Shown piece by piece: positions 1 through 64,000 of a DNA stretch of 64,000 nucleotides. The stretch's first letter is position 1. The number at the start of each line of letters is the position of its first letter. This DNA comes from Clostridia bacterium (GTDB lineage Bacteria; Bacillota; Clostridia; Oscillospirales; CAG-272), in assembly GCA_017451915.1 (NCBI GenBank), contig JAFTNJ010000031.1, positions 14,656 through 78,655 on the forward strand. The letters run 5' to 3'. The notes below the pieces were generated by a model. It was not told the DNA's origin. It did no database searches and was given only the letters and a program-made list of their open reading frames with translations. The translations under genes were made by a program, and so were the position numbers.

Positions 1-395
1 ATCTGGAGATCCCCACTCACTACTACATGGATGGCGGCAAGACCGGTTCCTACACCGAGCTCTTCCGCAACCTGACCTATACCTTTGAGGTTGCCGAGAC
101 CGGTTGGTACGATATCTGCATTGATATGCGTATGAAGGCCGAGGGCACCAAGGAGACCAACTCCCGTAGCGCAATGATGATGATCGACTGGATGGGCGGC
201 GCGGATGCGTACTACCTGCACTTTGATATCGAGGGCGCAGGTGCTGTTAAGAACGCATCGGCAGGCTCTTATATGACCGGACTTTCGGTATACCTGGAGG
301 CCGGCGAGCACACCATTACCTTTGCGTGTGATTCCCGCATGGGCGGTAACTTCCACCTGCGTAACATCTACCTGGCAAAGGTTGTTGAGGAATAA
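1..395 (+). CDS. 3' end of a large secreted protein whose 5' end lies outside the window. The C-terminal ~120 aa form a CBM-like domain paralogous to the C-terminus of 979..4518.
   Basis: The frame is open from nt 3 with no upstream stop. It shares motifs with the 979..4518 C-terminus (F.V.E.GWYD, YL..G..T.T, H.R.IY..K). A terminator follows. Confidence 0.7.
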   Translation, partial: LEIPTHYYMDGGKTGSYTELFRNLTYTFEVAETGWYDICIDMRMKAEGTKETNSRSAMMMIDWMGGADAYYLHFDIEGAGAVKNASAGSYMTGLSVYLEAGEHTITFACDSRMGGNFHLRNIYLAKVVEE

Positions 396-406
396 AACAA
401 ATTTTT

Positions 407-438
407 GGGCGGTGTCCTTGGGGCACCGCCCTTTTTTG
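407..438 (+). terminator. Rho-independent terminator
   Basis: GGGCGGTGTCC/GGGCACCGCCC hairpin followed by a T6 run. Confidence 0.8.
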
Positions 439-789
439 TCCCTCGGTGTCGCTTTGCCCAAAAAAAAGGTTTGTTTTTGTGCATTGTTCACAAAACGAAA
501 CTCTTGTTTTTGATGAGGGTGTCAAAATAAAACAAATTAGGTTTATTTTGTGATACTTTGGTGTTGAAATTTGATAGTTATTTATTGGGATTTTGTATAT
601 AATATTGATATCTAACGGTTGCGATTTTTGGCGCGTTTTTGCACGTTTTTTGTTCCCCCCAAGCTTTTTTGGATAGGACCTGCGAGATTGTTGGGCTCGA
701 AGGTAGATGCAAAAGAGCAAAACGGAAAACGGGCAGAGCGGCAGGATCAAAACCGCTTGGAAAGCCAAGTAAGAAAGGAGTTGTAGTGC

Positions 790-936
790 TTGAGAAAAAC
801 TTACGAAGCACCCCTTTGCCAGCGGATCGAGGTATCCGAGGAAGACATTTTGACGGAATCCGACGGTTTTATCGGATTTGACAAAAACGACGATACCCCC
901 GGCAACTTTGAGGGTGGCGGGGTCATTCACTGGTAA
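790..936 (+). CDS. Unannotated small ORF of 48 aa with a TTG start: MRKTYEAPLCQRIEVSEEDILTESDGFIGFDKNDDTPGNFEGGGVIHW. Possible RiPP (lasso-like) precursor.
   Basis: AAGGAG at 775-780 lies 9 nt upstream of the TTG. There is an in-frame TAG at 784. Third codon positions are G/C-rich as in the real genes here. The ORF ends 43 nt before the GLUG gene and is below the ORF-track size cut-off. Confidence 0.45.
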   Translation: MRKTYEAPLCQRIEVSEEDILTESDGFIGFDKNDDTPGNFEGGGVIHW

Positions 937-978
937 AAAACTCCAAAAAACAAAATTCAGAAAGGAATTTACACAATC

Positions 979-3900
979 ATGAAGAAACTGACAACAATTA
1001 TTCTCCTGTTTGCAATGGTTCTTTCCATGCTGGTACCCGTTGGCGCGGCTGAAGGCGCAAAGCTGGTAATGAGCGGAAACAATATTGCAAACGCACAGAG
1101 CGTCGCAGCTGGCGTGATCGGCACCGTTGGAGCCGTTGGCGCGGGCGCGGATGAGACCCAGTTCGGAACAGCATTGGGAACCGGTGCTTTAAAGTACGAT
1201 TCCTCTAAGGGTCCGGATAAGAAATTCTGGGAAGATATCCGTAAGACCGATGCTACCGAGATCCACATTACCACTGCCGAGCAGTTGTTTGGTTGGGTAA
1301 AGTACAGAGTTGCTGACTATACCGCAAACGGTAAAGATGGTTTGGACACGTTTGAAGGCGTTACCATTTACTTGGATGTTGACGTGGATTTGAACGGCGC
1401 CACCTGGGATGCCATCCACGGCGATATCATCTTCAAGGGTAACTTTAACGGTCAGGGCCACGTGGTTTCCAACTACAAAATGACTGTTGGTAGCTGGAAT
1501 AAGGGCTTCTTTGGTCGTGTTGGTGGAAATGCTACCATTCAAAATCTTTCCCTTATTAACGTGACCTATAATTTTGCTCGTAAAGATAAAAACAACTTGA
1601 ACAATCTTGGTATCCTCGTATCCACGGCTGAGCCTGGTACAGGTAACACTCTTACCATCAAAAACGTATATGTGAACGGTGTTATGACGCTGACCAATGA
1701 TGGCGTAAATAAAGATAATGCCAATCATGGTATCGGCGGTATTATTGGTATTGTAAGCAACGGTACCGTAGTGATGGAGAACTGTAAGTTCGTGGGTACC
1801 ATCTCTGATACAGCCAACACCAAGGGTGCTGTTGCACAGAAAACCGGTGGTTTGATTGGCACTGTATCTAATCCCGCTGTGGTTAATTTGACTAATTGTG
1901 AAGTGGATGCCACTATTAATGCAGGTGGCACGAGAATCGGCGGTTTGATTGGAAATCTGGATACCGAAAAATCCGTGACGATTGCAGATTGTTTGGTTTC
2001 GGGTAATATCCAAAGCAGAATCACGGCTGATAGTGCCTTTGTTGGCGGTCTTATCGGCGATGCTTCTTCGACTAAGTGTTCCCATAATGTAACCAATACT
2101 AAAGTGAAAGCAGAGATTCAAACTGCAGAAAAATCCACCTATGCGGGCGGATTCTTTGGTCAGTTGAGAGCTAAAGATGCAACCATTGATAAATGTACCT
2201 TTGAAGGCACTGTGAGAACTTGGACTCGTTGTGGTGGCTTTAGTGGTTATCTTCAGGGAACCGGTAAGTTCACTATTTCGAACTCTTCCGTTAACGCTGT
2301 ACTTAAAACAGGTCAAGGCCTTGTTGGTGGTATTGCCGGAAACGTAAATAGTAGCTATGCAGACATTGAGATTACTAATTGTTCCGTAGCCGGCGAGATT
2401 CAAGCTCCCACCGACGGTGCAGGCGGCGGCTATGCAGCTGGCGGTATTCTTTGTAGAATCTATAATACCTCCTCCAAGCCGATCGACGTTAAAATTGCTA
2501 ATTGTTCCGTATCTATGGACATTAATGCCGACGCAGAGCCCGGTGGCGGTATCATTGGTATTGTTCGTACTGATGCTTCTGTTATCGTAAATGATTTGAC
2601 TGTTGAAAATTGTGAGTATACCGGTACCTTGAAGTCTAAAAATAAGGCAGCAGGTATGATTGGTACTGTTGGTAATTTGACCGGTGATTTCACTCTTCGT
2701 GGTTGTTCCTTTGAAGGAGTTGTTGATACTACCGGTGCTTATGGCGCAGGTTTGATTGGTCAATTGGATGGCACTGTTGCCGGAGATTTGATTATTGATG
2801 ATTGCTCCGTAGCAGGAACTATTGAATGTAAAGGAAGTGCAGGCGGCTTGATTGGTGCTGTTGTAAAGAAAATTACCGGCACTACCACCGTTGATAACTG
2901 TGAAGTAAGCGCAACAATCATCTCCACCGGCCCTCACAATGGCGGATTCTTTGGTAATGTTGGTGGTTCTACCAACGGCTCCGGCCTTACTACCGTTACC
3001 AATTGCGAATTTACCGGATATATCAAGGGTACCTCTAACACCGGTGCTTTCTATGGCTTTATTTCCGGTTCTTCCAAGAACGATTACGTATTTAAGAACT
3101 GCGTTTCTTCCGGTACTGTGGAAGGACTTCGCGGCTCCGGTGGATTCCTGGGTTACTTCTCTTGTGATAATGTTACTCTGGAGAACATTCAGGTAACGGG
3201 TAATCTGAATCTGAGAGCGGATGATAGTGCAAACGCAGGAAACAATAGCGTTGGTGGCGTGGTTGGCCGCTTTGCAGGTCTCACCCATGCAACCTTGAAG
3301 GACGTTGTATTTAGCGGTACATTGAACGCGACGGTTGCTCCTGTCGGCTCGGCTGCAACCAATGCAGCACACGTTGGTGGCTTGATTGGTTACGTTGCAG
3401 CAGCTTCCTCGGTTGTAGAACTGGAGGATTGTCACGTAAATGCAGCTCTCCACTTTGCAGAGGATGGCAAGTATGCCTTTGTTAACAATCAGGGCATGGC
3501 GATCTTTATTGGCGGTGCAGCTGAGAGTTCTTCTGCAAGAGTAAACGTAATTTACGGTCAGAACGTAAACTACAACCTCAAGGCTCTGTCCAATGCAACC
3601 GGTCACGATGTAAAACTGGTTGGCGATTCCGTTCCCTCCATGGGTAACACCGCGGTTCTGGGCTACCAGATCAAGTGGAACGAGGATGATACCTACGATC
3701 TCCGCTACATCATTGGTATGAAGGACGTTTATGATAGCATCGGCGTTATGGCTGAGATCCGTTACAACTACGGTGAAGGCGTAAACGTTCGCTACGAGAA
3801 TGTTCAGGTTGAGAACGTTTACAAGGAAGTGGCTGACGGCGAATCCAACACCTACCGTGCTGCTGACTTCGCTATGGATTACCTCTACACTCTGACCATC

Positions 3901-4518
3901 ACCAACATTCCCAAGGAATATGCAGTATATGCAGGTGATCTTCAGGTATCCCTCATTCCTTACGGCGTAAGCAATAAGGTTACCGAGTTTGGTGTTACTA
4001 CCGTTCAGGGTGACATGGGCGGCTTTGTTGAGCTGGAAGACTCCGACTTTGGTAAGACCAAGCCCGAGGCTATTGATGATGCACAGATCCACATCTGGGC
4101 AGGCGATTACAACGTTGAAGAAACCGTTAAGCCCGCAACTGCTACCGCAACCGAGGTTTCCGGCGGTAAGAACGTTCGTCACTGGTACACCAACGCCAAC
4201 ACGGTTCTGGTTTACAACTTTACCGTTGAGGAAGAGGGCTGGTACGATGCTTACTTCTATCTGAGACTGAAGAACGAGTCTGTTCGTTCCAACCAGATCG
4301 TAATCAGCAACGGTGACACCACCGACATTTTCACCTTCTTCTACGTTGCCACCAGCACCCACACCGCTCTGAAGGATAGCACCAACGGTACTTACCTCTC
4401 CGAGGCATTTGAGATCTATCTCACTCCCGGTGATTACACCATGACCATCCTTCCCGGTTGGACCGGCGGCTCCAGCTCCGGATCTCTCCACTACAGAGAT
4501 ATCTACTTTGTAAAGTAA
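979..4518 (+). CDS. Giant secreted GLUG-repeat (beta-helix type) protein with a signal peptide and a C-terminal CBM-like domain
   Basis: The N-terminus MKKLTTIILLFAMVLSMLVPVGAAEG is a signal peptide. About 18 repeats are centred on GG[LIF][IF]G (GGLIG, GGIIG, GGFFG), each preceded by a [ND]C.[VF].G motif. No LPXTG or SLH anchor was seen. Confidence 0.8.
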   Translation: MKKLTTIILLFAMVLSMLVPVGAAEGAKLVMSGNNIANAQSVAAGVIGTVGAVGAGADETQFGTALGTGALKYDSSKGPDKKFWEDIRKTDATEIHITTAEQLFGWVKYRVADYTANGKDGLDTFEGVTIYLDVDVDLNGATWDAIHGDIIFKGNFNGQGHVVSNYKMTVGSWNKGFFGRVGGNATIQNLSLINVTYNFARKDKNNLNNLGILVSTAEPGTGNTLTIKNVYVNGVMTLTNDGVNKDNANHGIGGIIGIVSNGTVVMENCKFVGTISDTANTKGAVAQKTGGLIGTVSNPAVVNLTNCEVDATINAGGTRIGGLIGNLDTEKSVTIADCLVSGNIQSRITADSAFVGGLIGDASSTKCSHNVTNTKVKAEIQTAEKSTYAGGFFGQLRAKDATIDKCTFEGTVRTWTRCGGFSGYLQGTGKFTISNSSVNAVLKTGQGLVGGIAGNVNSSYADIEITNCSVAGEIQAPTDGAGGGYAAGGILCRIYNTSSKPIDVKIANCSVSMDINADAEPGGGIIGIVRTDASVIVNDLTVENCEYTGTLKSKNKAAGMIGTVGNLTGDFTLRGCSFEGVVDTTGAYGAGLIGQLDGTVAGDLIIDDCSVAGTIECKGSAGGLIGAVVKKITGTTTVDNCEVSATIISTGPHNGGFFGNVGGSTNGSGLTTVTNCEFTGYIKGTSNTGAFYGFISGSSKNDYVFKNCVSSGTVEGLRGSGGFLGYFSCDNVTLENIQVTGNLNLRADDSANAGNNSVGGVVGRFAGLTHATLKDVVFSGTLNATVAPVGSAATNAAHVGGLIGYVAAASSVVELEDCHVNAALHFAEDGKYAFVNNQGMAIFIGGAAESSSARVNVIYGQNVNYNLKALSNATGHDVKLVGDSVPSMGNTAVLGYQIKWNEDDTYDLRYIIGMKDVYDSIGVMAEIRYNYGEGVNVRYENVQVENVYKEVADGESNTYRAADFAMDYLYTLTITNIPKEYAVYAGDLQVSLIPYGVSNKVTEFGVTTVQGDMGGFVELEDSDFGKTKPEAIDDAQIHIWAGDYNVEETVKPATATATEVSGGKNVRHWYTNANTVLVYNFTVEEEGWYDAYFYLRLKNESVRSNQIVISNGDTTDIFTFFYVATSTHTALKDSTNGTYLSEAFEIYLTPGDYTMTILPGWTGGSSSGSLHYRDIYFVK

Positions 4519-4548
4519 TTAACTCAATTCCATATTGAGAACCCCAAA

Positions 4549-4585
4549 GGGGGCGGCGCGTGGCGCCGCCCCCGATGTTTTTATT
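4549..4585 (+). terminator. Rho-independent terminator
   Basis: GGGGGCGGCGC/GGCGCCGCCCCC hairpin followed by a T-run. Confidence 0.8.
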
Positions 4586-4611
4586 GAAGGGGAAGGGAGG
4601 TACAACAAAGC

Positions 4612-4653
4612 AACCGCCCTCTCTGTGGCGTGCACGGAGAGGGCGGTTTTTCT
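4612..4653 (-). terminator. Terminator of the ABC operon, possibly bidirectional
   Basis: AACCGCCCTCTC/GAGAGGGCGGTT hairpin lying 16 nt past the stop at 4669. Confidence 0.6.
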
Positions 4654-4668
4654 TGCTCTGTGGGGCGT

Positions 4669-6561
4669 TTAGATCTTGCCCTCTTGGAGCTGTTGCTTAT
4701 GGTACTGCAGGGTATAGAGCTGATAATAACGGCCTCTCTGCTGCAGGAGCTCCTGGTGGGTGCCCTGCTCCAGGATCCTTCCGTGGGAGAGGAGGATGAT
4801 ATTATCCGCGTGCTGAATGGTGGAGAGTCGGTGGGCAACCATAAGCATGGTGCCAATGTTCATCATCTTCTCCAGGGAGTCCTGAATGAGGATCTCGGTT
4901 TCGGTATCAATGTTTGCGGTGGCCTCGTCCAGGATCATCACCGAGGGCTTGTGGATGATGGTTCGTGCAAAGGAGAGGAGCTGACGCTGGCCTGCGGAGA
5001 AGTTGTTTCCGCGCTCGCGCACCACCTCGTCCAAGCCGCCGTCCAGCTTATTGATAAAGGAGTCGGCGTTAACGTAGCGGCAGGCCTCCATAATCTCCTT
5101 GTCGGAGATTCCCTCCTCCCGGAGGATGATGTTGGAGCGGATGGTTCCCGAGAAGAGGAACACGTCCTGGAGCATCTGACCAAAGTGGCGGCGCAGGGAA
5201 GAGATCTTGATCTTCTTAATGTCAATTCCGTCAATGAGGATCTGTCCCTTTTGAATATCGTAATTTCGGCAGATCAGGGAGAGGATGGTGGATTTTCCCG
5301 AGCCGGTGGCACCAACAAAGGCAACTGTCTCCTTGGGGGATACGTGGAAGGAAACGTCCTTGAGCACCCATTCGTCGGGGATGTAAGAGAACCACACGTT
5401 CTTGAACTCGATCTCGCCCTGGATCTCATCCAATTCCATCGCGTCGGGCTCGTCCACCACGGCGGGCTCCATATCAAACACGGTAAAGATCTTTTCGGCC
5501 GAGGCAAAGGCAGATTGGAGCCAGTTGAACTGCTCGGCAAGGCTTTGAATGGGGTTAAAGAACTTGGAAATGTACATATAGAAGGTGACCACGGTTCCGC
5601 TGGTGAGCACCTGTCCCATAAACTCGGTGTTCCGGATGTAGCCGCGACCTCCCAGATAGAGCAGGCAGAGCACCGAGGAGATATAGAGCATATACACCAC
5701 GGGGCGGAAGATGCCAAACACAAAGATCTGATCGCGCTTGGCCTTTCCCAGGGCGTTGCACTTCTCGCTAAACTCCTTCATCTTCTGCTCCTCGCGGTTA
5801 AAGATCTGGGTGATCTTAATGCCCGAGAGGTTTTCGGAAAGATAGGTGTTGATGTCGGTGGTGCCGTCCTTGACTTTGCGGTAGGCCTTGCGGGAGAACT
5901 TACGGAAGATGATGGTAAAGAGGATGATGAAGGGAACAAAGCAGAGCACCATCAAGGTGAGCTCGTAGTTCAAGCAGAACATGGCGATCAGAACGCCAAT
6001 GATCACAAAGCAGTTCTTGATCAGGTTGACCAGGATATTGGTGAACATCATGGAGATGGCGTTGGTATCGTTGGTCACACGGGTCACCAGCTTACCTACG
6101 GGGATCTGGTTGAGCTGCTCGTGGGAGAGGGACTCGATGTGGGTAAAGAGATCCAGGCGCATCTGGGATAGGATCTGCTGACCGGTCTTTTGCAGCACGA
6201 TGGCCTGGACGTAGGTGCAGATCAGAGAGAGGATCAGCATCCCCGCGTACACGGCAACGGCAACGTACAGGCGGGAGAGGGGGAAGTCGGACTTCACGGT
6301 CTCCTCGATGTAGCCAACGATCAAGGGGGACACGATATCGTAAGCAATGGAGGCCAGCATGATCACGCCGATAAAGGCGAAGCGCGTCCAGTAGGGCTTG
6401 AGATACTTCAGCAGTCGCCGTACGATCTCGCCGTCCTTCATATTGCGGTCAAAGCCAATGGCTTCCTTTTTGTTTTTCATCATGGCGTAGGCCAGGATAA
6501 AGCAGGTGGAAAGCAGTCCAACAACGGCTCCCACAATGAGCAACGGGTAAAATTCACGCAT
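4669..6561 (-). CDS. ABC exporter half-transporter (TMD-NBD), the subunit carrying the consensus ATPase site
   Basis: Walker A GATGSGKST, Walker B VMILDEATANID and signature FSAGQRQ. I place the start at ATG 6561 (MREFYPLL), which has a GGAGG RBS. It overlaps the upstream gene by 8 nt (ATGCGTGA). Confidence 0.85.
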   Translation of the reverse strand: MREFYPLLIVGAVVGLLSTCFILAYAMMKNKKEAIGFDRNMKDGEIVRRLLKYLKPYWTRFAFIGVIMLASIAYDIVSPLIVGYIEETVKSDFPLSRLYVAVAVYAGMLILSLICTYVQAIVLQKTGQQILSQMRLDLFTHIESLSHEQLNQIPVGKLVTRVTNDTNAISMMFTNILVNLIKNCFVIIGVLIAMFCLNYELTLMVLCFVPFIILFTIIFRKFSRKAYRKVKDGTTDINTYLSENLSGIKITQIFNREEQKMKEFSEKCNALGKAKRDQIFVFGIFRPVVYMLYISSVLCLLYLGGRGYIRNTEFMGQVLTSGTVVTFYMYISKFFNPIQSLAEQFNWLQSAFASAEKIFTVFDMEPAVVDEPDAMELDEIQGEIEFKNVWFSYIPDEWVLKDVSFHVSPKETVAFVGATGSGKSTILSLICRNYDIQKGQILIDGIDIKKIKISSLRRHFGQMLQDVFLFSGTIRSNIILREEGISDKEIMEACRYVNADSFINKLDGGLDEVVRERGNNFSAGQRQLLSFARTIIHKPSVMILDEATANIDTETEILIQDSLEKMMNIGTMLMVAHRLSTIQHADNIILLSHGRILEQGTHQELLQQRGRYYQLYTLQYHKQQLQEGKI

Positions 6562-8335
6562 TGTTATCTTCGCCTCCTTCGTCTTCCAGCTTTTGAAGAT
6601 CGACCATGCGACGGTAATCGAGGCAGGTTTCGTAGAGATGCTCATGAGTACCAACGGCAAGGAGCTTGCCATCGTCGATAAAGAGGATCTTGTCCATGCG
6701 TTCAATGGTAGAAACGCGGTGAGCAATCAGGATGGTGGTGCGTCCCTTGCGGGTGTTGCGGAGGTTTTCCAGGATCACCTTTTCGGTCTTGGTATCTACG
6801 GCCGATACCGAGTCGTCCAGGATCAGAATGGGGGCATCCTTCATCAAGGCGCGGGCAATGGAAATTCGTTGCTTTTGTCCGCCCGAGACGGTCACGCCAC
6901 GCTCGCCCAGCACGGTTTGGTAGCCTTCCTTAAACTCGGCAATGTTTCCGTGGACGTCGGCCAAGCGTGCAGAAGCCTCCACGGCGGCGGGGTCCGTTCT
7001 TCCGGAAAAGGCGATGTTGTTTTCAATGGTATCGCTGAACAAAAAGTTGTCCTGCGGAACGTAGGCCGAGGCCTCACGCACCTGGCGGATGGGAATGGTA
7101 TTGACGTCATATCCGTCAATAAAGATCGTACCGTCGGGAACGTTGTAGGTGCGCAGGATCAGATCCACCAGCGTGGTCTTTCCCGCACCGGTTTTTCCAA
7201 CCAGTCCCACGTTCTCTCCGGCCTCAATGGTAAAGGAGATGTGGGAGAGGGCGTCGTATTCGCCGTCGGGGTAGCGGAAGGTCAGATCGCGGAACTCGAT
7301 TCTCCCCTTCAGCTCGTTTGCGGGACGGACGTCGGGACGGTCAACCACGTCCTGCTCGGCGTCCAGAAGCTCGCTGATACGCTTGAGAGAGGCCTTGCCG
7401 CGGGAGGACATTTCAATGAGCTCCGAAACCGCCATGGCAGGCCAGATTACGGTGTTGAAGTAGCCGATGAACTCCACCAGCTGACCGGCGTTGAAATCGC
7501 CTCGCCAAACCAGGTAGCCGCCGTAGCCCAGGATCACACAAATGACCGATTCCACAAAGAGGGTAACGCAAATACGCATCAGCACCGAGATCTTGGTGTA
7601 GTCCACGTTGGCCTTTTCGTTTTGCTGATTCAGCTTTTTAAAGGCCAAGAGCTCCTTGGTTTCCTTTACAAAGGCTTTGATCACGGCAATGCCCGAGAAA
7701 CTTTCCTGGGAGAAATCCGAGAGATCCGAGAAGGCCGCCTGGCGAACATCCCACTTGCGCATCATGTGTTTTCCCACAACGATGGAGGCCACCAGAAGAC
7801 AGGCGATGGGGATCAGGGAAAGTCCCGTGAGCATGGCGTCCATTTTGAACATTTTAAACAGAGCCATGCCGCCAAGAAAGACGGCGTCGCAGAGCATCAA
7901 AATGCCCGAGCCAAAGCATTCCTGCACGGTATCCAGGTCATTGGTGTACAGAGACATGAGGTTACCAACCTTGTTGACCTGATAATACTGGCGGGAGAGA
8001 TCCTTGCTGTGGTTGAACATTCGGTTCCGCAGATCGGTCTCCACCTTGATGGCCGAGCCGAAAAAGCAGATTCGCCATAGAAAGCGTCCCACTACCAGGA
8101 TCAAGATAATAAAGATCATGGGGCGGCAGATGTGATCCAGAAGAAAATCCATATCAAACACGTACCATTGCCCGTCAGAGAAAACCATGCCGTCATTCAT
8201 CCCGTTGATGACCATTTGATACAGGTTCGGGATGGTGAGCTGGGCGTAGTCCACCAGGATCAACGCAACCAACCCCAAGAACAGTACGCCCGCATAGCGC
8301 AGGTAGTACCGATTCAGGTGTTTTCCAAATAGCAT
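6554..8335 (-). CDS. ABC exporter half-transporter (TMD-NBD), the subunit carrying the degenerate ATPase site
   Basis: Walker A GKTGAGKTT. Walker B is ILILDDSVSAVD, with Asp in place of the catalytic Glu. The signature is VSGGQKQR. An AGGAGGG RBS precedes the start. Confidence 0.85.
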   Translation of the reverse strand: MLFGKHLNRYYLRYAGVLFLGLVALILVDYAQLTIPNLYQMVINGMNDGMVFSDGQWYVFDMDFLLDHICRPMIFIILILVVGRFLWRICFFGSAIKVETDLRNRMFNHSKDLSRQYYQVNKVGNLMSLYTNDLDTVQECFGSGILMLCDAVFLGGMALFKMFKMDAMLTGLSLIPIACLLVASIVVGKHMMRKWDVRQAAFSDLSDFSQESFSGIAVIKAFVKETKELLAFKKLNQQNEKANVDYTKISVLMRICVTLFVESVICVILGYGGYLVWRGDFNAGQLVEFIGYFNTVIWPAMAVSELIEMSSRGKASLKRISELLDAEQDVVDRPDVRPANELKGRIEFRDLTFRYPDGEYDALSHISFTIEAGENVGLVGKTGAGKTTLVDLILRTYNVPDGTIFIDGYDVNTIPIRQVREASAYVPQDNFLFSDTIENNIAFSGRTDPAAVEASARLADVHGNIAEFKEGYQTVLGERGVTVSGGQKQRISIARALMKDAPILILDDSVSAVDTKTEKVILENLRNTRKGRTTILIAHRVSTIERMDKILFIDDGKLLAVGTHEHLYETCLDYRRMVDLQKLEDEGGEDNNA

Positions 8336-8370
8336 TCCTTATCCCTCCTTTGAGAAAACATACAAATATG

Positions 8371-8399
8371 ATTATACCATACTTTGTACGGTATGTCAA
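8371..8399 (-). promoter_or_regulatory. Sigma-A promoter of the ABC operon
   Basis: TTGACA-N17-(TGg)TATAAT. Confidence 0.7.
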
Positions 8400-8419
8400 T
8401 TCCTGTCGATGTTTTTTTC

Positions 8420-8459
8420 AAAGGAAACCGCCTTTTCGAAGAGAACCTCGAAAAGGCGG
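8420..8459 (-). terminator. Terminator after the EEP lipoprotein gene
   Basis: CCGCCTTTTCGA/TCGAAAAGGCGG hairpin followed by a T-rich tract. Confidence 0.7.
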
Positions 8460-8468
8460 TGGATGGAA

Positions 8469-9674
8469 TCAGGAATTGGGCTTGGCGGGGAATTGCAGAT
8501 CGGTCAGGATCGGGCAGTGATCGGAGGTGTAGATGGTCTTTTGAGTCCCGTCCACGGCGGTGATGGTGGCCTTGCCCGAGCAGGTGCGGTAGACCGCCAC
8601 GGTAAAGCCTTCCTTGGAAATGAAGATGTAGTCCAGCTTGTTGCCCCGCTTGGTTTCGTTGGGAGAGGGATAGTTGTCCCCTTGGGCGGCATCCTCAAAG
8701 GCCAGGTTCATGGAGCTCTGGGTGTAGCCAAAGCTCTTTTTGGCAACCAGGGAGGTATCGGTGTAGCTCTTTAAAACCTCTTTGTGAATATCCGAGTCGG
8801 GAATATCGTTGAAGTCTCCCGAGATCGTAACCAGCAGATCCTCGTAGTTGGACTCGATGATCGCGATCTGCTTTTGGATCAGGTGGAACTGCTTGATGCG
8901 CTCCAGGTTCCGCAGCTGTGTAAATGCCTTGGTGGCGTAGTCGGCGTTGGGGCTTCGATGCTGCAGGTGGGTATTGACGTAGAGCACGGGCTGTCCCTCA
9001 ATCTCAAATACGGCGTAGGTCATGCGACGCTTGTTGAGATACTGATAGCCGCCAGAGGACTGGAGTACACCGTCATCGTCGATGTAATTGCGACGGGTGG
9101 AGGTGAGAACCGTGTTTTGCATGGCGGAGGTCAACTGGAGTTGGGTCAGATATTCGGCCGAGAGCTGATAGGCGCCGTTTTCCTCAAACAGATCCCGGAT
9201 GGTCAGTGCCGCGCCGGGCTCTCCGGAGTCGGTGAGCCAAAAGCTACCGCTTTCCAGGAGCTTCATGTCGCTCTTATACCAAATGGAGCAGTTTTCGCCG
9301 GAGGCAATGGTGTTATCATAGAGAACGGTGTAGCCGTGCTCCTCAAGATCCAGTACGTCGATCCATGCGGGGGCATCCTCCTGCAGACCGAGTACGTCGG
9401 GATTGTGATTCAGGATCTCTTGGCGAATGGCGATGATGCGGTTTTTCGTTGCGTCGGTCAGGCTTCCGTCGCCGTTTTTCGCCATGGTGCCCCAGATATT
9501 AAAGCTCATTACGCGCAGGGTCGCGGTGGTGGGCTCCTCGGGGGTAGGATCGGCCGTGGTTTGCGCGGCCACTGTCGTACTGTTGGCAGGTGGGACGGGG
9601 GAGGGGGTGCAGGCGGTCAGCGCGGAGCACAGTAAGCATCCGCCAAGGAGGAGCGCGAGAAGTTTCTTCAGCAT
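8469..9674 (-). CDS. Endonuclease/exonuclease/phosphatase (EEP) family lipoprotein
   Basis: MLKKLLALLLGGCLLCSALTAC is a lipobox-type signal. EEP motifs are present: RVMSFNIWG, DVLGLQE, SDHCPI. The start is trimmed to ATG 9674. Confidence 0.8.
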   Translation of the reverse strand: MLKKLLALLLGGCLLCSALTACTPSPVPPANSTTVAAQTTADPTPEEPTTATLRVMSFNIWGTMAKNGDGSLTDATKNRIIAIRQEILNHNPDVLGLQEDAPAWIDVLDLEEHGYTVLYDNTIASGENCSIWYKSDMKLLESGSFWLTDSGEPGAALTIRDLFEENGAYQLSAEYLTQLQLTSAMQNTVLTSTRRNYIDDDGVLQSSGGYQYLNKRRMTYAVFEIEGQPVLYVNTHLQHRSPNADYATKAFTQLRNLERIKQFHLIQKQIAIIESNYEDLLVTISGDFNDIPDSDIHKEVLKSYTDTSLVAKKSFGYTQSSMNLAFEDAAQGDNYPSPNETKRGNKLDYIFISKEGFTVAVYRTCSGKATITAVDGTQKTIYTSDHCPILTDLQFPAKPNS

Positions 9675-9716
9675 AAGCAGATTCCTTTCGTTAGCGTTTT
9701 GAAAAATACTATCTTC

Positions 9717-9744
9717 ATTATACCACGGTTTTGGCGGATTGCAA
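9717..9744 (-). promoter_or_regulatory. Promoter of the EEP lipoprotein gene
   Basis: TTGCAA-N16-(TGg)TATAAT. Confidence 0.55.
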
Positions 9745-9852
9745 CTTTTTTTGGCGCATTTCTCCAAAAAGAGCAAGATAGCAATAAAAAGACAAAATAT
9801 TGCAAGTCTTGATCCTTGAAAGATTCTCCCACGGGCTTTTTTGAAAAAACTA

Positions 9853-9881
9853 TTGCAATTCCCGCGCAAATATGGTAGAAT
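9853..9881 (+). promoter_or_regulatory. Promoter of the HPrK-like/PqqD/peptidase operon
   Basis: TTGCAA-N17-(TGg)TAGAAT. Confidence 0.6.
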
Positions 9882-9915
9882 AAACGGGATCGGATGTGTG
9901 GAAAGGAGGAAGCAT

Positions 9916-10620
9916 ATGTTTATTATTCGTTTGGCAGGCGTTCGGATCCGCGTGGAGAATCGCTATTCCTTTTTGGAGCGTCAATGCCGCGAGTATGTTT
10001 GCTCGGGTGAGGAGTACGATTTTTCGGTGTCGGTTACCGGCGACGAGATCCTGGAGGAGCAAAAGCACGGCGAGTTTTCGGAAGGGTATTGCGAGAGCAT
10101 TTGTATGTATCGGAATATTTGTGAGAAGATCGCCGCGTACAATATCTTTCTTCTACATTCCTCCGTGCTGGAGGTGGACGGCCGTGCCTATGCCTTTGCC
10201 GCGCGGAGCGGCGTGGGCAAATCCACCCATACCGCCCTTTGGCTCAAGAACATTCCCGGAGCACGGGTGCTCAATGGAGACAAGCCCTTGTACCGTCTGG
10301 AGGCGGACGGCAGCTTTACGGTGCACGGCACCCCCTGGAACGGCAAAGAGGATTGGGGCATGAACCTTTCGGCCCCTGTGGCGGGCATCTGCTTTTTGGA
10401 GCGGGGAGAGAAGAACGCCATTCGTCCCGCCACGCCCGAGGAAACCCTGAACCGCCTGATGCACCAGCTCTATTTGCGCGGCGGACGGGCATCGGTTAAT
10501 CAACGCTTGATCATGATGAACGCCATGCTGGAGAGCCTGCCCTTTTACGTGCTGTCCTGCACCATTTCGGACGAGGCGGCTCATCTTGCGTATAACACCA
10601 TGCGCTTACAATCGAATTAA
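9916..10620 (+). CDS. P-loop protein resembling the HPr-kinase-related kinases that accompany PqqD-type RREs
   Basis: The P-loop is ARSGVGKSTH. An AAGGAGGA RBS precedes ATG 9916. It is the first gene of a tightly packed operon with the PqqD-like gene. Confidence 0.45.
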   Translation: MFIIRLAGVRIRVENRYSFLERQCREYVCSGEEYDFSVSVTGDEILEEQKHGEFSEGYCESICMYRNICEKIAAYNIFLLHSSVLEVDGRAYAFAARSGVGKSTHTALWLKNIPGARVLNGDKPLYRLEADGSFTVHGTPWNGKEDWGMNLSAPVAGICFLERGEKNAIRPATPEETLNRLMHQLYLRGGRASVNQRLIMMNAMLESLPFYVLSCTISDEAAHLAYNTMRLQSN

Positions 10621-10635
10621 AAGGAGGATACGATC

Positions 10636-10902
10636 ATGAGAATCAATCCGGATTTTACTATTCAAAAGGTGGGAGCGTCCTACTTGGCGGTTCCCGTTGG
10701 AGAGACCAGCAAGCAGTTTCACGGAATGATCCGTTTGAATGAAACGGGTGCCTTTCTTTGGAATCAAATGACCGAGAAGGACTGCACCGAGGCCGATCTG
10801 GTAGAGGCACTGTTGCAGGAATACGAGGTTGAGCCGGCCGTTGCCAAGACCGACGTTCACCGTGTGGTAGAGCTGCTGAAGGAGCATCACTGCCTGGTAT
10901 GA
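10636..10902 (+). CDS. PqqD-family protein (RiPP recognition element / peptide chaperone)
   Basis: 88 aa with a typical PqqD pattern (LNETGAFLWNQM...EADLVEALLQEYEV...AKTDVHRVVELLKEH). An AAGGAGG RBS precedes it. Confidence 0.8.
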   Translation: MRINPDFTIQKVGASYLAVPVGETSKQFHGMIRLNETGAFLWNQMTEKDCTEADLVEALLQEYEVEPAVAKTDVHRVVELLKEHHCLV

Positions 10903-11345
10903 GCATCAGTATTGAGGAGCAGCTGCGGCAGGAAGGGGTCTATGTGAGTACCACGTCGGGGGTGAGTATGTGGCCCATGCTCCGCAACCGACGGGATCGG
11001 GTGATCCTGCGTGCCAAGGGGGAGGAACGGCTCAAGCGTTGGGATCTGCCCCTGTACCGGTATCCCGACGGTCGCTACGTGCTGCATCGCGTGATTGCCG
11101 TAAAGGACGGCTACTACGTGATCCGCGGGGACAATACCTATTCCAAGGAGAAGATCCCCGAGGAGTGGATTTTAGGCGTGGTGACCGAGTTTTATCGTGG
11201 GGAGAGGCACGTGATGGCCAATGCCCGCGGGTATCGCTTTTATGCCGCCCTGTGGCAGAGCATCTACCCGTTGCGCTATCCCTTGCATATGGCCAGATGT
11301 CTGGCATCCCGGATCAAGCACCGCTTGTGGAAAAAGAAGAAATAA
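10899..11345 (+). CDS. S24/S26-family (signal-peptidase/LexA-like) serine peptidase. It is a soluble form with His at the general-base position.
   Basis: GVSMWPML Ser motif, YVLHRVIAV, and an RGDN box. No N-terminal TM segment is present. Its start overlaps the PqqD stop by ATGA. Confidence 0.7.
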   Translation: MSISIEEQLRQEGVYVSTTSGVSMWPMLRNRRDRVILRAKGEERLKRWDLPLYRYPDGRYVLHRVIAVKDGYYVIRGDNTYSKEKIPEEWILGVVTEFYRGERHVMANARGYRFYAALWQSIYPLRYPLHMARCLASRIKHRLWKKKK

Positions 11346-11408
11346 AAAGGAAGTTGGGCGTCAGGCCTGCACCCGTGGTGCGCGCCGATTCCAATTTCCT
11401 TTTTGTGT
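11346..11408 (+). terminator. Long-loop hairpin plus T-run between the peptidase and M48 genes. It could be a terminator or an attenuator.
   Basis: AAAGGAAGTTGG...CCAATTTCCTTT stem followed by TTTTGTGTT. Confidence 0.4.
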
Positions 11409-11428
11409 TGGGAAAGGAGTTGTGACGA

Positions 11429-11992
11429 ATGGAATATCAGGTGATCTACAGTCGGCGTCGCACGCTGGCGCTGGAGATTGGAGCCAAGGGACTTTTGGTG
11501 CGTGCTCCTTACGGCACCGAAGCGTCGGCGGTGGAGCGGTTTGTAGAGGCGCATCGGGGCTGGATCGAAAAGCATCTGGCCGTACGGAACCGCCGCGCCG
11601 CGGAGCAAAAGGAAATCCCGCCCCTGACCCGTGAGGAGCTGACTGCCTTGGCCGAGGAGGCGGCAAGGATCCTGCCCGCCCGCGTAGCGCATTACGCCGC
11701 GCAGATCGGCGTGAGCTACGGAAGGATCACCGTGCGCAGTCAGCGCACCAAATGGGGCAGTTGTTCGGCCAAGGGGAATTTGAATTTTAACTGCCTGCTC
11801 CTGCTGGCACCGCCCCAGGTGTTGGATTGCATTGTGGTGCACGAGCTTTGTCACCGAAAGGAAATGAATCACTCTCCCCGGTTTTATCGGGAGGTTTATC
11901 GGGTTTATCCCGCTTATGACCAATGGAACCGATGGTTAAAGGAGAACGGCTTTCGCCTCCTTGCCCGCCTGCCCCAAAAAGAGCCCGAATGA
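11429..11992 (+). CDS. YgjP-like (DUF45/M48 family) zinc metallopeptidase
   Basis: HELCHRKEMNHSPRF (HExxH) motif. A GAAAGGAG RBS precedes it. Confidence 0.8.
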   Translation: MEYQVIYSRRRTLALEIGAKGLLVRAPYGTEASAVERFVEAHRGWIEKHLAVRNRRAAEQKEIPPLTREELTALAEEAARILPARVAHYAAQIGVSYGRITVRSQRTKWGSCSAKGNLNFNCLLLLAPPQVLDCIVVHELCHRKEMNHSPRFYREVYRVYPAYDQWNRWLKENGFRLLARLPQKEPE

Positions 11993-12013
11993 AGCTTCAT
12001 TCGGGCTCTTTTT
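11975..12013. terminator. Bidirectional terminator between convergent genes
   Basis: 28-nt perfect palindrome GAGCCCGAATGAAG/CTTCATTCGGGCTC flanked by A- and T-runs. Confidence 0.8.
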
Positions 12014-12017
12014 GCAT

Positions 12018-12728
12018 TTATTTGAAATAATAGAGAAAGCTCATATCGCACGCGGCGTATTCCTCGGGGGTCAGCCATTTGTCATTGGAATCGTCAAAAT
12101 CTTTTTCGGCTTCGTTGTAATAGGACACCGAGTAGCAGTAGAGATTGGTTTCGGAGTAGAAGGTGATGGAGGCGCGGGTTTCGGGAACCAGGGCTCCGTC
12201 CTCGGTCCAGAGATACTTGGTGGTGGTATCGGTGGTAATGGTGGCGGCCTGAACGTCGGCGTACTCCTTGTCCTGCTGGAAGCTGTGGGTAAAGGCAAAC
12301 ACGGCCTTCAGCTTTTCGTCGGTTTGAATATTGCACAGCCCCGTAAGAGCCTTCGATGCCACGTAGTCACCGCTTTCGGGATCCTTGAGCCAACAGAGAT
12401 AGGAGCGACAGTCACCGGCAACGCCGTCCACGATCATCACGTCCAGATGTCCGTCAAAGTTTAGATCCAATACCTGAAGCCCGTAGGTGCCTCGCAGACT
12501 TCCCACCTTGCGGTCCACGCGGACCGTCGTGGTCCAGAGCAGGGCATCGCCCTGCTTGATCACCAGCTGCTTGGCCCGTGTTCCCGAGCCGCGAACACAA
12601 TAGGTGACGCCGTCTACCTCCGTGGAGTAGAGCAGGTCGTGCCGCTCGCCGCCGCAGGAGGCGAGCAGGGGCAGGAGCAGGATGGCGGAGAGAAGAAACA
12701 AAAGGATTCGATATTTCATAACTTCCAT
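12018..12728 (-). CDS. Hypothetical lipoprotein
   Basis: The signal peptide carries an LLASCGG lipobox. An alternative start is ATG 12719. Confidence 0.65.
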   Translation of the reverse strand: MEVMKYRILLFLLSAILLLPLLASCGGERHDLLYSTEVDGVTYCVRGSGTRAKQLVIKQGDALLWTTTVRVDRKVGSLRGTYGLQVLDLNFDGHLDVMIVDGVAGDCRSYLCWLKDPESGDYVASKALTGLCNIQTDEKLKAVFAFTHSFQQDKEYADVQAATITTDTTTKYLWTEDGALVPETRASITFYSETNLYCYSVSYYNEAEKDFDDSNDKWLTPEEYAACDMSFLYYFK

Positions 12729-12745
12729 ACCTTTCGGTGTTTGTG

Positions 12746-13099
12746 AGGTGCAGCTCCGTCTGTAAGCCGGGTTCTGTCAAGGGCGGTCATCAATCTGCGC
12801 ATGCCGTCACCGGAATGCTTCGGGATCACTCCCGTGCCACCTCGGAACATATGCCGGACCAGCGTTCCCTGGGGTGTTGCTTCGGATAGGGTTTACAGCG
12901 GACCTATGTTACCATAGGAACTGGTGAGCTCTTACCTCGCCTTTCCATCCTTACCGATTGCTCGGCGGTTTATTTCTGTTGCACTTTCCCGACGGTTACC
13001 CGTGGCTGACGTTATCAGCTATCCTGTCCTGTGAAGCCCGGACTTTCCTCACGGTAATACCTTTCGGCACCATACCGCGCGATCGCCCAACGAAGCTGC
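12746..13099 (-). ncRNA. rnpB: RNase P RNA
   Basis: Conserved GAGGAAAGUCCGGGC (reverse complement of 13036-13050) and ACAGAACCCGGCUUA (reverse complement of 12762-12777). The P1 helix pairs GCAGCUUCGU with ACGGAGCUGC. A consensus promoter lies 7 nt upstream. Confidence 0.9.
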
Positions 13100-13105
13100 G
13101 GCTTT

Positions 13106-13134
13106 ATTATACCGCATTTTGCGTCTTTTGTCAA
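13106..13134 (-). promoter_or_regulatory. rnpB promoter
   Basis: TTGACA-N17-TATAAT. Confidence 0.8.
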
Positions 13135-13144
13135 GAGCGGGACA

Positions 13145-13175
13145 GAAAAAGCCGCCCGCAAGGCTTGCGGGCGGC
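13145..13175 (-). terminator. Terminator of the thiT operon
   Basis: GCCGCCCGCAA/TTGCGGGCGGC hairpin followed by T5. Confidence 0.85.
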
Positions 13176-13186
13176 AGGGGAAGCGT

Positions 13187-13384
13187 TTACTTGGATTGGT
13201 CGGTAGGGACCTTGGGATAAAAGGTGGCAAAATATTTGGCAATGGGGGTGCTGAAATACCAGATGCAGGAAATCAACATTCCGCCAAGACCCACCCACAC
13301 CAGCTCCGAGCCGGCCACCAACGCGCATCCCGCAAGGATCGCGCCGGAGATCAGAAGGGAGCAGAAAAACAGGGGGCTTTTCAT
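13187..13384 (-). CDS. 65-aa predicted two-TM membrane protein, translationally coupled to thiT
   Basis: Sequence MKSPLFFCSLLISGAILAGCALVAGSELVWVGLGGMLISCIWYFSTPIAKYFATFYPKVPTDQSK. Its start overlaps the thiT stop by ATGA. A terminator lies 12 nt after its stop. Confidence 0.6.
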   Translation of the reverse strand: MKSPLFFCSLLISGAILAGCALVAGSELVWVGLGGMLISCIWYFSTPIAKYFATFYPKVPTDQSK

Positions 13385-13992
13385 TCCGGATCCCCCTCTT
13401 TGACGGTGGGAACCTGGGCAATGATGCGTTTGACCTGAGGCACCTTTAAGAGAATGGCCGCCATGACGGTGGTCAGAACCGTTTCGGGGAGCATATAAAT
13501 GCCGTTGTAGCAGATCGAATAGAGCACGGGGCGGTTGATCCATTCCTGTCCAAAGGCAACGAACTCCTCCAGATTGGCCCAAAGAACCACGCCGGCCACA
13601 AAATGCACCAGGAAGCGGAGCACGCAGACCATGGCCACACCGGCCACCATGCCAAGGTATCCCTTTTTGCGAAAGAGTCCGGCCAATCCCAGCACGGTAA
13701 AGGCCAGGATGTAGTCCAAAAAGAGGGAGGCGATCAGCATCCCGGGGGTCAGCCCCCAGGCAAAGACGCCGCCCTGCAGGATCTGGAACCAGGAGTAGCA
13801 AAAGGCGGTACCCAGTCCCCATTTCAGCCCGTATTTGATGGACACCAGGCAGATGGGGAGCATGGAAAAGAGGGTGATGGATCCGTCAAAGGGAAGCTGC
13901 CAGAACTTGATGTAGCTTAGTACCACGGCCAGAGCCAGCATCAGGGCACATTCACAAAGCGCAATGATCCTCGACAATCGTGTTTTTAACAT
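13381..13992 (-). CDS. thiT: Thiamine transporter ThiT (ECF S-component, YuaJ-like)
   Basis: A multi-TM protein lying downstream of a TPP riboswitch. AGGAGGTG RBS precedes the ATG at 13992. Confidence 0.8.
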   Translation of the reverse strand: MLKTRLSRIIALCECALMLALAVVLSYIKFWQLPFDGSITLFSMLPICLVSIKYGLKWGLGTAFCYSWFQILQGGVFAWGLTPGMLIASLFLDYILAFTVLGLAGLFRKKGYLGMVAGVAMVCVLRFLVHFVAGVVLWANLEEFVAFGQEWINRPVLYSICYNGIYMLPETVLTTVMAAILLKVPQVKRIIAQVPTVKEGDPE

Positions 13993-14005
13993 AAAAACAC
14001 CTCCT

Positions 14006-14045
14006 AAAATAGAAATTGACCGCACGAAATCTCCGTGCGGTCAAT
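14006..14045 (-). terminator. Riboswitch expression-platform terminator
   Basis: ATTGACCGCACG/CGTGCGGTCAAT hairpin followed by UUCUAUUUU, immediately before the RBS. Confidence 0.75.
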
Positions 14046-14098
14046 TCGCTATGACGAGGAAAAAAGCGTCGACTTTCTTTTTTCGTCCATCTATGGAA

Positions 14099-14186
14099 AT
14101 CTCCCTACGCCGGTATTATCCGTATCAGGTAAAAGGGTTCGGCGTACGCCATCTCAGCCCTCCGTTGCAGGAGAGCACCCCCGATT
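14099..14186 (-). promoter_or_regulatory. TPP (THI-box) riboswitch aptamer
   Basis: GGGGUGC...CUGAGA...ACCUGAUACGGAUAAUACCGGCGUAGGGA. Confidence 0.9.
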
Positions 14187-14203
14187 TTATGCGGTTCGAT
14201 GGT

Positions 14204-14232
14204 ATTATAGCACAGGATCTCCCGTTTGTCAA
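14204..14232 (-). promoter_or_regulatory. Promoter of the TPP riboswitch and thiT
   Basis: TTGACA-N17-(TGc)TATAAT. Confidence 0.8.
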
Positions 14233-14243
14233 GAGGCTTGGAA

Positions 14244-14285
14244 AGAAAAAAAGAGCACGGGAAGAAGATTCTTCCCATGCTCTTT
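14244..14285 (-). terminator. Terminator after the PPIase gene
   Basis: AAGAGCATGGGAAGA/TCTTCCCGTGCTCTT hairpin followed by T7. Confidence 0.8.
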
Positions 14286-14299
14286 TGGGGGACGGGGGA

Positions 14300-15655
14300 T
14301 CAATAATAGAAGTTGATGCCCACGGTCAGCATATCGGGCGTGTCGACCCAAACCTTTTCGTTTATCTTGATGTCACCGTAGTAGGATTGGCAGAGCTCCA
14401 GGAAAAGGGAATCGATGAGGTTGGTGTTAAAGTCCTCAAACCAAGCGGTATTTTCTTCCTTTTCATAGGCTTTTTCGGAGTGGGGATATTTTTTGATCAC
14501 GTGGAAGCCGTAGGTGGAGGATACCAGGGTGACGTCGCCGTCCTCCATGGTGGCAAGAGCCTTAATGATGTCGTCCAGATACTCGTAATCCTCTCCCGAG
14601 GCCGAATAATCCAGGCCGGATTTGAGATAGTAGCCGTCCAGGTACTCGTTGGGAGTGCCCATGGCATCGTTTTCCTCGGTCATGATCTTTTCAAAGTCCT
14701 CGTAGGTGGAGCCCTTGAGGGTAGTGTTCAGGGCCTCGGCCTTCAGGGTCAGCTCCTTCAGCTCGTCCTCGGTCAAAAATTCGGTCTTGTAGGATTTCCC
14801 GTCCTCCTCCATGACGTGGGAGGGGATGCCGTTGACGCTGTCGTAGGCAATGGTCTTGAACTGGCCGTCGTTCACAAAGTAAACGGTATCGCCGTTGGCG
14901 TCGGTGATGGGGGTGCCGTCCTCCTTGGTCCCGGGAACGCCGTTGCCGCTGTCGTAGCAGATGTGCCCCTTCTGGGAGCTTTCCTCATCGTAGTAGTAAA
15001 TGGTGTCACCGTTTTTGTCGGTTTCATAGACGTAGTTGTACTTGGGGAGGAAGATCTGATGGAAGTGCACGTAATTCTCGGCCAGATACTCGTCCTTGAC
15101 GTTGGAGCCGATCAGGGAGGCGTTCTTGCCGTACAGATGGAGCTGGAGCGCCGAGATCTTTTCCTGCATCAGGTAGATCCCCTCCAGAATATCGTAGTTC
15201 ACGCCGTAGGCGGACAGGAGGGAGTTGAGCTTGGTTTTGGAGCCGTCGCCGTCGGTGCGGATCAGCTCATCCATCAGGTCGGCCACGTTTTCGTAGGCCT
15301 CCTCGGTCAGCTCCAGCCCCTCGGCTTCAAAAAGGTAGAGGGCCACCAGGTAGTTGCGGCAGTTGTTCAGTACGCTGTCCTTGTAGAACTCATTCAGGGT
15401 CTGAAAATTGGTGCCGTCGTATTTGTCCTTTTGATTCCAAAAGCTTTGGTCGTTGACCTGATACTGATACTGGGAAAGGGTTCCCTTGATGCGGCTGAGC
15501 ATCAGCTCGTATTCGTTGGCCGAGAAGGTGACCGAAATGCCATCCTTACTCATGGAGAGCAGGGTTTTGCCTCTTCCGGAGCAGGCGCACAGGCAGGTGA
15601 GTGCCATCACGGCGACCAGGAGCAACGCAAGGAGGCGGCGGGTGTAGGATTTCAT
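14300..15655 (-). CDS. PrsA/SurA-like peptidyl-prolyl isomerase lipoprotein (PpiC/parvulin type)
   Basis: Lipobox LCACSG. The parvulin-like motif GFHVIKKY is present. Its position downstream of mfd is typical for Clostridia. Confidence 0.7.
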   Translation of the reverse strand: MKSYTRRLLALLLVAVMALTCLCACSGRGKTLLSMSKDGISVTFSANEYELMLSRIKGTLSQYQYQVNDQSFWNQKDKYDGTNFQTLNEFYKDSVLNNCRNYLVALYLFEAEGLELTEEAYENVADLMDELIRTDGDGSKTKLNSLLSAYGVNYDILEGIYLMQEKISALQLHLYGKNASLIGSNVKDEYLAENYVHFHQIFLPKYNYVYETDKNGDTIYYYDEESSQKGHICYDSGNGVPGTKEDGTPITDANGDTVYFVNDGQFKTIAYDSVNGIPSHVMEEDGKSYKTEFLTEDELKELTLKAEALNTTLKGSTYEDFEKIMTEENDAMGTPNEYLDGYYLKSGLDYSASGEDYEYLDDIIKALATMEDGDVTLVSSTYGFHVIKKYPHSEKAYEKEENTAWFEDFNTNLIDSLFLELCQSYYGDIKINEKVWVDTPDMLTVGINFYY

Positions 15656-15688
15656 AATGTTTTTGATTCCTTTCCAAAGGATAGTACT

Positions 15689-15717
15689 ATTATACAGGAT
15701 TTTTTGGGATTTGTCTA
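15689..15717 (-). promoter_or_regulatory. Promoter of the PPIase gene; it overlaps the mfd stop
   Basis: TAGACA-N17-TATAAT. Confidence 0.5.
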
Positions 15718-18700
15718 TCCCTTTTCGTGACCGATTTCCATATATTTTTCAAATATTTTGTGAATGAGGGTCAGAGGGGTGTCGCCCTTTTGCAACCGCA
15801 GGCAGAGGTGCATATCTCCCGACATTAGGATGCGGAGCTTGCCGGGGTAGAGCTCCGAGATCTGAGACCAGGCGTCAAAGTCGATTTTTTGCGGATAGAT
15901 GTGGATCTCGTTGCCATCCTGGCGCACCGCGGTGATGCGGCACTTGACAGCGGTGGAATGGATCAGGGCAATTTGCAAGAGGTTTTGCGTTGCCGCGGGA
16001 AGCTCGCCAAAGCGATCCAGGAGCTCGTCGGTCACGTCCGAGAGATCCTCCTCCGTGGCAATCAAGGCGATCTTTTTGTAAAGCGCCATGCGCTGGGCGG
16101 GGTAGGGGACGTATTTTTCGGGGAGGAAGGCGTCAAAGTTGAGGGAAACGGCACATTCCACCTCGGGCTCGCTGCTCTCGCCCTTTTCCTCCAGCACGGC
16201 GCGGTTGAGGAGCTTGATATAAAGATCGTAGCCAATGGCATCCAGATGTCCGTGCTGCTCGGCACCGAGAATGTTGCCGGCACCGCGGATCTCCATATCC
16301 CGTAGCGCGATCTTGAAGCCCGCGCCAAATTCGGCGTATTCCCGAATGGCCTCCAGACGCTTTTGAGCGATCTCGGGGATGGCACGGTAGGCGGGAAAGG
16401 TGAAATAGGCGTAGGCGCGGCGGGAGGAACGACCGATGCGGCCGCGGATCTGGTGGAGCTGGGAGAGGCCCAGCTTGTGGGCGTTGGAAACGATGAGGGT
16501 GTTGGCGTTGGGAATGTCCACGCCGGTCTCAATGATGGTGGTGCAGACCAGGATGTCGATCTCTCCGGCCAGCATCTGCTCCCAGATCTTTTCCAGCTCG
16601 TCCTTGTCCATTTTTCCGTGGGCCACGGTGATGCGTGCCTCGGGGACGGCGGCGGAAAGACGGGCAGCAAGGCTGTTGATGGTTTCCACCGAGTTGTGCA
16701 GGTAAAAGACCTGTCCGCCCCGACGGAGCTCCCGACGAATGGCCTCCTCAATGATCAATCCATCCTCCTCCAGCACGTAGGTCTGAATGGGCAGACGGTC
16801 CCCGGGGGCATCGTCCAGGATCGAAATATCCCGGATGCCTCCCATGGCCATGTTCAGGGTGCGGGGAATGGGGGTGGCCGAAAGAGAAAGCACGTCTACG
16901 CCGTCGCAGATCTGCTTCAGCTTCTCCTTTTGCGCTACGCCAAAGCGTTGCTCCTCATCCACGATCACCAGTCCCAGATCGTGGAACCGAATGTCCTTGG
17001 AGAGCAGACGGTGGGTTCCCACAATAATATCAACCTCGCCTCGCTCCAGGCGGCGCAGCGTCAGAGCCTGCTGCTTGGGAGTGCGGAAACGGGAGAGCAT
17101 ATCCACGTTGACGGCAAAGGAGCGCATACGGCTGAGGATGGTTTGATAATGCTGGAGTGCCAGGAGGGTGGTGGGAACCAGAATGGCCACCTGCTTTCCG
17201 CCCAAAACGGCCTTGTAGGCGGCGCGGAGGGCGACCTCGGTTTTTCCGTAGCCCACGTCGCCGCAAAGCAGACGGTCCATGGGAACGGCGCGCATCATGT
17301 CGCTCTTGATCTCGTTGACGGCCGAGAGCTGACTCTCGGTCTCCTCATATTCAAAGGCGTCCTCAAAGGCCTTTTGGTAGGTATCGTCGGCGGGGAAGAC
17401 GTGGCCCGGGCGGCGTAACCGCTCGGCGTAGAGCTGGATCAGCTCCTTGGCCATATCCTTGACCGCCGCCTTGGCCCGCGCCTTGGATTTCTTCCAGGAG
17501 TCGCTTCCCATTTTGGAGAGCTTTACCAGGCCGTCATCGGAGTGGGCACCAATATATTTGGATACCTTATCCAGCTTCTCCACGGGCAAAAAGAGCTTGT
17601 CACTGCCCGCGTAGCGGATGCCGATATAGTCTCTTGTCACACCGTCACAGGTCAGGGTCTCAATGCCGGTGTACTGGCCAATACCGTAGGTCTCGTGCAC
17701 CACGTAGTCCCCCACCTCCAGCTCGGCGTAGGAGAGAATGCTCTTGGTGTTCTTTTTTTTCTTTTTTCGCAGGGCTCCCTTGGAGGACAGGGAAAGACTT
17801 CCTCCGTGGCTTTCGGGGTTGACCGAGAGCACCGCGATCTTGGGAACCATCAGCTCAAAGCCAGGCATGGTTTCCTTGGAGAGCAGGGTTACGGCCCCGC
17901 GGCCGTCGGGCTCCAGAAGCTGCTCCTCGCTTTGAAGAACAAAGCCCTGTTCCCGCAATCTGCCGTCCAGCAAACGGGAGGCGGCGTCATTTTCGGTCAG
18001 AACCACGCAACGGTAGCCACTCTGCACGTAATTTTGCAGATCCTCCAGGAAGAGCTCCTCGTTGTCGGCGTAGGACACGGTATGACGGGTGCGGAATCCG
18101 AAGAGCCCCGCCAGGCGGTGGTCGGTGGCCTTGTAGGCAATGGAATCGGCGTGAAGCGAGACGTTGACGTCATAGAAGAGCTCCAACGCCGTATTGGGCT
18201 TGGCGTAATCGGTGTATTTCGAGGCGATGGTACCTCCCTCCAACAGCTCCACCACCGTTTGATCCAAATGCCAGCGAGAGGCCTGGAGACGGTCGTGAAT
18301 GGCGTTGGTGCCTCGCAGGATCACCAAATGCGTTTCGTCAAAATAATCCAGCAGGGAGGTGCGCTCGGGATAGACCAGAGTAATGTATTTGTCAAGGAAG
18401 TGGATGCTTCCACCATGCTCCCGTGCGTTGTCCACGGCGTGGGCTTCCTTGATCAGCTCCTCACAGATGCGCTCGTCGTGGGTCTGCCGCAGCTGCAGGG
18501 AAATGGCTTTTTTCAGCTTTTCTAAAACCTCGGCATTGGCAAGCAGCTCCCGCGCGGGTGCAAAGGAGGCTGCCACCACGTCCTGCGTCATGCGCTGGGT
18601 GTCGGGCTCGAACAGCCCCATGCGGTCGATCTCGTCGCCAAAAAGCTCAATGCGCAGCGCGTGCGCACCGGTGGTCTCGCCGCCATCGCTGTCCAGAAAC

Positions 18701-19284
18701 CGTCCGTTGGGAGGGAAGATGTCGATGATCCCGCCACGCAGGGCAAACTGCCCGGGACTGTCCACCAGATCCACCCGGGAGTATCCGCAATCCAACAGCC
18801 GTGCCGAAAGCTCCTTGGGATGGAGCAGATCGGTGTCGGAGATGACGATGGAGGCCTCCTGCAACCGCTTGGGGGGAATGGTGTATCCCAGCGCGGCGTC
18901 GGGGGTGGTGACCACGGCGTCATAGACTCCTCCAAGGATTCCGGACAGCACGTGAAGCCTCTCATGCTCGTACTCATGGGAGGCGGTGATGTTATAAAAG
19001 GTGAGGTCCCTGGCCATAAAGAAGCCGGCGCGCAGGCCAAAGCGTTCCAGAGAGGCGCAGAGGCGAACGCAATCTTTTTCCTCGGGGCAAAGGATCAGGG
19101 CGCAACGGTTTTTGCGTGCTTTGCGGCTATCCTCCAGGAGGGCCGCCAAAAAGACCTCGGTGGCACCGTCGCACAGGCCAGAGGCCACAATGGGCAGAGG
19201 CTTGGCGGCAAAATCCCGTTCCAGGACCCGCAACAACTGGCGATACTCGGTGTCCAGCCGAATGGTTTGGGTAAGAATGCTCAT
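15715..19284 (-). CDS. mfd: Transcription-repair coupling factor
   Basis: 1189 aa with a UvrB-like N-terminus, a CarD/RID region, DEAD/DEAH helicase motifs (GDVGYGKTEVA, DEEQRFG) and a TRCF C-terminus. Confidence 0.95.
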   Translation of the reverse strand: MSILTQTIRLDTEYRQLLRVLERDFAAKPLPIVASGLCDGATEVFLAALLEDSRKARKNRCALILCPEEKDCVRLCASLERFGLRAGFFMARDLTFYNITASHEYEHERLHVLSGILGGVYDAVVTTPDAALGYTIPPKRLQEASIVISDTDLLHPKELSARLLDCGYSRVDLVDSPGQFALRGGIIDIFPPNGRFLDSDGGETTGAHALRIELFGDEIDRMGLFEPDTQRMTQDVVAASFAPARELLANAEVLEKLKKAISLQLRQTHDERICEELIKEAHAVDNAREHGGSIHFLDKYITLVYPERTSLLDYFDETHLVILRGTNAIHDRLQASRWHLDQTVVELLEGGTIASKYTDYAKPNTALELFYDVNVSLHADSIAYKATDHRLAGLFGFRTRHTVSYADNEELFLEDLQNYVQSGYRCVVLTENDAASRLLDGRLREQGFVLQSEEQLLEPDGRGAVTLLSKETMPGFELMVPKIAVLSVNPESHGGSLSLSSKGALRKKKKKNTKSILSYAELEVGDYVVHETYGIGQYTGIETLTCDGVTRDYIGIRYAGSDKLFLPVEKLDKVSKYIGAHSDDGLVKLSKMGSDSWKKSKARAKAAVKDMAKELIQLYAERLRRPGHVFPADDTYQKAFEDAFEYEETESQLSAVNEIKSDMMRAVPMDRLLCGDVGYGKTEVALRAAYKAVLGGKQVAILVPTTLLALQHYQTILSRMRSFAVNVDMLSRFRTPKQQALTLRRLERGEVDIIVGTHRLLSKDIRFHDLGLVIVDEEQRFGVAQKEKLKQICDGVDVLSLSATPIPRTLNMAMGGIRDISILDDAPGDRLPIQTYVLEEDGLIIEEAIRRELRRGGQVFYLHNSVETINSLAARLSAAVPEARITVAHGKMDKDELEKIWEQMLAGEIDILVCTTIIETGVDIPNANTLIVSNAHKLGLSQLHQIRGRIGRSSRRAYAYFTFPAYRAIPEIAQKRLEAIREYAEFGAGFKIALRDMEIRGAGNILGAEQHGHLDAIGYDLYIKLLNRAVLEEKGESSEPEVECAVSLNFDAFLPEKYVPYPAQRMALYKKIALIATEEDLSDVTDELLDRFGELPAATQNLLQIALIHSTAVKCRITAVRQDGNEIHIYPQKIDFDAWSQISELYPGKLRILMSGDMHLCLRLQKGDTPLTLIHKIFEKYMEIGHEKG

Positions 19285-19289
19285 GGGGA

Positions 19290-19937
19290 TCAGAGCTCCG
19301 TGGGAATATGGGAATTGCAGATCTGCATGGCTCCTTCCGCGTCGCCCTGCAGGATCTTCTCAAGACCCTGCCACGCGCAGTCAAAGCAGCCCTGCAGCAG
19401 TGCCAGGTCCTTGGGAGGGAAGTTGGAGAGCACCCAATCGGCCAGATCGTAGTCGGGGTGGGGCTTTTCTCCCACGCCCATGCGAAGACGGGGAATGGCG
19501 TCGGTGCCCATGCAGGTGATGATGTCCTTCAAGCCCTTCTGTCCTCCCGCGCTTCCCTTGGTGCGAAAGCGCATCTTGCCGGGGGCCTGGGCAATGTCGT
19601 CCGAGATCACCAGAATGTGGTCGGGGGCGATCTTGTAAAAGGCGGCGGCCTCCTGCACGGCGGCACCCGAGGCGTTCATCAGAGTCTGGGGCTTCATCAA
19701 CAGCACCCGATGCCCAAAGACCGTGGCCTCGGCGCAAAGGGATTGGAACTTTGCGCGGTGGATGCGTACGCCTGCTCGATCGGCAATGCTGTCAATGGTC
19801 AAAAAGCCGGCGTTGTGGCGGGTCAGGCGGTATTTGTCGCCGGGGTTGCCAAGACCTGCGATGATCCAGGTAATGGGGGCACTTGCGGAATCCTCCTTTT
19901 TTGCGATCTGCTTAAAGAGGTCAAAAATATCTGCCAT
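19290..19937 (-). CDS. pth: Peptidyl-tRNA hydrolase
   Basis: The motif IIAGLGNPG..Y..TRHNAGF is present. It lies immediately upstream of mfd. Confidence 0.9.
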   Translation of the reverse strand: MADIFDLFKQIAKKEDSASAPITWIIAGLGNPGDKYRLTRHNAGFLTIDSIADRAGVRIHRAKFQSLCAEATVFGHRVLLMKPQTLMNASGAAVQEAAAFYKIAPDHILVISDDIAQAPGKMRFRTKGSAGGQKGLKDIITCMGTDAIPRLRMGVGEKPHPDYDLADWVLSNFPPKDLALLQGCFDCAWQGLEKILQGDAEGAMQICNSHIPTEL

Positions 19938-20047
19938 GGAATCGTCCTTTCTGTTTTCCGCCGTCGGGCCGAGGCGGAAAACGGCAAAACGCGCCCGATC
20001 CGTGAAGGACCGACCGCATCGTGGAATAATCGTTTGTTTGTGCCATT

Positions 20048-20076
20048 ATTATACTATAAAAAAAGGGAAGTGTCAA
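20048..20076 (-). promoter_or_regulatory. pth-mfd promoter
   Basis: TTGACA-N17-TATAAT. A 10-bp GC hairpin at 19953-19982 lies in the ~105-nt leader. Confidence 0.75.
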
Positions 20077-20150
20077 ACCCTTTTTGGGGGCTTTGTGACC
20101 TGTTCACAAAAAATTTACAGAAAAAAGTGATATTATGTTGAACAAAACTA

Positions 20151-20179
20151 TGGAAAAATGGAAAAAAATATGATATAAT
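20151..20179 (+). promoter_or_regulatory. ppdK promoter
   Basis: TGGAAA-N17-(TGa)TATAAT. Confidence 0.5.
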
Positions 20180-20277
20180 GACCTGTATTGTAAATGTCGA
20201 ATCCGGGCGGTGATCCCAAACGGGGACTTTCGGCAGTGTCAAACAATTTAATTCTTATATATGGAGGATTACTAAAC

Positions 20278-22902
20278 ATGGCAAAGAAGTATTGCTACCT
20301 GTTTTCCGAGGGCGACGCATCCATGCGTGAGCTGCTCGGCGGTAAAGGCGCTAACCTGGCAGAGATGACCAAGATCGGTCTCCCCGTTCCCCAGGGCTTT
20401 ACCATTTCCACCGAGGCCTGCACTCAGTACTATGAGGATGGCAGACAGATCAACGCCGACATCATGGCAGAGATCATGGAGTACATTGTAAAGATGGAAG
20501 AGGTTACCGGCAAGAAGTTCGGCGACCTGGAGAACCCCCTGCTGGTATCGGTTCGTTCCGGTGCTCGCGCATCCATGCCCGGTATGATGGATACCATCCT
20601 GAACCTGGGTCTGAACGAGGATGTTGTTGAGGTTATGGCTAAGAAGTCCGGCAATGCTCGTTGGGCATACGACTGCTACCGTAGATTTATTCAGATGTAC
20701 TCCGACGTCGTTATGGAAGTTGGTAAGAAGTACTTTGAAGAGCTCATCGACAAGATGAAGGAAGAGAAGGGCGTTAAGCTCGACGTTGAACTGACCGCTG
20801 AGGACCTCAAGGAGCTGGCAAACCAGTTCAAGGCTGAGTACAAGGCAAAGATCGGTTCCGATTTCCCCTCCGATCCCAAGGAGCAGCTCATCGGTGCGGT
20901 TAAGGCCGTATTCCGTTCTTGGGACAACCCCCGCGCAAACGTATACCGTCGTGACAACGATATTCCCTACTCTTGGGGTACCGCTGTAAACGTACAGGCT
21001 ATGGCATTTGGTAACATGGGTGACAACTGCGGCACCGGTGTTGCATTCACCCGTGATCCCGCTACCGGCGAGAAGAAGCTGATGGGTGAGTTCCTGACCA
21101 ACGCACAGGGTGAGGACGTTGTTGCAGGCGTTCGTACTCCCATGCCCATCGCAGAGATGGCTAACAAGTTCCCCGCAGCTTTCGAGCAGTTCGTAAAGGT
21201 TTGCGAGATCCTCGAGAACCACTACCACGATATGCAGGATATGGAGTTCACCATTGAGAACGAGAAGCTCTACATGCTCCAGACCCGTAACGGTAAGAGA
21301 ACCGCTCCCGCAGCTCTCCAGATCGCTGTTGACCTCGTAAAAGAGGGTCACAAGACCAAGGAAGAGGCTGTTCTGATGATCGATCCCCGTAACCTTGACA
21401 CCCTGCTGCATCCCCAGTTCGATGCAAAGGCTCTCAAGGCTGCTACTCCCATTGGCCGCGGTCTGGGCGCATCTCCCGGTGCTGCTTGCGGACAGGTTGT
21501 ATTCTCCGCTGAGGATGCAGAGGCTTGGAAGGAAGCCGGCAAGAAGGTAGTTCTGGTTCGTCTGGAGACCTCTCCCGAGGACATTACCGGTATGAAGGCC
21601 GCTCAGGGTATCCTGACCGTTCGTGGCGGTATGACCTCTCACGCAGCCGTTGTTGCCCGTGGTATGGGTAAGTGCTGCGTTTCCGGTTGCGGCGAGATCG
21701 CAATGGACGAGGAGAACAAGCAGTTCACTCTGGCAGGCAAGACCTACCACGAGGGTGATTGCATCTCCATCGACGGCTCCACCGGTAAGATTTACGACGG
21801 TCTGATTCCCACCGTTGACGCAGAGATTTCCGGTAACTTCGGCATCATCATGGGATGGGCTGACGAGTGCCGTAAGCTGAAGGTTCGTACCAACGCTGAT
21901 ACTCCCGCAGACGCTAAGAAGGCTCGCGAGCTGGGCGCTGAGGGTATCGGTCTGTGCCGTACCGAGCATATGTTCTTCGAGGCAGACAGAATCGCCGCAT
22001 TCCGCGAAATGATCTGCTCCGATACCGCTGCTGAAAGAGAAGCAGCTCTGGCTAAGATCCTGCCTTACCAGCAGGGCGACTTCGAGAAGATCTACGAGGC
22101 TCTGGAAGGCTACCCCGTTTGCATCCGTTTCCTGGATCCTCCTCTCCATGAGTTCGTTCCTACCACCGAGGAAGACATCGCAGCTCTGGCAAAGGCACAG
22201 GGCAAGAGCGTTGAAGGCATCAAGGCAATCATCGCTTCTCTCCACGAGTTCAACCCCATGATGGGTCACCGCGGATGCCGTCTGGCCGTTACCTACCCCG
22301 AGATCGCAAAGATGCAGACCACCGCGGTAATCCGCGCTGCTATCAACGTTCAGAAGGCTCATCCCGAGTGGAACATGAGACCCGAGATCATGATTCCTCT
22401 GGTAGGCGACGTAAAGGAGCTGAAGTACGTGAAGTCCGTAGTTGTTGAGACCGCTAACGCAGAGATCGCCGCAGCCGGTGTTCAGCTGGACTACGAGGTT
22501 GGTACCATGATCGAGATTCCTCGTGCATGCCTGACCGCAGACGAGATCGCTGCTAACGCTGACTTCTTCTGCTTCGGTACCAACGACCTGACCCAGATGA
22601 CCTACGGCTTCTCCCGTGACGACGCAGGTAAGTTCCTGGGCGCATACTACGATGCAAAGATCTTCGAGAACGATCCCTTTGCAAAGCTTGACCAAACCGG
22701 TGTTGGTAAGCTGATGAACATGGCTGTTACCCTTGGTAAGCCTGTAAATCCCAACCTCCACGTTGGTATTTGCGGTGAGCACGGTGGTGACCCCACGTCC
22801 GTAGAGTTCTGCCATACCATTGGTCTGGACTATGTATCTTGTTCTCCCTTCCGTGTTCCGATCGCTCGTCTGGCTGCTGCTCAGGCTGCTCTGAAGGACT
22901 AA
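20278..22902 (+). CDS. ppdK: Pyruvate, phosphate dikinase
   Basis: The product MAKKYCYLFSEG..GGKGANLAEM contains the phospho-His region GGMTSHAAVVARG and a PEP-utilising C-terminus. A GGAGG RBS precedes ATG 20278. Confidence 0.95.
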   Translation: MAKKYCYLFSEGDASMRELLGGKGANLAEMTKIGLPVPQGFTISTEACTQYYEDGRQINADIMAEIMEYIVKMEEVTGKKFGDLENPLLVSVRSGARASMPGMMDTILNLGLNEDVVEVMAKKSGNARWAYDCYRRFIQMYSDVVMEVGKKYFEELIDKMKEEKGVKLDVELTAEDLKELANQFKAEYKAKIGSDFPSDPKEQLIGAVKAVFRSWDNPRANVYRRDNDIPYSWGTAVNVQAMAFGNMGDNCGTGVAFTRDPATGEKKLMGEFLTNAQGEDVVAGVRTPMPIAEMANKFPAAFEQFVKVCEILENHYHDMQDMEFTIENEKLYMLQTRNGKRTAPAALQIAVDLVKEGHKTKEEAVLMIDPRNLDTLLHPQFDAKALKAATPIGRGLGASPGAACGQVVFSAEDAEAWKEAGKKVVLVRLETSPEDITGMKAAQGILTVRGGMTSHAAVVARGMGKCCVSGCGEIAMDEENKQFTLAGKTYHEGDCISIDGSTGKIYDGLIPTVDAEISGNFGIIMGWADECRKLKVRTNADTPADAKKARELGAEGIGLCRTEHMFFEADRIAAFREMICSDTAAEREAALAKILPYQQGDFEKIYEALEGYPVCIRFLDPPLHEFVPTTEEDIAALAKAQGKSVEGIKAIIASLHEFNPMMGHRGCRLAVTYPEIAKMQTTAVIRAAINVQKAHPEWNMRPEIMIPLVGDVKELKYVKSVVVETANAEIAAAGVQLDYEVGTMIEIPRACLTADEIAANADFFCFGTNDLTQMTYGFSRDDAGKFLGAYYDAKIFENDPFAKLDQTGVGKLMNMAVTLGKPVNPNLHVGICGEHGGDPTSVEFCHTIGLDYVSCSPFRVPIARLAAAQAALKD

Positions 22903-22944
22903 TAGAATTGAGAATTTGATCAAAGGATCAAATTGATCATAAAA

Positions 22945-22981
22945 GGGCTGTTACGCGTTTGCGTAACAGCCCGATTTTTTA
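22945..22981 (+). terminator. ppdK terminator
   Basis: GGGCTGTTACGC/GCGTAACAGCCC hairpin followed by T6. Confidence 0.85.
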
Positions 22982-23029
22982 TGTTGGAAAACTTAACCGT
23001 CGGTTGAGTTGAGGTCTCCGTCAACTCTC

Positions 23030-23058
23030 TTTACATAGGCAAAAATGTATGCTATACT
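23030..23058 (+). promoter_or_regulatory. Promoter of the HTH-TPR regulator gene
   Basis: TTTACA-N17-(TGc)TATACT. Confidence 0.55.
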
Positions 23059-23095
23059 GTAGAAAACAAGATCAAATTCACGAAAGGAGCGAGGA

Positions 23096-24250
23096 ATGGG
23101 TATGTCAAAATCCATGGGACAGGTGATTCGACGGTTGCGAAAGGAACGCAATCTTACGCAGGAGGAGCTGGCAAGGCAGTTGAATATCTCGGCACAGTCG
23201 ATCTCCAAATGGGAGAACGATTGCAGTATGCCGGATATCGCGCTGATCGTTCCCCTGGCAACGGTTTTTGGGGTGAGCACCGACGTTTTGTTTGGTATGA
23301 AAAATTGCAACGACGATGAGGAAGTGAACAAGATTGTACGCGCGGCGTGCTCCCACTGGAAGCGTCCCCTGACCCGGGAGCACCTGCTCCAACAGTACAA
23401 CGCTCTGCAGGAGGGCGTCAAGCGCTATCCCAATCACACCGGATTGTTAATGGCTTCGCTGGAGTCGGGGATCGCGCTCTCCTATCCGGAAAACGACGTG
23501 TTTGATCCCGATCACGCGCGAGAAATCTACGAGGAATGTATTCGCCAGGCCAATATCGTCATCTCTTATTCCTCCAACACCACCGACGTGTTGCGGGCGC
23601 ACATGATCCTGGTGCTTCTTCATGCCGCGTATGGGAATTTCAAGCAGGCACGCTTCCATGCGGAAAAATTCCCCCACCGCGCCGATATGAATATTCATTT
23701 GATGCAGGCGTATTGCGCCCATTGGCAAAAGAATTATGCGGCCGAGGCCGCCAACTGTCAAAATGGGATCCTCTATTCGCTCCACGCGGTTCTGGATCTG
23801 TTGGTTCATCTTGCTAAAACCTACCAAATTCGTCAGCAGTACGAGGCCGAGGTGCAAATTCTGGAATATGCCAAGGATCTGGTAACCCTCACGGTAAAAA
23901 ACGAGCCGTCCGTACCTCCCCTGCATTATCTTGAGGCGGGGGATGTGTATCGGTTGCTTGCCGAGGCGCAGCTGCGTTTGGGCAGGGAAGAGGAGGCACT
24001 ATCCAATCTGGAACGCATGGTGCATTACGATGTGGAGGAAATGGAAAGGTTTGCAAAGGATCCCCAATGGAGATCGCCCTTGTTTCGAGACGTAAATCTT
24101 CGGTTCTTTTTCCCATTTCCGTCGGATCCGCTGCAACGGTTGCAAACCAAGCTGACCTCTCCCGGCTTGGCGTCCTTGCGAGAGCATCCTCGGTACCGTG
24201 CCTTGATGGATTCGGTAGAAACCGGAATGAAAAGAAACAAGGAATTATAA
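23096..24250 (+). CDS. XRE-family HTH regulator with a long helical-repeat (TPR-like) C-terminal domain, giving an RNPP-like architecture
   Basis: N-terminal HTH (IRRLRKERNLTQEELARQLNISAQSISKWEN) followed by ~300 aa of helical repeats. Confidence 0.7.
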   Translation: MGMSKSMGQVIRRLRKERNLTQEELARQLNISAQSISKWENDCSMPDIALIVPLATVFGVSTDVLFGMKNCNDDEEVNKIVRAACSHWKRPLTREHLLQQYNALQEGVKRYPNHTGLLMASLESGIALSYPENDVFDPDHAREIYEECIRQANIVISYSSNTTDVLRAHMILVLLHAAYGNFKQARFHAEKFPHRADMNIHLMQAYCAHWQKNYAAEAANCQNGILYSLHAVLDLLVHLAKTYQIRQQYEAEVQILEYAKDLVTLTVKNEPSVPPLHYLEAGDVYRLLAEAQLRLGREEEALSNLERMVHYDVEEMERFAKDPQWRSPLFRDVNLRFFFPFPSDPLQRLQTKLTSPGLASLREHPRYRALMDSVETGMKRNKEL

Positions 24251-24316
24251 AAAACGTCTTGGAACGGTCTGTACGGCCGAGCGCATCCAAAATGGTGAGA
24301 ATTTTTGCTGTTTTTC

Positions 24317-24345
24317 TTGACATGGGTTGCACTTTCTGCTATAAT
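24317..24345 (+). promoter_or_regulatory. Consensus promoter of the 64-aa ORF
   Basis: TTGACA-N17-(TGc)TATAAT. Confidence 0.75.
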
Positions 24346-24393
24346 AAAACCGAGGAGATTCCTTAACAACCGCAGATCGGATGGGAGGACGTT

Positions 24394-24588
24394 ATGAAAC
24401 TGTTTCAGAAGCTTTTTGGCAAACGGAAAAAGAAGAAAAAGGAAGAAGCGCCGCAGTGCTGGTACAATAATTTTCACGAGCAAGAAAGAGACCGTTGGGT
24501 AGAGCCCACGGTTGAAGGGGGCGCATTGTGCAGTCCCAATCAAGGGGATTTTAACGCCGCACAGCAGATCTCGAACAATCAAGGATAA
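24394..24588 (+). CDS. Small hypothetical protein of 64 aa with a Lys-rich N-terminus and two Cys
   Basis: A GGGAGG RBS lies 6 nt upstream. The ORF has its own consensus promoter and terminator. Confidence 0.55.
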   Translation: MKLFQKLFGKRKKKKKEEAPQCWYNNFHEQERDRWVEPTVEGGALCSPNQGDFNAAQQISNNQG

Positions 24589-24620
24589 GAACTTTTTGGC
24601 AACGTATGCTTGCCGAATAG

Positions 24621-24657
24621 AAAGGCTCCCGTGATGGCCTCATGGGAGCCTTTCTTA
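24621..24657 (+). terminator. Terminator of the small ORF
   Basis: AAGGCTCCC...GGGAGCCTT hairpin followed by TTCTT. Confidence 0.7.
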
Positions 24658-24685
24658 TAAGTAAAATTCTTTTTTGGGACATCCC

Positions 24686-24714
24686 TTGCAATTCAAGAAA
24701 TTGTATGCTACAAT
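24686..24714 (+). promoter_or_regulatory. Promoter
   Basis: TTGCAA-N17-(TGc)TACAAT. Confidence 0.6.
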
Positions 24715-24744
24715 AATAGCAAGAACAAACGGAGGCGATGGGCA

Positions 24745-25257
24745 ATGAATCAGAGATTAGCGCAAATTGCGGAACGGGAAGCAAAGAAAAATTATCAAGG
24801 AAACTCGGATAGCGGCATGGGGAACCTGTATCCCTTTTTGGAGCTGTTTGCCGATGCCGACGAGGTGACCGAGGAACGCCTGAATTCCGATTGGAGCGGT
24901 GCCTTTGCCTTTTGGTGCGTTCAAAAGGCGGGCTACGGCCTTCCTCTGCGCTATCCCGATACCCGCGTGCACGGTTGCTTTGCCTGGGTCCCCTCCTGGG
25001 TGGAGTACGCGCGGCTCCCCAAGATCCACCTCTGGCACGGAGCCAACGAGCCTATGGAGGTGGGAGATTTGGTGGTCTTTTCCTTCCGTGAAGGGAAACC
25101 GCCCCGTATGGGGATCGTTTTGCACATTCACGGGGACACCATGGACGTGGCGGTGGGGAATCATCACAACCATTCGGCCATTGTGGAGTGTCCCACAGGG
25201 GAGGGGATTCTGGGATTCCTTCGCCTGCCAACCGATGACGGGGAGGAAGGCGTATGA
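24745..25257 (+). CDS. Hypothetical protein with only a weak resemblance to the NlpC/P60- or CHAP-like papain fold
   Basis: A GGAGG RBS precedes it. The VGDLVVF...MGIVLHIHG pattern is present but the catalytic residues are not clear. Confidence 0.45.
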   Translation: MNQRLAQIAEREAKKNYQGNSDSGMGNLYPFLELFADADEVTEERLNSDWSGAFAFWCVQKAGYGLPLRYPDTRVHGCFAWVPSWVEYARLPKIHLWHGANEPMEVGDLVVFSFREGKPPRMGIVLHIHGDTMDVAVGNHHNHSAIVECPTGEGILGFLRLPTDDGEEGV

Positions 25258-26312
25258 AACCCTTTGATGCTTTTTTGCGGGAGCAATGCCGTCGGCATCC
25301 CTCCATGCAACCGCAGGATGTGGCCAAGCTTTGTTATCAGGCGGCCTTTGGGGCCGAGCATTTGCTGAAGGATACCTCAGCGGCACGCCGCTATCTGGAA
25401 CGGGAGCTGGAAACGGTTCCCGCCGATGCCCATGCCGCGTTGATGGAGGAGATTTCCCACGGGATCTGCCGTGTGGATCTGATGGCCTGGAAGCATCGGG
25501 CTCTTCCGGTGGATTGGTTGTTCTCCATGTTTGTGGCCTCGGCCACCGTAGCAACGTCGCATCGCGAGGCGTTGGATGCCTATCTGCAGACCGCCACGGG
25601 TCTGGTAACCGAGGGCGTCTTTGGCTTTTCGGTGACGGAATGGGAGTGCTTTTTGAAGGAATACACCGCGGCGGGCAGGCCGGCGGTGCATCACAGTGAC
25701 CTTTATCGGGAAAAGGAGCGTCCTGCCTATCGCATTGTTCGTAGGGAATACGCAACCCTTTTGCCGCTCTTGGAGCGGGTGGCGCAGATCCAATCGGTCA
25801 AGGGCTCCTGCGTGATCGCCATTGACGGGCGCGCCGCCGCAGGCAAGACCACCCTGGCCGCTCGGCTGCAAACGGTTTTGGGTGTGGACGTGATCCACAT
25901 GGACGATTTCTTTTTGCCTCCCGCCCTGCGTACTCCCGCACGCCTGGGGGAGCCGGGAGGGAATTTGCACTATGAGCGAGTGATGGAGGAGGTGCTGCCG
26001 CATCTTTCCACGGGCGAGGCTTTTTCCTACGGAATCTTTGACTGTGGAACCATGTCGCTCTCGGGGCAACGGGAGATCGCTGCCGCCCCGATCCGTGTGG
26101 TGGAGGGCTCGTACAGCCACCATCCTCGGTTTGGAGATTACGCCGATCTGCGGGTGTTTGTAACCGTGAGCCCCGAGGAGCAGGAACGACGAATCCTTTG
26201 TCGCAACGGCGAGGTGTGGGCACGCCGCTTCCGTGAGGAGTGGATCCCCATGGAGGAACGCTATTTTGAAGCCTTTGATATACCGTCCCGCGCGGATCTG
26301 TCGTTTGCATAA
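25254..26312 (+). CDS. Uridine-kinase-like P-loop protein with an extra N-terminal domain
   Basis: The P-loop reads IAIDGRAAAGKTTLA. It overlaps the upstream gene by ATGA. Confidence 0.5.
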   Translation: MKPFDAFLREQCRRHPSMQPQDVAKLCYQAAFGAEHLLKDTSAARRYLERELETVPADAHAALMEEISHGICRVDLMAWKHRALPVDWLFSMFVASATVATSHREALDAYLQTATGLVTEGVFGFSVTEWECFLKEYTAAGRPAVHHSDLYREKERPAYRIVRREYATLLPLLERVAQIQSVKGSCVIAIDGRAAAGKTTLAARLQTVLGVDVIHMDDFFLPPALRTPARLGEPGGNLHYERVMEEVLPHLSTGEAFSYGIFDCGTMSLSGQREIAAAPIRVVEGSYSHHPRFGDYADLRVFVTVSPEEQERRILCRNGEVWARRFREEWIPMEERYFEAFDIPSRADLSFA

Positions 26313-26356
26313 AAATACCGCAGGCATTGCCATGGCAATGCCTGCGGTTCTTTGTT
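26311..26356. terminator. Bidirectional terminator
   Basis: 30-nt perfect palindrome CCGCAGGCATTGCCA/TGGCAATGCCTGCGG with A- and T-rich flanks. Confidence 0.85.
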
Positions 26357-28018
26357 TTATTCAGCCGAAATAATGAAATCGTAGATGGGCTGTCCGCCGG
26401 GGATCAGGGCGATCTCCGCGTCCTCTCCCAGCTTTTCCTTCAGTGTTTCCACAGCGGCGGCGGCACGGTTCTCGTCCACCTCGGCACCGTAGAACACGGT
26501 GAAGAAGGCGTAGGATGCAAATTCCTCACCAATGGCCGAAAGACAAGCCGATTCCTTATCGGAGGAGCAGAGGATCTTGCCGTCTACCAGCGCCAGGGTC
26601 TGTCCGCTGCTGATCTTTACTCCTTCAATGGAGGTGTCGCGCACGGCGTAGGTGATCTGAGCGGTACGAACCGCGGCAATGGCCTCGTTCATGGAGGCGG
26701 TGTTGGTTGCCTCGTCGGCGTCGGGATTAAAGCCGATCATGGCCGAAATTCCCTGGGGAACGCTCTTGGTTTGCAGTACGATCACCTGCTTATCGGTGAT
26801 CATTTTGGCCGCCTGAACGGCAACCAGATAGATGTTTTTGTTGTTGGGAAGGACGTAAACGATCTCGGCGGGGGTGCGGTTCACGCCGTCAATAATATCC
26901 TGGGTGCTGGGGTTCATGGTCTGACCGCCAAACACGATCTGATCCACGCCAAGATCCAGGAAGGTATCGCGAATTCCCTCGCCCATGCACACGCTGACAA
27001 AGCCGAATTGCTTTTGCGGTGCGGCGGATGCTTCGACGGCGGGCTCGGACGCGGCTTCTACCAGGTCCTCATCGGCCAGAGCCGAGTGTTGCAGACGCAT
27101 ATTTTCCACCTTCAAGGATTCGATCTCACCGTATTCCAGGGCCTTTTCGATCACCTGACCGGGATGGTTGGTGTGTACGTGCAGCTTGATAATGTCCTCG
27201 GCGTCAATGAATACCACGCTGTCGCCAATGGCACCAACGAATTCGTGGAACTCATTTGCCGTGCCTTCGCCGCGATATTTTTTGGATTTGCCAATGATGC
27301 ACTCGGTACAGTAGGCAAATACGATGGAGGAGGTATCAAAATCTGCAAAGTTGGCCTGGTTTTGTACGGCACCGGTCTCCTCCTCGGCAATTACGGGGTT
27401 GCTGTTGAGCGCGGCCAACATACCCGAGATCACAAACAAAAATCCGTAGCCGCCGGCATCTACCACGTTGGCTTCCTTCAGCACGGGGAGCAGCTCGGGC
27501 GTCTTTTTCAAGGTCTCCTCGGCGGTCTTTACCATGGTGGTAAAGAGGTGAATGGGATCATCCTTATAGGAATCCTTGGTGATCTTTTCCTCGGCCTTCT
27601 CGGCGCATGCGCGCATGACCGTGAGAATGGTTCCCTCGGTGGGCTGCATCACGGCCTTGTAGGCCTCGTCGGTACCCCTGCGCAGGGCGCGCACCAGGTC
27701 GGCGGAGCTGGCCTGATCCAAGCCCTTGAGGGCCTTGGCCATACCGCGGAAGAACAGGGAAAGAATGGCACCCGAGTTCCCTCTGGCCGAGCGCAGAACC
27801 GTATTGGCGATCTTGTCGGCGCAGTCCGATACGCTGCCGTCATAATTGGCCAGGGCGCGTACGGCACTCAGGGTCAAAGTCATATTGATACCCGTGTCAC
27901 CGTCGGGAACGGGGAACACGTTCATATTATTGATGGTGGTTTTATTATTATCCAGAGCATTGGCCGCAGAAATGACCATGCCACACAATGTACGTCCGTC
28001 GATTAACATATCCGTCAA
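26357..28018 (-). CDS. fakA: DAK2-domain protein (YloV / fatty-acid kinase FakA-like)
   Basis: The N-terminus reads DGRTL...NVFPVPDGDTGINM and the protein is 553 aa. It lies directly downstream of a DegV gene. The start is TTG 28018, with ATG 28009 as an alternative. Confidence 0.7.
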   Translation of the reverse strand: MTDMLIDGRTLCGMVISAANALDNNKTTINNMNVFPVPDGDTGINMTLTLSAVRALANYDGSVSDCADKIANTVLRSARGNSGAILSLFFRGMAKALKGLDQASSADLVRALRRGTDEAYKAVMQPTEGTILTVMRACAEKAEEKITKDSYKDDPIHLFTTMVKTAEETLKKTPELLPVLKEANVVDAGGYGFLFVISGMLAALNSNPVIAEEETGAVQNQANFADFDTSSIVFAYCTECIIGKSKKYRGEGTANEFHEFVGAIGDSVVFIDAEDIIKLHVHTNHPGQVIEKALEYGEIESLKVENMRLQHSALADEDLVEAASEPAVEASAAPQKQFGFVSVCMGEGIRDTFLDLGVDQIVFGGQTMNPSTQDIIDGVNRTPAEIVYVLPNNKNIYLVAVQAAKMITDKQVIVLQTKSVPQGISAMIGFNPDADEATNTASMNEAIAAVRTAQITYAVRDTSIEGVKISSGQTLALVDGKILCSSDKESACLSAIGEEFASYAFFTVFYGAEVDENRAAAAVETLKEKLGEDAEIALIPGGQPIYDFIISAE

Positions 28019-28882
28019 TTACCTCTCGTTTCCAAAGAAGAATAATGCCAGGGTTCCGGGACCGGAATGGGAGCCGATGACGGGACCAACGTAGTTGATG
28101 TCCACCTGGGGAATCCCCAACTCGGTCTTGATGCGACCGGCCAGGTACTGTGCGTCCTCTATGCAGTCCCCGTGGCTGATATAAACGACCTCGTTGCCGG
28201 TGGAATGCATGGATTTTTTCATGTTGTTGAACATGGTATCAATGGCAGCCTTTCTGCCTCTCGCCTTGGAAACGTTGATCAGCTTGCCCGCGTTGTCCAC
28301 GTGCAGGACCGGCTTGATGTTGAGCAGGGAGCCCACCACGGCGGTGGCGGCGCTGACCCGTCCGCCTCTCTTGAGGAAGAAGAGGTCGTCTACGGTAAAC
28401 CAATGGCAAAGATTGAGCTTGTTATTTTCTACAAAATCACGGACAGCCTCAATCTCGGCACCGCTCTCCTTCAGCTTTACGGCGTGGTAGACCAAAAGAC
28501 CCTGGCCCATGGAGGCGCAGAGGGTGTCCACGGCGTAGAATTTTCGGTCGGGATATTTTCCGCTCAATTCCTCCATAGCCACCGCGGCGGCACTGAAGGT
28601 ACTGCTCAGCCCCGAGGAGAAGCCAAGATACAGCACGTCAAATCCTTCCTCTGCGGCACTTCCAAAGGTTTCCAGGAAGCGTTCAATGTTCACCGCCGAG
28701 GTAGAAGCCGATTTTTTGGCCCGCAGCTTTGCGTAGATCTCTTTGATGTCCAGTCGATCGTTGGGAACGGGAGCCTCTCCCTCCACAATCACGTCGAGCT
28801 GCATGACGCGGAGCCCCAGGGTTTGATACATCTCGGGGGTCAGATCCGCGCAGGAATCGGTAAAAATAACGTAATCTCTCAT
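28019..28882 (-). CDS. DegV-family fatty-acid-binding protein (FakB-like)
   Basis: The product begins MRDYVIFTDSCADL and is DegV-like over its full length. Confidence 0.85.
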   Translation of the reverse strand: MRDYVIFTDSCADLTPEMYQTLGLRVMQLDVIVEGEAPVPNDRLDIKEIYAKLRAKKSASTSAVNIERFLETFGSAAEEGFDVLYLGFSSGLSSTFSAAAVAMEELSGKYPDRKFYAVDTLCASMGQGLLVYHAVKLKESGAEIEAVRDFVENNKLNLCHWFTVDDLFFLKRGGRVSAATAVVGSLLNIKPVLHVDNAGKLINVSKARGRKAAIDTMFNNMKKSMHSTGNEVVYISHGDCIEDAQYLAGRIKTELGIPQVDINYVGPVIGSHSGPGTLALFFFGNER

Positions 28883-28945
28883 AAAAATTAACTCCTTTTT
28901 TGGTCCCGAAACGGGAGATGTGTTGGCGTCAGGATTCGCCCTCTA

Positions 28946-29449
28946 TCAGGATTCTTGCGACGAGGCAGGATCTGCAGGAACAAGAAGCTCTTGCTCGTCC
29001 TCCTCCGCAATGCGCTTTAAGTTGTTGTACATTTTTTCCATGGTGTTGTAAAAAATGATGAGATCGTGCTCGCTGACTCCCTCGCTGACCCGATTCTGGA
29101 TTTCCAATCCTTTTTTGGAAATGCTCAGGGCGAGCTGCTTTCCGCTTTCGGTCAGGGTAATGCGGGAGTTGTAGCTGATTCGCTTACCGCGGGTGTTTTT
29201 TTCCATTTGAATATAGCCGCGGTCCAAAAGGTCTTCAATCTCGCGGGAGATCAAAGAGCGGGAGATCATATTGCGTGAGGCAAGCTCCGAGGCCGTCAAT
29301 CCCTCGGGATGGGTGTGGAGCTCGTAGATCCAGAAAATGTGAACGTTTTTAATTCCAAAGCAGGGAGCAAAGTCGAACTTTAATTTGTTGATGTATTTAC
29401 TGATGGCGTTGATCCGCAGAACAAAAAAAGAAAACCGCTCTTTTATCAT
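28946..29449 (-). CDS. MarR-family transcriptional regulator
   Basis: A winged-HTH region (LTASELASRNMISRSLISREIEDLLDRGYI) is present. Confidence 0.8.
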   Translation of the reverse strand: MIKERFSFFVLRINAISKYINKLKFDFAPCFGIKNVHIFWIYELHTHPEGLTASELASRNMISRSLISREIEDLLDRGYIQMEKNTRGKRISYNSRITLTESGKQLALSISKKGLEIQNRVSEGVSEHDLIIFYNTMEKMYNNLKRIAEEDEQELLVPADPASSQES

Positions 29450-29518
29450 GGGTCGGTTGCATTATCTCCTTATATTTTTCATCGGTTCCCAATAGACATA
29501 CGAACCGATTCTACCCAT

Positions 29519-29547
29519 ATTATAACAGATTCATGTTTACTTGTCAA
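29519..29547 (-). promoter_or_regulatory. Promoter of the marR-degV-dak2 operon
   Basis: TTGACA-N17-(TGt)TATAAT. The inverted repeat ATCGGTTC-N13-GAACCGAT (29481-29509) lies just downstream. Confidence 0.7.
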
Positions 29548-29570
29548 CATATTTTTCAAATTTTCTAATG

Positions 29571-29611
29571 AAAAACGCCTCGATTTTCCATCTTTTTGGA
29601 AAACCGAGGCG
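29571..29611 (-). terminator. murC terminator
   Basis: CGCCTCGGTTTTCC/GGAAAATCGAGGCG hairpin followed by T5. Confidence 0.8.
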
Positions 29612-29623
29612 AAAACATTTGAC

Positions 29624-31024
29624 TTATGGAAAGAGAAAACCGTAGATTTTGTCGATGTCCCCGGCTCCCATGATCAGCACCAGATCTCCCGGGCGTGCCT
29701 CCTCGCGCAGGCGTTTGGCCAGGGCGTCCAATGTGGGGAGGTAGGTGGCGTTGGCTCCCACGGCAAGTGCCAGCCCTTGGGAGCTGACGCCGTATTGGTT
29801 TTGCTCCCGCGCGGCGTAGATATCGGCAAAAAAGACGCGATCCACACCGTCAAAGGCGGTCACAAATTCCTCCCAAAGTCCCGCGGTGCGGCTATACGTA
29901 TGGGGCTGATAGGCACACAGGATCCGTTGATACCCCATCTCGCGAGCCCCCGCCAGGGTGGCCCGGATCTCCCGCGGATGGTGCGCGTAATCGTCGTACA
30001 CGTCGGCACCGCCCAAGGTTCCCTTGAACTCCATGCGGCGGTGCGCGCCTTCAAAGGCAGACAATCCCTCTTGGATGATCTCAAAGGGGATCTCGCACAG
30101 CAACGCCACCGCGGCGGCGGCCAGGGCGTTGTAGACCATGTGCTTGCCGTGGACCTGCAGCTCGACAGTGCCAAGGCGCGTTTGTCCCCGATAGAGCTCA
30201 AAGCGCGTCCCGTAACGGTGGGATTCTATGGCGCGAGCATGGAAATCAGCGTTTGGATCGGTGAGGGAAATGCTTTTGCGATTTCCATCAAAGTCCCGCA
30301 ACGCCAGGCAGGTCTCGGGATCGTCGGCATTGAAAAGAACACAGCCCTCGGGCCCGGTCTTTTTGGCGTAGGCCAGGAAGGAGGCACGGATCTGTTCCAT
30401 GCTGTGAAAATAATCCACGTGGTCCATTTCCACGTTCAAAATCACCGCCAGGGTGGGGGAAAAATCCAGGAAGGAATCCATGTACTCGCATGCCTCAAAA
30501 AGGAAATGCTTTCGGGTGTTACCCACCCGATAGGTGGCGTCCTCAAAGAAGGGGAGGGCGGCACCGCAAAGCACCGTGGGGTCGGCTCCCCGCGCCAGGA
30601 TCGAGGCACACATGGCGGTGCAGGTGCTCTTTCCGTGCATCCCCGCCACGCCGATGCGCACCGGGTAATCCGACATCAGATAGTCCAGATAGTCGGCACG
30701 GGAGATCAGCGGAAGCCCCCGCTCCCGCGCCGCCAGATATTCGGGATTGCTTTCACTGATGGCCACGGTGTAAACGACCGCGTCATAGCCACGGAGATGC
30801 GCGGCGTCGTGCCCCAAAAAGATTTCGGCGTTCTTCTCGCGCAGGGCTCGGGTCAGAGGGCTTTCCCGTTGATCCGAGCCCCCCACGCCGTAGCCGGCCA
30901 ACAGGGAGATCCTGGCCAGTGCCGACATGCTGATGCCGCCAATACCAATGAAAAAGATGCGGCGGCAGGGAAGGAGCATTCGACGGATGCTCTCACTCCC
31001 GTAATGTGTATTTTGAATTGCCAT
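29624..31024 (-). CDS. murC: UDP-N-acetylmuramate--L-alanine ligase
   Basis: FFIGIGGISMSALA and GMHGKSTCTAM motifs. A GGGAGG RBS precedes ATG 31024. Confidence 0.9.
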   Translation of the reverse strand: MAIQNTHYGSESIRRMLLPCRRIFFIGIGGISMSALARISLLAGYGVGGSDQRESPLTRALREKNAEIFLGHDAAHLRGYDAVVYTVAISESNPEYLAARERGLPLISRADYLDYLMSDYPVRIGVAGMHGKSTCTAMCASILARGADPTVLCGAALPFFEDATYRVGNTRKHFLFEACEYMDSFLDFSPTLAVILNVEMDHVDYFHSMEQIRASFLAYAKKTGPEGCVLFNADDPETCLALRDFDGNRKSISLTDPNADFHARAIESHRYGTRFELYRGQTRLGTVELQVHGKHMVYNALAAAAVALLCEIPFEIIQEGLSAFEGAHRRMEFKGTLGGADVYDDYAHHPREIRATLAGAREMGYQRILCAYQPHTYSRTAGLWEEFVTAFDGVDRVFFADIYAAREQNQYGVSSQGLALAVGANATYLPTLDALAKRLREEARPGDLVLIMGAGDIDKIYGFLFP

Positions 31025-31229
31025 ATATGACCTCCCAAAACCCGTAGGGGCTACGTTCCGTGCCCGCACGGCACGTTTTTGAATTTCATAACCAAAGTAT
31101 TTATATTTTTTTAACAAAATATATTCTGCAAGCCGGGAAATTCACAAAAAGATTCCGTTTCCATTGAATAACGGTCACAAAAAAAGATTATAATGATTAC
31201 GGTAGAAATTTACGATTGGAGGATTTCCT

Positions 31230-31529
31230 ATGCAGATTACCGATATTAAAGTGCGAAAATTGTTTGATGAGGGCCCGATGAAGGCCATTATTTCGGTGAC
31301 GTTTGACGGTCAGCTTGCGGTTCACGACATCAAGGTGATCAACGCCAGAGATAAATTTTTCATTGTGATGCCCAGCCGTAAAAATCCGGACGATACCTAT
31401 CGGGATATCGTACATCCCATCAACGCGCAGTTCCGTGGGATGATGGAGTCCGCGATCATCGAGGCCTACGAGGCTGCGGTAGAGCAGGCAAAGCTGGAGG
31501 CGGCAGAGGAAGATCCCGCCACCGTTTGA
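31230..31529 (+). CDS. spoVG: Septation protein SpoVG
   Basis: The product begins MQITDIKVRKL...AIISVTFDG..AVHDIKVI. Confidence 0.9.
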   Translation: MQITDIKVRKLFDEGPMKAIISVTFDGQLAVHDIKVINARDKFFIVMPSRKNPDDTYRDIVHPINAQFRGMMESAIIEAYEAAVEQAKLEAAEEDPATV

Positions 31530-31547
31530 TCCTTTTTGCGGACGCGT

Positions 31548-31580
31548 AAAACGAGTCGACCACCCGGCGGCTCGTTTTTT
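31548..31580. terminator. Bidirectional terminator
   Basis: AAAACGAGTCG/CGGCTCGTTTT hairpin between convergent genes. Confidence 0.7.
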
Positions 31581-31585
31581 GCTTT

Positions 31586-32110
31586 TTATTCACGGGGATC
31601 GCGGTGCAGGCTTCCGTGGGCGAACAGCGGGGCGCCGGCATCCAGGTGAAGCGTGCCAAAGGAGCCTTCCCGCAGACTGCCGGGGTTGAACAGCGTCAAG
31701 GGACGCGTCAGTTCCCCCGCGCCCACCCGAGTTCCCGCGGGGAATGTTTGCTCCAAGGGAAAATGGGTGTGACCGAACAGAACCGCGTCGGCATCCACTT
31801 CTGCGGCGCGCCGTAACAGGGGCCCCAGACCGCCCTTGACCTGATAGGGGTGTCCGTGGGTCATCAAAATACGGTAGCCTTCCAAGCAAAAGCACTCCTC
31901 GTCCCGAAATTCCTCGGGCAGAGAGCGTAGAAAGAGATCGCAATTCCCGCAAACGGCGCGCAGGGGCAGACCGTACAGCTCGGGGATCTGCAGGTCCCGC
32001 AGTCCGTCTCCCAAAAAGAGAAGCAGATCGGGGCGGCGTCGCTGACGGCGGAGCACCTCTGCCAACGCCTCCGTGCGGCCGTGAGAATCCGAAACGATCA
32101 ACAAATCCAA
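31586..32110 (-). CDS. YfcE/MJ0936-family metallophosphoesterase
   Basis: The motifs MDLLIVSDSHG, GDG, MTHGH and GHTH are present. Confidence 0.8.
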   Translation of the reverse strand: MDLLIVSDSHGRTEALAEVLRRQRRRPDLLLFLGDGLRDLQIPELYGLPLRAVCGNCDLFLRSLPEEFRDEECFCLEGYRILMTHGHPYQVKGGLGPLLRRAAEVDADAVLFGHTHFPLEQTFPAGTRVGAGELTRPLTLFNPGSLREGSFGTLHLDAGAPLFAHGSLHRDPRE

Positions 32111-32279
32111 AAGTAACGCCCCCTTCCGTAGCGTACGCCACTCGGGCGTTCTGTTATTATTATAGCACCGAATCGGCAGTTCTGCAAGTCTTCCGGGCAG
32201 AAAAAAGAATCTTTTTCCGCAAAAGCGTCCCTCGAAAAAATATACAAAAAGCCATGGGAAGATTTATGGAAAATGAGAA

Positions 32280-32308
32280 TTGCCATTTTTCGCGGATTGT
32301 GTTATAAT
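32280..32308 (+). promoter_or_regulatory. Promoter
   Basis: TTGCCA-N17-(TGt)TATAAT. Confidence 0.65.
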
Positions 32309-32378
32309 ATTTCTATTAGAGTGGAGGATGCAAAATGGCGTCCTGCCTTAATAAAAATCATACATAAGGAGAACACAC

Positions 32379-34388
32379 ATGAAACGATTGCTTTGCCTTT
32401 TGCTTGCATTCAGCTTTTTGCTGACGATGCTGGTGGCTTGCGGCGGAACCACTCCCGGTGGGGAGGAGGGTGTAACCACCGAAGCCCCCGAGGTTCCCGA
32501 GACCCCCTTGGTCATTGCCGAGAACGGTGCTTCGGAGTTCCGTATCATCTACGACCGCTTGGAGGTTTTGGATGTTGCAACGCTGGAGTCCAAGATCAAG
32601 ACGATGGCCGATAAGATCGAGGAGAACACCGGTGCCAAGGTGAGCCGCGCCAGCACCAACGCCAATACCTACAGCAAGGAGAGCTTTGAGATCCTGGTTG
32701 GTACCACCGGCTACGAGGAAAGCATTGCTGCGGCCAAGGATCTTCGCCTGAAGGATTACAACGTGGTTCGTGACGGCAATAAGATCGTTATCGTTGGCGG
32801 CAGCGCAGACGCCCTGGTAACTGCCATAACCTGGTTCACCAATAAGGTGCTGGACGGCAAGGATGCCTCCACCACCGGTTCTATCGTGTTTACCCAGGAG
32901 CTTGAGCGGGCGTACCGCTTTGGCTACAAGGCCAACAGCCTGGTTGCCGCAGGCGCGGAGCTTAAGGATTTTACTATCGTATATCCCGAGGATTACACCG
33001 CCGCCGAGCATGAGACGGCGTATATCCTTTGTGACTATTTGCAGCAGTACTACGGTTACGTTCTTCCCGTAGCCTCCGACCGCAAGGATCACGATAAGGA
33101 GATCCTCATCGGTAAGACCGCACGTACCACCATTACCGCAGGAACCAACGAGTTCCGCGTAGAGGTTTCCGAGAACAAGGTACAGATCCTGGGCGGCAGC
33201 ACCGTTGCCTACGAGCAGATTCCCCAGTATTTCTACGAGCAGTTCATTCCCCTGGGCAAGGTTTCCAACACCACCCAGGATATGACCACGCTCCTGGAAG
33301 CGCGCAAGGACAGTATTCTCGGTACCACCGGCGATATTCGTATCATCTTCCATAACGTCTACGGCGGAACCACTCCCAGCGAGGGAATCTATACCAATCC
33401 GATTCTCCGTTGGAATCTGGACAGCAACCTGTACGAGGAATACATGGCAGACATTCTTTGCCTGCAGGAATTCAACAACGTCCCCAGAACCGGTGGAGAT
33501 TCCAGCCTTGCCTCCCGCCTGGCAGCCCTTGGCTATAAGGAGGTTCCCACCAACAAGTATGCGGTTAAGATCACCTATAAAAACGGCGATAAGACGCAGG
33601 GCATCAGCAACTTCTCGATTACCGAGGGAGGCGATCAGACCCCCAATACGCCCATTTTCTACAACCCCGAAAAGCTGGAGCTGTTGAACTACGGTGATTA
33701 CGTTTATACCTCCGGCTTGACCGATGCCGAGATCAACTCTCTGTACTCGGTGTACAAGCACAAGCTGGGCACCCGTTACGATAACCCCGCAATCCCCTCC
33801 AGCGCATCCCAGCAGTACTGGGATTACGAGCGCTACAACGATAATATTCGCTACGGCGGCCTTTCCAAGACTACCGTATGGGCCATCTTCAAGGACAAGA
33901 CCACCGGTAAGGTCTTTGCCGTTGCTTCCGTGCATCTGGATCACCAGGACACCTGCTACTCCAACGAACGCCGTGCAAAGCAGGCCATGGAGCTGATGAA
34001 CGAGATCAACACCAAGATCCTGGTTGGCGAGTATGTCAACATTCCCGTGATCTTTGGCGGTGATATCAATACCTGCTACAACCGTGAGGACGGCAAGTAC
34101 AAGAGCACCGGTGCCATTACCAACTTTGAGGCGGCCGGCTACGCCGATGTTCAGACCACGTTTGCCGGCGCCGATCAGGCAAGCTCCTACGGCGGATATG
34201 CAAACTTTGACAGAGATAAGAACTACTTCACCTCCATCGGCTCGAACAGCGGCGACGCCAGCGATTCCATCGACCATTGCCTCTACAAGGGTTCCATTGA
34301 GCCCACCCTGTTCGACGTTGTGGACCACATCTACGGAAGAAGAACCTCCGACCACCTGCCTCTGGTAGTGGATTTCGCGTTCAAGTAA
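32379..34388 (+). CDS. EEP-family lipoprotein with a ~300-aa N-terminal extension
   Basis: Lipobox LVACGG. The C-terminal half carries EEP motifs (IRIIFHNVYG, DILCLQEFN, SDHLPLVVDF). Confidence 0.75.
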   Translation: MKRLLCLLLAFSFLLTMLVACGGTTPGGEEGVTTEAPEVPETPLVIAENGASEFRIIYDRLEVLDVATLESKIKTMADKIEENTGAKVSRASTNANTYSKESFEILVGTTGYEESIAAAKDLRLKDYNVVRDGNKIVIVGGSADALVTAITWFTNKVLDGKDASTTGSIVFTQELERAYRFGYKANSLVAAGAELKDFTIVYPEDYTAAEHETAYILCDYLQQYYGYVLPVASDRKDHDKEILIGKTARTTITAGTNEFRVEVSENKVQILGGSTVAYEQIPQYFYEQFIPLGKVSNTTQDMTTLLEARKDSILGTTGDIRIIFHNVYGGTTPSEGIYTNPILRWNLDSNLYEEYMADILCLQEFNNVPRTGGDSSLASRLAALGYKEVPTNKYAVKITYKNGDKTQGISNFSITEGGDQTPNTPIFYNPEKLELLNYGDYVYTSGLTDAEINSLYSVYKHKLGTRYDNPAIPSSASQQYWDYERYNDNIRYGGLSKTTVWAIFKDKTTGKVFAVASVHLDHQDTCYSNERRAKQAMELMNEINTKILVGEYVNIPVIFGGDINTCYNREDGKYKSTGAITNFEAAGYADVQTTFAGADQASSYGGYANFDRDKNYFTSIGSNSGDASDSIDHCLYKGSIEPTLFDVVDHIYGRRTSDHLPLVVDFAFK

Positions 34389-34411
34389 TTTTCGTAGTGA
34401 ATTTACACACA

Positions 34412-34483
34412 AATCCCCCCGACAGATCAAGTATCCGTCGGGGGGATTCTTATGAGATGCCGCCTTTTGGGCGGCTCTTTTTA
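34412..34483. terminator. Two adjacent hairpins between convergent genes
   Basis: AATCCCCCCGAC/GTCGGGGGGATT and GCCGCC/GGCGGC followed by TCTTTTT. Confidence 0.7.
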
Positions 34484-34496
34484 GGCTTTGAAGGAA

Positions 34497-35147
34497 TCAA
34501 TAATTCTCGGCGTTGATCTCAAAATAGCTCTGGGGATGGGCGCAGGTGGGGCAGAGCTCGGGAGCCTTGGTTCCAACCACGATGTGTCCGCAGTTGCGGC
34601 ATTCCCATACCTTGACCTCGCTCTTTTCAAATACCTGAGCGGTCTCAACGTTTTTGAGCAGAGCGCGGTAACGCTCCTCATGATGCTTCTCAATGGCGGC
34701 CACCAGACGGAACTTTTTGGCAAGCTCTACAAAGCCCTCCTCCTCGGCGGTCTTGGCAAAGCCCTCGTACATATCGGTCCACTCGTAGTTCTCGCCCTCG
34801 GCGGCGTGTGCCAGGTTCTCGGCGGTGTCACCAATGCCGTTCAGCTCCTTGAACCACATCTTGGCGTGCTCTTTTTCGTTTTCGGCAGTCTTGAGGAAGA
34901 GGGCAGCGATCTGCTCAAAGCCTTCCTTCTTTGCCTTGGATGCAAAATAGGTGTATTTGTTGCGTGCCTGGCTCTCACCCGCAAATGCGGCCTCCAGGTT
35001 CTTTTCGGTCTGGGTTCCTGCGTATTTGTTGCTCATGGTCATTTCCTCCAATTTTTCTCCGGTCATTTTACAGCGGGGGCAAACGGCTACGTCACCGTCG
35101 GCTACCTGAAATACCTCGCCGCATACCTTGCATTTGTACTGCTTCAT
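34497..35147 (-). CDS. Rubrerythrin with both N- and C-terminal rubredoxin-like CxxC pairs
   Basis: The N-terminal pair is CKVCG...CPRC. The ferritin-like core has [11 protein letters not shown] and ENEKEH. The C-terminal pair is CRNCGH...CPTC. A GGGAGG RBS precedes ATG 35147. Confidence 0.85.
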
Positions 35148-35208
35148 TGTAAATCCTCCCTTGTTCTGATGGGGCGACGGGATCCATCGGTTTCCCGCGT
35201 CTACCCTC

Positions 35209-35237
35209 ATGATACCATGTTTTTCACGGGTTGTCAA
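35209..35237 (-). promoter_or_regulatory. Rubrerythrin promoter
   Basis: TTGACA-N17-(TGg)TATCAT. Confidence 0.7.
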
Positions 35238-35266
35238 GACGGTTTTGTGCAATCCGGACGGGATTT

Positions 35267-35986
35267 TTATAATCCCCGTTCCTCCAGATAGGAATTCAGC
35301 TCAGAAAAGCCTCCGTGGGGGTAGGCCGAGAGATCCTCGCCGTGCTTATTGATCAGGCAATCGGTGAGAAGAAAGACCTCCATGCCGAGCTTTTGCGCGA
35401 TCATGTCCTCGCCCACGTCGTTGCCCACCATCAGACATTCTTCGCCGCGGCAGCCGATTTTGGAGAGCACCTCACGGTAATAGGCGGGATTGGGCTTGCA
35501 GTAGCTGGAATTTTCATAGGTGGTGAAAAATTCGAAATCGGAAGGGGATAGCCCTGCCCAGGCCATACGCTTCTCGGTTGCGATGGAGGGGAAGAGGGGA
35601 TTGGTGGCAAGAACGGTGCGGATACCCTTGGAATGTAACCGATCCAGCAGGGCTCTTGCCTCGGGGGTATGGCCGCAGGAGGCGGCCACCTTGTCAAAAT
35701 CCTCACGGTAAAAGGCTTCAAACAGCGGGTAATCGGCGCGGGCCTTTTCGGGGCTGTATACCTGGGAAAAATACTTCCAAAAGGCTACCTCGTTGGTCAC
35801 CGAGCCGTCGTTTTTAACCATGGCCACGGTGCCGGCCCAAACCGTGTCGATCAGTTCTTTGGGATCGTAGCCTTGGGGGGCCAGCCGTTTGGCAAGACCT
35901 CCAAAATAGGCTTTGATAAAGATCTCCTGATCCATGGGGAGCAGTGTCCCGTCCAGATCAAAGAGTACGGTGGTAATCTTTTTCAT
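35267..35986 (-). CDS. HAD-family hydrolase
   Basis: Motif [11 protein letters not shown] is present. A GGAGG RBS precedes ATG 35986. Confidence 0.8.
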
Positions 35987-35999
35987 GTGTCCTCCTATG

Positions 36000-37295
36000 T
36001 CATACCCAAAGAGGCTCTTTGGGGGCTTTGGTTGGGGTGGGAGCGGCTTCTCCCATGGCATCTCGCGCGTTGGCCAGCATCAGCTTGAGGCGGTTCTCCT
36101 GATTGACCCGGGTTGCGCCGGGATCGTAGTCGATGGCAACAATGTTGACCGACGGAATTTTCTCTTTAATGGGTTTCATCATGCCCTTGCCGCAAATGTG
36201 ATTGGGAAGACAGCCGAAGGGCTGGGTGCAAACGATGTTGTTCACACCGCTGTCGGCAAGCTCCAGCATTTCGGCGGTGAGGAGCCAACCCTCTCCCATC
36301 TTGGTGCCGTGATGGATGCAGCCCTCCACCAGGGTTGCGGTGTGGGGGAAGGGCGTGGGCGTTGCGAAATCGCTTTCTTCCTTTATGATGTCAATCAGAT
36401 CCCGTACCTTTTGATTCAGGAATCTGTACGCTACGCCGTAGAGCTTGGCCTGGAGACGGCGCACGCCGTAAAGACGGGCATCCTCCATGCTGTTGTAAAC
36501 GGTGTAGAGGATAAAATCCACCAGGCCGGGGATCACCACCTCGGCGCCCTCGCGCACCAGGAAGTCCTCCAGATTGTTGTTGCCCAGAGGCGAATATTTG
36601 ACAAAGATCTCCCCCACGATGCCCACCTTCGGCTTGGGAACACGGCAAACGGGGATCTTGTTGAAATCTCGCAGGATCAAACGGTAGTTCTGTTTGATCT
36701 TTTTGTAGGAGAGGACCTTGGAGCCGGCCATTTCATCGGCCAGCCGATGGGTCCATTGCTCGGCCAGGCGTTGACTTTCCCCCGTGCGTACCTCGTAGGG
36801 CTTGCATTGATTGACCAGGGACATGAGCAGGTCTCCGTACAGCACGCCGTAAAGCATACGGTGCAGCTTGGGGATTGTCAGCTCCCAGCCGGGGTGCTTT
36901 TCAATGCCTGCCACGCTGAAGGAGATGACGGGAACGTAGCCGTAGCCCGCTTTTTGCAGAGCCTTGCGCAAGAGAGAGATGTAGTTGGAGGCGCGGCATC
37001 CGCCGCCGGTTTGAAAGAGAATGAGTGCTACCTTGTGGGGATCGTATTTTCCGCTTTGAATGGCGTCGAGAAACTGGCCGATGACGAGAAGGGCGGGGTA
37101 GCAGGTGTCGTTGTGAACGTATTTCAGTCCCATTTCCACGATCTGCGGTCCCTCCGAGCGCAACAGCTCCAGCTTATAGCCGTAGTTGCGCATAACCTGC
37201 AAAATCAGCTCAAAGTGCATGGGGAGCATATTGGGAGTCAGGATGGTATAGTCCTTTTTCATCTCTTTTGTAAACTGAACGTAATTGGTTTCCAT
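36000..37295 (-). CDS. Protein related to acyl-CoA dehydratase activases (the C-terminal module of long CoA-enzyme activases)
   Basis: An AGGAG RBS precedes it. It lies 15 nt downstream of the double-activase gene. In other Clostridia the homologous region is fused to the activase. Confidence 0.6.
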   Translation of the reverse strand: METNYVQFTKEMKKDYTILTPNMLPMHFELILQVMRNYGYKLELLRSEGPQIVEMGLKYVHNDTCYPALLVIGQFLDAIQSGKYDPHKVALILFQTGGGCRASNYISLLRKALQKAGYGYVPVISFSVAGIEKHPGWELTIPKLHRMLYGVLYGDLLMSLVNQCKPYEVRTGESQRLAEQWTHRLADEMAGSKVLSYKKIKQNYRLILRDFNKIPVCRVPKPKVGIVGEIFVKYSPLGNNNLEDFLVREGAEVVIPGLVDFILYTVYNSMEDARLYGVRRLQAKLYGVAYRFLNQKVRDLIDIIKEESDFATPTPFPHTATLVEGCIHHGTKMGEGWLLTAEMLELADSGVNNIVCTQPFGCLPNHICGKGMMKPIKEKIPSVNIVAIDYDPGATRVNQENRLKLMLANARDAMGEAAPTPTKAPKEPLWV

Positions 37296-37310
37296 AAGAG
37301 TCTCCTTTCC

Positions 37311-40229
37311 TTATTGCTCCAATGCGCCCAAAAGACTGCGCAGACGAATGCGCACGGCGCCCAGGTTGGTGATCTCGTCAATTTTGATCTGCGTATAGTA
37401 TTTTTTGCCGCGCTCCAGGAGCTCGCGGATCTCGTCGGTGGTAATGGCGTCCAGACCGCAGCCAAAGGAGACCAGCTGAACCAGCTCGGTGTCGCTATGC
37501 TCGGTGGCGTAGCGTGCCGCCCGATAGAGACGGGCGTGGTAGGTCCATTGGTTGAGGACGTGTACCGAGGGCTTTTCGGTCAGATGACAGATGCTGTCCT
37601 CGCTGACCACCACAAAGCCCAGGGAGACCGCCAGCTTGTCGATGCCGTGACCGATCTCAGGATCGATATGGTAGGGTCTGCCCGCCAGGATCATGATCCG
37701 CTTTCCGTGCTTGCGGGCGTAGTCCACGGCGTATTCGCCTTCCTTGCGGATGGCGCTCATATAAGTCTCGTAGCTTTGCTTGCCCGCCTTGACCGCCGCG
37801 AGAATTTCTTTTTTGTTCAGGTCGGGAAAGACGGGAGAGAGGGCGGTCAAAAGCCCCTTGGCAAGCTCCCGGTCGTTATTGATGTTGAGGTAGGGGTAGA
37901 GGAAGCTCGTGCTTTGCAGACCTTCCACGTTACCCGCCAACAGCTCGGAGTAATAGGCCACCACGGGGCAGTTGTAGTGATTGTCCGCGGCTTTTTCGTC
38001 AATGTTGTAGCTCAGGCAGGGATAAAAGATGGCGTCTACCTTTTGCTCCAGGAGCTCCTCGATGTGTCCGTGCATCAGCTTGGCAGGGTAGCAGGCCGTG
38101 TCCGAGGGGATCGAGAATTGCCCCTTGGCGTAGGTTTTGTGGGTGGACTGCTCAGAGGCCACCACCCGCAAACCCAAATGCGTAAAGATCCCGTGCCACA
38201 GAGGATAGAGCTCGTAATGTCCCAAGGCCATGGGGATCCCAATGATACCCCGCGTGCCGTTGCCTGCGGGAAGATTCTTCAGGTAGGCGCGCTTAAAGGC
38301 GTGCAGGTTGGGAACGCTCTCCAGCTTGGAGGTGTCATAGCCCAGACCGCGTTCGCATTGGTTGCCCGAGATGTATTTTTTCTTGCCCTCGCCAAAGCCG
38401 TTCACCGTCAGGCGGCATTGATTGGTGCAGCCGTGGCAGGTGGCGGCCTTTGCGGTGTGAACAAAGGCTTTCAGTTCTTCGGCAGACACCAGCCTTGATT
38501 GATTCAGCTTTTTGGAATAAAGTGCCGCGCCAAAGGCACCCATCAGCCCAGCGATGGAGGGACGGATGACGTTTTTGCCCAGCTCCCGCTCAAAGGCGCG
38601 GAGCACGGCGTCGTTGTAAAAGGTTCCACCCTGTACCACCACGTGCTCGCCCAGCTCGTCGGGGGAGGTGGCGCGGATGACCTTGTAGATGGCGTTTTTG
38701 ACCACGCTCACCGAAAGTCCCGCCGAAATATCCTCCACCGTGGCTCCGTCCTTTTGGGACTGCTTGACCGAGGAGTTCATAAAGACCGTGCAGCGGCTTC
38801 CCAGGTCTACGGGAGCCTTAGCAAAGAGCCCTCGCTTGGCAAAGTCGGCAATGGAGTAGCCCATGGAGCGGGCAAAGGTCTCCACAAAAGAGCCGCAACC
38901 CGAGGAGCAGGCCTCGTTGAGCATGATGCTGTCAATGGCTCCGTTGCGAATACGGAAGCATTTGATGTCCTGACCGCCAATGTCGAGAATAAAGTCCACG
39001 TCGGGACGAAAGTGCTTGGCGGCGGTGTAATGGGCAATGGTCTCCACTACTCCCAGGTCTACGCCAAAGGCGGCTTTGATCAGCTCCTCACCGTAGCCCG
39101 TAACGGCACTGCCTTTGATGGCGATGCGTTCACCGCAAAGGCCGTAGATTTTTTCCAGCTGCTCCTTGACTACCGCCACGGGGGTGCCCAAATTGGAGGC
39201 ATAGTAGGAGTAGAGGATGCGGTCATCCTCGGAGATCAAGGCCAATTTGGTGGTGGTGCTGCCGCAGTCAATGCCCAACCAGGCGTTGCCTGTGTAGGCG
39301 TTGGGGTTGGCGGTGGGCACCGAGGCCTCGGCGTGCCGCTTGGCAAAGGCGTCGTATTCCTCGGCACTTTCAAAGAGGGCGGGGAGACGGTGGACGATGG
39401 GAGCTTCGTTCAGACTGCTTCGAATTCCGTCGCAAAGTGCTTGCAGGGTGATGGGAGTGCTGTTTTTTTGCGCGTAGAGCGCCGCACCGAGCGCCACGGC
39501 AAAGCGGCCGTCCTCGGGGAAGATGGCGTTCTCGTCGGAAAGCTTCAGGGTCTCTTTAAAGCGCAGCTGCAGACCCTTGCAATAGTAGAGAGGACCACCC
39601 AGGAACAGGACCTTTCCGGTGATCTTTTTTCCTCGCGCCAGTCCGGCAATGGTTTGGTTGACCACCGCTTGGAAGATGCTGGCGGAGATGTCCTCCTTGC
39701 GCGCCCCTTGATTGAGCAGAGGCTGTACGTCGGTTTTTGCAAAGACACCGCAACGGGAGGCAATGGGGTAGATGCGGTTGTGGGAGAGGCTGAGGCGATC
39801 CATTTCGTCCACGGTCACGTTTAAGAGCGTGGCCATTTGGTCGATAAAGGCACCGGTGCCGCCTGCGCAGGAGCCGTTCATGCGCTCGTCGGTTCCACCG
39901 TCAAAAAAGATGATCTTGGCGTCCTCGCCCCCCAACTCAATCACCGTGGAAACATCGGAGGCCACGTGCTTTACCGTTTCCCCCGTGGCAAAAACCTCCT
40001 GCACAAAGGTCAGCCCGGCGCTTTGGGCCAGCCCCAATCCCGCCGAGCCGGAGACCGCCACCAGGAGTGGCTCGTCTGCGGGCAGAGCGGGAATGTTAGC
40101 CAAAAGCTCCAGGGTCTTTTGCCGCACCTGGGAGAAGTGACGCTCGTATTTTTCATATATGACACGCTCTCCGTCGCGGAGAACCAATTTTGCCGTAGTG
40201 GAGCCGATATCAATACCAAGCGTTTTCAT
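37311..40229 (-). CDS. Double BadF/BadG/BcrA/BcrD-type ATPase (CoA-substrate-specific enzyme activase family)
   Basis: Two acetate/sugar-kinase-fold modules are present (LGIDIGSTTAKLV and LGIDCGSTTTKLA), followed by a Cys-containing linker. Confidence 0.75.
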   Translation of the reverse strand: MKTLGIDIGSTTAKLVLRDGERVIYEKYERHFSQVRQKTLELLANIPALPADEPLLVAVSGSAGLGLAQSAGLTFVQEVFATGETVKHVASDVSTVIELGGEDAKIIFFDGGTDERMNGSCAGGTGAFIDQMATLLNVTVDEMDRLSLSHNRIYPIASRCGVFAKTDVQPLLNQGARKEDISASIFQAVVNQTIAGLARGKKITGKVLFLGGPLYYCKGLQLRFKETLKLSDENAIFPEDGRFAVALGAALYAQKNSTPITLQALCDGIRSSLNEAPIVHRLPALFESAEEYDAFAKRHAEASVPTANPNAYTGNAWLGIDCGSTTTKLALISEDDRILYSYYASNLGTPVAVVKEQLEKIYGLCGERIAIKGSAVTGYGEELIKAAFGVDLGVVETIAHYTAAKHFRPDVDFILDIGGQDIKCFRIRNGAIDSIMLNEACSSGCGSFVETFARSMGYSIADFAKRGLFAKAPVDLGSRCTVFMNSSVKQSQKDGATVEDISAGLSVSVVKNAIYKVIRATSPDELGEHVVVQGGTFYNDAVLRAFERELGKNVIRPSIAGLMGAFGAALYSKKLNQSRLVSAEELKAFVHTAKAATCHGCTNQCRLTVNGFGEGKKKYISGNQCERGLGYDTSKLESVPNLHAFKRAYLKNLPAGNGTRGIIGIPMALGHYELYPLWHGIFTHLGLRVVASEQSTHKTYAKGQFSIPSDTACYPAKLMHGHIEELLEQKVDAIFYPCLSYNIDEKAADNHYNCPVVAYYSELLAGNVEGLQSTSFLYPYLNINNDRELAKGLLTALSPVFPDLNKKEILAAVKAGKQSYETYMSAIRKEGEYAVDYARKHGKRIMILAGRPYHIDPEIGHGIDKLAVSLGFVVVSEDSICHLTEKPSVHVLNQWTYHARLYRAARYATEHSDTELVQLVSFGCGLDAITTDEIRELLERGKKYYTQIKIDEITNLGAVRIRLRSLLGALEQ

Positions 40230-40280
40230 AATCTACACCACAACCTTTCCGATCACTTTTGGATCTTTTCGTTACCTCGT

Positions 40281-40289
40281 ATTCTATCA
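40281..40289 (-). promoter_or_regulatory. Possible extended -10 box for the activase operon
   Basis: (TGa)TAGAAT, with no good -35 box. Confidence 0.35.
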
Positions 40290-40379
40290 CAGAAATTTTA
40301 ACTCAATGTGAACAGGTGAAAATCTTTGGAACGGGAAGAAAAGGAGAATAAATTTTTTTCAGAAAATCCGGAAAAGGGG

Positions 40380-40408
40380 TTGATTTTTGCAAAGGAATAT
40401 GATATAAT
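40380..40408 (+). promoter_or_regulatory. tRNA-Leu promoter
   Basis: TTGATT-N17-(TGa)TATAAT, ending 13 nt before the tRNA 5' end. Confidence 0.7.
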
Positions 40409-40421
40409 ACCAATGTTTGAC

Positions 40422-40508
40422 GCCGGTATGATGGAATTGGCAGACGTGCTGGACTCAAAATCCAGTGGTAGCGATACCGTGTCGGTTCGACCCCGACTAC
40501 CGGCACCA
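40422..40508 (+). tRNA. tRNA-Leu(CAA), type II with a long variable arm and an encoded CCA
   Basis: Acceptor GCCGGTA/TACCGGC; anticodon stem CTGGA/TCCAG with loop CTCAAAA; variable arm GGTA-GCGA-TACC; T arm GTCGG-TTCGACC-CCGAC. Confidence 0.9.
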
Positions 40509-40557
40509 ACAAAAAGAGCACCCATGTGGGTGCTCTTTTTGTTGGTGCCGGTAGTCG
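40494..40557. repeat. 30-bp perfect inverted repeat with a 4-nt loop, whose left arm contains the last 15 nt of tRNA-Leu
   Basis: CGACTACCGGCACCAACAAAAAGAGCACCC-ATGT-GGGTGCTCTTTTTGTTGGTGCCGGTAGTCG. The inner part resembles the tRNA terminator. Confidence 0.9.
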
Positions 40558-40741
40558 ATTCGGTCGAACAAAGCGCATCCGCAGGATGCTAAGGGATGCG
40601 GAGCATCCCCTTTGCGAGGATCGTTTCACGAAGGGAAAGGATCCTCGTGAAAGTCCCGAAGGGACTTTTTACGACCCCGACTGTACGCACCTGCATTGCG
40701 CAGGTGCGCGATGAAATATTTGTTGTGCCAATGGGAAGAGA

Positions 40742-41656
40742 TCACAGCGCTTTCCAAAATACCGTTTCTGTATTCTGCTCATCCGGTTGATATCCGTGTT
40801 TGAAGCAGCAGCGTTTTATTGGCAGAGAAGCGCCATTGGTTGGTAGCGTAATCGACGCAAAGCCTTGTTCTTTAAAGAATTCCTCCGCATAGCGTATGGC
40901 AAACGAACCAATTCCTTGCCGTTGAAACCTTGGTGCCACAAACAGCATGGATATTTGCCCCGTCTTTTGACTTGGCGATCCGTGTATCTGCATATATGCC
41001 ACCGGTACGGCTCCTTTGCAGATCAAAAAATGCTTACGGTCGGGATCGGCCGTGGCAAGAAGCTCCCTCCATTGGCCCAAGCTGATATTGGCGGTATTGA
41101 AAGCACTTTTATTTTGAACAAACAGGATTCTCACAAAATATGCCTCTTGAGATGTGGCCGGAATGACGGTCAGCACCTTGGGGATGTCTGTTTCATACAT
41201 TTGTTGACCGTCGGTTTCCAAGTCGTGAAAGGGGGCGTATGCTTTTTCTGTAAAGCCTACCGAGGCTTGAAGCCTGTGACTTGGCGTGTTGGATAGCTCC
41301 ACGTAGCAGCGGAGTCTTTCGGCTCCCAGCTCGGATAAGTGGGAGATTGCAGCGTGGAGCATTTGCTTTGCAATTCCTCTCCTACGGTAGGCAGGTATCA
41401 CAAAAAGGTCGCCATAATACCAAAGGCGTGGGTCGGCTTTGTTTTTGACGCAATGCAGGCTGCCAACGACGTTCTTTTCCAAGGAAAGCGCAACGACTTC
41501 AAAGGTGTCGTTGCCGTCCGCAAGCTCGTCAAAAAGAAGCTGTCGGACACGATTCGTGTAGGTCGGCAAGGAGGAACCCCAACGGCTTTGCGCGGCGTTT
41601 TTGGCAAGTGGATCGGTTAAATAATTGCTGATTTGAATGGTGATGATTTCGTTCAT
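40742..41656 (-). CDS. Tandem-GNAT N-acetyltransferase
   Basis: Two acetyl-CoA motifs are present (YRRRGIAKQML and FQRQGIGSFAI). An AGAGG RBS precedes ATG 41656. Confidence 0.8.
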   Translation of the reverse strand: MNEIITIQISNYLTDPLAKNAAQSRWGSSLPTYTNRVRQLLFDELADGNDTFEVVALSLEKNVVGSLHCVKNKADPRLWYYGDLFVIPAYRRRGIAKQMLHAAISHLSELGAERLRCYVELSNTPSHRLQASVGFTEKAYAPFHDLETDGQQMYETDIPKVLTVIPATSQEAYFVRILFVQNKSAFNTANISLGQWRELLATADPDRKHFLICKGAVPVAYMQIHGSPSQKTGQISMLFVAPRFQRQGIGSFAIRYAEEFFKEQGFASITLPTNGASLPIKRCCFKHGYQPDEQNTETVFWKAL

Positions 41657-41671
41657 TTTATACCTCTTTCT

Positions 41672-41710
41672 CAAAAAATAAAATGCCCTTGATAAAATCA
41701 AGGGCATTTT
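41672..41710 (-). terminator. Attenuator terminator between the leader ORF and the GNAT gene
   Basis: AAAAUGCCCUUGAU/AUCAAGGGCAUUUU hairpin followed by U-run AUUUUUU, lying 16 nt before the GNAT start codon. Confidence 0.8.
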
Positions 41711-41731
41711 GAGCAAGAGGCAGGGGGGGCG

Positions 41732-41782
41732 TCAGGATGCGGACAAAATGGCAGTTGATTTTATCATTGCTTCGGTTGTCAT
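41732..41782 (-). CDS. 16-codon leader peptide ORF (MTTEAMIKSTAILSAS)
   Basis: AAGGAGGTG lies 6 nt upstream of the ATG. A consensus promoter lies upstream and a terminator downstream. Confidence 0.5.
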   Translation of the reverse strand: MTTEAMIKSTAILSAS

Positions 41783-43267
41783 TTTGTCCACCTCCTTTCG
41801 TAATATTTTCACCTTTATTATAACAAAAAAATTGCAGGAAGTCAATAGGGTGCATTCAACTGTTCGTTTAGTTAGGGTCCTCTGTTGTACCATGCCCCGT
41901 GGGAAGGTTGGAGAGCTCCTTGGCGGTGACGCGTGCTTTTTTGCCGGAGGGACTGTAGGCCGAGGGGGATAGACCGAGGCGCTGGGAGCCAGCTCGGCGG
42001 GGTCTACCGTTTGCAGGAGTGGATCGTTGGTGCGTTGCATCCAATCGTCCAGAACACGGGAAAGCGTGGCGTATTCCTCTGCGTAGGAGGGATTGTCTAC
42101 CAGGTTGATCCGCTCGCAGGGATCGGCCATCAGATCAAAGAGCTCCTCCCGCGGCCGCGCCTGTCGGGAGAGCGGGGTGCGGAAATAAAGATCCTTTGGC
42201 GCACTGTCGTCGGTGTTGGCGGGGGGACGGTGCTCGGCGGCGGGGAAGTAATAGCGGATCAGCTTATGGGTCTTCGAGCGCACGCTCCGCATGGGCTCGT
42301 AGGAGGCGTGAAAGGTGACCTCGGAGAAAATATAATCGTTGAGGTGATCTTCGCCTTGCGTTGGTTGGGCGTCAAGGGCTTCCATCAGGGGAAGCATGGA
42401 ATGTCCCTGGAGCCACGCGGGCTTGGGTACTCCCAAAACGTCACACACGGTGGGGTAAACGTCCAGATGAGAGATCAGCGCGTCGGAGCAGGCGTGTCCC
42501 ATGCGGGGATGCCGCAGGATCAAGGCCACTCCGGTGCCGGCGTCGTACAGAGAGCATTTCATGTGGGGGAAGGCGATGCCGTGGTCGGTGGTAAAGAGTA
42601 CGGCGGTATCCTCGTACAGCCCGTTCTCCTTCAACGCCCTCAGGATGCGGCCCACACATTCGTCGGCAATGGAAATGGATTTTTGATAGCTCCGGTAGTC
42701 CAAACGGTTCTCGGGGGTATCGGGGACGGTATGGGGCGGAAGGACGAAAGCAGACTGCTCCGTTTCCTCGGTGGTCAGGGTCGGGTAGGGGCGGTGGGTA
42801 CAGCGAAGACCAAAGGAGAGGAAGAAGGGCGATTTCTTCCGCGCGGGATCGGCAAGGAATTTTTCGGCCACCTCGGTGTGGTGGTAATCGGTATCCTCAT
42901 TGGTTTTGAGCCGATTCCAGTAGAATTCGTTGTACCCGAGCAGGGCGTGGTCGGCTCTTCCCGCCTCGTGCTGTACGCCAATGACGGCGGTGTAAATCCC
43001 CTGCTCACTCAAATAGTGTCCCAGATGCTTGGAGGTATCGTTGAGAGAAAAGCCCAGGTGTGCCAGTCCCAGCATTCCCGTGTTGTGGGGAGCCATGCCC
43101 ATGAGCATTCCAGCGCGGCTGGGCGAGCAGGTTGGTCCCGCGCAATGCGCCTGACGAAAGAGAAATCCCTCGGCCGCCAGGGCAGATAGGGCGGGGGTGT
43201 GGCAGGCATAGCCGTAAGGACGCATCATACGTCCGCTGTCATGGGTATGAAGGTAAACAAAATTCAT
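41732..43267 (-). CDS. Sulfatase (Cys-type, CxPxR). The 3' end is uncertain.
   Basis: The product MNFVYLHTHDSG...CSPSRAGMLMG follows a GGAGG RBS at ATG 43267. The last ~45 codons run through the promoter, RBS and leader ORF of the next unit. Confidence 0.75.
   Translation of the reverse strand: MNFVYLHTHDSGRMMRPYGYACHTPALSALAAEGFLFRQAHCAGPTCSPSRAGMLMGMAPHNTGMLGLAHLGFSLNDTSKHLGHYLSEQGIYTAVIGVQHEAGRADHALLGYNEFYWNRLKTNEDTDYHHTEVAEKFLADPARKKSPFFLSFGLRCTHRPYPTLTTEETEQSAFVLPPHTVPDTPENRLDYRSYQKSISIADECVGRILRALKENGLYEDTAVLFTTDHGIAFPHMKCSLYDAGTGVALILRHPRMGHACSDALISHLDVYPTVCDVLGVPKPAWLQGHSMLPLMEALDAQPTQGEDHLNDYIFSEVTFHASYEPMRSVRSKTHKLIRYYFPAAEHRPPANTDDSAPKDLYFRTPLSRQARPREELFDLMADPCERINLVDNPSYAEEYATLSRVLDDWMQRTNDPLLQTVDPAELAPSASVYPPRPTVPPAKKHASPPRSSPTFPRGMVQQRTLTKRTVECTLLTSCNFFVIIKVKILRKEVDKMTTEAMIKSTAILSAS
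41817..41845 (-). promoter_or_regulatory. Promoter of the leader ORF and GNAT unit
   Basis: TTGACT-N17-(TGt)TATAAT, located inside the 3' end of the sulfatase ORF. Confidence 0.75.
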
Positions 43268-43327
43268 GGGGAACCTCCTGTTTTGTAAGGGTGCCGTCGG
43301 AGGGCCGTTGCGGCATTCGTTTCCTTG

Positions 43328-43356
43328 ATTATAGCACAAAACGCCGTTCCGTGCAA
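43328..43356 (-). promoter_or_regulatory. Sulfatase promoter
   Basis: TTGCAC-N17-(TGc)TATAAT. Confidence 0.6.
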
Positions 43357-43406
43357 GCCGTCTTTTTCATTTCTTCTCCTTTTTTTCAAAGAACGAAAAA
43401 AAGGCC

Positions 43407-43435
43407 TTTACCTGCGTTGAAGTTTGTGGTATAAT
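43407..43435 (+). promoter_or_regulatory. Promoter of the FGGY kinase gene
   Basis: TTTACC-N17-(TGg)TATAAT. Confidence 0.5.
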
Positions 43436-43466
43436 GAAACCGAACACAGGAAGGGAGGATGACGTT

Positions 43467-45083
43467 ATGGCTATGGACGTTGCAAAGCTGATCGACGCGG
43501 GGCAGGCCACCCTTGGCATTGAGTTGGGCTCTACCCGTATCAAGTCGGTCTTGATCGATCAAAATGGAACGCTGCTGTTTTGCGGCAGTTACACCTGGGA
43601 AAACCGATGGGAGAAGGGAATCTGGACCTACCGTATGGAGGATGTGATCACGGGTCTGCAAAGTAGCTACGCCGATCTTGCAAGGCAGGTCAGAGAGAGC
43701 TGTGGAGTAACGCTTCGAAGCCTTCGCGCCATCGGTATTTCGGGAATGATGCATGGATACCTGCCCTTTGACGGGGCGGGCGGCCTTTTGACCCCCTTCC
43801 GCACCTGGCGCAACACGATGACCGCCCAAGCCAGCCACGTTCTGGGGCAACGGTTTCACTTTCATATTCCCCAGCGATGGAGCATCGCCCATCTGGGGCA
43901 GGCAATGCTTGCGCGGGAGGCGCACGTGGAAAGCATCCGCTCGCTGACCACCCTTGCGGGCTACGTGCATCGGCTGTTGAGCGGCGAATTTGTGATTGGC
44001 ATCTGCGAGGCCAGCGGAATGTTCCCCGTAGACCCCAAGACTAAAACCTACGATGCCGCCATGGTGGCCGCATTTGAGGACTTTGCCAAGGAAAACGGCT
44101 ACGGAATCGACCTCAAATCGATGTTGCCCCGGGTTCTGCGCGCTGGCGAGCCTGCCGGTGTGTTGAGTGAAGCGGGAGCCGCTTTGTTGGATCCTACGGG
44201 GAATCTTTTGGCGGGGATTCCCATGTGTCCTCCCGAGGGAGACGGCGGCACGGGAATGGTGGCCACCAACAGTGTACGTCCGGGGACGGGAAACGTCAGT
44301 GCAGGTACCAGTATTTTCGGAATGGCGGTGTTGGATCAACCTCTGCGCGGTGTGTACGAGGAGCTGGACGTACTGTCCACCCCTGCGGGCAGTCCCGTGG
44401 TGATGGTACATTGCAACAACGGGACGGGAGAGATCGACGCGTGGGTCTCCTGCTTTGAGCAGTTGTCCCACGCCTGCGGAATATCTTTGACCAAGACACA
44501 GATCTACGACGCGCTGTATCACGCGGCATTGGAGCCCTCTGCCGGGGACATGGTAGTGTATAACTACCTCTCGGGGGAGCATATGACCAACGTGGAGCAG
44601 GGCGTGCCTCTGCTGATGCGTGCTCCGGGAGCGGTGCTGGATCTCCCGGGCTTTGCCAGAGCCTTGCTTTATTCAACCCTGGCCACGCTTCGCATGGGCA
44701 TGGATCTCCTCCGAGAGCAGGAGGCCGTGCGCCTGACCTCCATGTCGGCGCACGGCGGCCTCTATAAGATCCCCGCGGTGGGACAGAAGATCACTGCCGC
44801 CGCGCTGCGCAGTCCCGTGACGGTTATGGAAACGGCAGGGGAAGGCGGTGCCTGGGGCATGGCTTTATTGGCATTGTATATGGCAGACCGAGGCGAGAAC
44901 GAATCCCTGGAGGAATATCTGGAAACACGGATCTTTGCCACCTGTCGCAAACGCGTGGAGGCGGTGGACGATGCTCTTGCCGACGATTTTGACCGTTATA
45001 TGACCGCCTTTCGTCAAGGCCTTGCCACCGAGCGGGGGGCCATTGCGGCGTTTTCCCTCGGGAAAGAACCCTCGAAAACATAA
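43467..45083 (+). CDS. FGGY-family carbohydrate kinase (xylulokinase-like)
   Basis: The N-terminus reads LGIELGSTRIKSVLID. A GGGAGG RBS precedes ATG 43467. Confidence 0.65.
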   Translation: MAMDVAKLIDAGQATLGIELGSTRIKSVLIDQNGTLLFCGSYTWENRWEKGIWTYRMEDVITGLQSSYADLARQVRESCGVTLRSLRAIGISGMMHGYLPFDGAGGLLTPFRTWRNTMTAQASHVLGQRFHFHIPQRWSIAHLGQAMLAREAHVESIRSLTTLAGYVHRLLSGEFVIGICEASGMFPVDPKTKTYDAAMVAAFEDFAKENGYGIDLKSMLPRVLRAGEPAGVLSEAGAALLDPTGNLLAGIPMCPPEGDGGTGMVATNSVRPGTGNVSAGTSIFGMAVLDQPLRGVYEELDVLSTPAGSPVVMVHCNNGTGEIDAWVSCFEQLSHACGISLTKTQIYDALYHAALEPSAGDMVVYNYLSGEHMTNVEQGVPLLMRAPGAVLDLPGFARALLYSTLATLRMGMDLLREQEAVRLTSMSAHGGLYKIPAVGQKITAAALRSPVTVMETAGEGGAWGMALLALYMADRGENESLEEYLETRIFATCRKRVEAVDDALADDFDRYMTAFRQGLATERGAIAAFSLGKEPSKT

Positions 45084-45087
45084 AAGC

Positions 45088-45120
45088 AACGGAGCGGATC
45101 GTTCGTCGATCCGCTCCGTT
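45088..45120. terminator. Bidirectional terminator
   Basis: AACGGAGCGGATCG/CGATCCGCTCCGTT hairpin. Confidence 0.75.
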
Positions 45121-45123
45121 CCA

Positions 45124-46704
45124 TTATGATAGCTTGATATGCTCCAGGGTCTTCCTTACGCAATCCGAGATCTTGACGGTGCCCACCTTGAAGATGGACG
45201 TGTGCAGAGTGTCTTGAATGGGCTTGGTCCAAGTCTCGGGGATGCTTTCGATGCCATAGGCCATGCCCAGAACAGAGCCCACCGTGGCACCGTTGCAATC
45301 GGTATCAAAGCCGGTCTCCACCGCCATGCAGATCGATTTTGCAAAATCCCCCTTGCCATAGAGCAGGGCGGCGGCCACGATCATGGCGTTGGAAATGGTG
45401 TGGCACCAATCGTGGGAGCTGTTTTCGTCGTATGTTTGGTGGATGCTTTTAAAGCATTCCTTTTGCGTAACGCCGCCCCGATAGCCCTCCAAGACCGAGG
45501 TGATCTTCTCATACAGGCGGGAGGTGTGGGGAATCTGTCCCAGACCCCCGGAAATGATCTTTTCGGGATCCCTTGTGGTGGCGGCCACGGCCAGCATGGC
45601 GGCAACCCACATCTCTCCGTAGATGCCGTTCTTAATATGGGAGATTGAGGCGTCACGCCAGGCCATTTCCGCGGCAAGCTCGGGGTTCCCGGGATTGATA
45701 TAGCCAAAATAATCGCCTCGGATCTGTGCCCCGATCCACTCACGGTAGGGGTTTTTATAGATCGCGGACTCGGGAGGGGTATAGCCGTTGACAAAATTGC
45801 AAAAGGCGACCCGCTCGGCGGTGCAGTAGGCATCCTTGCTCTGCCATTTCATCCATGCCTGCGACACGTCATAGGGGGTAAAATCTCTGCCGTATTTGGT
45901 GATCAGCTTTTGGGCGAGAACCGTGTAGTTGGTGTCGTCGTCCACGGGCATACCGTCGATCTCGTCGGCGTATTGCTTGCCCGCAAAGGCGTAGCGATAC
46001 TTTTCCGTGGTTTCCGGGGTGATGTCGCTTCGGTAAATGTATCGGTGCATGGGATAGTTCCCCGATTCGGTGAGGAAGGGGATCAGCTCCGCGGTGCGAA
46101 CTCCCTCAATGGGTTTGCCCAGCATACAACCGCAGATTCTTCCCATCCACGCCCCGGCGATCCGACGTTCCAAGTCCTCGCCCACGGGGGAAAGCGGCTT
46201 GTCGGAGGGCTTTCGCAATTCTCGGATCCGCTCCAGGTCGGAGGGCTCAATATAGGGGTAGCCCTCCTTTTGCTTGGCCCCCATGACCACCTCAAACAGA
46301 ATGTCCCCCAGCTTTTTCTTGATCTCGTTTTGGGGCAGGGCGGCAACCGCGCGGAAAATCTCCTCGTAGGCTTCCATATCCAAGCCCTCCTCAATGGATT
46401 GCCGATACTCGGTGCGCAGATTGGAGGGGTAGAACTCCCATCGGTGGATGTTGGGGTATTGGGGCTTGATTTCACGGTTTTTGCTCATTTCCTCCACAAT
46501 GCGGTTGTCGTTTCCCAGGATCAGAGCGTCCAAAGAGACGTCAAAGTATTTGGAGATCTTGACGAGCCTTTCCAGATCGGGCGTCGAGAGCCCGTTTTCC
46601 CATTTTTGAACCGATTGCTGGGAGACCCCAAAGAGCGTGGCGAATTGCTCCTGGGTCAGCTTGGCTTCGGTTCTCAGTTTATTGATGGCGTTGCCAACGG
46701 TCAT
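45124..46704 (-). CDS. Fusion of an XRE-type HTH domain with an ADP-ribosylglycohydrolase-family domain
   Basis: N-terminal HTH (LRTEAKLTQEQFATLFGVSQQSVQKWENG). ARH motifs are present (GAWMGRICGCMLGKPIEG, VDDDTNYT, GFDTDCNGATVGSVLG). An AGGAGG RBS precedes ATG 46704. Confidence 0.75.
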   Translation of the reverse strand: MTVGNAINKLRTEAKLTQEQFATLFGVSQQSVQKWENGLSTPDLERLVKISKYFDVSLDALILGNDNRIVEEMSKNREIKPQYPNIHRWEFYPSNLRTEYRQSIEEGLDMEAYEEIFRAVAALPQNEIKKKLGDILFEVVMGAKQKEGYPYIEPSDLERIRELRKPSDKPLSPVGEDLERRIAGAWMGRICGCMLGKPIEGVRTAELIPFLTESGNYPMHRYIYRSDITPETTEKYRYAFAGKQYADEIDGMPVDDDTNYTVLAQKLITKYGRDFTPYDVSQAWMKWQSKDAYCTAERVAFCNFVNGYTPPESAIYKNPYREWIGAQIRGDYFGYINPGNPELAAEMAWRDASISHIKNGIYGEMWVAAMLAVAATTRDPEKIISGGLGQIPHTSRLYEKITSVLEGYRGGVTQKECFKSIHQTYDENSSHDWCHTISNAMIVAAALLYGKGDFAKSICMAVETGFDTDCNGATVGSVLGMAYGIESIPETWTKPIQDTLHTSIFKVGTVKISDCVRKTLEHIKLS

Positions 46705-46735
46705 ATGCGCGCCTCCTTTGGTTGGAATTTTCTCT

Positions 46736-46764
46736 ATTATATCACAATTCCGAGCGATGCGCAA
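46736..46764 (-). promoter_or_regulatory. Promoter of the HTH-ARH gene
   Basis: TTGCGC-N17-(TGa)TATAAT. Confidence 0.55.
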
Positions 46765-46835
46765 GAAACCGGACATTGTTTTTGATACAACCGTGGGTTG
46801 TGAAGGCTGTTCGTGTCATTTTTCAAAAAAACATC

Positions 46836-46864
46836 TTGTTTTTCCATGCTTTGTATGCTATAAT
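46836..46864 (+). promoter_or_regulatory. Promoter of the esterase gene
   Basis: TTGTTT-N17-(TGc)TATAAT. Confidence 0.55.
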
Positions 46865-46899
46865 GGCCTTGTATTTCATTCGCTTTTGAGGTGGATATT

Positions 46900-47583
46900 A
46901 TGAGATTTGAAGAATGTACGTTCAAGACCATCAACTATCTGGTTCGCTATCCCGACGGCTACGAGCCCGGCAAGAGATGCCCCGTGCTGATCTGCATCCA
47001 CGGAGCGGGGGGCAGAGGCGGCACCTATGAGCAGTTCAAGACGCATCCCGAAATGTCCCATTCCGCCAAGATGGAGGGCTTTCCCTTTGTGACGGTGGCA
47101 CCCATCTGCCCCAAGGCTGACGGTACGTGGTTCGATTATTTTGAGACCTTGAAGGATCTGATCCGACACGTTGTGGCGCAGGATTATGCCGATCCCTCCC
47201 GCGTCTACGCCATGGGCGCCAGCATGGGAGGCTATACCACTTGGGAGATCGCCATGAGTATGCCCGAGTATTTTGCCGCCATCGTTCCCGTCTGCGGCGG
47301 CGGAATGTACTGGAACGCGGGACGGCTGAAGAACGTTCCGGTTTGGGCGTTCCACGGAAAGCTGGATCCCACGGTTCTGGTGGAGGAATCCGAAAAGATG
47401 GTAAACGCCGTGAACAAAAGGGGCGGTTGCGCCAAGCTGACGGTCTATCCCGAGAACAAGCACGACGCGTGGAACGATACCTACTCCAATCCCGCCGTTT
47501 ACGAGTGGATGCTCTCCCACAGGAATGAGAACGCCAAGGTACTCGAAAACGAATACAGCGACAACATCAAGGAGTTTGGCTGA
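46900..47583 (+). CDS. Alpha/beta-hydrolase (carboxylesterase / dienelactone-hydrolase-like)
   Basis: Nucleophile elbow GASMGG, with the later motifs HGKLD and NKHD. The GTG at 46891 lies inside the GAGGTG RBS, so I prefer ATG 46900. Confidence 0.7.
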   Translation: MRFEECTFKTINYLVRYPDGYEPGKRCPVLICIHGAGGRGGTYEQFKTHPEMSHSAKMEGFPFVTVAPICPKADGTWFDYFETLKDLIRHVVAQDYADPSRVYAMGASMGGYTTWEIAMSMPEYFAAIVPVCGGGMYWNAGRLKNVPVWAFHGKLDPTVLVEESEKMVNAVNKRGGCAKLTVYPENKHDAWNDTYSNPAVYEWMLSHRNENAKVLENEYSDNIKEFG

Positions 47584-47584
47584 T

Positions 47585-47634
47585 AAAAAAGCCTCTGCTC
47601 ACTTCCCGTGGGAAGTTGGGCAGAGGCAATTTTG
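47585..47634. terminator. Bidirectional terminator
   Basis: GCCTCTGC..ACTTCC/GGAAGT..GCAGAGGC hairpin with A- and T-run flanks. Confidence 0.75.
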
Positions 47635-47637
47635 TAA

Positions 47638-48222
47638 TCAGGATCCCGACGGCTTTTGAGCGGCGTGTTGACCGCAGACGATGAACCACACCAGGATCAC
47701 GATGCTGGCGATAAAAATAAATACCGAGTTTATGATGTCATTCGCATGAAGGATCCCGTGACAGAGCAGGGAATAAACAAAATAAATGACGGTGCATACC
47801 GTAAAGGCACGAAAATCGTAGGGCGCGATCAGGGCAACGCTTACCAGCACGATCACTGCGGAAAGAAGCTCACCGAAGGCCTCTCCAAAATAGAGATGGT
47901 CTCCAAAGAAGATCGACATTAAAAAGAAGATCATGCCAAACACCAACAGCACGATCCCTGCCAACGGACGAAAGGGGATCGCACTCCGCAGGGGCGACGC
48001 GGGCGTCTCGGCAGGTGCCTTGGGGCAATCCTCAAAGACCAGCTCGTCCAGCGTAACGTCAAACAGCAGGCGCATCTTGATCAGCTTGTCCAGATCGGGA
48101 ATGGCGGTGTTGTTCTCCCATTTGGAAACCGACTGGCGGGATACCTCCAGTACCTCTGCAAGCTCGGTCTGTGACCAGCCCTTCAATGCGCGCAGTTTAT
48201 AAATATTTCCGCCTAAGCTCAT
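47638..48222 (-). CDS. Membrane-anchored XRE-family HTH protein
   Basis: An HTH (LRALKGWSQTELAEVLEVSRQSVSKWEN) is followed by about four hydrophobic segments. A GGGAGG RBS precedes ATG 48222. Confidence 0.7.
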   Translation of the reverse strand: MSLGGNIYKLRALKGWSQTELAEVLEVSRQSVSKWENNTAIPDLDKLIKMRLLFDVTLDELVFEDCPKAPAETPASPLRSAIPFRPLAGIVLLVFGMIFFLMSIFFGDHLYFGEAFGELLSAVIVLVSVALIAPYDFRAFTVCTVIYFVYSLLCHGILHANDIINSVFIFIASIVILVWFIVCGQHAAQKPSGS

Positions 48223-48374
48223 GGCATACCTCCCAAACAGGTTTGTGATTCGTTCCGTCGGGGGTTCCAACGGTGTTTTTAGTATAACAGATTTTGAATG
48301 TAAAGTCTACCAACCCAAGTTGGAAATTCCGCAACTTGCAGTTGCACCGCGAAAAAACGCTGTTTTTTGAAGGG

Positions 48375-49223
48375 TTAAAAGATCTTTCGGTATTCTCCCG
48401 GCGTGTGTCCCGTGTGGCGGCGAAAGATTTTGGTAAACTGCTGGGGGTCCCCGAAGCCGCATTGCTCGGAGATCTCCCGCGTGGGCAGAGAGGTGGTTTG
48501 CAACAGGTGAATGGCGCGGGTGATGCGGGTGCGCAGAAGGTAGGCGTGCAGCGTCATCCCCGTGGTGCGCAGCAGCAACCGGTTGACGTAGTTGGGATGA
48601 AAGTTCAGGGCACTGCCAATGGCGGCGTTGGAGAGGGGCTCGGCGTAATGCGCATTGATGTATTCCATGATCCGCTCCACCGTGTCGGAGTGCTTGGGAG
48701 GCTGCAGGAGCATGGCATACAGATCCACCAGTAGCAGCTTCATTCGCGCGGAATTGCGCAGATCGTACAGCGGTGTGGCCGCGGTGTAGTCCCGCTCCAT
48801 GCTCTCAATGGATTCGGCAAAGAGAGGGGCGTGAAGCATCAGGGGCTGGCGGAAGGGAAGCTCCTGCAGGTCCTGCGGCGGCTCAACGCATTGCTCTTCC
48901 CGAAACTCCTCGGGCAACGAGGGGAAGATGGGAACCGTTCTGTGCGCTCCCCGTCGGGTAAAATCAAAATTGATGCCTACCGCGTAGGTGGTTTCCTTTA
49001 TTTTTTCAAAGGCGTAGGGAAGTCCGGCCGGCAAAAAGAGCAGGCTTCCTTCATTTGCATCAAAGACGCCTTGCCCTGCGCGCAGGGTAAAGCCTCCCCG
49101 CAGGACGTAAAACAAGCGGTGGTCGTAGGCACAACGCAGGGTACGGGAATATTCGTTGGCAGGATCAAAGCAATGGGCGTAGCGGACAAAGGGATTGAGA
49201 TCCTCAAACTGGAGCGGGGACAT
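48375..49223 (-). CDS. AraC-family transcriptional regulator
   Basis: A cupin-like N-terminus and a C-terminal double HTH (FGDPQQFTKIFRRHTGHTPGEYR). Confidence 0.85.
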   Translation of the reverse strand: MSPLQFEDLNPFVRYAHCFDPANEYSRTLRCAYDHRLFYVLRGGFTLRAGQGVFDANEGSLLFLPAGLPYAFEKIKETTYAVGINFDFTRRGAHRTVPIFPSLPEEFREEQCVEPPQDLQELPFRQPLMLHAPLFAESIESMERDYTAATPLYDLRNSARMKLLLVDLYAMLLQPPKHSDTVERIMEYINAHYAEPLSNAAIGSALNFHPNYVNRLLLRTTGMTLHAYLLRTRITRAIHLLQTTSLPTREISEQCGFGDPQQFTKIFRRHTGHTPGEYRKIF

Positions 49224-49350
49224 CGGCTTTCCTCCTTGGAATGGTCATTCGGTTTATTTTTGACAACTTTTGGTTTGCATTCTCACTTTATTAAACCACA
49301 AATCCGTGATATAATCAAGAGGAAAAATGAAAAAAACAAAGGAGTTTTTT

Positions 49351-50811
49351 ATGATTGAGCGTATTTCTCCCAAAAAGACTACGGTGGGCGTGTTTGCCGT
49401 TGCCCACGGAACCTATCGGGGCCAGTTCCCCGGATTGATGGACAATCTCCTGGGCTATCACCGTGAATTTGTAAATATGTTAGAGCAAAACGGGGTCGAA
49501 ATTGTGGATGCCGGCATTGTGGAAACCAGTGCCCAGGGCATGGAAGCCGCCGAGACCCTGCGCAGAGGCGGAGTTTCCCTGATCTTTTGCAACATGATTA
49601 CCTACGCCACCTCCTCGGTGTTCGCTCCCGTACTTTGCGCCGACATCGCCCCCATGGTCTTGGTGGCTCTGCAGCCCAGAAGCGCTCTGGATTACGAAAA
49701 GGCCAACACCTTTATGCAGTTGGAAAATGACAACATCTGCTCGGTTCCCGAGTTTTACGGCGTGGCCGCCAAAATGAATCGGAAAATCCATGACGTGATC
49801 ATTGGAAAGCTCTATGGGGATTCCCGCGCCCAGGCCGAAATTGCCGAGTGGTGCACCATCGCCAAGGCACTGAACCGCTTGCACGGCGCCCGCATCGGCC
49901 TGATGGGGCACGTTCTGGAGGCGATGTACGATATGCACACCGATCCCACGCTGGTCTACAATGCCTTTGGCGTTCACGTTCCTCTTTTGGAGATCGATGA
50001 CCTGGCGGTAGAGTACCGCAAGGTGACCGAGGCGGAGGTGCAGGAGCAGATCGAGATCATCCGCAGAGAATTTGATATGCCCGAGCCCAAGTGCGATCCC
50101 GTAACCATGAAGCTGACCGAGAGCGATCTCTATGAGGCCGCCAAGTGCTCGGCTGCCCTGGAGCGTTTGCGCGTCGCCTACGATCTGGACGGCCTTGCCT
50201 ACTTCTATTCGGGAGCCGAGGGGAGCGAGAACCGAAAGATCGCGTCCTCCCTCATCGTTGGCAACTCCATTCTCATTGCCCGGGGCATTCCCATGTGCGG
50301 AGAGTATGACGTTAAGACCTGTTTGGCCATGATGATCCTGGACGCTATCGGCATTGGCGGCAGCTTTGCCGAGCTCCATCCCTTTGATTTTGACGGGGAT
50401 TGTATTCTGGTGGGACACGACGGTCCCCATCACATTCAGCTGGCCAACGGCAAGCCTGTCCTGCGCAGCCTGAAAAAGTATCACGGCAAGGACGGCAGCG
50501 GCGCGTCGGTGGAATTCAATCTTAAGACCGGCCCCTTCACCATGCTTGGCATCAACCAGGACGGCAACGGCGCCTTCCGTTTTATCATTGGCGAGGGAAT
50601 CTCCAACGAGGGCCCCATTCCCGCCACGGGCAACACCAACACCCGTGCCTCCTTCGCTCCCGATACGGTGAGCTTTGTGAAGGAGTGGTGCATGGCAGGA
50701 CCCACCCACCACTTTGCCCTTGGCACCGGTCGCTACGGTTCCACCCTGGTCAAGCTGGGCAAGGCGCTGGGATTGGAAACCATCTTTGTAGGAGAGAAGA
50801 ACCATGTATAA
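49351..50811 (+). CDS. Sugar isomerase of the L-arabinose/L-fucose isomerase family
   Basis: The length and N-terminal pattern (VGVFAVAHGTY...) fit the family. AAGGAG lies 6 nt before ATG 49351; ATG 49327 is an alternative start. Confidence 0.6.
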   Translation: MIERISPKKTTVGVFAVAHGTYRGQFPGLMDNLLGYHREFVNMLEQNGVEIVDAGIVETSAQGMEAAETLRRGGVSLIFCNMITYATSSVFAPVLCADIAPMVLVALQPRSALDYEKANTFMQLENDNICSVPEFYGVAAKMNRKIHDVIIGKLYGDSRAQAEIAEWCTIAKALNRLHGARIGLMGHVLEAMYDMHTDPTLVYNAFGVHVPLLEIDDLAVEYRKVTEAEVQEQIEIIRREFDMPEPKCDPVTMKLTESDLYEAAKCSAALERLRVAYDLDGLAYFYSGAEGSENRKIASSLIVGNSILIARGIPMCGEYDVKTCLAMMILDAIGIGGSFAELHPFDFDGDCILVGHDGPHHIQLANGKPVLRSLKKYHGKDGSGASVEFNLKTGPFTMLGINQDGNGAFRFIIGEGISNEGPIPATGNTNTRASFAPDTVSFVKEWCMAGPTHHFALGTGRYGSTLVKLGKALGLETIFVGEKNHV

Positions 50812-51997
50812 TATGCGTTTGTACGACTACGTCCCCGCGCCCAAGCCGGTAACCACCGATCGCATTGTGGCGGCCCATTACTATCCCTCCTGGAAACGGG
50901 GGGCGGCAGGGCTTCACAACGGCTTTGACGATCTTCACGAGTACCCCGAGCGCACGCCTTTGGTGGGCTACTACGACGGGGACAGCCCCGTGCTGGCCGA
51001 TTGGGAGATCAAATGGGCGCTGGAGCACGGCATCAACTGCTTTATTTATTGCTGGTACCGAAAGAAGAACAACATGGGCCTGCCGGTGACCCAAGAGGCC
51101 TTGCGCCTGGGGGAGAGCCTGCACGAGGGCTTCCTCAAGGCACGCTACAGTAAAATGATGCAGTTTGCCATCATGTTTGAGGTGCAGAACACCTGGGGCG
51201 CGGCGGCGGATCTTGCCGATCTGACCGAACATCTGATGCCCTTCTGGATCGAGGAATACTTTTCCAAGGAAAACTACCTCAAGATCAATAACTGTCCCGT
51301 GCTGTTCGTCTACGATTATCAAGATCAGCTCCTCAACTGCCTGGGCGGTCCCGAGGGACAGAGAAAGGCCTTTGACGCCTGCCGCGAGATTGCCCGTCAG
51401 CACGGCTTTGACGGGATGATCTTTTCGGTCGAGTACCGAAAGAACGATCTTTCCCGCCTGGAGGATTATCGGGCAAGCGGCTATGATTTCAGCTTTGCCT
51501 ACGCCTGGTCCATCAAGGATCCGGGATTGACCGACGAGCAGATTCTGTCGGCTCAACTGGAGCGTATGAAGGCACGTCTGGCGTCCTACGGAGATTTCTT
51601 CGTGCCCACGGCCTCCAGTATGTGGGATCCCTCCCCGCGCTTTATCTCCATGCCGCAGATGTACCCCCGGGAGCGGAATCCCTTACTTTGGAAGCTTTCG
51701 CCCGAGGACTACCGCCGCTTGCTGCGATCGATCAAGGAAATGACCGACGCTCTGGACGGGGATTGCATTGCCCGCAAAATGGTGATGTTGGACAACTGGA
51801 ACGAGTGGGACGAGGGACATTATCTTGCCCCCGGCGTGGAATTTGGCTTTGGTTATCTCCAGGCCGTGCGGGAGGAGTACACTCTGCGGGATAACCTCCC
51901 CGACTACCGTCTGCCCGACGTGATCGGCACGGGCGGCGTCAATACCCAATGGGCGGAGCCCGATTTTACGGACGTTCCCGCCCATCCCAAGAATTAA
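50804..51997 (+). CDS. Protein with a WbsX-like / GH99-like domain
   Basis: The patterns AAHYYPSW, GYYD..SP...DWEIKWALEHGINCFIYCWY and NWNEWDEGHYL are present. It overlaps the isomerase gene by 8 nt. Confidence 0.55.
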   Translation: MYNMRLYDYVPAPKPVTTDRIVAAHYYPSWKRGAAGLHNGFDDLHEYPERTPLVGYYDGDSPVLADWEIKWALEHGINCFIYCWYRKKNNMGLPVTQEALRLGESLHEGFLKARYSKMMQFAIMFEVQNTWGAAADLADLTEHLMPFWIEEYFSKENYLKINNCPVLFVYDYQDQLLNCLGGPEGQRKAFDACREIARQHGFDGMIFSVEYRKNDLSRLEDYRASGYDFSFAYAWSIKDPGLTDEQILSAQLERMKARLASYGDFFVPTASSMWDPSPRFISMPQMYPRERNPLLWKLSPEDYRRLLRSIKEMTDALDGDCIARKMVMLDNWNEWDEGHYLAPGVEFGFGYLQAVREEYTLRDNLPDYRLPDVIGTGGVNTQWAEPDFTDVPAHPKN

Positions 51998-52032
51998 TCG
52001 CTAACATCTTGCCCGAAGCAAAAGGAGGGCGT

Positions 52033-52863
52033 ATGGGAACACAATACCGCTTGCAATATCCAACCATCCCCGGGGTGCGTATGCACTATTACTATCAAAA
52101 GGATGCCCGACAGGTGGAGGCGCGGGTCTTTCCGCCCCACGTTCATGACGAGCTGGAGATCTACGTGCTGATTGAGGGAAACGCCTCCTTTATGGTGGAG
52201 GACCGTCTGTACGCCCTGGAGGAGGGAGACGTTATTGTCAGCAAGCCCAACGAGCTGCACAACTGTATTCTCAACGAATCCACGGTACACAAGCACCTCT
52301 GCTTTTGGTTTGACGTTTCCTCGGAGCTTCTCTTTGGGGAATTTCTCGCCCACGAGATGGGGCAGGGGAATCGCATCTCCCCTTCCAGAGAGGAAAAAGC
52401 CCGGCTTGCCGAGCTTTACGAGGCTCTTTGTTGCGCCGCGGAGGAGGGGCGGGAGCACCGTCAGCTCTATCTTGCCTTGGAGATGCTGGATATTCTCCGT
52501 CAAAACGCACCTGCGGAGGCGCGGGAGGTGGATCTGCCGCCGGTACTGTGCAGGATTCTGAATGACATGAACCGCAATTTTGCCGTCATTCCCGATCTGC
52601 AGTATTTCACCCATACCTATTACGTCAGCCAAAGCACCCTGAATCGGTGGTTTCAAAAGTATTTGCAAACCACGCCAAAGCTCTATTTGGAAACCAAACG
52701 GCTGGCTCACAGCCGTATGCTTTTGCGGGAGGGAAGGAGCGTGGCCGAAACCTGCGTTTCCTCCGGCTTTTCGGATTACTCCAATTTTATACGTCTGTTC
52801 AAAAAACGCTTTTCCATCACTCCCAAGGAATACCGGGACGGAAAGGTGAAGCAGGAAGAATAA
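52033..52863 (+). CDS. AraC-family transcriptional regulator
   Basis: Cupin N-terminus and a C-terminal HTH (GFSDYSNFIRLFKKRFSITPKEYR). An AAGGAGG RBS precedes ATG 52033. Confidence 0.85.
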   Translation: MGTQYRLQYPTIPGVRMHYYYQKDARQVEARVFPPHVHDELEIYVLIEGNASFMVEDRLYALEEGDVIVSKPNELHNCILNESTVHKHLCFWFDVSSELLFGEFLAHEMGQGNRISPSREEKARLAELYEALCCAAEEGREHRQLYLALEMLDILRQNAPAEAREVDLPPVLCRILNDMNRNFAVIPDLQYFTHTYYVSQSTLNRWFQKYLQTTPKLYLETKRLAHSRMLLREGRSVAETCVSSGFSDYSNFIRLFKKRFSITPKEYRDGKVKQEE

Positions 52864-52921
52864 ATCCACGGGGATGCGCCCCATGCACTCGGCATTGGGA
52901 ACGCATCCCCGTGGATTTTTT
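52862..52921. terminator. Bidirectional terminator with a long stem and a ~24-nt loop
   Basis: AAATCCACGGGGATGCG...CGCATCCCCGTGGATTT followed by a T-run. Confidence 0.7.
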
Positions 52922-54203
52922 ATGAATTTGCGGCCTCGTTCTCTTGCTTCTTGATCAGACGGTGAATATAGATCAACAAACCGATCAGGATCAGCGTGGT
53001 AATGGCCGAAAGCAGCTGTTGGGCGTACAGCGGGATGCCCAAAAAGCGGTTCCCGTTGCTTTGTACGTAGGTGACCAAGGGACTGACGGCAAGGGTGGTC
53101 ACAAAGCCCAGAACGCCGGAAAGCGAGCTCTTCAACGCCAAGGCCCCTACACGGTGGTCGTGATCCACACATTCGTAGATCAGGTTGATCTCGCCGCTGG
53201 TAATGCCCGCCGCGCCCAGAGCGTAAAGCAGATAGTAGAGAGGGAACATCCATTGACCGTTTTCGGGGGTGGTGAAGACATTGAGTCCAAAGGCCAGGGC
53301 CATGAACGAAAAGCAGACCTGAAACATCTTCAAAAAGGAGGTTTTGTCGCCGTATCGGCCAATGGGCTTGGAGATCAGGGCGCGGCTGACCGAGTAGAGC
53401 ACGCTCAACAGCGAAACGAAGACCATGGAAAATCCCAGCTCCTTGATCTGATAGGTACCGAGAAAGGGCGTGGTTACGTAGTTGGCCACGTTCCAAAGGG
53501 CGATGATGAGGATCGAGCGCAAAAGCTTTTTGTTTTTGAGAAGATCCCCAAGCATGGATCCAAAGGAGCTCTTGGGCGGAAGCTCGGTTTCCTTCTCCTT
53601 TGTCAGCAGCAGGGTGGCGGTGTGGAGCAGCATCAAAACAAAGATGCCGATCCCGCAGAAGAGAAATGCGTGGTAGAGATCGTCCCGGGCCTCAAAATGA
53701 TCGATGACTGCGCTGACGAAAAAGGTAAACAGCATACCGCCAATGAGGGAGACGATCTCCTTGGTGGCGGTAAAGGAGCCGCGCTTCTTGTCGTCCACAA
53801 AATCCATAAACCATTTGGTTTTTGGTGAGTTTACCACGTTGTTGAGAATATGTCCCACCATCAGGAACAGAATGAACAGCGCAATGCGCACCGACTTGGA
53901 TACCTCAAGGAAGGGGACGAAATACACCAGAGAAAAGCAGAGCTGATTTGTGATGTGCAACAGGGATACCCACCGTTTGACGGGGCGCTTGCCGGCCAGA
54001 AAGATGGCAACGATCTGAAAGGCCAGTCCCAGGGAGACCAGGGAGGTCAGGATGCCGGTGGTGCTATCCGAAAGGCCGATGGTGGTGGCTACCTTAGCAA
54101 TGTAGGCTCCAATCATCAAAAGCGAGATAAAATACTCAAACGCCGCCTCTAAAATATACATCAAGCGGTAAAAAGGGGCGTGGTCTTTGGTCTTTTCTTT
54201 CAT
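52920..54203 (-). CDS. MFS transporter
   Basis: About 12 hydrophobic segments across 427 aa. Confidence 0.75.
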   Translation of the reverse strand: MKEKTKDHAPFYRLMYILEAAFEYFISLLMIGAYIAKVATTIGLSDSTTGILTSLVSLGLAFQIVAIFLAGKRPVKRWVSLLHITNQLCFSLVYFVPFLEVSKSVRIALFILFLMVGHILNNVVNSPKTKWFMDFVDDKKRGSFTATKEIVSLIGGMLFTFFVSAVIDHFEARDDLYHAFLFCGIGIFVLMLLHTATLLLTKEKETELPPKSSFGSMLGDLLKNKKLLRSILIIALWNVANYVTTPFLGTYQIKELGFSMVFVSLLSVLYSVSRALISKPIGRYGDKTSFLKMFQVCFSFMALAFGLNVFTTPENGQWMFPLYYLLYALGAAGITSGEINLIYECVDHDHRVGALALKSSLSGVLGFVTTLAVSPLVTYVQSNGNRFLGIPLYAQQLLSAITTLILIGLLIYIHRLIKKQENEAANS

Positions 54204-54302
54204 GCAAAAATCTCCTTTGCTGTTTGTTGTATCATTATATCACGAAAAAGAGAATAAAAACTGCCTATTTTTGTCATGTAATATGCATTTTTTGTCAATT
54301 TA

Positions 54303-54341
54303 AAAGGACACAGGCCGCACCGGGGGCGGCTTGTGTCCTTT
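54303..54341 (-). terminator. Terminator after the serine-hydrolase gene
   Basis: AAAGGACACAAGCCGC/GCGGCCTGTGTCCTTT hairpin followed by TTTTAAA. Confidence 0.7.
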
Positions 54342-54346
54342 TGTGG

Positions 54347-55516
54347 TTATTCCTGATCCAACGCCTCGTAGATCATGTCACGCATACGGGGATGGGCGTT
54401 GTAATAGATGTAGGTGCAATCAAAGATGTGCAGACCAAAATACATGGCAAGGCGGCGTTGGGGATCCACCAGGGCAAAGGATCCGGTGGCACCGTCCCAT
54501 CCAAACTCACCAACCGAGGAGGGAACGGAAGAAATTGTGGGATTGACGTGGGCTCTGCAGCAAAGTCCCCAGCCGTAGCCGAAGAAGCGATGGGGCTCAA
54601 ATTGGGGGCGTGCAGAGTCGGGGAGGCGGTTCTCGCCCATGCGGGCAATGGTTTCGGGACGCAGGATCTGAGCACCGTTGGGGGCCGTTCCGCCGCAGGC
54701 CAGAGCAGTGAGCAGCTTGATCTGATCGGCGGGAGAGGTGTAGAGTCCGGCTCCGCCGCTATCGTAGTTTTCGGTCAGGCGGTAAGGGTTTTCGCAGGGG
54801 ATGGGCTTGCTTACCGCAAGTCCGTGGGTATAGCGGTACATCGTAGTCATGCGGCTCTGCTTCTCGGCGGGAAGATGAAAGCCGGTGTCCTGCATTCCCA
54901 AAGGGTCCAGGATGTTCTGCTTTACGTAATCGGCAAAGCGGATTCCCGAGGCGACCTCCACCACCGCGGCGAGAACGTCGTGGCAAAGACTGTAGCGAAA
55001 ATGAGTTCCGGGCTCGGAGTACAGGGGAACCTTGACGAAGGCGTTCACCACGTCAATGGTACTGGCCATGGGATCCCGGCGTGCCTCCAAAACGGGCGCA
55101 CTCCGGATTCCGTAGCCAAGGCCGCCCGTCATGGTAAAGAGATGCTCTACCGTCAGGGTATTCTTGGCGGGGGAGGTGCTGACCTTGTCGGCCCCCAGTA
55201 CCGTGAGGTTGGCGTAGGCAGGGAGGTACTTGGATACGGGATCCTCCAGGGCGATCTTGCCCTGCTCCAACAGCTGGAGGGCGGCCACGCAGGTGGTCAC
55301 CTTGGTAATGGAGCAGACCCAGTACAGGTCATCCTCTCGGGTCGGCCTGGTTTTTTCCGGATCAGCGAACCCGACGTTGCGGGTGTAGATGGGCTTGCCA
55401 TCCTGGGTCACCAAAAAGCTGCAGGCGGGAATGCCGCGGGAGGGCATTTCGTCTAAAAAACGGTCAAGCTTTTCAAAATTCATAAAAAAGGAACCGTCCT
55501 TTCTTTTTTTCTTCAT
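54347..55516 (-). CDS. Serine hydrolase of the beta-lactamase / class-C-like family
   Basis: SxxK motif CSITK. The start is ambiguous: ATG 55516 lies 9 nt after a TATAAT box, and ATG 55483 has only a weak RBS. Confidence 0.75.
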   Translation of the reverse strand: MKKKRKDGSFFMNFEKLDRFLDEMPSRGIPACSFLVTQDGKPIYTRNVGFADPEKTRPTREDDLYWVCSITKVTTCVAALQLLEQGKIALEDPVSKYLPAYANLTVLGADKVSTSPAKNTLTVEHLFTMTGGLGYGIRSAPVLEARRDPMASTIDVVNAFVKVPLYSEPGTHFRYSLCHDVLAAVVEVASGIRFADYVKQNILDPLGMQDTGFHLPAEKQSRMTTMYRYTHGLAVSKPIPCENPYRLTENYDSGGAGLYTSPADQIKLLTALACGGTAPNGAQILRPETIARMGENRLPDSARPQFEPHRFFGYGWGLCCRAHVNPTISSVPSSVGEFGWDGATGSFALVDPQRRLAMYFGLHIFDCTYIYYNAHPRMRDMIYEALDQE

Positions 55517-55685
55517 TTTGATAAATTATAGCACCGGCAAAGGGGATTGTCAACCGCTCAATGGAAATTTTTCTCTCTTTTTCGTCTCGGTGATATTTCA
55601 CAAAAAGGGAAGGGGGACGAAGAAGGTCGAAAAAGGAAAAAAAGAAAAATATTTTAAAAAATATCATAAAAATTGGAAAAACCTA

Positions 55686-55714
55686 TTGACAAAGCAGGAA
55701 AAACATGATAAAAT
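55686..55714 (+). promoter_or_regulatory. rpoB promoter
   Basis: TTGACA-N17-(TGa)TAAAAT, preceded by an A/purine-rich UP-like tract. Confidence 0.7.
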
Positions 55715-55867
55715 AGTAAACTGCATTATAATCGCTCGTATTGTGGATTCCCGTATTTTCAAGTGCAGATCGTACGGCAGCAATTTGCACAAAAAACGGG
55801 GGCTGATTGCGAGTTGGCATAGGATTCCCAAGAGCGTTACCAATAATTGAATGGAGTGATTGAATTA

Positions 55868-58800
55868 ATGATCAATGTAAAAGATCAAAAGCTTGGTCAG
55901 AACACAAGAAAAAGCTTCTCCAGATCTCGTTTCGACTACCCGCTTCCCAGCTTGGTAGAGATCCAGACCAAATCTTATGAGTGGTTTAAGAACGAGGGGC
56001 TGATGGAGGTTCTGCGGGACGCGTCCCCGATTACCGATTACTCGGGTAATCTCGTAATCGAGTTCATTTCCTACACTCTGGATGAAAAGCATCCCAAGTA
56101 CCCCGTTGAGGAGTGCAAGGAGCGCGACGTAAACTACGCCGCACCGTTGAAGGTAAACGTTCGTTTGACGAACAAGCAAACGGGTGAGGTCAAGCAGGCC
56201 GACATCTTTATGGGTGATTTCCCCCTGATGACCGAGACCGGTACCTTCGTGATCAACGGCGCAGAGCGCGTTATCGTTTCCCAGATCATTCGTTCTCCCG
56301 GAATGTATTATGCTTCCGAAATTGACAAAGCCGGTAAGAAGACCTATTCCACCACGGTGATCCCCTACCGCGGCGCTTGGTTGGAATACGAGGTGGATGC
56401 GTCGGGCGTGATGTACGTTCGTATCGACAAAAACCGCAAGCTTCCTCTTACCATGTTCGTGCGCGCCCTGGGCGTAGACAGCCGCGAGGCCATCTACGAG
56501 ATGTTTGGCGACGACGAGCACCTGACCCTGACCCTGGACAAGGATGAGTCCGAGGCGTTGGCCCTTGCGAACCATTCGACTGCCGCCGTGGAAGCCCTGA
56601 AGGAGATCTATAAAAAGCTCCGTCCCGGTGAACCCCCCACGGAGGATGCCGCAAGAACTCTGCTCAACAACTATTTCTTCGACGCAAAGCGTTATGACAT
56701 TGCGCCGGTAGGCCGCTATAAATATGATAAGAAGATGGCGATCCATTCCAGAATCGCAAATCACCGTCTGGCAGCAGATGCCGTAAGCCCCGTTACGGGC
56801 GAGGTTCTGCTGGAGGCAGGTGCCGTGATCACTCCCGAGAAGGCTCTGGAGCTGGAGCACGCCTGCATCAACGAGGTGGTTCTGTCCCTGGATAACGGCT
56901 CCACCGTAAAGGTGATCGGTAACAATACCGTAGAGCCCGAGTACCTCCTGGGCTTTGATCTGGTGGATTGCGGCGTACGCGAAAAGGCTCGCATTCCCGT
57001 GCTTCTGGAGATCCTGGAGGCTTGCGAGGGCGACGTAGACGCAATCAAGGCGATGGCGAAGGAGAGAATTGCCGATCTCTGCCCCAAGCACATCACCGTA
57101 GACGATATCTTTGCATCCATCAGCTACCTCCTGGGCCTGACCCACGACATTGGCTCCGTGGATGACATCGACCATTTGGGTAACCGCCGCATTCGCTCGG
57201 TTGGTGAGCAGCTGCAAAATCAGCTCCGCATCGGCTTTGCCCGTATGGATAAGATCATTAAAGAGCGTATGACCACCCAGGACAACGAGAAGCTGACCGT
57301 GCAGGCGCTGATCAACATTCGTCCTGTAACCACTGCCATCCGTGAGTTCTTTGGTTCCAGCCAGCTGTCCCAGTTCATGGACCAGAACAACCCCTTGGCA
57401 GAGCTGACCCACAAGCGCCGTCTGTCGGCTCTGGGTCCCGGCGGTCTTTCCCGTGACCGCGCTTCCTTCGACGTCCGTGACGTTCACTACACCCAGTACG
57501 GCCGTATGTGTCCTATCGAGACGCCTGAAGGTCCTAACATCGGTCTGATCTCCTACCTTACCACCTACGCCCGTATCTCCGAGTACGGCTTCATCGAGGC
57601 TCCCTACCGCAAGGTAAAGCACGTTGAGGACGAGAACGGTAACGTAAGGCACATCGTTACCGACGAGGTGGAATATATGACCGCCGATCGCGAGGACAAC
57701 TTTATCGTTGCCCAGGCGAACGAGCCCTTGAACGAGGATGGCAGCTTTGTAAACGCAAAGGTGACCGCTCGTGACAAGGCCGAGATCGTGGAAGCCGACG
57801 CTGCAAGCATCGAGTACATGGACGTTGCTCCTAAGATGCTGGTGTCCGTTGCTACCGCCATGATCCCCTTCCTTGAAAACGACGATAATACCCGTGCGCT
57901 CATGGGTTCCAACATGCAGAAGCAGGCGGTTCCGCTGATGGTGACCGACTCGCCCATCGTTGGTACCGGTATGGAGTACAAGGCAGCCGTCGACTCGGGT
58001 GTTGTTGTAATTGCCGAGAGAGCCGGTATCGTTGAGCGCGTTCAGGCCGACCGCATTGTTGTGGCCTGCGAGAACGGCGTAAAGGACGTTTACGATCTGA
58101 TCAAGTTCAAGCGTACCAACCAGGGCACCTGCTTCAACCAGCGTCCTCTGGTCAAGAAGGGCGACAGCGTAGAGGCCGGCCAGGTGATTGCCGACGGTCC
58201 TGCAACCTCCAACGGTGAGGTCTCCTTGGGTAAGAACGCCCTGATCGGCTTTATGACCTGGGAGGGTTACAACTACGAGGACGCAGTTCTTTTGAACGAG
58301 CGTTTGGTTCGTGACGACGTTTACACCTCTCTCCATATTGAAGAATATACCCACGAAGCAAGAGATACCAAGCTGGGCCCGGAGGAGATCACCCGGGAGA
58401 TTCCCAACGTTGGCGAGGACGCGCTCCGCGATCTGAACGCCGAGGGTATCGTTAAGAAGGGAACCGAGGTTCGCTCCGGCGACATTCTGGTTGGTAAGAT
58501 CACGCCCAAGGGCGAGACCGAGCTGACCGCTGAGGAGCGTCTGCTGCGCGCCATCTTCGGTGAAAAGTCCCGCGAGGTGCGTGACACCTCTCTGCGTCTG
58601 GCCCATGGTGAGTCGGGCATTGTTGTGGACGTTCGCGTCTTCTCTCACGAGCAGGGCGACGAGCTTCCCGCAGGCGTAAACAAGGTTGTTAAGGTTTATA
58701 TCGCGCAAAAGCGTAAGATTTCCGTCGGCGATAAGATGGCAGGTCGTCACGGTAACAAGGGTGTCGTTTCCCGTATTCTGCCTCCCGAGGATATGCCCTT

Positions 58801-59818
58801 CCTGCCCGACGGTACTCCGCTGGACATCGTGCTCAATCCTCTGGGCGTTCCTTCCCGTATGAATATCGGACAGGTGCTGGAGGTTCACCTCGGCATTGCT
58901 TCGAGAAAGCTGGGATGGAAGATCATGACTCCCGTATTCGACGGTGCCAACGAGAAGGATATTCTCGAGTGCCTCAAGGAAGCCGGTATGGCAAGAGACA
59001 TCTTCCCCTTGGAGAATCCCGAGGGTAAGGACCTCTTTGAGGAAACGGTGGACGAGGCTACCGGAGAAAAGACCCTGCGCGTTCTTTCCGCAGAGGAGCG
59101 CAACAACGAGGAGCTCCTGGATCAGCTCCGCGCCGAGAAGCGCCTGAAGATTCTGGACGGTAAGACCATTCTTTACGATGGCCGTACCGGCGAGCCCTTC
59201 GATAACCCCGTAACCGTAGGTATTATGTACTACCTCAAGCTGCACCACCTGGTTGACGATAAGATCCACGCCCGTTCCAACGGTCCGTACTCTTTGGTTA
59301 CCCAGCAGCCCTTGGGCGGTAAGGCCCAATTCGGCGGTCAGCGTTTTGGTGAGATGGAGGTTTGGGCGCTGGAGGCTTACGGCGCTGCTTACACTCTGCA
59401 GGAGATCCTGACTGTGAAGTCCGACGATATCAACGGACGTCGCCGCACCTATGAGGCGATCATCAAGGGTCAGAACATTCCTACTCCCGGCATTCCCGAG
59501 TCCTTCAAGGTTATGGTTCGCGAGTTGCAGGGCCTTGCACTGGATATCCGTGTGCAGGATGCCGATGGCAACGACATCGAGCTCTCCGATCTTTGTAACG
59601 ATGATGAAGCACCCTCTCGCCACAGCAAGGCGGATGCGGATGCCATTGACGCGGTTCTGGGTCAGAACGTGGCCGACGACGAGCTGCGCAAGTCCTTCCT
59701 GATGGAGGATGAGGATGGCAACGCCGTTGAGGAAGACGAAGAGGACGGCTACTTTGAATCTTACGAAGAGGAAGAGGTTTACGACGCGGGCTATTCTGAC
59801 AGCGACGAGAACGAATAA
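55868..59818 (+). CDS. rpoB: DNA-directed RNA polymerase subunit beta
   Basis: Conserved throughout ([28 protein letters not shown], and others). I prefer the start at ATG 55868. The protein ends in an acidic C-terminal tail. Confidence 0.95.
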
Positions 59819-59868
59819 AAAACACCTTCGGGGATTCCGGTAATCCCTAATGTATATAGAAAGGATTC

Positions 59869-63474
<3,606 letters not shown>

Positions 63475-63511
63475 TTTCCCGCTGCAAAAGCGTTTTTATG
63501 AATTTTTTTGC

Positions 63512-63538
63512 CGAGGCGCGTGACTTTCACGCGCCTCG
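63512..63538 (+). terminator. Possible rpoC terminator with a weak T tract
   Basis: CGAGGCGCGTGA/TCACGCGCCTCG hairpin. Confidence 0.45.
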
Positions 63539-63643
63539 TGCTTCGATTGGCGGAATAAAAAGCGAAAAATGTGACAAATAATCAAATCAAGTGACATTCG
63601 ATTTGTGCAAAAGGGAGAAAAAAAGCGAGAAGAATCTTCAGTC

Positions 63644-63672
63644 TTGACAAAATCGAATCGAAATGATATAAT
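63644..63672 (+). promoter_or_regulatory. rpsL promoter
   Basis: TTGACA-N17-(TGa)TATAAT, followed by a ~140-nt leader. Confidence 0.75.
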
Positions 63673-63818
63673 TAAGCGAATGACTGGTGGCTTGCCCGTA
63701 CTATGCTTTCTGCAGTCGGACGAGTTCTCCGGTGATTTTATTGTGGCAGATCCACGCGACGAAGGTCGGGTGTCTGTATATAAACATTAAATTTTCGAAG
63801 AAGGAGGAAAATCGAAGA

Positions 63819-64000
63819 ATGCCAACTTTTAACCAGCTTGTCAGACAGGGTCGTGGAGAAAAGGTCTACAAGTCCAAAGCTCCCGTTCTCCAGAAGGGCT
63901 TCAACTCTCTGAAGAATGCTGCAATCAATCAGTCTGCACCGCAAAAAAGAGGCGTCTGCACCAAGGTGTCTACCACCAGCCCTAAGAAGCCTAACTCCGC
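63819..64000 (+). CDS. rpsL: 30S ribosomal protein S12, 5' part only (truncated by the window end)
   Basis: An AAGGAGG RBS precedes the start. The product begins [33 protein letters not shown]...[19 protein letters not shown]. Confidence 0.9.

Follow-up and report, generated by a model that had tools for sequence, protein, structure and literature searches.

A conserved RiPP-like leader peptide encoded beside large exported proteins in Clostridia, for which a lasso identity is not supported

An ORF of 48 codons lies in a 64,000-nucleotide stretch of DNA from a Clostridia bacterium (assembly GCA_017451915.1, contig JAFTNJ010000031.1, positions 14,656 to 78,655 of the forward strand), the whole of which is called the window here. 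Is this ORF a real gene, and does it encode the precursor of a lasso peptide? The original prediction, made from the sequence alone, was that an unannotated frame starting at TTG-790 is laid out like a lasso precursor, with a YxxP leader motif of the type recognized by PqqD-type RREs, Thr22 as a possible conserved Thr(−2), and a core that begins with a small residue and has an Asp at ring-forming distance. It also held that the window encodes a PqqD RRE, an HPr-kinase-like protein, and an ABC exporter but neither an Asn-synthetase-like cyclase nor a transglutaminase-like B2 protease. The observation is confirmed by our analysis. The interpretation is only partly supported: the ORF is a genuine small gene whose N terminus is an RRE-type (YxxPxΦ) leader, but its assignment to the lasso peptides is not supported. 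The features of the locus are collected in the table.

Features of the peptide locus and of the downstream cassette genes (window coordinates)
Position	Strand	Feature	Basis
407..438	+	Intrinsic terminator of the upstream giant-protein gene (paralog A, whose gene ends at 395)	11-bp GC-rich stem followed by a T-run; places the small ORF in a transcription unit separate from the upstream gene
564..603	+	Candidate promoter region (TTGAAA ... TGTATATAAT), inferred only	Read directly from the sequence; conserved in the ortholog; a consensus scan called no promoter between 440 and 790, the hexamer spacing here being non-canonical
610..789	+	Long 5' leader RNA, including a hairpin at 756-769 just before the ribosome-binding site	Conserved in the ortholog; MFE −59.6 kcal/mol, z-score −2.3; no Rfam family matched
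775..780	+	Ribosome-binding site AAGGAG	9-nt spacer (TTGTAGTGC) before TTG-790; identical in the ortholog
790..936	+	48-codon peptide gene	TTG start, 48 codons plus TAA
790..861	+	Leader-like half (residues 1-24), M-R-K-x-Y5-E-x-P8-x-C10-Q ... E-D19-I-L21-T22-x-S24	Across 21 family members Y5, D19, and S24 are invariant and K3, P8, L21, and T22 are at least 90% conserved
862..933	+	Conserved acidic, Gly-rich tail (residues 25-48) ending in G-x-[VI]-I-x-W-COOH; putative core	G38 and W48 at least 90% conserved across the family
979..4518	+	1179-aa exported GLUG/β-helix protein, co-transcribed 42 nt downstream of the peptide gene	Signal peptide read from the sequence; GLUG motif; no terminator between 936 and 979; terminators at 4549-4573 and 4612-4648
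4669..6561	−	ABC exporter half-transporter with no C39 peptidase domain; candidate exporter (inferred)	ABC_membrane plus ABC_tran only; start placed by the 630-aa ortholog call
6554..8335	−	Second ABC exporter half-transporter; candidate exporter (inferred)	ABC_membrane plus ABC_tran only
9913..10620	+	ScmC-family, HPr-kinase-related P-loop protein	TIGR04249 ScmC (E 2e-5) and HprK_rel_A (E 7e-5), both below cutoff; ortholog precomputed as PF27840 ScmC; ApSGTGKSTH, N.DKP, and GTPw.GK motifs conserved across 54 homologs
10636..10902	+	PqqD-type RRE	PF05402, E 2.5e-17; best PDB match the lasso B1 protein TfuB1 (6jx3_B, E 0.002)
10899..11345	+	Small S24/S26-clan serine peptidase with no N-terminal membrane segment; candidate leader peptidase	Invariant G-x-S-M, H-R, G-D-N, and E in 24 homologs, 6 of which hit PF00717; profile hits signal peptidase I 4nv4 (E 1e-4) and SEC11A; NCBIfam sod_Ni_protease and sigpep_I_arch at E about 1e-4

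The translation of the ORF and its ribosome-binding site are as first described. G or C occupies the third position in 29 of 48 codons (0.60), not in 30 as first counted, and neighboring genes range from 0.48 to 0.76. Conservation of the frame in relatives, with its ratio of synonymous to non-synonymous change, had been proposed as the test of whether the ORF is a gene, and the frame passes it: an 83%-identical ortholog and a 59%-identical paralog were found, dN/dS is 0.12–0.30, and synonymous sites are saturated between the paralogs. Disruption of the frame in close relatives, or conservation of only the alternative GTG-786 frame, would have counted against the proposal; instead it is the GTG-786 frame that has a stop at codon 15 in the ortholog, and an antisense 204-aa ORF (316-930) is also broken there. 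A word-indexed protein search found only 6 close members, even when queried with the alignment, whereas an exhaustive HMM search of 1.84 billion representative proteins gave 25 hits at E<1e-3, about 22 of them peptides of 31–109 aa with the same layout. About 20 are further relatives of 40–60 aa, with the consensus MKKxYExPxCQ…EDILTxS…GxF..G.(V/I)IxW-COOH. The possibility that the ORF arose by chance, or that it is a regulatory upstream ORF whose translation rather than product controls the giant gene, draws on the TTG start, the long structured 5' leader RNA, the tight coupling to the downstream gene, and the fact that some gene callers skip it. This reading is effectively refuted by the amino acid–level conservation between the paralogs and by the conservation of both ends of the peptide, including the C-terminal Trp, in about 20 distant homologs; the paralog, moreover, uses ATG with a strong ribosome-binding site. 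An Rfam scan of positions 350–1050 returned only sub-threshold chance hits.

Is the peptide a lasso precursor? Several features point in that direction. The leader motif is of the YxxPxL type bound by B1 RREs, with C, F, or M at the second position after the Pro in this subfamily and M, L, I, or F in cassette relatives; T22 is conserved, S24 is an invariant small residue, and D/E follows 7–8 residues later in close relatives. A PqqD-like B1 RRE is encoded in the window, and HPrK-like and PF14907 tailoring genes are known from Firmicutes lasso clusters. A search of Pfam and NCBIfam models with the peptide and nine relatives found no family, the only trace being a faint match of the relatives' first 9–14 residues to NF033528 lasso_cyano (E 0.1). 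However, T22 lies 14 residues after P8, compared with about 10 in Firmicutes lasso leaders (PMC7533575, Table 3), a departure toward longer spacing that the original prediction had itself acknowledged, and in cassette relatives the Thr is replaceable while Ser24 is invariant; with no cleavage site known, these observations do not settle whether T22 is a Thr(−2). If S24 is taken as core residue 1, D/E falls at position 7–8 in close relatives, but the tails are about 25–35% acidic, so that an acidic residue at positions 7–9 is expected by chance, and if cleavage follows S24 the first residue is D, W, K, or Q in close relatives. These observations do not settle whether the core has the lasso form. 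The PqqD protein also scores far below the NCBIfam lasso_PqqD cutoffs (30 and 27.6 bits against 70 and 80).

The absence of any lasso cyclase in the genome, together with no detectable peptide, had been named in advance as evidence that would weigh against a lasso identity. No Asn-synthetase-like (PF00733-like) or transglutaminase-like gene was found among the about 35 window ORFs scanned with Pfam and NCBIfam, in agreement with the original prediction, nor does either appear among the gene clusters recurring in 5 or more of 61 related cassette loci; the rest of the genome was not examined. What was not noted originally is the S24/S26-type peptidase gene directly after PqqD, which in the related loci takes the place of a leader protease. 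We consider it very unlikely that the peptide is a lasso precursor, with Thr22 at position −2, a Ser24-to-Asp31 macrolactam, and with its cyclase and B2 protease encoded elsewhere in the genome. Double-glycine precursors offer no better identity, as the G-G of the peptide lies 4 residues from the C terminus rather than at the end of an N-terminal leader, and neither ABC protein has a C39 domain.

If the peptide is not a lasso precursor, what might recognize its leader? The same motif occurs on short acidic peptides upstream of a recurrent, unstudied cassette that encodes an ScmC/HPrK-like P-loop protein, a PqqD protein, an S24/S26 peptidase, an ABC exporter, and a PF14907 nucleotidyltransferase. 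In a Faecalibacterium prausnitzii locus, a peptide with the same N terminus lies 81 nt upstream of an ScmC-like gene (40% identical), followed by PqqD and the start of an S24/S26 gene. In an Eubacteriales MAG, the peptide lies 76 nt upstream of an ScmC-like gene (33% identical) followed by PqqD; no S24/S26 homolog was found next to it. In 80 metagenome loci found through the ScmC-like protein, leader hits number 38 upstream on the same strand, 1 downstream, and 2 on the opposite strand, over equal amounts of sequence, and 26 of 37 loci with at least 5 kb of upstream sequence carry one. Of 61 loci of at least 4 kb, 53 contain ScmC-like, 39 S24/S26-like, 35 PqqD, 31 ABC, and 30 PF14907 genes. 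A search of the literature found no paper on the ScmC/PqqD/S24-S26/PF14907 cassette.

The window ORF shares the leader of these cassette peptides, M-K-K-x-Y-E-x-P-x-Φ-[EQ]-x-[VI]-x-x-x-x-[ED]-D-[VI]-[ILV]-x-x-S, but not their typical spacing from the cassette genes. An HMM built only from cassette-adjacent leaders picks the window ORF as the best of 1571 window segments, although its own score is weak (E 0.035, next best 5); the same HMM scores the same-genome paralog at 8e-6 and another family peptide, P0007, at 1e-7. An iterated HMM gives 2.6e-8. These two peptides of the window genome are the only leader-motif ORFs found near its cassette, with no other hit in the 64-kb window. The first three cassette genes lie 9.0 kb downstream on the same strand, separated from the peptide gene by three opposite-strand genes, whereas the spacing typical of cassette peptides is 0.1–2.5 kb on the same strand, and the window lacks the PF14907 gene. 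The tail, too, differs from the short (8–25 aa), hypervariable acidic tails of cassette peptides: it is acidic but 24 aa long and conserved (F30, K32, N33, G38, G43, G44, I46, and W48 in close relatives; G38 and W48 family-wide).

The strongest regularity, which the original prediction missed, is the pairing with a large exported protein. In 9 of 9 contexts of this subfamily, a large exported protein gene lies 35–70 nt downstream; eight are clear β-helix homologs, and the ninth (L103/L104) shows only a weak match. In the wider family, 39 of 48 peptides start within 400 nt, and most 12–30 nt, after the stop of a large ORF, and most are followed by a signal-peptide or lipoprotein gene. In most cassette loci, too, the peptide gene abuts a gene for a large or exported protein. 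This pairing raises the alternative that the peptide is a dedicated partner of the giant protein, for example an assembly, folding, secretion, or regulatory factor, that the ScmC/PqqD/S24-S26 genes do not process, its leader-like N terminus reflecting shared ancestry with cassette peptides rather than current function. The downstream large gene is the only context feature conserved in 9 of 9 lineages, the peptide and giant genes were duplicated together as a unit, and the tail is conserved. For two other subfamily members, P0026 (on 314-kb and 72-kb contigs) and P0018, no ScmC, PqqD, S24/S26, or PF14907 gene lies within the sequence examined, ±10 kb for P0026 and 5–7-kb contigs for P0018, so that the pair can stand alone locally. 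On the other hand, the peptide has no signal peptide while its partner is Sec-exported or a lipoprotein, and the two would not meet without an exporter; the most conserved part of the peptide is the YxxP...DILTxS leader, which is statistically tied to PqqD cassettes, and the window genome has such a cassette. We regard this alternative as unlikely, although it is the most serious competitor. A toxin–immunity arrangement was also considered for large proteins followed 12–30 nt later by a small ORF, but twenty large proteins share one C-terminal domain yet have unrelated peptide tails, and the conserved part of the peptide is the leader.

The tail resembles a single FG-GAP/VCBS blade, which could favor a partnership with the giant. 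Pairwise hhalign of residues 18–46 against one repeat unit (DxL[ST]AS ... WFKNDGSGNF ... VI) gives a probability of 93% and E 3.3e-7. A single unit of about 30 residues cannot form a propeller alone, however, and Pfam FG-GAP models do not hit it, so that the similarity neither places the peptide among these repeats nor excludes it from them. We asked whether the peptide could serve as a spare blade for an incomplete propeller, and no FG-GAP-like or peptide-like repeat occurs in any associated giant.

The explanation that we consider somewhat more likely than not is that the ORF encodes a 48-aa cytoplasmic peptide, transcribed from its own promoter together with the downstream β-helix protein, whose lasso-type leader is most likely bound by the PqqD-family RRE encoded 9 kb away. 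The RRE would present the peptide to its two operon partners: the ScmC/HPr-kinase-like enzyme, which would perform an ATP-dependent modification, most plausibly phosphorylation at or near the invariant T22-x-S24, and the small soluble S24/S26-type peptidase, which would remove the leader. The acidic, Gly-rich tail of about 24 residues would then be exported, probably by the ABC exporters, and would act at the cell surface together with the large protein. Our data establish that the gene is real and under purifying selection, that its leader motif is shared with peptides flanking ScmC/PqqD/S24-S26 cassettes, that the pairing with a giant protein is conserved, and that a lasso cyclase and B2 were not found in the window or recurrently in related loci. 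Binding of the leader by the RRE, the kind and site of modification, the cleavage site, export of the product, and any interaction with the giant protein are inferences; there is no biochemical evidence for any step, and the ScmC family is uncharacterized. There is a parallel with known chemistry, as in Firmicutes lasso clusters an HPr-kinase homolog phosphorylates the precursor and a nucleotidyltransferase then glycosylates the phosphate (PMC8498205), but the known lasso-cluster kinases act on a C-terminal Ser, whereas this peptide ends in Trp. AF2 gave no usable model of the ScmC-like protein without an alignment (pLDDT 33) or of the peptide with 6 sequences (pLDDT 55), and no fold search was run. 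Sequence searches of solved structures found nothing for the ScmC-like profile or the giant protein, and a hit of the single S24/S26-like sequence to BLIP-II is a repeat artifact.

The system combines features of several others. With the paeninodin (PadeA/B1/B2/C/D/K) and pseudomycoidin (PsmK/PsmN) lasso clusters of Firmicutes it shares a short precursor starting M-K-K-x-[YW]-x-x-P-x-Φ, a stand-alone PqqD/B1 RRE, an HPr-kinase-related P-loop protein, an ABC exporter, and, in most cassette relatives, a PF14907-type nucleotidyltransferase. It differs from them in having an S24/S26 serine peptidase and no cyclase or B2, a leader 4 residues longer between Pro and Thr, an invariant Ser at the junction, a C-terminal Trp, and genes embedded among those for large exported proteins. 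The pairing of an ScmC-like with a PqqD-like protein is that of the uncharacterized SynChlorMet (SCM) cassette and HprK-related kinase A systems (TIGR04248/TIGR04249/TIGR04352), and ScmC and HprK_rel_A are the best NCBIfam matches of the window protein, but far below the family cutoffs (24 against 125 bits). No radical SAM/SPASM partners are present, and the peptidase, the peptides, and the taxonomic range (gut and rumen Clostridia) all differ. The peptidase has the Ser (G-x-S-M-x-P), His-Arg, and G-D-N motifs of dedicated S26-type maturation peptidases (the Ni-SOD protease SodX and ER/archaeal-type SipW/Sec11), with weak family matches, and removal of an N-terminal extension from a specific substrate is its proposed role. 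Unlike these, it has no N-terminal membrane anchor, is only 148 aa long, and is encoded with an RRE, and its substrate is unproven.

More broadly, it is possible, although we hold this only tentatively, that the ORF and its relatives are substrates of a new, cyclase-less RiPP-like pathway widespread in gut and rumen Clostridia, in which a PqqD RRE reads a lasso-type leader, an ScmC/HPrK-like enzyme (plus a PF14907 transferase in most loci) modifies the peptide, a soluble S24/S26 peptidase trims it, and the exported product works together with the large surface proteins to whose genes it is translationally coupled. Such a peptide–surface protein partnership would have no described precedent. 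If this reading is right, a very common cassette, with more than 534 relatives in one metagenome scan and occurring in human-gut and rumen samples and in F. prausnitzii, has gone unrecognized as a peptide-maturation system. The system would reuse the lasso leader, the RRE, and the tailoring enzymes but not the lasso fold, and would add a RiPP-like class with a new leader-protease logic, S24/S26 in place of B2. The coupling to large exported or adhesin-like proteins points to a role in cell-surface biology rather than antibiosis.

The family also provides a concrete rule for annotating a set of 30–60 aa genes that gene callers now miss or replace with antisense artifacts. The description of the present ORF as unannotated is only partly true: the gene call of one assembly lists the 48-aa ORF, whereas three other assemblies of the same sequence call the antisense ORF instead.

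The original prediction of a translatable small ORF in this region holds. The ORF starts with TTG, ends with TAA, and translates to MRKTYEAPLCQRIEVSEEDILTESDGFIGFDKNDDTPGNFEGGGVIHW, and an AAGGAG motif lies nine bases before the start codon. One correction concerns codon usage, as GC3 is 29 of 48 rather than the predicted 30, a value that falls inside the range of neighboring genes, 0.48–0.76. An intrinsic terminator closes the upstream gene, whereas no terminator separates the ORF from the giant gene of 1179 codons that follows it, and two terminators lie beyond that gene. The small ORF and the giant gene therefore form one transcription unit behind a 5′ leader of about 180 nt. This leader RNA is largely conserved in the ortholog described below and has a predicted long-range fold (z-score −2.3), with a CTTGG-AAAG-CCAAG hairpin six bases before the RBS. 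No Rfam family matched it.

Positions of the features considered here, in the window unless another sequence is named (L004, an assembly of this same sequence; L050, L055, and L100, metagenome cassette loci)
Sequence	Positions	Strand	Feature
Window	3–395		last 130 codons of the paralogous 1066–1068-aa giant protein
Window	407–431		intrinsic terminator of the upstream gene
Window	610–789		5′ leader RNA
Window	756–769		hairpin in the 5′ leader RNA
Window	775–780		AAGGAG
Window	790–936	plus	small ORF
Window	841–927		residues 18–46 of the peptide, FG-GAP/VCBS-like region
Window	316–930	minus	antisense 204-aa ORF, annotation artifact
Window	979 (start)		1179-codon giant gene
Window	4549–4573		terminator after the giant gene
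Window	4612–4648		terminator after the giant gene
Window	8469–9665	minus	lipoprotein-type endonuclease/exonuclease/phosphatase (PF03372) gene
Window	9913–10620		ScmC-like gene
Window	12018–12728	minus	lipoprotein with an XAC2610-related domain
Window	32379–34388	plus	lipoprotein-type endonuclease/exonuclease/phosphatase (PF03372) gene
L004	10001–13385		tandem paralogous cassette (46-aa peptide plus 1066-aa giant protein), just upstream of the window
L050	8682–11189		capsule or cell-wall glycopolymer genes directly following the cassette
L055	8090–8794		capsule or cell-wall glycopolymer genes directly following the cassette
L100	161–809	minus	two tandem leader-motif peptide genes

The window belongs to an 84-kb contig of a ruminant-gut 'Clostridia bacterium' MAG, and a related MAG carries a 47-aa ortholog of the peptide, 83% identical and in the same synteny. 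Both genomes also carry a 46-aa paralog (MKKQYESPV[FM]QTVWISDEDILT[TS]S...GDFEDGGVIQW; NCBI name, hypothetical protein IJX28_04535), which has an ATG start, a strong RBS, and a much shorter leader RNA. This paralog lies about 3.8 kb upstream and precedes a paralogous giant protein of 1066–1068 aa, and the window starts inside that giant gene. Across six close sequences, 21 columns are invariant. The balance of synonymous and nonsynonymous change, proposed in advance as a measure of whether the frame is real, gave Nei–Gojobori dN/dS values of 0.12–0.30, with synonymous sites saturated between the paralogs (pS of 0.63–0.79). Conservation of only the alternative GTG-786 frame would have counted against the ORF, but that frame hits a stop at codon 15 in the ortholog. 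The antisense ORF that gene callers annotate in place of the 48-aa gene in three assemblies of this same sequence (L005–L007) runs through a terminator and an AT-rich spacer and is also broken in the ortholog, and it is an annotation artifact.

A word-indexed protein search found only the six close members, whereas an exhaustive HMM search of 1.84 billion representative proteins gave 25 hits at E<1e-3, of which about 22 are peptides of 31–109 aa. In an alignment of 21 members, Y5, D19, and S24 are invariant, and K3, P8, L21, T22, G38, and the C-terminal W48 are at least 90% conserved. The consensus is MKKxYExPxCQxxxxxDEDILTxS....FxKN...GxFxxGxVIxW. No Pfam or NCBIfam model covers these peptides.

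To examine the N-terminal half, we scanned one genome per GTDB species with patterns from the conserved N terminus and found peptides that share only the first 24 residues or so. In Faecalibacterium prausnitzii UBA1082 (locus L015), MKKTYEAPVTEIVTFEAADVITTS... lies 81 nt upstream of an ScmC-like gene (40% identical to the window's ScmC-like gene), which is followed by a PqqD gene (32% identical) and by the start of a peptidase gene with a GDSMKP motif. In an Eubacteriales MAG (locus L014), MKKTYEAPVTKIVSLNDDILTEF... lies 17 nt after a 3325-aa ORF and 76 nt before an ScmC-like gene (33% identical) followed by PqqD, and no S24/S26 homolog was found next to it. A search of metagenome contigs with an ScmC-like alignment then returned more than 534 relatives, from which 80 loci were kept. 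Clustering of their ORFs gave a recurrent cassette composed of an ScmC-like P-loop protein (typically about 243 aa), PqqD (about 88 aa), an S24/S26-like peptidase (about 155 aa), an ABC exporter (about 566 aa), and a PF14907 'uncharacterised nucleotidyltransferase' (about 395 aa). The gene order of the cassette is flexible. In loci L026, L034, L039, L070, and L095, the S24/S26-like gene follows the ScmC-like gene directly with no PqqD homolog detected between them, whereas in L028, L053, and L057-type loci the peptidase gene lies upstream of ScmC.

A leader HMM found 38 small ORFs upstream of the ScmC-like gene on the same strand, compared with 1 downstream and 2 on the other strand over equal amounts of sequence. 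Of 37 loci with at least 5 kb of upstream sequence, 26 have such an ORF. Variants of the usual layout exist: L100 carries two tandem leader-motif peptide genes upstream of the ScmC-like gene but on the opposite strand, and L101 has its peptide downstream, next to a second S24/S26-like gene. The cassette-linked peptides read M-K-K-x-Y-E-x-P-E-Φ-E-[VI]-[VI]-x-F-E-x-E-D-V-I-x-T-S, followed by a short, hypervariable, acidic tail, and Y-x-x-P-x-Φ is the lasso leader motif (compare MKKDWTIPTLEVLDINMTMA|G..., PMC7533575). An HMM built only from the cassette-adjacent leaders ranks the small ORF first among 1571 window segments, although with a weak score (E 0.035; the next best is E 5). The same model scores the same-genome paralog at 8e-6 and P0007, another peptide of the subfamily that ends in Trp, at 1e-7. 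No other leader-motif ORF exists in the window.

The window encodes three enzyme-like proteins of this cassette. The PqqD protein matches PF05402 at E 2.5e-17, and its best solved relative is the lasso B1 protein TfuB1, but it scores well below the lasso_PqqD family cutoffs. The ScmC-like protein keeps a Walker A motif (ApSGTGKSTH) and two further invariant motifs across 54 homologs. It weakly matches ScmC and HprK-related kinase A, and its ortholog is precomputed as PF27840 ScmC. The third protein, 148 aa in length and encoded by a gene that overlaps the PqqD stop codon, has invariant G-x-S-M, H-R, G-D-N, and E residues. Six of 24 homologs hit Peptidase_S24, and the profile hits signal peptidase I and SEC11A. 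It has no N-terminal membrane segment, so it is probably cytoplasmic.

The original prediction interpreted the ORF, as a hypothesis, as a lasso-peptide precursor, and our analysis supports this interpretation only in part, in that the lasso-type leader is upheld but assignment to a lasso cluster is not. An Asn-synthetase-like cyclase and a transglutaminase-like B2, whose absence from the window the original prediction had already noted, were not found among about 35 window ORFs, and neither is among the genes recurring in 5 or more of the 61 cassette loci. The Pro-to-Thr spacing is 14, compared with about 10 in Firmicutes lasso leaders, the invariant junction residue is Ser, and the residue after Ser24 is D, W, K, or Q. 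In addition, the peptide ends in Trp, whereas the HPr-kinase homologs of lasso clusters act on a C-terminal Ser (PMC8498205). Four of the five cassette proteins do have counterparts in Firmicutes lasso clusters, namely B1, the D exporter, the K kinase, and the N nucleotidyltransferase. The system therefore looks like a relative of those clusters in which the cyclase and B2 are replaced by an S24/S26 peptidase. No curated family covers the peptides, and full-text literature searches found no paper on the cassette. RRE-dependent peptide maturation is itself already known, and the system is best placed there as a previously undescribed variant, with no product or function yet known for it.

We could inspect nine lineages of the W-ending subfamily: the window peptide, its paralog, and the peptides P0007, P0008, P0011, P0012, P0016, P0018, and P0026. 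In every one, the next gene, 35–70 nt downstream, encodes a signal-peptide protein or lipoprotein. In eight lineages that protein is homologous to the window's 1179-aa GLUG/β-helix protein, with E-values from 1e-19 to 4e-64, whereas in the P0012 lineage (loci L103/L104) only a weak match over the N-terminal region was seen. For P0026, on contigs of 314 and 72 kb, no cassette gene lies within 10 kb, and none was found on the 5–7-kb P0018 contigs either. These stand-alone loci, together with the conserved tail, keep alive the main rival explanation, in which this subfamily has become a cassette-independent partner of the giant protein.

A similar proximity to large proteins is seen among the cassette-linked peptides, of which 39 of 48 begin within 400 nt, and most 12–30 nt, after the stop codon of a large ORF. 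In 28 cases that ORF is at least 500 aa. Most of these peptides are followed by a lipoprotein gene, a signal-peptide gene, or ScmC itself. The large proteins are not all homologous to one another and include F5/8 type C plus InlB B-repeat proteins, BspA-type LRR proteins, and proteins with no Pfam match. In several metagenome loci, among them L050 and L055, the cassette is directly followed by capsule or cell-wall glycopolymer genes (LytR-CpsA-Psr, Wzz, a P-loop (AAA_31/ParA-type, CpsD-like) gene, and CpsB), and in F. prausnitzii L015 it is preceded by GT2 and epimerase genes, which hints at a link to the cell envelope.

Taken together, these data firmly establish that the ORF is a selected small protein gene, that it carries an RRE-type leader statistically tied to ScmC/PqqD/S24-S26 cassettes, that it forms a conserved two-gene unit with a giant exported protein, and that it fails the defining tests for a lasso cluster. 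The steps of maturation, in contrast, are our inference. In this view, the window's PqqD would bind the leader, the P-loop protein would modify the peptide, the S24/S26 peptidase would remove the leader, and the ABC exporters would release the tail, which would then act with the surface protein. Phosphorylation near T22-x-S24 is the most economical guess for the modification, given HPrK kinship and the precedent of lasso tailoring.

The region from EDILTxS to the tail, residues 18–46, aligns to a single FG-GAP/VCBS β-propeller repeat (DxL[ST]AS...WFKNDGSGNF...VI) of an unrelated 1138-aa protein, P0020, with hhalign probability 93% and E 3.3e-7, and the DKNDxTxGxF segment looks like the Ca-binding/FG part of such repeats. 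Pfam FG-GAP models do not hit the peptide, and none of the giants contains such repeats. We treat this alignment as a lead about the conformation of the tail, perhaps a Ca2+-binding hairpin, and not as family membership. A lipoprotein with an XAC2610-related domain (NF047539, E 2e-14) and a weak FG-GAP_3 match is encoded two genes after the ScmC/PqqD/peptidase trio, although whether it is linked to the FG-GAP-like tail is not known. Of the two PF03372 genes in the window, the first sits between the ABC exporters and the ScmC-like gene and is syntenic in the related MAG.

Follow-up and report, generated by a model that had tools for sequence, protein, structure and literature searches.

A conserved cassette of an HprK/PEPCK-like enzyme, a PqqD-family recognition element and a soluble S24/S26-type peptidase in gut and rumen bacteria

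What does a RiPP recognition element (RRE) serve when it is encoded together with a kinase-like P-loop enzyme and a soluble peptidase, and no core-modifying enzyme is apparent in the surrounding DNA? The question is raised by three genes in a 64,000-nucleotide stretch of a Clostridia bacterium genome (contig JAFTNJ010000031.1, forward-strand positions 14,656 to 78,655), which is referred to here as the window and is numbered from its first letter. The features that bear on the question are the following.

790..936, + strand: probable precursor peptide gene of 48 aa, initiated at a TTG codon 9 nt downstream of AGGAG, with MRKTYEAPLCQRIEVSEEDILTES as leader and DGFIGFDKNDDTPGNFEGGGVIHW as core (reciprocal HMM)
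979..4518, + strand: giant secreted GLUG-repeat protein, starting 43 nt downstream of the precursor gene
4669..8335, - strand: two genes of the ABC exporter type that lack a C39 peptidase domain, candidate exporters (longest ORFs 4669..6726 and 6554..8335; Pfam)
9853..9881, + strand: promoter-like site TTGCAA-17-TAGAAT upstream of ORF1, a consensus match only (consensus scan)
9916..10620, + strand: ORF1, 234 aa, P-loop enzyme of HprK/PEPCK fold (profile scans, alignment, model, Foldseek)
10636..10902, + strand: ORF2, 88 aa, PqqD-family RRE with a lasso B1 protein as its nearest solved relative (Pfam PF05402, NCBIfam, PDB sequence match)
10899..11345, + strand: ORF3, 148 aa, soluble peptidase of S24/S26 fold (alignment, model, Foldseek)
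11429..11992, + strand: YgjP-like metallopeptidase-domain gene, 84 nt downstream of ORF3
11975..12014, + strand: terminator-like hairpin with an 18-bp stem

Organization of the locus

ORFs 1, 2 and 3 are tightly packed in that order, and the arrangement described in the initial annotation, with a 15-nt gap, an ATGA overlap and a promoter-like site at 9853, is present in the sequence in every detail. Translation of ORF1 is predicted to start at the ATG at 9916, seven nucleotides after AGGAGG, and to stop at 10620; the gap between ORF1 and ORF2 contains AAGGAGG, and the ATG of ORF3 overlaps the stop codon of ORF2. The YgjP-like gene lies ahead of the sole consensus terminator-like site downstream of the trio, a hairpin that covers the last codons of this gene and runs beyond its stop, and it may be co-transcribed with the trio. 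It is doubtful that it is part of the same system; among the related loci it is retained only in L001, and it is located near the cassette in L106. An Rfam scan of positions 1..14500 found no known RNA element near either the trio or the precursor gene.

The window was reported to lack a core-modifying enzyme, and the scans agree with this. Neither a radical SAM motif nor the PP-loop motif of asparagine synthetases (SGGxDS) occurs in any called ORF of the window, and no radical SAM, YcaO or lasso-cyclase (asparagine-synthase) domain was found by Pfam in a subset of 25 window genes, which are housekeeping or transport genes or have no match. The exporter pair noted near the trio does consist of two ABC exporter genes, although its link to the trio is one of proximity only, since the two proteins are just 24-32% identical to exporters that are linked to such cassettes elsewhere. 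This is the generic level for exporters of this type, and orthology of the two groups was not supported.

The three proteins

The initial annotation regarded the 234-aa product of ORF1 as kinase-like, and a predicted structure together with invariant residues places it among HprK/PEPCK-like proteins. The AlphaFold2 model (pLDDT 93.9) has ATP-PEPCK and HprK/P as its top Foldseek matches in the PDB (E 3e-6 to 1e-4, probability 1.0). In an alignment with 125 relatives, which share 32-47% identity with ORF1, residues H81, G99, G101, K102 and D122 never vary. K102 lies in a Walker A-type motif (S98-G-V-G-K102-S-T), with H81 upstream and D122 downstream, and H81, the P-loop and D122 are putative equivalents of HprK residues. 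A GTPWxGK motif is also conserved in the family. At the sequence level no curated HprK-related model scores ORF1 above its cut-off: the NCBIfam matches are weak (ScmC, 23.8 bits with a cut-off of 125; HprK_rel_A, 22.5 bits with a cut-off of 200), Pfam returned nothing at E ≤ 0.1, such that the gathering score of Hpr_kinase_C (PF07475) was not reached, and a fused relative scored 18.9 bits with that model, whose cut-off is 33.3. Homologues of ORF1 carry a precomputed assignment to Pfam family PF27840. A sequence-only search of the PDB gave nothing useful, and a profile of the ORF1 family picked up mostly ABC proteins through their generic P-loops, HprK and PEPCK being marginal only. P-loop proteins of this fold could also act as ATPases or phosphorylases instead of kinases. 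The HprK-like family is represented by 7,600 clusters at 50% identity (E below 1e-3) and ranges from Clostridia of the human gut and rumen to Prevotella.

The assignment of ORF2 as a PqqD-type RRE holds: the protein scores 63.4 bits with Pfam PqqD (PF05402; cut-off 23.4, E=2.5e-17), and its nearest solved relative in a PDB sequence search is the lasso B1 protein TfuB1 (6jx3, E=0.002). Its scores with the lasso PqqD models of NCBIfam are 30 and 27.6 bits, with cut-offs of 70 and 80. ORF2 presumably binds the leader of a precursor peptide.

ORF3 was proposed to be a soluble S24/S26-type peptidase, for which both the fold and the want of a membrane anchor speak. The model (pLDDT 85.9) matches SpsB (E=1e-3), LexA, UmuD', the C-terminal domain of lambda cI and SipA in Foldseek; its C-terminus is a basic helical hairpin and a membrane segment is absent. 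S23-M24, H63-R64 and G77-D78-N79 are invariant in 59 sequences of the family, with S23 located within G-x-S-M-x-P-M and an invariant R76-G-D-N79 box, and the order and position of these motifs suggest that they supply the catalytic residues, with His63 as the putative general base. Pfam has no match to ORF3 itself, and the protein lies under the cut-offs of all curated models, the weak matches being TIGR02228 (archaeal-type signal peptidase I; 21.6 bits, cut-off 51.85) and TIGR02754 (NiSOD maturation protease; 22.6 bits, cut-off 63.25). A fused relative does pass Peptidase_S24 (29.2 bits, cut-off 23.3), and relatives of ORF3 are named 'S24/S26 family peptidase' by NCBI. No DNA-binding domain is evident in the 148 residues by Pfam or in the model. 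Sequence matches of ORF3 to BLIP-II in the PDB were discarded as repeat noise.

Conservation of the trio and an associated peptide family

The trio is a conserved unit. Its gene order is preserved in every one of the 22 evaluable close loci, the flanks of which are unrelated, and comparison with the nearest relative gives dN/dS values of 0.10, 0.07 and 0.12 for ORFs 1, 2 and 3, respectively, indicative of purifying selection; the association is thus far beyond chance. A census of 123 flanking genes in 28 related loci revealed no recurrent RiPP enzyme, lasso C and lasso B2 proteins included. More distant relatives were collected in a metagenome search with a 20-sequence subset of the ORF1-family alignment. 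Genes in the analysis were called by a codon-usage score. Both partners are present at 24 of 37 evaluable distant loci, in three gene orders, and the HprK-like gene has neither partner nearby at nine; a fourth gene order occurs in a Prevotella. Taken together, the close and distant loci show a set that is kept while its order is permuted and that as a rule does not sit inside a lasso or radical SAM cluster, so that neither of the two outcomes named in advance as refuting the initial annotation was observed. In natural fusion proteins the HprK-like domain is combined with a PqqD, S24, PF14907, radical SAM or Tyr-phosphatase domain.

The trio had been called an orphan, which is apt for the clade to which the window belongs but not for its distant relatives. 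The distant cassettes are accompanied by an ABC exporter and a PF14907 nucleotidyltransferase and in some cases by a radical SAM enzyme, the last in about 12 of 80 related cassette loci, and the trio of Butyrivibrio fibrisolvens has a complete lasso set within 10 kb. One cassette-linked exporter was scanned with Pfam and lacks a C39 protease domain, and the majority of the remaining ones, at about 570-630 aa, are too short to include one, so that the ORF3-type enzyme appears to be the only protease of the set. We regard the trio as a conserved, uncharacterized peptide-maturation cassette of gut and rumen bacteria; a literature search on the trio, its component families and the leader motif described below found no description of the system.

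A motif scan and a leader HMM applied to the fetched loci identified a family of small acidic peptides that travels with the cassette, comprising 39 small ORFs beside cassettes in 35 sources. These share a leader with the consensus K-x-Y-E-x-P-E-M-E-I-V-x-F-x-x-E-D-V-I-T-T-S, with an Asp at -6 and a Ser at -1 in all 39, followed by short, acidic cores that are hypervariable. All but one are on the cassette strand, many are directly upstream of the cassette, and some form tandem arrays. Every core contains Asp or Glu (about four on average), and Lys and Arg are nearly absent; the cores begin most often with Gly (18/39), and none of the 39 ends in Ser. Thirteen cores have no Ser, Thr or Tyr after the junction Ser, which rules out a core hydroxyl as the universal acceptor. 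Cysteine in the core coincides with a radical SAM gene in the locus (10/10 with such a gene, 0/29 without). None of ten precursor peptides scanned with NCBIfam matched a model.

The candidate precursor pointed out at 790..936 is, judged from its sequence, probably a divergent member of this family that adjoins such cassettes in other organisms. A reciprocal HMM search recovers the cassette-linked peptides; a leader HMM built without the peptides of the window and L001 gives it 6.7 bits (E=0.62), yet it is the top match in the window. L001 has a conserved copy of the ORF that differs by an in-frame indel within the core, and a word-based homologue search with the 48-aa peptide returned only itself and the L001 copy. 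It is 9 kb from the trio, with unrelated genes between, and of 31 close loci only L001 and L006, besides the window, have a precursor in the fetched flanks.

The gene immediately downstream of this ORF encodes the GLUG-repeat protein, a possible associate of the system. In at least 11 further loci (at least 12 including the window) the precursor gene likewise has a gene for a giant secreted repeat protein as its direct neighbor. These proteins are 700-1650 aa long, with ordinary Sec signal peptides, and their Pfam domains are heterogeneous, such that the idea of one domain common to all was rejected. A subset of these neighboring proteins has a common C-terminal region.

A proposed maturation pathway and its alternatives

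The closest precedent is the family of phosphorylated lasso peptides, comprising paeninodin (PadeK/B1/B2/C/D), the Bsf lasso (BsfK/B1/B2/C) and pseudomycoidin (PsmK/PsmN), which have in common with the trio an HprK-fold kinase, a discrete PqqD-type RRE and a leader peptidase; an ABC exporter, often a nucleotidyltransferase, and an aromatic-x-x-Pro motif in the leader are also shared. The window differs in that the motif scan of its called ORFs and the Pfam scan of 25 of its genes revealed neither an Asn-synthetase-like cyclase nor a transglutaminase-like B2 protein, the peptidase being of S24/S26 fold instead, and ORF1 constitutes a separate sequence family below the Hpr_kinase_C threshold. 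The cores also differ, being short, acidic and often free of hydroxyls, with no terminal Ser. In the Bsf system the RRE BsfB1 speeds the HprK-like kinase, which acts on Ser3, and helps the leader peptidase (PMC10368454), and PadeK and PsmK phosphorylate their precursors, following which a nucleotidyltransferase decorates the phosphate (PMC8498205). HprK/P itself is a protein of about 310 aa with an N-terminal domain that phosphorylates HPr at Ser46, whereas ORF1 is 234 aa and has an RRE and a peptidase, and no PTS genes, as its context.

An HprK-like P-loop protein is also paired with a PqqD-family protein in the HPr-rel-A (TIGR04352/TIGR04355) and SynChlorMet (ScmC/ScmD) systems, whose models are the best NCBIfam matches of ORF1, yet far under cut-off, and the trio differs from them also in its S24/S26 peptidase. 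Of the components that the TIGRFAMs descriptions list for these systems, the pair of SPASM radical SAM enzymes in the SCM cassette and the second kinase in HPr-rel-A are absent here. ORF3 shares its fold and the motif order Ser-Met, His-Arg, Gly-Asp-Asn with type I signal peptidases of the ER/archaeal type (Sec11, SipW; S26B) and with SodX, but it lacks a membrane anchor, and its gene is coupled to that of an RRE. SodX, the NiSOD maturation protease, offers a precedent for the removal of a short N-terminal propeptide by a soluble enzyme of S26 type. With ranthipeptide- and sactipeptide-type clusters there is a partial likeness, in that relatives with Cys in the core always have a CxxxCxxC radical SAM gene beside the cassette, whereas the whole clade of the window has neither this gene nor Cys in its cores.

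We propose, with a probability of roughly 0.6, that the trio is the core of a leader-dependent (RiPP-type) peptide-maturation pathway, a relative of the phosphorylated lasso systems without lasso cyclase and B2 protease, in which an RRE guides phosphorylation and leader removal ahead of export. The binding of the leader by the RRE, the phosphotransfer and its acceptor, the cleavage site, the export and the biological role of the product are all putative elements of this scheme. The RRE (ORF2) would bind the conserved leader of a small precursor, of which 790..936 would be the copy in the window, and hand it to ORF1, which would move a phosphoryl group from a nucleotide to the peptide, most likely to the invariant Ser at the junction of leader and core. 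The RRE would also hand the precursor to ORF3, acting as a Ser/His peptidase that cuts off the leader at or beside the junction Ser, and the short acidic product would be exported, perhaps via the neighboring ABC pair.

The acceptor could be of a different kind, with ORF1 activating a carboxylate of the acidic core (in the side chain of Asp or Glu, or at the C-terminus) as an acyl phosphate rather than modifying a hydroxyl, so as to drive the formation of a macrolactam or an imide, or ligation to an amine, independently of a cyclase once the leader has been removed. The composition of the cores fits such chemistry, with Asp or Glu in all of them, almost no Lys or Arg, no hydroxyl in 13 of 39 and Gly as the commonest first residue, as does the descent of the pathway from lasso-type components yet without their cyclase. 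The invariant junction Ser nevertheless provides a universal hydroxyl, all characterized HprK-type RiPP kinases target Ser hydroxyls, and cores so rich in acid would be expected to have an acidic residue at positions 7-9 by chance. Moreover, we know of no enzyme of HprK/PEPCK fold that makes peptide acyl phosphates, and we consider this route rather unlikely.

Two further explanations dispense with a dedicated peptide product. The cassette might process or regulate a cellular protein, for example the adjacent giant secreted repeat proteins, or constitute a LexA-like self-cleaving switch controlled by phosphorylation, the small ORFs being incidental in either case. S24 enzymes are classically self-cleaving, giant secreted proteins adjoin the small ORF at 12 or more loci, and most close relatives show no precursor nearby. 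We nonetheless find this quite improbable, as the small ORFs have a conserved leader, hypervariable cores and tandem arrays and covary with radical SAM genes, and at many loci the small ORF is directly upstream of the cassette with the giant gene absent; the giant proteins themselves have ordinary Sec signal peptides and heterogeneous domains, and ORF3, at 148 aa, has no DNA-binding domain by Pfam or in the model. Alternatively, the trio might be a functionless, decayed remnant of a lasso or radical SAM cluster, as the radical SAM enzymes of about 12 of 80 related loci and the lasso set near the Butyrivibrio fibrisolvens trio could be taken to imply. Against decay are the dN/dS values of 0.07-0.12, the intact frames and the catalytic-type residues invariant in dozens of species, as well as the occurrence of the trio by itself in all 22 evaluable close loci and the retention of the set in permuted order, and we regard a remnant as exceedingly improbable.

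Clusters with this cassette may be annotated as incomplete lasso clusters, because the PqqD, HprK-like, nucleotidyltransferase and ABC genes that serve to recognize lasso clusters are common to both and the Butyrivibrio trio adjoins a true lasso set. Experiments can draw on a precursor family with an invariant Asp and Ser, on predicted catalytic residues for mutation, and on the cultured hosts Butyrivibrio fibrisolvens D1 and Prevotella sp. oral taxon 299 F0039, together with Eubacterium barkeri, which has the kinase-like gene. A bolder reading, which we think unlikely, is that the cassette represents a new RiPP class with a wide distribution among anaerobes of the gut, the rumen and the mouth, in which an HprK/PEPCK-fold enzyme performs the class-defining chemistry on short, hydroxyl-poor, highly acidic peptides, either via acyl phosphates that replace the lasso cyclase or by junction-Ser phosphorylation coupled to S26-like cleavage; were it true, the product might cooperate with the giant surface proteins whose genes neighbor those of the precursors. 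On the maturation pathway that we favor, the broader significance lies in the role of the kinase-like enzyme itself. RRE-guided peptide kinases have so far been known only as accessory tailoring enzymes of lasso peptides, whereas here a kinase-like enzyme, an RRE and an unusual soluble protease resembling signal peptidases would make up the conserved core of a separate pathway.

The kinase-like, RRE and peptidase genes

The initial annotation described three tightly packed genes behind one promoter, encoding an HPr-kinase-like protein (ORF1, K), a PqqD-type RiPP recognition element (RRE; ORF2, P) and a soluble S24/S26 peptidase (ORF3, S), and this arrangement is evident in the sequence.

Features of the cassette and its surroundings
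9853 (first base): promoter-like site TTGCAA-17-TAGAAT, a consensus match
9916..10620, + strand: ORF1, 234 aa; ATG 7 nt after AGGAGG, homologues aligning from the same Met
10636..10902, + strand: ORF2, 88 aa; ribosome-binding site inside the preceding 15-nt gap
10899..11345, + strand: ORF3, 148 aa; ATG overlapping the ORF2 stop (ATGA)
11429..11992: YgjP-like metallopeptidase-domain gene, between the trio and the terminator-like site
11975..12014: terminator-like site, the first consensus match downstream of the trio, at the 3' end of the YgjP-like gene
12747..13098, - strand: bacterial RNase P RNA, class A (234 bits); mechanically listed ORFs across this locus are spurious
14085..14192, - strand: TPP riboswitch (76 bits), upstream of a ThiT/YuaJ-type thiamine transporter gene (13381..14025)

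Because the first terminator-like site lies at its 3' end, the YgjP-like gene may be co-transcribed with the trio. In a distant locus (L106) the cassette is followed, after a few kb, by a homologue with 49% identity, and the gene's presence near cassettes may be coincidence or may reflect an accessory protease. Two lipoprotein-type proteins of the endonuclease/exonuclease/phosphatase family are encoded at 8469..9674 (- strand) and 32379..34388 (+ strand), the former divergent from the trio promoter and retained only in the closely related locus L001; that such a protein acts outside the cell as a phosphatase on a phosphopeptide is conceivable, though unsupported.

ORF1 has no match in the Pfam set searched, which lacks PF27840, the family to which its homologues are assigned in precomputed annotation, and its NCBIfam matches (ScmC and HprK_rel_A) are weak. 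Its homologues are named 'hypothetical protein' in their sources; one from Eubacterium barkeri (UniRef A0A1H3EKF3) carries the UniProt name 'SynChlorMet cassette protein ScmC', which looks like an over-annotation since the window ORF1 scores 23.8 bits against a model cut-off of 125. The predicted kinase-like identity is supported by structure, as Foldseek with the AlphaFold2 model (pLDDT 93.9, pTM 0.90) matches ATP-dependent PEPCK and HprK/P (E 3e-6 to 1e-4). Across 125 relatives (32-47% identical) H81, G99, G101, K102, D122 and G143 are invariant, and the motifs A-x-S-G-T/V-G-K-S/T-T-H, N-G-D-K-P and G-T-P-W-x-G-K are conserved. The His-(~21 residues)-Lys-(~18-20 residues)-Asp arrangement presumably corresponds to His140, Lys161 and Asp179 of L. 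casei HprK/P, the comparison being one of spacing rather than of residue-level superposition. The family is large, with 7,600 clusters at 50% identity at E<=1e-3 and 573 at E<=1e-30.

PF05402 clearly identifies ORF2 as a PqqD domain (63.4 bits; cut-off 23.4), as had been proposed; its top NCBIfam matches are lasso PqqD chaperone models, below cut-off, and its sole PDB sequence match is the lasso B1 protein TfuB1. The assignment of ORF3 as a soluble peptidase also holds, as it has no membrane segment and its model (pLDDT 85.9) matches SpsB, LexA, UmuD', the lambda cI C-terminal domain and SipA; NCBI labels its relatives 'S24/S26 family peptidase'. S23 (in G-x-S-M-x-P-M), H63-R64 and R76-G-D-N79 are invariant, and the C-terminus is modelled as a basic helical hairpin. 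We take the order Ser-Met, His-Arg, Gly-Asp-Asn to be that of the ER/archaeal-type signal peptidases, which are Ser/His enzymes, and this fits a weak TIGR02228 match.

Conservation of the trio as a unit

A homologue scan using one genome per species yielded 40 loci, of which the 31 closest (L001-L031) have an ORF1 59-88% identical to that of the window. The order ORF1-ORF2-ORF3 is kept in all 22 close loci with sufficient flanking DNA, where the trio stands alone, and the flanks are otherwise unconserved, synteny with the window being confined to L001. No recurrent RiPP enzyme was found beside the trio in a Pfam census of 123 flanking genes at 28 loci, which consist of housekeeping families (most commonly PG_binding_1, S1, SDH_alpha and ABC_tran); in a more distant locus (38% identity) the trio lies between ksgA/spoIVA-type and brkB/NUDIX genes. 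Likewise, the absence of a radical SAM enzyme and lasso cyclase from the window noted in the initial annotation agrees with the lack of CxxxCxxC and SGGxDS motifs in any called ORF and with the 25 window genes scanned against Pfam, which have housekeeping or transport functions or no match.

Relatives at the 80 loci of a metagenome set share 34-48% identity with the query representative, and both partners are present in 24 of the 37 evaluable loci, in the orders K-P-S (16), S-P-K (6) and P-K-S (2); K-S-P occurs on a Prevotella chromosome-size replicon. The HprK-like domain is also naturally fused to PqqD, S24, PF14907 nucleotidyltransferase, radical SAM and Tyr-phosphatase domains. Retention of the gene set under permuted order, together with these fusions, is strong evidence from comparative genomics that the three genes are functionally linked. 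That the window copy is a decayed fragment of a larger cluster can be rejected, because the trio is conserved as a unit across permuted orders, fusions and 22 of 22 close loci with unrelated flanks, and dN/dS between the window and L001 is low (0.10, 0.07 and 0.12 for ORF1, ORF2 and ORF3). A variant in L036, L037 and L039 lacks the S24 peptidase and has a ~210-234-aa protein followed by a peptide (MKKYTKPT..VVEL.V.ESLS.LP), a 300-aa HprK-like protein and an SLH-domain surface protein.

In distant relatives the cassette recurs with an ABC exporter (23 loci; one Pfam-scanned example has no C39 protease domain), a PF14907 nucleotidyltransferase (22-26 loci) and a radical SAM enzyme (~12 loci). 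Generic ABC exporters aside, none of these three gave a profile match in the window or L001-L039.

A precursor peptide family

Beside many cassettes a motif scan revealed small ORFs that have ribosome-binding sites, for example MLKYETPEIEIILFKDEDVITTS-GELIEDFEID and MKEKYLAPETEIVIFESEDVITAS-GDIDGDIE, and a leader HMM selected 39 such ORFs in 35 sources, so that a peptide family with a shared leader does travel with the trio. All but one are on the cassette strand, often directly preceding the HprK-like or radical SAM gene, and one locus has an array of five; no NCBIfam model matched the ten of these peptides that were scanned. Counting back from an invariant Ser set as -1, the leader has Tyr(-20) in 36/39, Pro(-17) in 23/39, and Asp(-6) and Ser(-1) in 39/39, the invariance of the last two being observed after the HMM had selected the sequences; the consensus also includes Glu(-16), Glu(-14), Phe(-10), Glu(-7), Val(-5), Ile(-4), Thr(-3) and Thr(-2). 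The cores (6-41 aa) are hypervariable and acidic, with Lys and Arg nearly absent. Core Cys is present in 10/10 peptides whose locus has a radical SAM gene versus 0/29 of the others (Fisher p=1.6e-9), and 13/39 cores lack Ser, Thr and Tyr altogether.

790..936: candidate precursor, MRKTYEAPLCQRIEVSEEDILTES-DGFIGFDKNDDTPGNFEGGGVIHW; TTG start, AGGAG 9 nt before

The 790..936 ORF, already proposed as a candidate precursor, is probably a divergent member of this cassette-linked family (probability roughly 0.8). L001 retains the peptide, its core carrying an in-frame indel, and an HMM of the window, L001 and L006 peptides only returns as its next ~25 matches almost exclusively cassette-linked peptides. 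Of 1,888 six-frame window segments, it is the top match of a leader HMM from which the window and L001 peptides were excluded, but only at E=0.62. Among the 31 close loci, such a peptide is present in the fetched flanks of L001 and L006 only (in L006 with ~500 nt between it and the downstream trio), and precursors in the window's clade seem usually to be unlinked from the trio. Upstream of the 790..936 ORF, the 5' untranslated region (640..790) shares ~92% DNA identity with L001, unlike the less conserved trio, in which about half of synonymous sites differ (pS ~0.5), and includes a hairpin, CTTGGAAAGCCAAG, directly before the ribosome-binding site; it has no Rfam match and could act as a regulatory RNA.

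In many loci (window 27..395 and 979..4518; L006, L047, L053, L055, L058, L084, L085, L093, L099, L106, L113 and L115) the precursor gene or cassette directly adjoins genes for giant secreted repeat proteins of 700-1650 aa, and the start of the peptide gene is in most cases within 15-225 nt of the giant protein's stop codon. GLUG, beta-helix, InlB B-repeat, F5/8 type C and Big_2 domains occur among these proteins; a C-terminal region is common to several, and another C-terminal domain to the two window copies. In one subgroup (L058, L059, L061, L064, L065) an 80-118-aa lipoprotein is encoded between the precursor and S24 genes; its body is acidic and of low complexity, and it ends in a conserved C-terminal motif, EDSWEDSADGWD.

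A candidate mechanism and relation to lasso peptides

By analogy, the nearest characterised logic for the trio would be that of the phosphorylated lasso peptides, in which HprK-type kinases act on the linear precursor, PadeK and PsmK at the C-terminal Ser (PMC8498205) and BsfK at Ser3, with the RRE BsfB1 accelerating the kinase and aiding the leader peptidase (PMC10368454); in pseudomycoidin a nucleotidyltransferase decorates the phosphate (PMC8498205). The trio has the same three predicted roles, but with an S26-like enzyme in place of the lasso leader protease B2, and without a cyclase.

The mechanism that we infer, in acceptor, cleavage register and phosphoryl chemistry alike, would use the invariant junction Ser as the best candidate acceptor, because one third of the cores lack hydroxyl residues. 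Cleavage could occur after this Ser, and S26 enzymes prefer a small residue at P1, which fits. Alternatively, cleavage three residues earlier would give Tyr -17, Pro -14, a hydrophobic residue at -12 and Val -2, the lasso register including its Ile/Val(-2) variant, and the invariant Ser would then be core residue 3, the position phosphorylated by BsfK (PMC10368454). Ala or Gly is never seen at this position in the 39 peptides, and its invariance argues for a chemical role of the Ser beyond that of a small P1 residue. A 565-aa homologue (P0308) has an HprK-like domain fused to a Y_phosphatase3 tyrosine-phosphatase domain, a hint that phosphoryl chemistry in this family may be reversible.

On Butyrivibrio fibrisolvens D1 pNP243 the annotated order is a hypothetical (HprK-like) protein, a 57-aa hypothetical protein, a 'PqqD family protein' and an 'S24/S26 family peptidase'. 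About 10 kb separates these genes from a true lasso set, in which B2 and a PqqD chaperone occur with nucleotidyltransferases and an asparagine-synthase-related gene. The 57-aa peptide (MKKAYVKPEL...) is Cys-rich, and at 186-200 kb (L121/L122) it and the trio lie beside this complete lasso-type set, glycosyltransferases and a two-component system. A rumen genome survey described Butyrivibrio lasso clusters with a nucleotidyltransferase, HPr kinase, GT2, sensor kinase and response regulator, and classed many clusters as incomplete (PMC7533575). As these are the kinds of genes around the pNP243 trio, near a true lasso set, the cassette appears to have branched off from lasso machinery in evolution. 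Mining tools may score it as an incomplete lasso cluster, or may count clusters like that of pNP243 among the lasso clusters. A literature search, with subscription journals outside its coverage, found no paper on the trio or the leader. RRE-dependent peptide maturation with a kinase is known; the core composition is new, and the precursor family is previously undescribed.

Follow-up and report, generated by a model that had tools for sequence, protein, structure and literature searches.

A gene for a tandem-GNAT N-acetyltransferase on the minus strand of the 64 kb stretch of DNA analyzed here (the window) is preceded by a short leader that likely acts as a ribosome-dependent attenuator, gating the gene at two levels, transcription termination and occlusion of the ribosome binding site, with a ribosome positioned early on the leader as the trigger. 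An attenuator had been proposed at this position in an initial annotation made from the nucleotide sequence, and that interpretation is supported, as neither the test of conservation nor that of a terminator belonging to the upstream sulfatase gene refuted it. Since its architecture resembles that of the Bacillus subtilis vmlR and tlrB leaders, the leader is placed among the ribosome-stalling attenuators (vmlR/tlrB/bmrCD kind), of which it is probably a previously undescribed member, not represented in Rfam.

Promoter, leader ORF and terminator

The elements originally described on the minus strand (promoter, Shine-Dalgarno (SD) sequence, 16-codon ORF, spacer, hairpin and GNAT start) were all found where they had been placed. 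The promoter (41845–41817) consists of a -35 element, TTGACT (41845–41840), a spacing of 17 nt and an extended -10 element, TGtTATAAT (41825–41817). It gives an 11/12 match plus the TG extension and is the top promoter-like site in 3 kb; a TTGAYN-N16-18-TAHRWT site is present 5' of the leader in 58 of 75 distinct upstream regions of related loci. The leader SD, AAGGAGGUG (equivalent to AAGGAGGTG; 41797–41789), lies 6 nt upstream of the ATG at 41782, which opens an ORF (41782–41732) of 16 codons, MTTEAMIKSTAILSAS, closed by a UGA stop codon (TGA, 41734–41732). After a spacer of 21 nt comes the intrinsic terminator (41710–41672), with a 14 bp hairpin at 41710–41680 (5' arm, 41710–41697; UUU loop, 41696–41694; 3' arm, 41693–41680) followed by AUUUUUUG, so that AUUUUUU is directly 3' of the hairpin. 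The string first quoted for the 3' arm of the terminator, AAAAUCAAGGGCAUUUU, does not occur in the sequence, the actual text being UUUUAUCAAGGGCAUUUU. The GNAT ATG follows the U-tract by just 15 nt, a gap that contains no promoter-like site and is too short to accommodate a second promoter.

The leader region folds with a free energy of -57.8 kcal/mol (z = -6.9), which none of 200 shuffled sequences equalled in a comparison of minimum free energy (MFE) values. A permissive scan with the covariance models of Rfam 15 (E ≤ 1) returned nothing real at the leader, as the matches over 41650–41800 were chance microRNA models far under the gathering score, and no further copies of the leader were seen within the 64 kb window. 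The window sequence was located only in three DNA gut-metagenome runs, and a search among RNA runs gave no match. For one relative (L055), the runs labelled 'RNA' are assembled contigs, some of them probably DNA, that carry neither read ends nor an attenuation signal.

Mutually exclusive RNA structures

When the alternative structures were folded, as the initial annotation had recommended, mutually exclusive helices were found, including two that had been missed earlier, one joining the leader SD/AUG to codons 11–15 and the other joining the spacer to the GNAT SD. In the MFE fold, region 1 (GUGGACAAAAUG, 41791–41780), which runs from the end of the SD through the AUG, forms 12 bp with region 2b (CAUUUUGUCCGC, 41750–41739; leader codons 11–15), these being the 5' and 3' strands of an anti-antiterminator. 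In the same fold, the anti-SD strand in the spacer past the leader stop (UGCCUCUUGCUC, 41722–41711) pairs with GAGAAAGAGGUA (41672–41661), which includes the GNAT SD, AGAGG (41667–41663), and so buries it. Region 2a (UGAUAAAAUCAA, 41766–41755; leader codons 6–10, +17 to +28) is the antiterminator strand, and its sequence is perfectly complementary to the terminator apex (41701–41690). The pairing between leader and terminator, which had been given as 8+2+6 bp, is in fact 7 bp (CAUUUUG of region 2b with CAAAAUG at the base of the terminator 5' arm), an internal loop, and 12 bp of UGAUAAAAUCAA with UUGAUUUUAUCA, and this 12 bp part traverses the terminator loop into the 3' arm.

The effect of a ribosome was simulated by masked folding. 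The nascent RNA alone gave helix 1:2b. With positions -15 to +16 hidden, this helix was lost and the antiterminator formed (-12.7 to -20.2 kcal/mol), while a ribosome placed at the leader stop gave the 12 bp helix between region 2a and the apex. At equilibrium the terminator prevails under each of the ribosome masks, and the ON state must therefore be kinetic.

Conservation of the leader family

The leader is present before about 40 of 50 GNAT orthologues, the proteins of which are only about 55% identical. Further elements were sampled from metagenomes by a DNA pattern built on the conserved core, and in this set, where related sequences are not independent of each other, the small ORF (with its frame and stop) and the alternative pairing are kept in >80 distinct sequences, bearing out the conservation on which the attenuator proposal depended. 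Helix 1:2b has 12 pairs, with 98.6% of cells paired; eight of the pairs vary on one side with pairing kept, and all the changes are one-sided, with no double compensations. The terminator is 94% paired, with eight pairs changed on both sides (53 cells) and a score reached by 0/500 shuffles. For the antiterminator helix of region 2a with the apex, 96% are paired, five pairs have changed on both sides, and again 0/500 shuffles were as good. The proposed antiterminator stands as an alternative pairing, but the CAUUUUG:CAAAAUG part that had been stressed is only 75% paired in the family and is largely specific to the window; what is conserved as the antiterminator core is the 12 bp helix with the terminator apex. 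In a subfamily that has another terminator (GGCAUCUCCG...), region 2 differs to match, both having been swapped together, and the antiterminator duplex averages -14.1 kcal/mol with its own partner versus -8.0 kcal/mol when swapped between terminator classes. The helix begins at +16/+17 from the AUG in 53 of 62 elements.

In 56 of 64 MFE folds from the family, 60% or more of the downstream SD is paired. The fraction of SD nucleotides paired to the spacer is 0.84 for native sequences versus 0.51 when the spacer is shuffled, and the native fold is the more stable by 7.1 kcal/mol. RNAalifold, applied to an alignment of the family (A2), predicted helix 1:2b and the terminator. It did not recover the SD-sequestering helix, probably because MAFFT misaligns the variable spacer, and this helix was tested sequence by sequence instead. 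The four mutually exclusive helices account for nearly all of the conserved nucleotides, and no conserved internal loop or junction remains.

Several features of the family are consistent with translation of the leader. In alignment A2, positions G8, G10 and G11 of the SD and the AUG are invariant. Among 83 elements picked without an ORF criterion, the distance from the AUG to UUGUCC is 36, 42 or 45 nt, always a multiple of three, and a stop codon occurs before the terminator in 81/83 in the leader frame versus 23/83 and 51/83 in the other frames; in one element (L018) a compensated +1/-1 shift restores the frame. The stop lies exactly two codons past UCC in 65/83 (range, 1–7 codons), and one leader has none at all. 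Beyond it, the anti-SD strand begins after 0–9 nt in most elements and the terminator after 13–43 nt. Codons 2–5 are variable (T-T-E-A, T-N-L-T, K-R-K-V or T-E-P-I) with no repeated codons, the middle of the peptide changes wholesale with the terminator class, UUG (Leu) and UCC (Ser) never vary, and just before the stop most leaders have Asp or Asn, each written with either of its synonymous codons (GAU/GAC, AAC/AAU). As the conserved codons are all within helices, selection on the peptide ('LIKS', 'ILSA') is inseparable from selection on the RNA.

Proposed mechanism and alternatives

In the mechanism we propose, transcription would start at the TTGACT/TGtTATAAT promoter, and the gene would be reached solely by read-through of the terminator at 41710–41672. 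In the OFF state, pairing of region 1 (SD/AUG) with region 2b would lock region 2a in a closed loop, the terminator would form, and in any read-through RNA, the spacer past the stop would pair with the GNAT SD. The OFF-state pairings themselves are documented by structure and covariation. A ribosome held at the start codon or on the first one or two codons would cover region 1, so that helix 1:2b could not form, and region 2a, from +17 just beyond the ribosome, would then pair with the emerging 5' arm of the terminator, its loop and the first bases of its 3' arm. The terminator would fail, and the gene would be both transcribed and translated. In normal elongation, the ribosome would cross region 2 and release, restoring the OFF fold. 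The natural trigger is most likely, as for B. subtilis vmlR, a drug of the lincosamide, pleuromutilin or streptogramin-A type, blocking ribosomes at or soon after initiation, or a general translation stress. Induction by a translation inhibitor is what we infer from the analogy with vmlR, tlrB and bmrCD and from the kinds of genes that carry the leader, and with such a trigger the GNAT would be a stress- or drug-induced modifying enzyme.

The start of the antiterminator at +16/+17 coincides with the 3' edge of a ribosome on the start codon, which favours a vmlR-like trigger; however, region 2a would be accessible with a ribosome on the stop codon too, which makes the start-codon stall only a probable one. 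In the initial annotation, a ribosome reaching the stop was thought to mask the antiterminator, but this step is only half right, as codons 11–17 are covered while the conserved core in codons 6–10 is left uncovered. The same RNA switch could, although we consider it unlikely, be operated by a ribosome that halts at the leader's end (codons 14–16 or the stop), covering region 2b as well as the anti-SD spacer; region 2a would remain available to the terminator apex and the GNAT SD would be exposed, as in tlrB or ermC and possibly through nascent-peptide arrest at ...LSA(D/N)-stop. Such an arrest would suit the 12 bp helix obtained with the stop masked, the conservation of the 2a antiterminator and not of region 2b with the arm base, the closeness of the anti-SD strand to the stop, the preferred position of that stop (65/83) and the Asp or Asn codon before it, kept by way of synonymous codons. 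It also has a precedent in tlrB, where a ribosome stalled late blocks both the terminator and the SD-sequestering hairpin (PMC6851288). Against it, the stop varies between 1 and 7 codons past UCC and is missing from one leader, the peptide middle is exchanged wholesale with the terminator class, and the +16/+17 start of the antiterminator suits a start-codon ribosome. Moreover, a ribosome terminating normally would also permit read-through, making for a leaky switch.

An early ribosome is likewise preferred to sensors of other kinds. That the leader responds to scarcity of an amino acid or of charged tRNA, like the trp/his/leu attenuators or the whiB7 uORF, and not to a drug, is very unlikely: the three-strand logic (1:2, 2:3, 3:4) is that of the biosynthetic attenuators, UUG (Leu) and UCC (Ser) are invariant and a tRNA-Leu(CAA) gene adjoins the GNAT gene in the window, yet the leader lacks a run of identical codons, codons 2–5, where a stall would free region 2, are unconserved, base pairing fully explains the invariant codons, and the genes carried are non-biosynthetic. 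The extreme nucleotide conservation, given proteins of about 55% identity, and an amino acid conservation inseparable from RNA constraint could also point to an RNA read by a factor other than the ribosome (a small-molecule ligand, RNA-binding protein or small RNA), with an incidental ORF. We regard this as extremely unlikely, since the helices use nearly all the conserved nucleotides and leave no loop or junction for a binding pocket, the frame, SD spacing, AUG and stop codon are all kept, and Rfam 15 gave no match even at E ≤ 1. Finally, the upstream sulfatase ORF stays open across the promoter and, in the frame of the small ORF, across the leader as far as the leader stop codon, and gene callers annotate it that way in four assemblies, which would make the hairpin the sulfatase terminator and the small ORF the sulfatase tail, with a separate start site for the GNAT gene. 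The chance of this is negligible, and the explanation was rejected: GC content drops from 0.65 to 0.28 at 41860, similarity to solved sulfatases stops about 90 residues short of the stop codon, and >80 loci have the leader and terminator ahead of the downstream gene but no sulfatase, which adjoins the leader in this genome only. A separate GNAT start site, named in the initial annotation as grounds for refutation, also fails on the 15 nt gap between U-tract and ATG with its lack of a promoter-like site.

Relationship to known attenuators

Ribosome-stalling attenuators are a classic Gram-positive means of silencing resistance genes until the drug arrives. To our knowledge, few have been characterized, mostly from Bacillus, staphylococci and streptococci. 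Five structural features of the class are all present in the window leader: an ORF with an SD, a terminator, an antiterminator, an anti-antiterminator and an SD-sequestering helix. In erm, cat and cmlA, a ribosome stalled on a short leader ORF re-pairs four RNA segments, freeing the SD of the resistance gene; these systems act mainly on translation, need no terminator and rely on specific arrest peptides, whereas the family described here keeps a strong intrinsic terminator and the middle of its peptide is free to change with the RNA. The trp, his and leu attenuators use a 1:2, 2:3, 3:4 strand logic that is read by a ribosome on the leader peptide. Unlike these, the present leader has no regulatory codon run, its early codons are variable and its cargo is non-biosynthetic.

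In the leader of vmlR, which specifies an ABCF resistance factor of B. subtilis, a 30S subunit placed on the start codon of the uORF is toeprinted at +16, and the gene is induced by drugs that stall initiating ribosomes (PMC9226507). As in the window leader, the uORF lies within an anti-antiterminator hairpin, the antiterminator competes with an intrinsic terminator, and an extra SD-sequestering hairpin silences the read-through RNA (PMC9226507). The toeprint position matches the start of the antiterminator (+16/+17) in the present family. There is no sequence relationship between the two, the uORF has 3 codons in vmlR and 16 here, and the gene controlled is for an ABCF protein in one and a GNAT in the other. 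In further contrast to vmlR, both strands of the anti-antiterminator of the window leader are supplied by the uORF itself, one by its SD/AUG and the other by its 3' codons, and the antiterminator enters the terminator at the apex and loop, not at the base. No NusG pause motif was seen 5' of the terminator, on inspection by eye only.

The leaders of tlrB (yxjB; PMC6851288) and bmrB-bmrCD (PMC4191407) share with the window leader a leader peptide, an SD-sequestering structure and an intrinsic terminator; both require leader translation, and a stalled ribosome lifts termination and SD occlusion. In tlrB, stalling occurs late, at an RYR motif, and the ribosome itself then obstructs the base of the terminator (PMC6851288). 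The window leader differs, as with the terminator 13–43 nt past the stop in its family a separate antiterminator strand is needed, and one exists. In E. coli, the toiL uORF upstream of topAI-yjhQ senses several classes of ribosome-targeting drugs by disruption of a hairpin over the downstream ribosome-binding site, and tetracycline is reported to stall ribosomes at the toiL start codon (PMC12121999). Termination in that system is Rho-dependent and inside the gene, there is no intrinsic terminator/antiterminator pair (PMC12121999), and toiL has no sequence relationship to the window leader.

Genes downstream of the leader

In the metagenome scan, the leader was also found before genes for DHA3-type MFS transporters, SAM methyltransferases, an ABC_ATPase protein, a phosphodiesterase-family protein and several GNAT architectures. 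The genes so preceded are of eight or more kinds, most of them for acyltransferases, methyltransferases and a Mef-related class of MFS transporter. It is possible, although doubtful, that the leader forms a widespread family in gut and rumen Clostridia that is a common sensor of ribosome-targeting antibiotics and turns on scattered detoxifying genes one by one, and that the 304 aa tandem-GNAT family is a new inducible antibiotic-modifying enzyme. On that reading, the genes switched would include the several GNAT architectures, DHA3 MFS pumps, SAM methyltransferases and the ABC_ATPase protein, and the leader could be a genomic flag for as yet unrecognized resistance genes in commensals. The leader is well defined and strongly conserved in uncultured Oscillospiraceae-like Clostridia of the gut and rumen, and if translation inhibitors trigger it, it would mark candidate inducible resistance or detoxification genes missed by homology-based searches and would provide a compact natural sensor part. 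Even with general translation stress as the trigger, the repertoire of such leaders would be extended by the use of the ORF's own SD/AUG as an anti-antiterminator strand and by an antiterminator that invades the terminator apex.

The GNAT gene itself (41656–40742, with its ATG at 41656) specifies a protein of 304 aa with two Acetyltransf_1 domains. A PDB profile search, NCBIfam and Foldseek gave generic GNAT or tandem-GNAT similarity only, without reaching an equivalog, and the protein never reached the curated cut-off of HMMs for known resistance GNATs (AAC(6'), AAC(3), streptothricin acetyltransferase and Eis-like); for example, it scored 36 bits against AAC_6p (cut-off 140) and 20 against stat (cut-off 420). 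Its AF2 model has a pLDDT of 84.7, and the best fold matches are tandem GNATs (VipF, 2wpx, 5kf1, 7q3a and MshD), with TM values of 0.35–0.4 that are low over the whole chain, plausibly because the two domains differ in orientation.

Organization of the leader and its RNA helices

The leader of the tandem-GNAT gene lies on the minus strand, and every part listed for it in the initial annotation, from promoter to GNAT start codon, is present as described. A promoter-like site, consisting of a -35 element TTGACT (41845–41840), a 17 nt spacing and an extended -10 element TGtTATAAT (41825–41817), matches at 11 of 12 positions plus the TG extension and is the top-scoring site within 3 kb. Downstream are a Shine-Dalgarno (SD) sequence, AAGGAGGTG (41797–41789), 6 nt 5' of the leader ATG (41782), a 16-codon ORF (MTTEAMIKSTAILSAS; TGA stop at 41734–41732), a 21 nt spacer, a 14 bp terminator hairpin with a UUU loop (41710–41680) followed by AUUUUUU, and the SD (AGAGG, 41667–41663) and ATG (41656) of the GNAT gene, which specifies a 304 aa protein with two GNAT domains. 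The 3' arm of the terminator had been given as AAAAUCAAGGGCAUUUU, a string that is not literally present, the actual sequence being UUUUAUCAAGGGCAUUUU.

The 176 nt leader folds with a free energy of -57.8 kcal/mol (z = -6.9 against dinucleotide shuffles), and the minimum-energy fold contains two helices that were absent from the initial annotation. In one of these, a helix without mismatches joins region 1 (GUGGACAAAAUG, 41791–41780), which extends from the end of the leader SD to the leader AUG inclusive, to region 2b (CAUUUUGUCCGC, 41750–41739) in leader codons 11–15. In the other, an anti-SD strand (UGCCUCUUGCUC, 41722–41711) pairs with GAGAAAGAGGUA (41672–41661), which includes the GNAT SD, lengthening the base of the terminator so that the U-tract becomes a bulge within the longer stem. 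The alternative pairing between the small ORF and the terminator, previously described as 8+2+6 bp, does exist, but consists of 7 bp, an internal loop and 12 bp. Its 12 bp part is formed by region 2a (UGAUAAAAUCAA, 41766–41755; +17 to +28 counted from the A of the leader AUG), whose exact complement at the terminator apex (UUGAUUUUAUCA, 41701–41690) comprises the upper 5' arm, the loop and the first four bases of the 3' arm. The four helices are mutually exclusive.

Conservation and covariation of the leader

Relatives of the GNAT are found in Clostridia MAGs from gut and rumen labelled Oscillospiraceae, Ruminococcaceae and Acutalibacteraceae, the closest being 64% identical to the window protein and most about 55%. 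It had been suggested that the small ORF and its alternative pairing be sought in GNAT orthologs, and the leader is indeed found directly 5' of the gene in about 40 of 50 genomic loci encoding a relative. In the alignment of related leaders the core nucleotides are nearly invariant. A scan of metagenome contigs with the core pattern GGTGGRCRAAATG-N18-36-TTTTGTCC retrieved at least 120 stretches, with about 75 true leaders among the matches listed, a sample thus drawn by a pattern built on the conserved core.

Covariation was assessed in an alignment of 35 distinct leaders, related sequences that are not independent, so that the underlying evolutionary events are fewer than the counts suggest. 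Pairing is 98.6% in helix 1:2b, with eight pairs that vary on one side and still pair and no double changes, while the terminator is 94% paired with eight pairs changed on both sides. The 12 bp antiterminator formed by region 2a and the terminator apex is 96% paired with five pairs changed on both sides, a count of changed pairs equalled in none of 500 shuffles. The pairing emphasised earlier, CAUUUUG with CAAAAUG, forms in the window but is only 75% paired across the family and is largely specific to the window. One subfamily carries a different terminator, GGCAUCUCCG-loop-CGGAGGUGCC, and its region 2 is changed to match (CGAAACAGAGAUGCC), while regions 1 and 2b are the same as in the rest. 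Duplexes between the ORF and its own terminator average -14.1 kcal/mol, compared with -8.0 kcal/mol when partners are swapped between terminator classes. This wholesale co-change of terminator and region 2 provides the strongest evidence for a real antiterminator.

The SD-sequestering helix is general across the family, with 56 of 64 distinct 3' domains having 60% or more of the downstream SD paired. In native sequences the spacer pairs with a fraction of 0.84 of the SD nucleotides, versus 0.51 when the spacer is shuffled, and the native 3' fold is more stable by 7.1 kcal/mol than the one with a shuffled spacer. At one locus, L014 (JAFQEJ010000033.1, ~2715–3000), the core is intact and about 150 nt with other hairpins takes the place of the usual terminator before the GNAT gene, which looks like an insertion or internal rearrangement.

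Evidence for translation of the small ORF

There is good comparative evidence that the small ORF is likely to be translated. The leader SD and AUG are invariant among related leaders, and in 83 distinct elements picked by the terminator and its complementarity alone, regardless of any ORF, UUGUCC ends 36 nt (one element), 42 nt (75) or 45 nt (seven) from the A of the AUG, every distance a multiple of three; in chance matches to the pattern, these distances are spread over all residues. In one element (L018) a +1 shift ahead of region 2a is compensated by a -1 shift behind it, restoring the frame. In 81/83 elements the frame closes with a stop between UUGUCC and the terminator, compared with 23/83 and 51/83 for the other frames, and in 65/83 this stop is precisely two codons past UCC. 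The peptide motifs 'LIKS' and 'ILSA' are translations of paired nucleotides and the middle motif varies with terminator class, so the identity of the peptide in the middle motif is probably not the selected trait. In the related locus L001 (JAFTJB010000156.1, ~2861–3003), the leader stop TAA is replaced by GAA, and the ORF crosses the terminator to a TAA that overlaps the ribosome-binding site of the GNAT gene; the change is either a sequencing error in the MAG or a natural variant that is constitutive or translationally coupled.

Proposed switching mechanism

Nascent RNA was folded with ribosome masks. Unmasked RNA folds into helix 1:2b and subsequently the terminator. Masking -15 to +16, as for a ribosome on the AUG, leaves both region 2a and region 2b pairing with the arm and loop of the terminator as these emerge (-12.7 to -20.2 kcal/mol), and masking for a ribosome at the stop codon still lets region 2a, by itself, pair with the apex (-10.3 kcal/mol). 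The terminator wins at equilibrium in every masked fold, so the choice must be kinetic; such an equilibrium is usual for attenuators.

From the position of the antiterminator we infer where a ribosome would throw the switch. Its start falls at +16/+17 in 53 of 62 distinct elements, coinciding with the 3' boundary of an initiating ribosome, and a 30S toeprint was mapped to +16 on the vmlR uORF (PMC9226507); for this reason a mechanism resembling that of vmlR is favoured by analogy. A ribosome arrested at the start codon or within the first codons would block the anti-antiterminator (regions 1 and 2b), region 2 would then capture the terminator, and the GNAT gene would be read. A normally elongating ribosome would cover region 2 and release, allowing the OFF fold to return, and any read-through RNA in that fold would be further silenced at the GNAT SD. 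The main rival is a late stall, as in tlrB or ermC, which would account for the conserved position of the stop codon, for an anti-SD strand that begins 0–9 nt past it, and for the preference for Asp or Asn at the last residue. The vmlR-like early stall is the reading suggested by the +16/+17 boundary, with both stall site and inducer putative.

A different role for the hairpin, raised in the initial annotation, is that it serves only as the terminator of the upstream sulfatase gene, with a separate GNAT transcription start downstream. The sulfatase ORF (41732–43267, minus strand) has no stop codon of its own and continues in frame through the GNAT promoter and leader ORF to the leader UGA; gene callers extend it to this stop in four assemblies of the organism, with identical arrangement. 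Since the ORF shares the frame and stop of the leader, ribosomes completing it would cross the leader. Similarity to solved sulfatases stops about 90 residues before the leader stop, GC content falls from 0.65 to 0.28 at 41860, and the remaining two frames stop at about 41860–41870. No sulfatase was found at other leader-bearing loci among those listed, and separate -35/-10 elements are present in 58 of 75 distinct upstream regions. The GNAT ATG follows the U-tract by just 15 nt, and the gene can be expressed only via read-through. Together, these observations argue strongly against a sulfatase terminator.

Genes preceded by the leader

Among the matches listed, the leader precedes genes for single, tandem and triple GNATs, a NAT_N/GNAT_C acyltransferase, DHA3-type MFS transporters (TIGR00900, distantly Mef(A)-like), two kinds of class I SAM methyltransferase, a phosphodiesterase-family protein, a xylose-isomerase-like TIM barrel and an alpha/beta-hydrolase-like protein. 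Two metagenome contigs (L054 and L110) carry, behind the leader, a 429–590 aa protein with ABC_ATPase (PF09818) and MRB1590_C domains; we know of no established function for this family, and its presence there provides a lead to its role. On contig Ga0209629_10121944 (L081), the leader is followed by a protein of 590 aa or more, which has two GNAT domains and, at its C-terminus, a region with weak similarity to the protein-kinase fold (E = 5.5e-4), and which could be a bifunctional acetyl- and phosphotransferase. The cargo looks like a set of modifying enzymes and exporters, a circumstantial fit to a drug or translation-stress response. The window GNAT reached none of the curated resistance families. 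Its model (pLDDT 84.7) resembles functionally diverse tandem GNATs (TM 0.35–0.4), including VipF, a clavulanate-pathway tandem GNAT, a Clostridium glucosamine N-acetyltransferase, MAB_4324 and MshD.

Relationship to known attenuators

An anti-antiterminator holding the uORF start, an antiterminator, an intrinsic terminator and an SD-sequestering structure make up the same four-part architecture as in Bacillus subtilis vmlR (PMC9226507) and tlrB (PMC6851288). Similar regulation is described for bmrCD (PMC4191407) and ytbDE, and a looser parallel is E. coli toiL, which acts through Rho (PMC12121999). The leader has no sequence relationship to vmlR, tlrB, bmrCD, ytbDE or toiL. It matched no Rfam family, and no published leader of this kind before Clostridia GNAT genes was found in the literature searched, which is not proof of absence. 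We regard it as a further member of this known kind of attenuator, distinguished by a 16-codon uORF whose own SD/AUG supplies the anti-antiterminator strand, by an antiterminator reaching into the apex and loop of the terminator, and by an acetyltransferase-dominated cargo.

Neighbours of the GNAT gene

Convergent with the GNAT gene is a tRNA-Leu(CAA) gene (40422–40508, plus strand), which reads UUG, a codon invariant in the leader. Its 3' end opens a perfect 31 bp inverted repeat (arms 40494–40524 and 40527–40557, 2 nt loop) that could be a long terminator, a remnant attachment site or an assembly palindrome. Past the tRNA gene, a CDS at 37311–40229 (minus strand) specifies a 972 aa protein with BcrAD_BadFG ATPase and DUF2229 domains, resembling activators of 2-hydroxyacyl-CoA dehydratases and unrelated to the leader.
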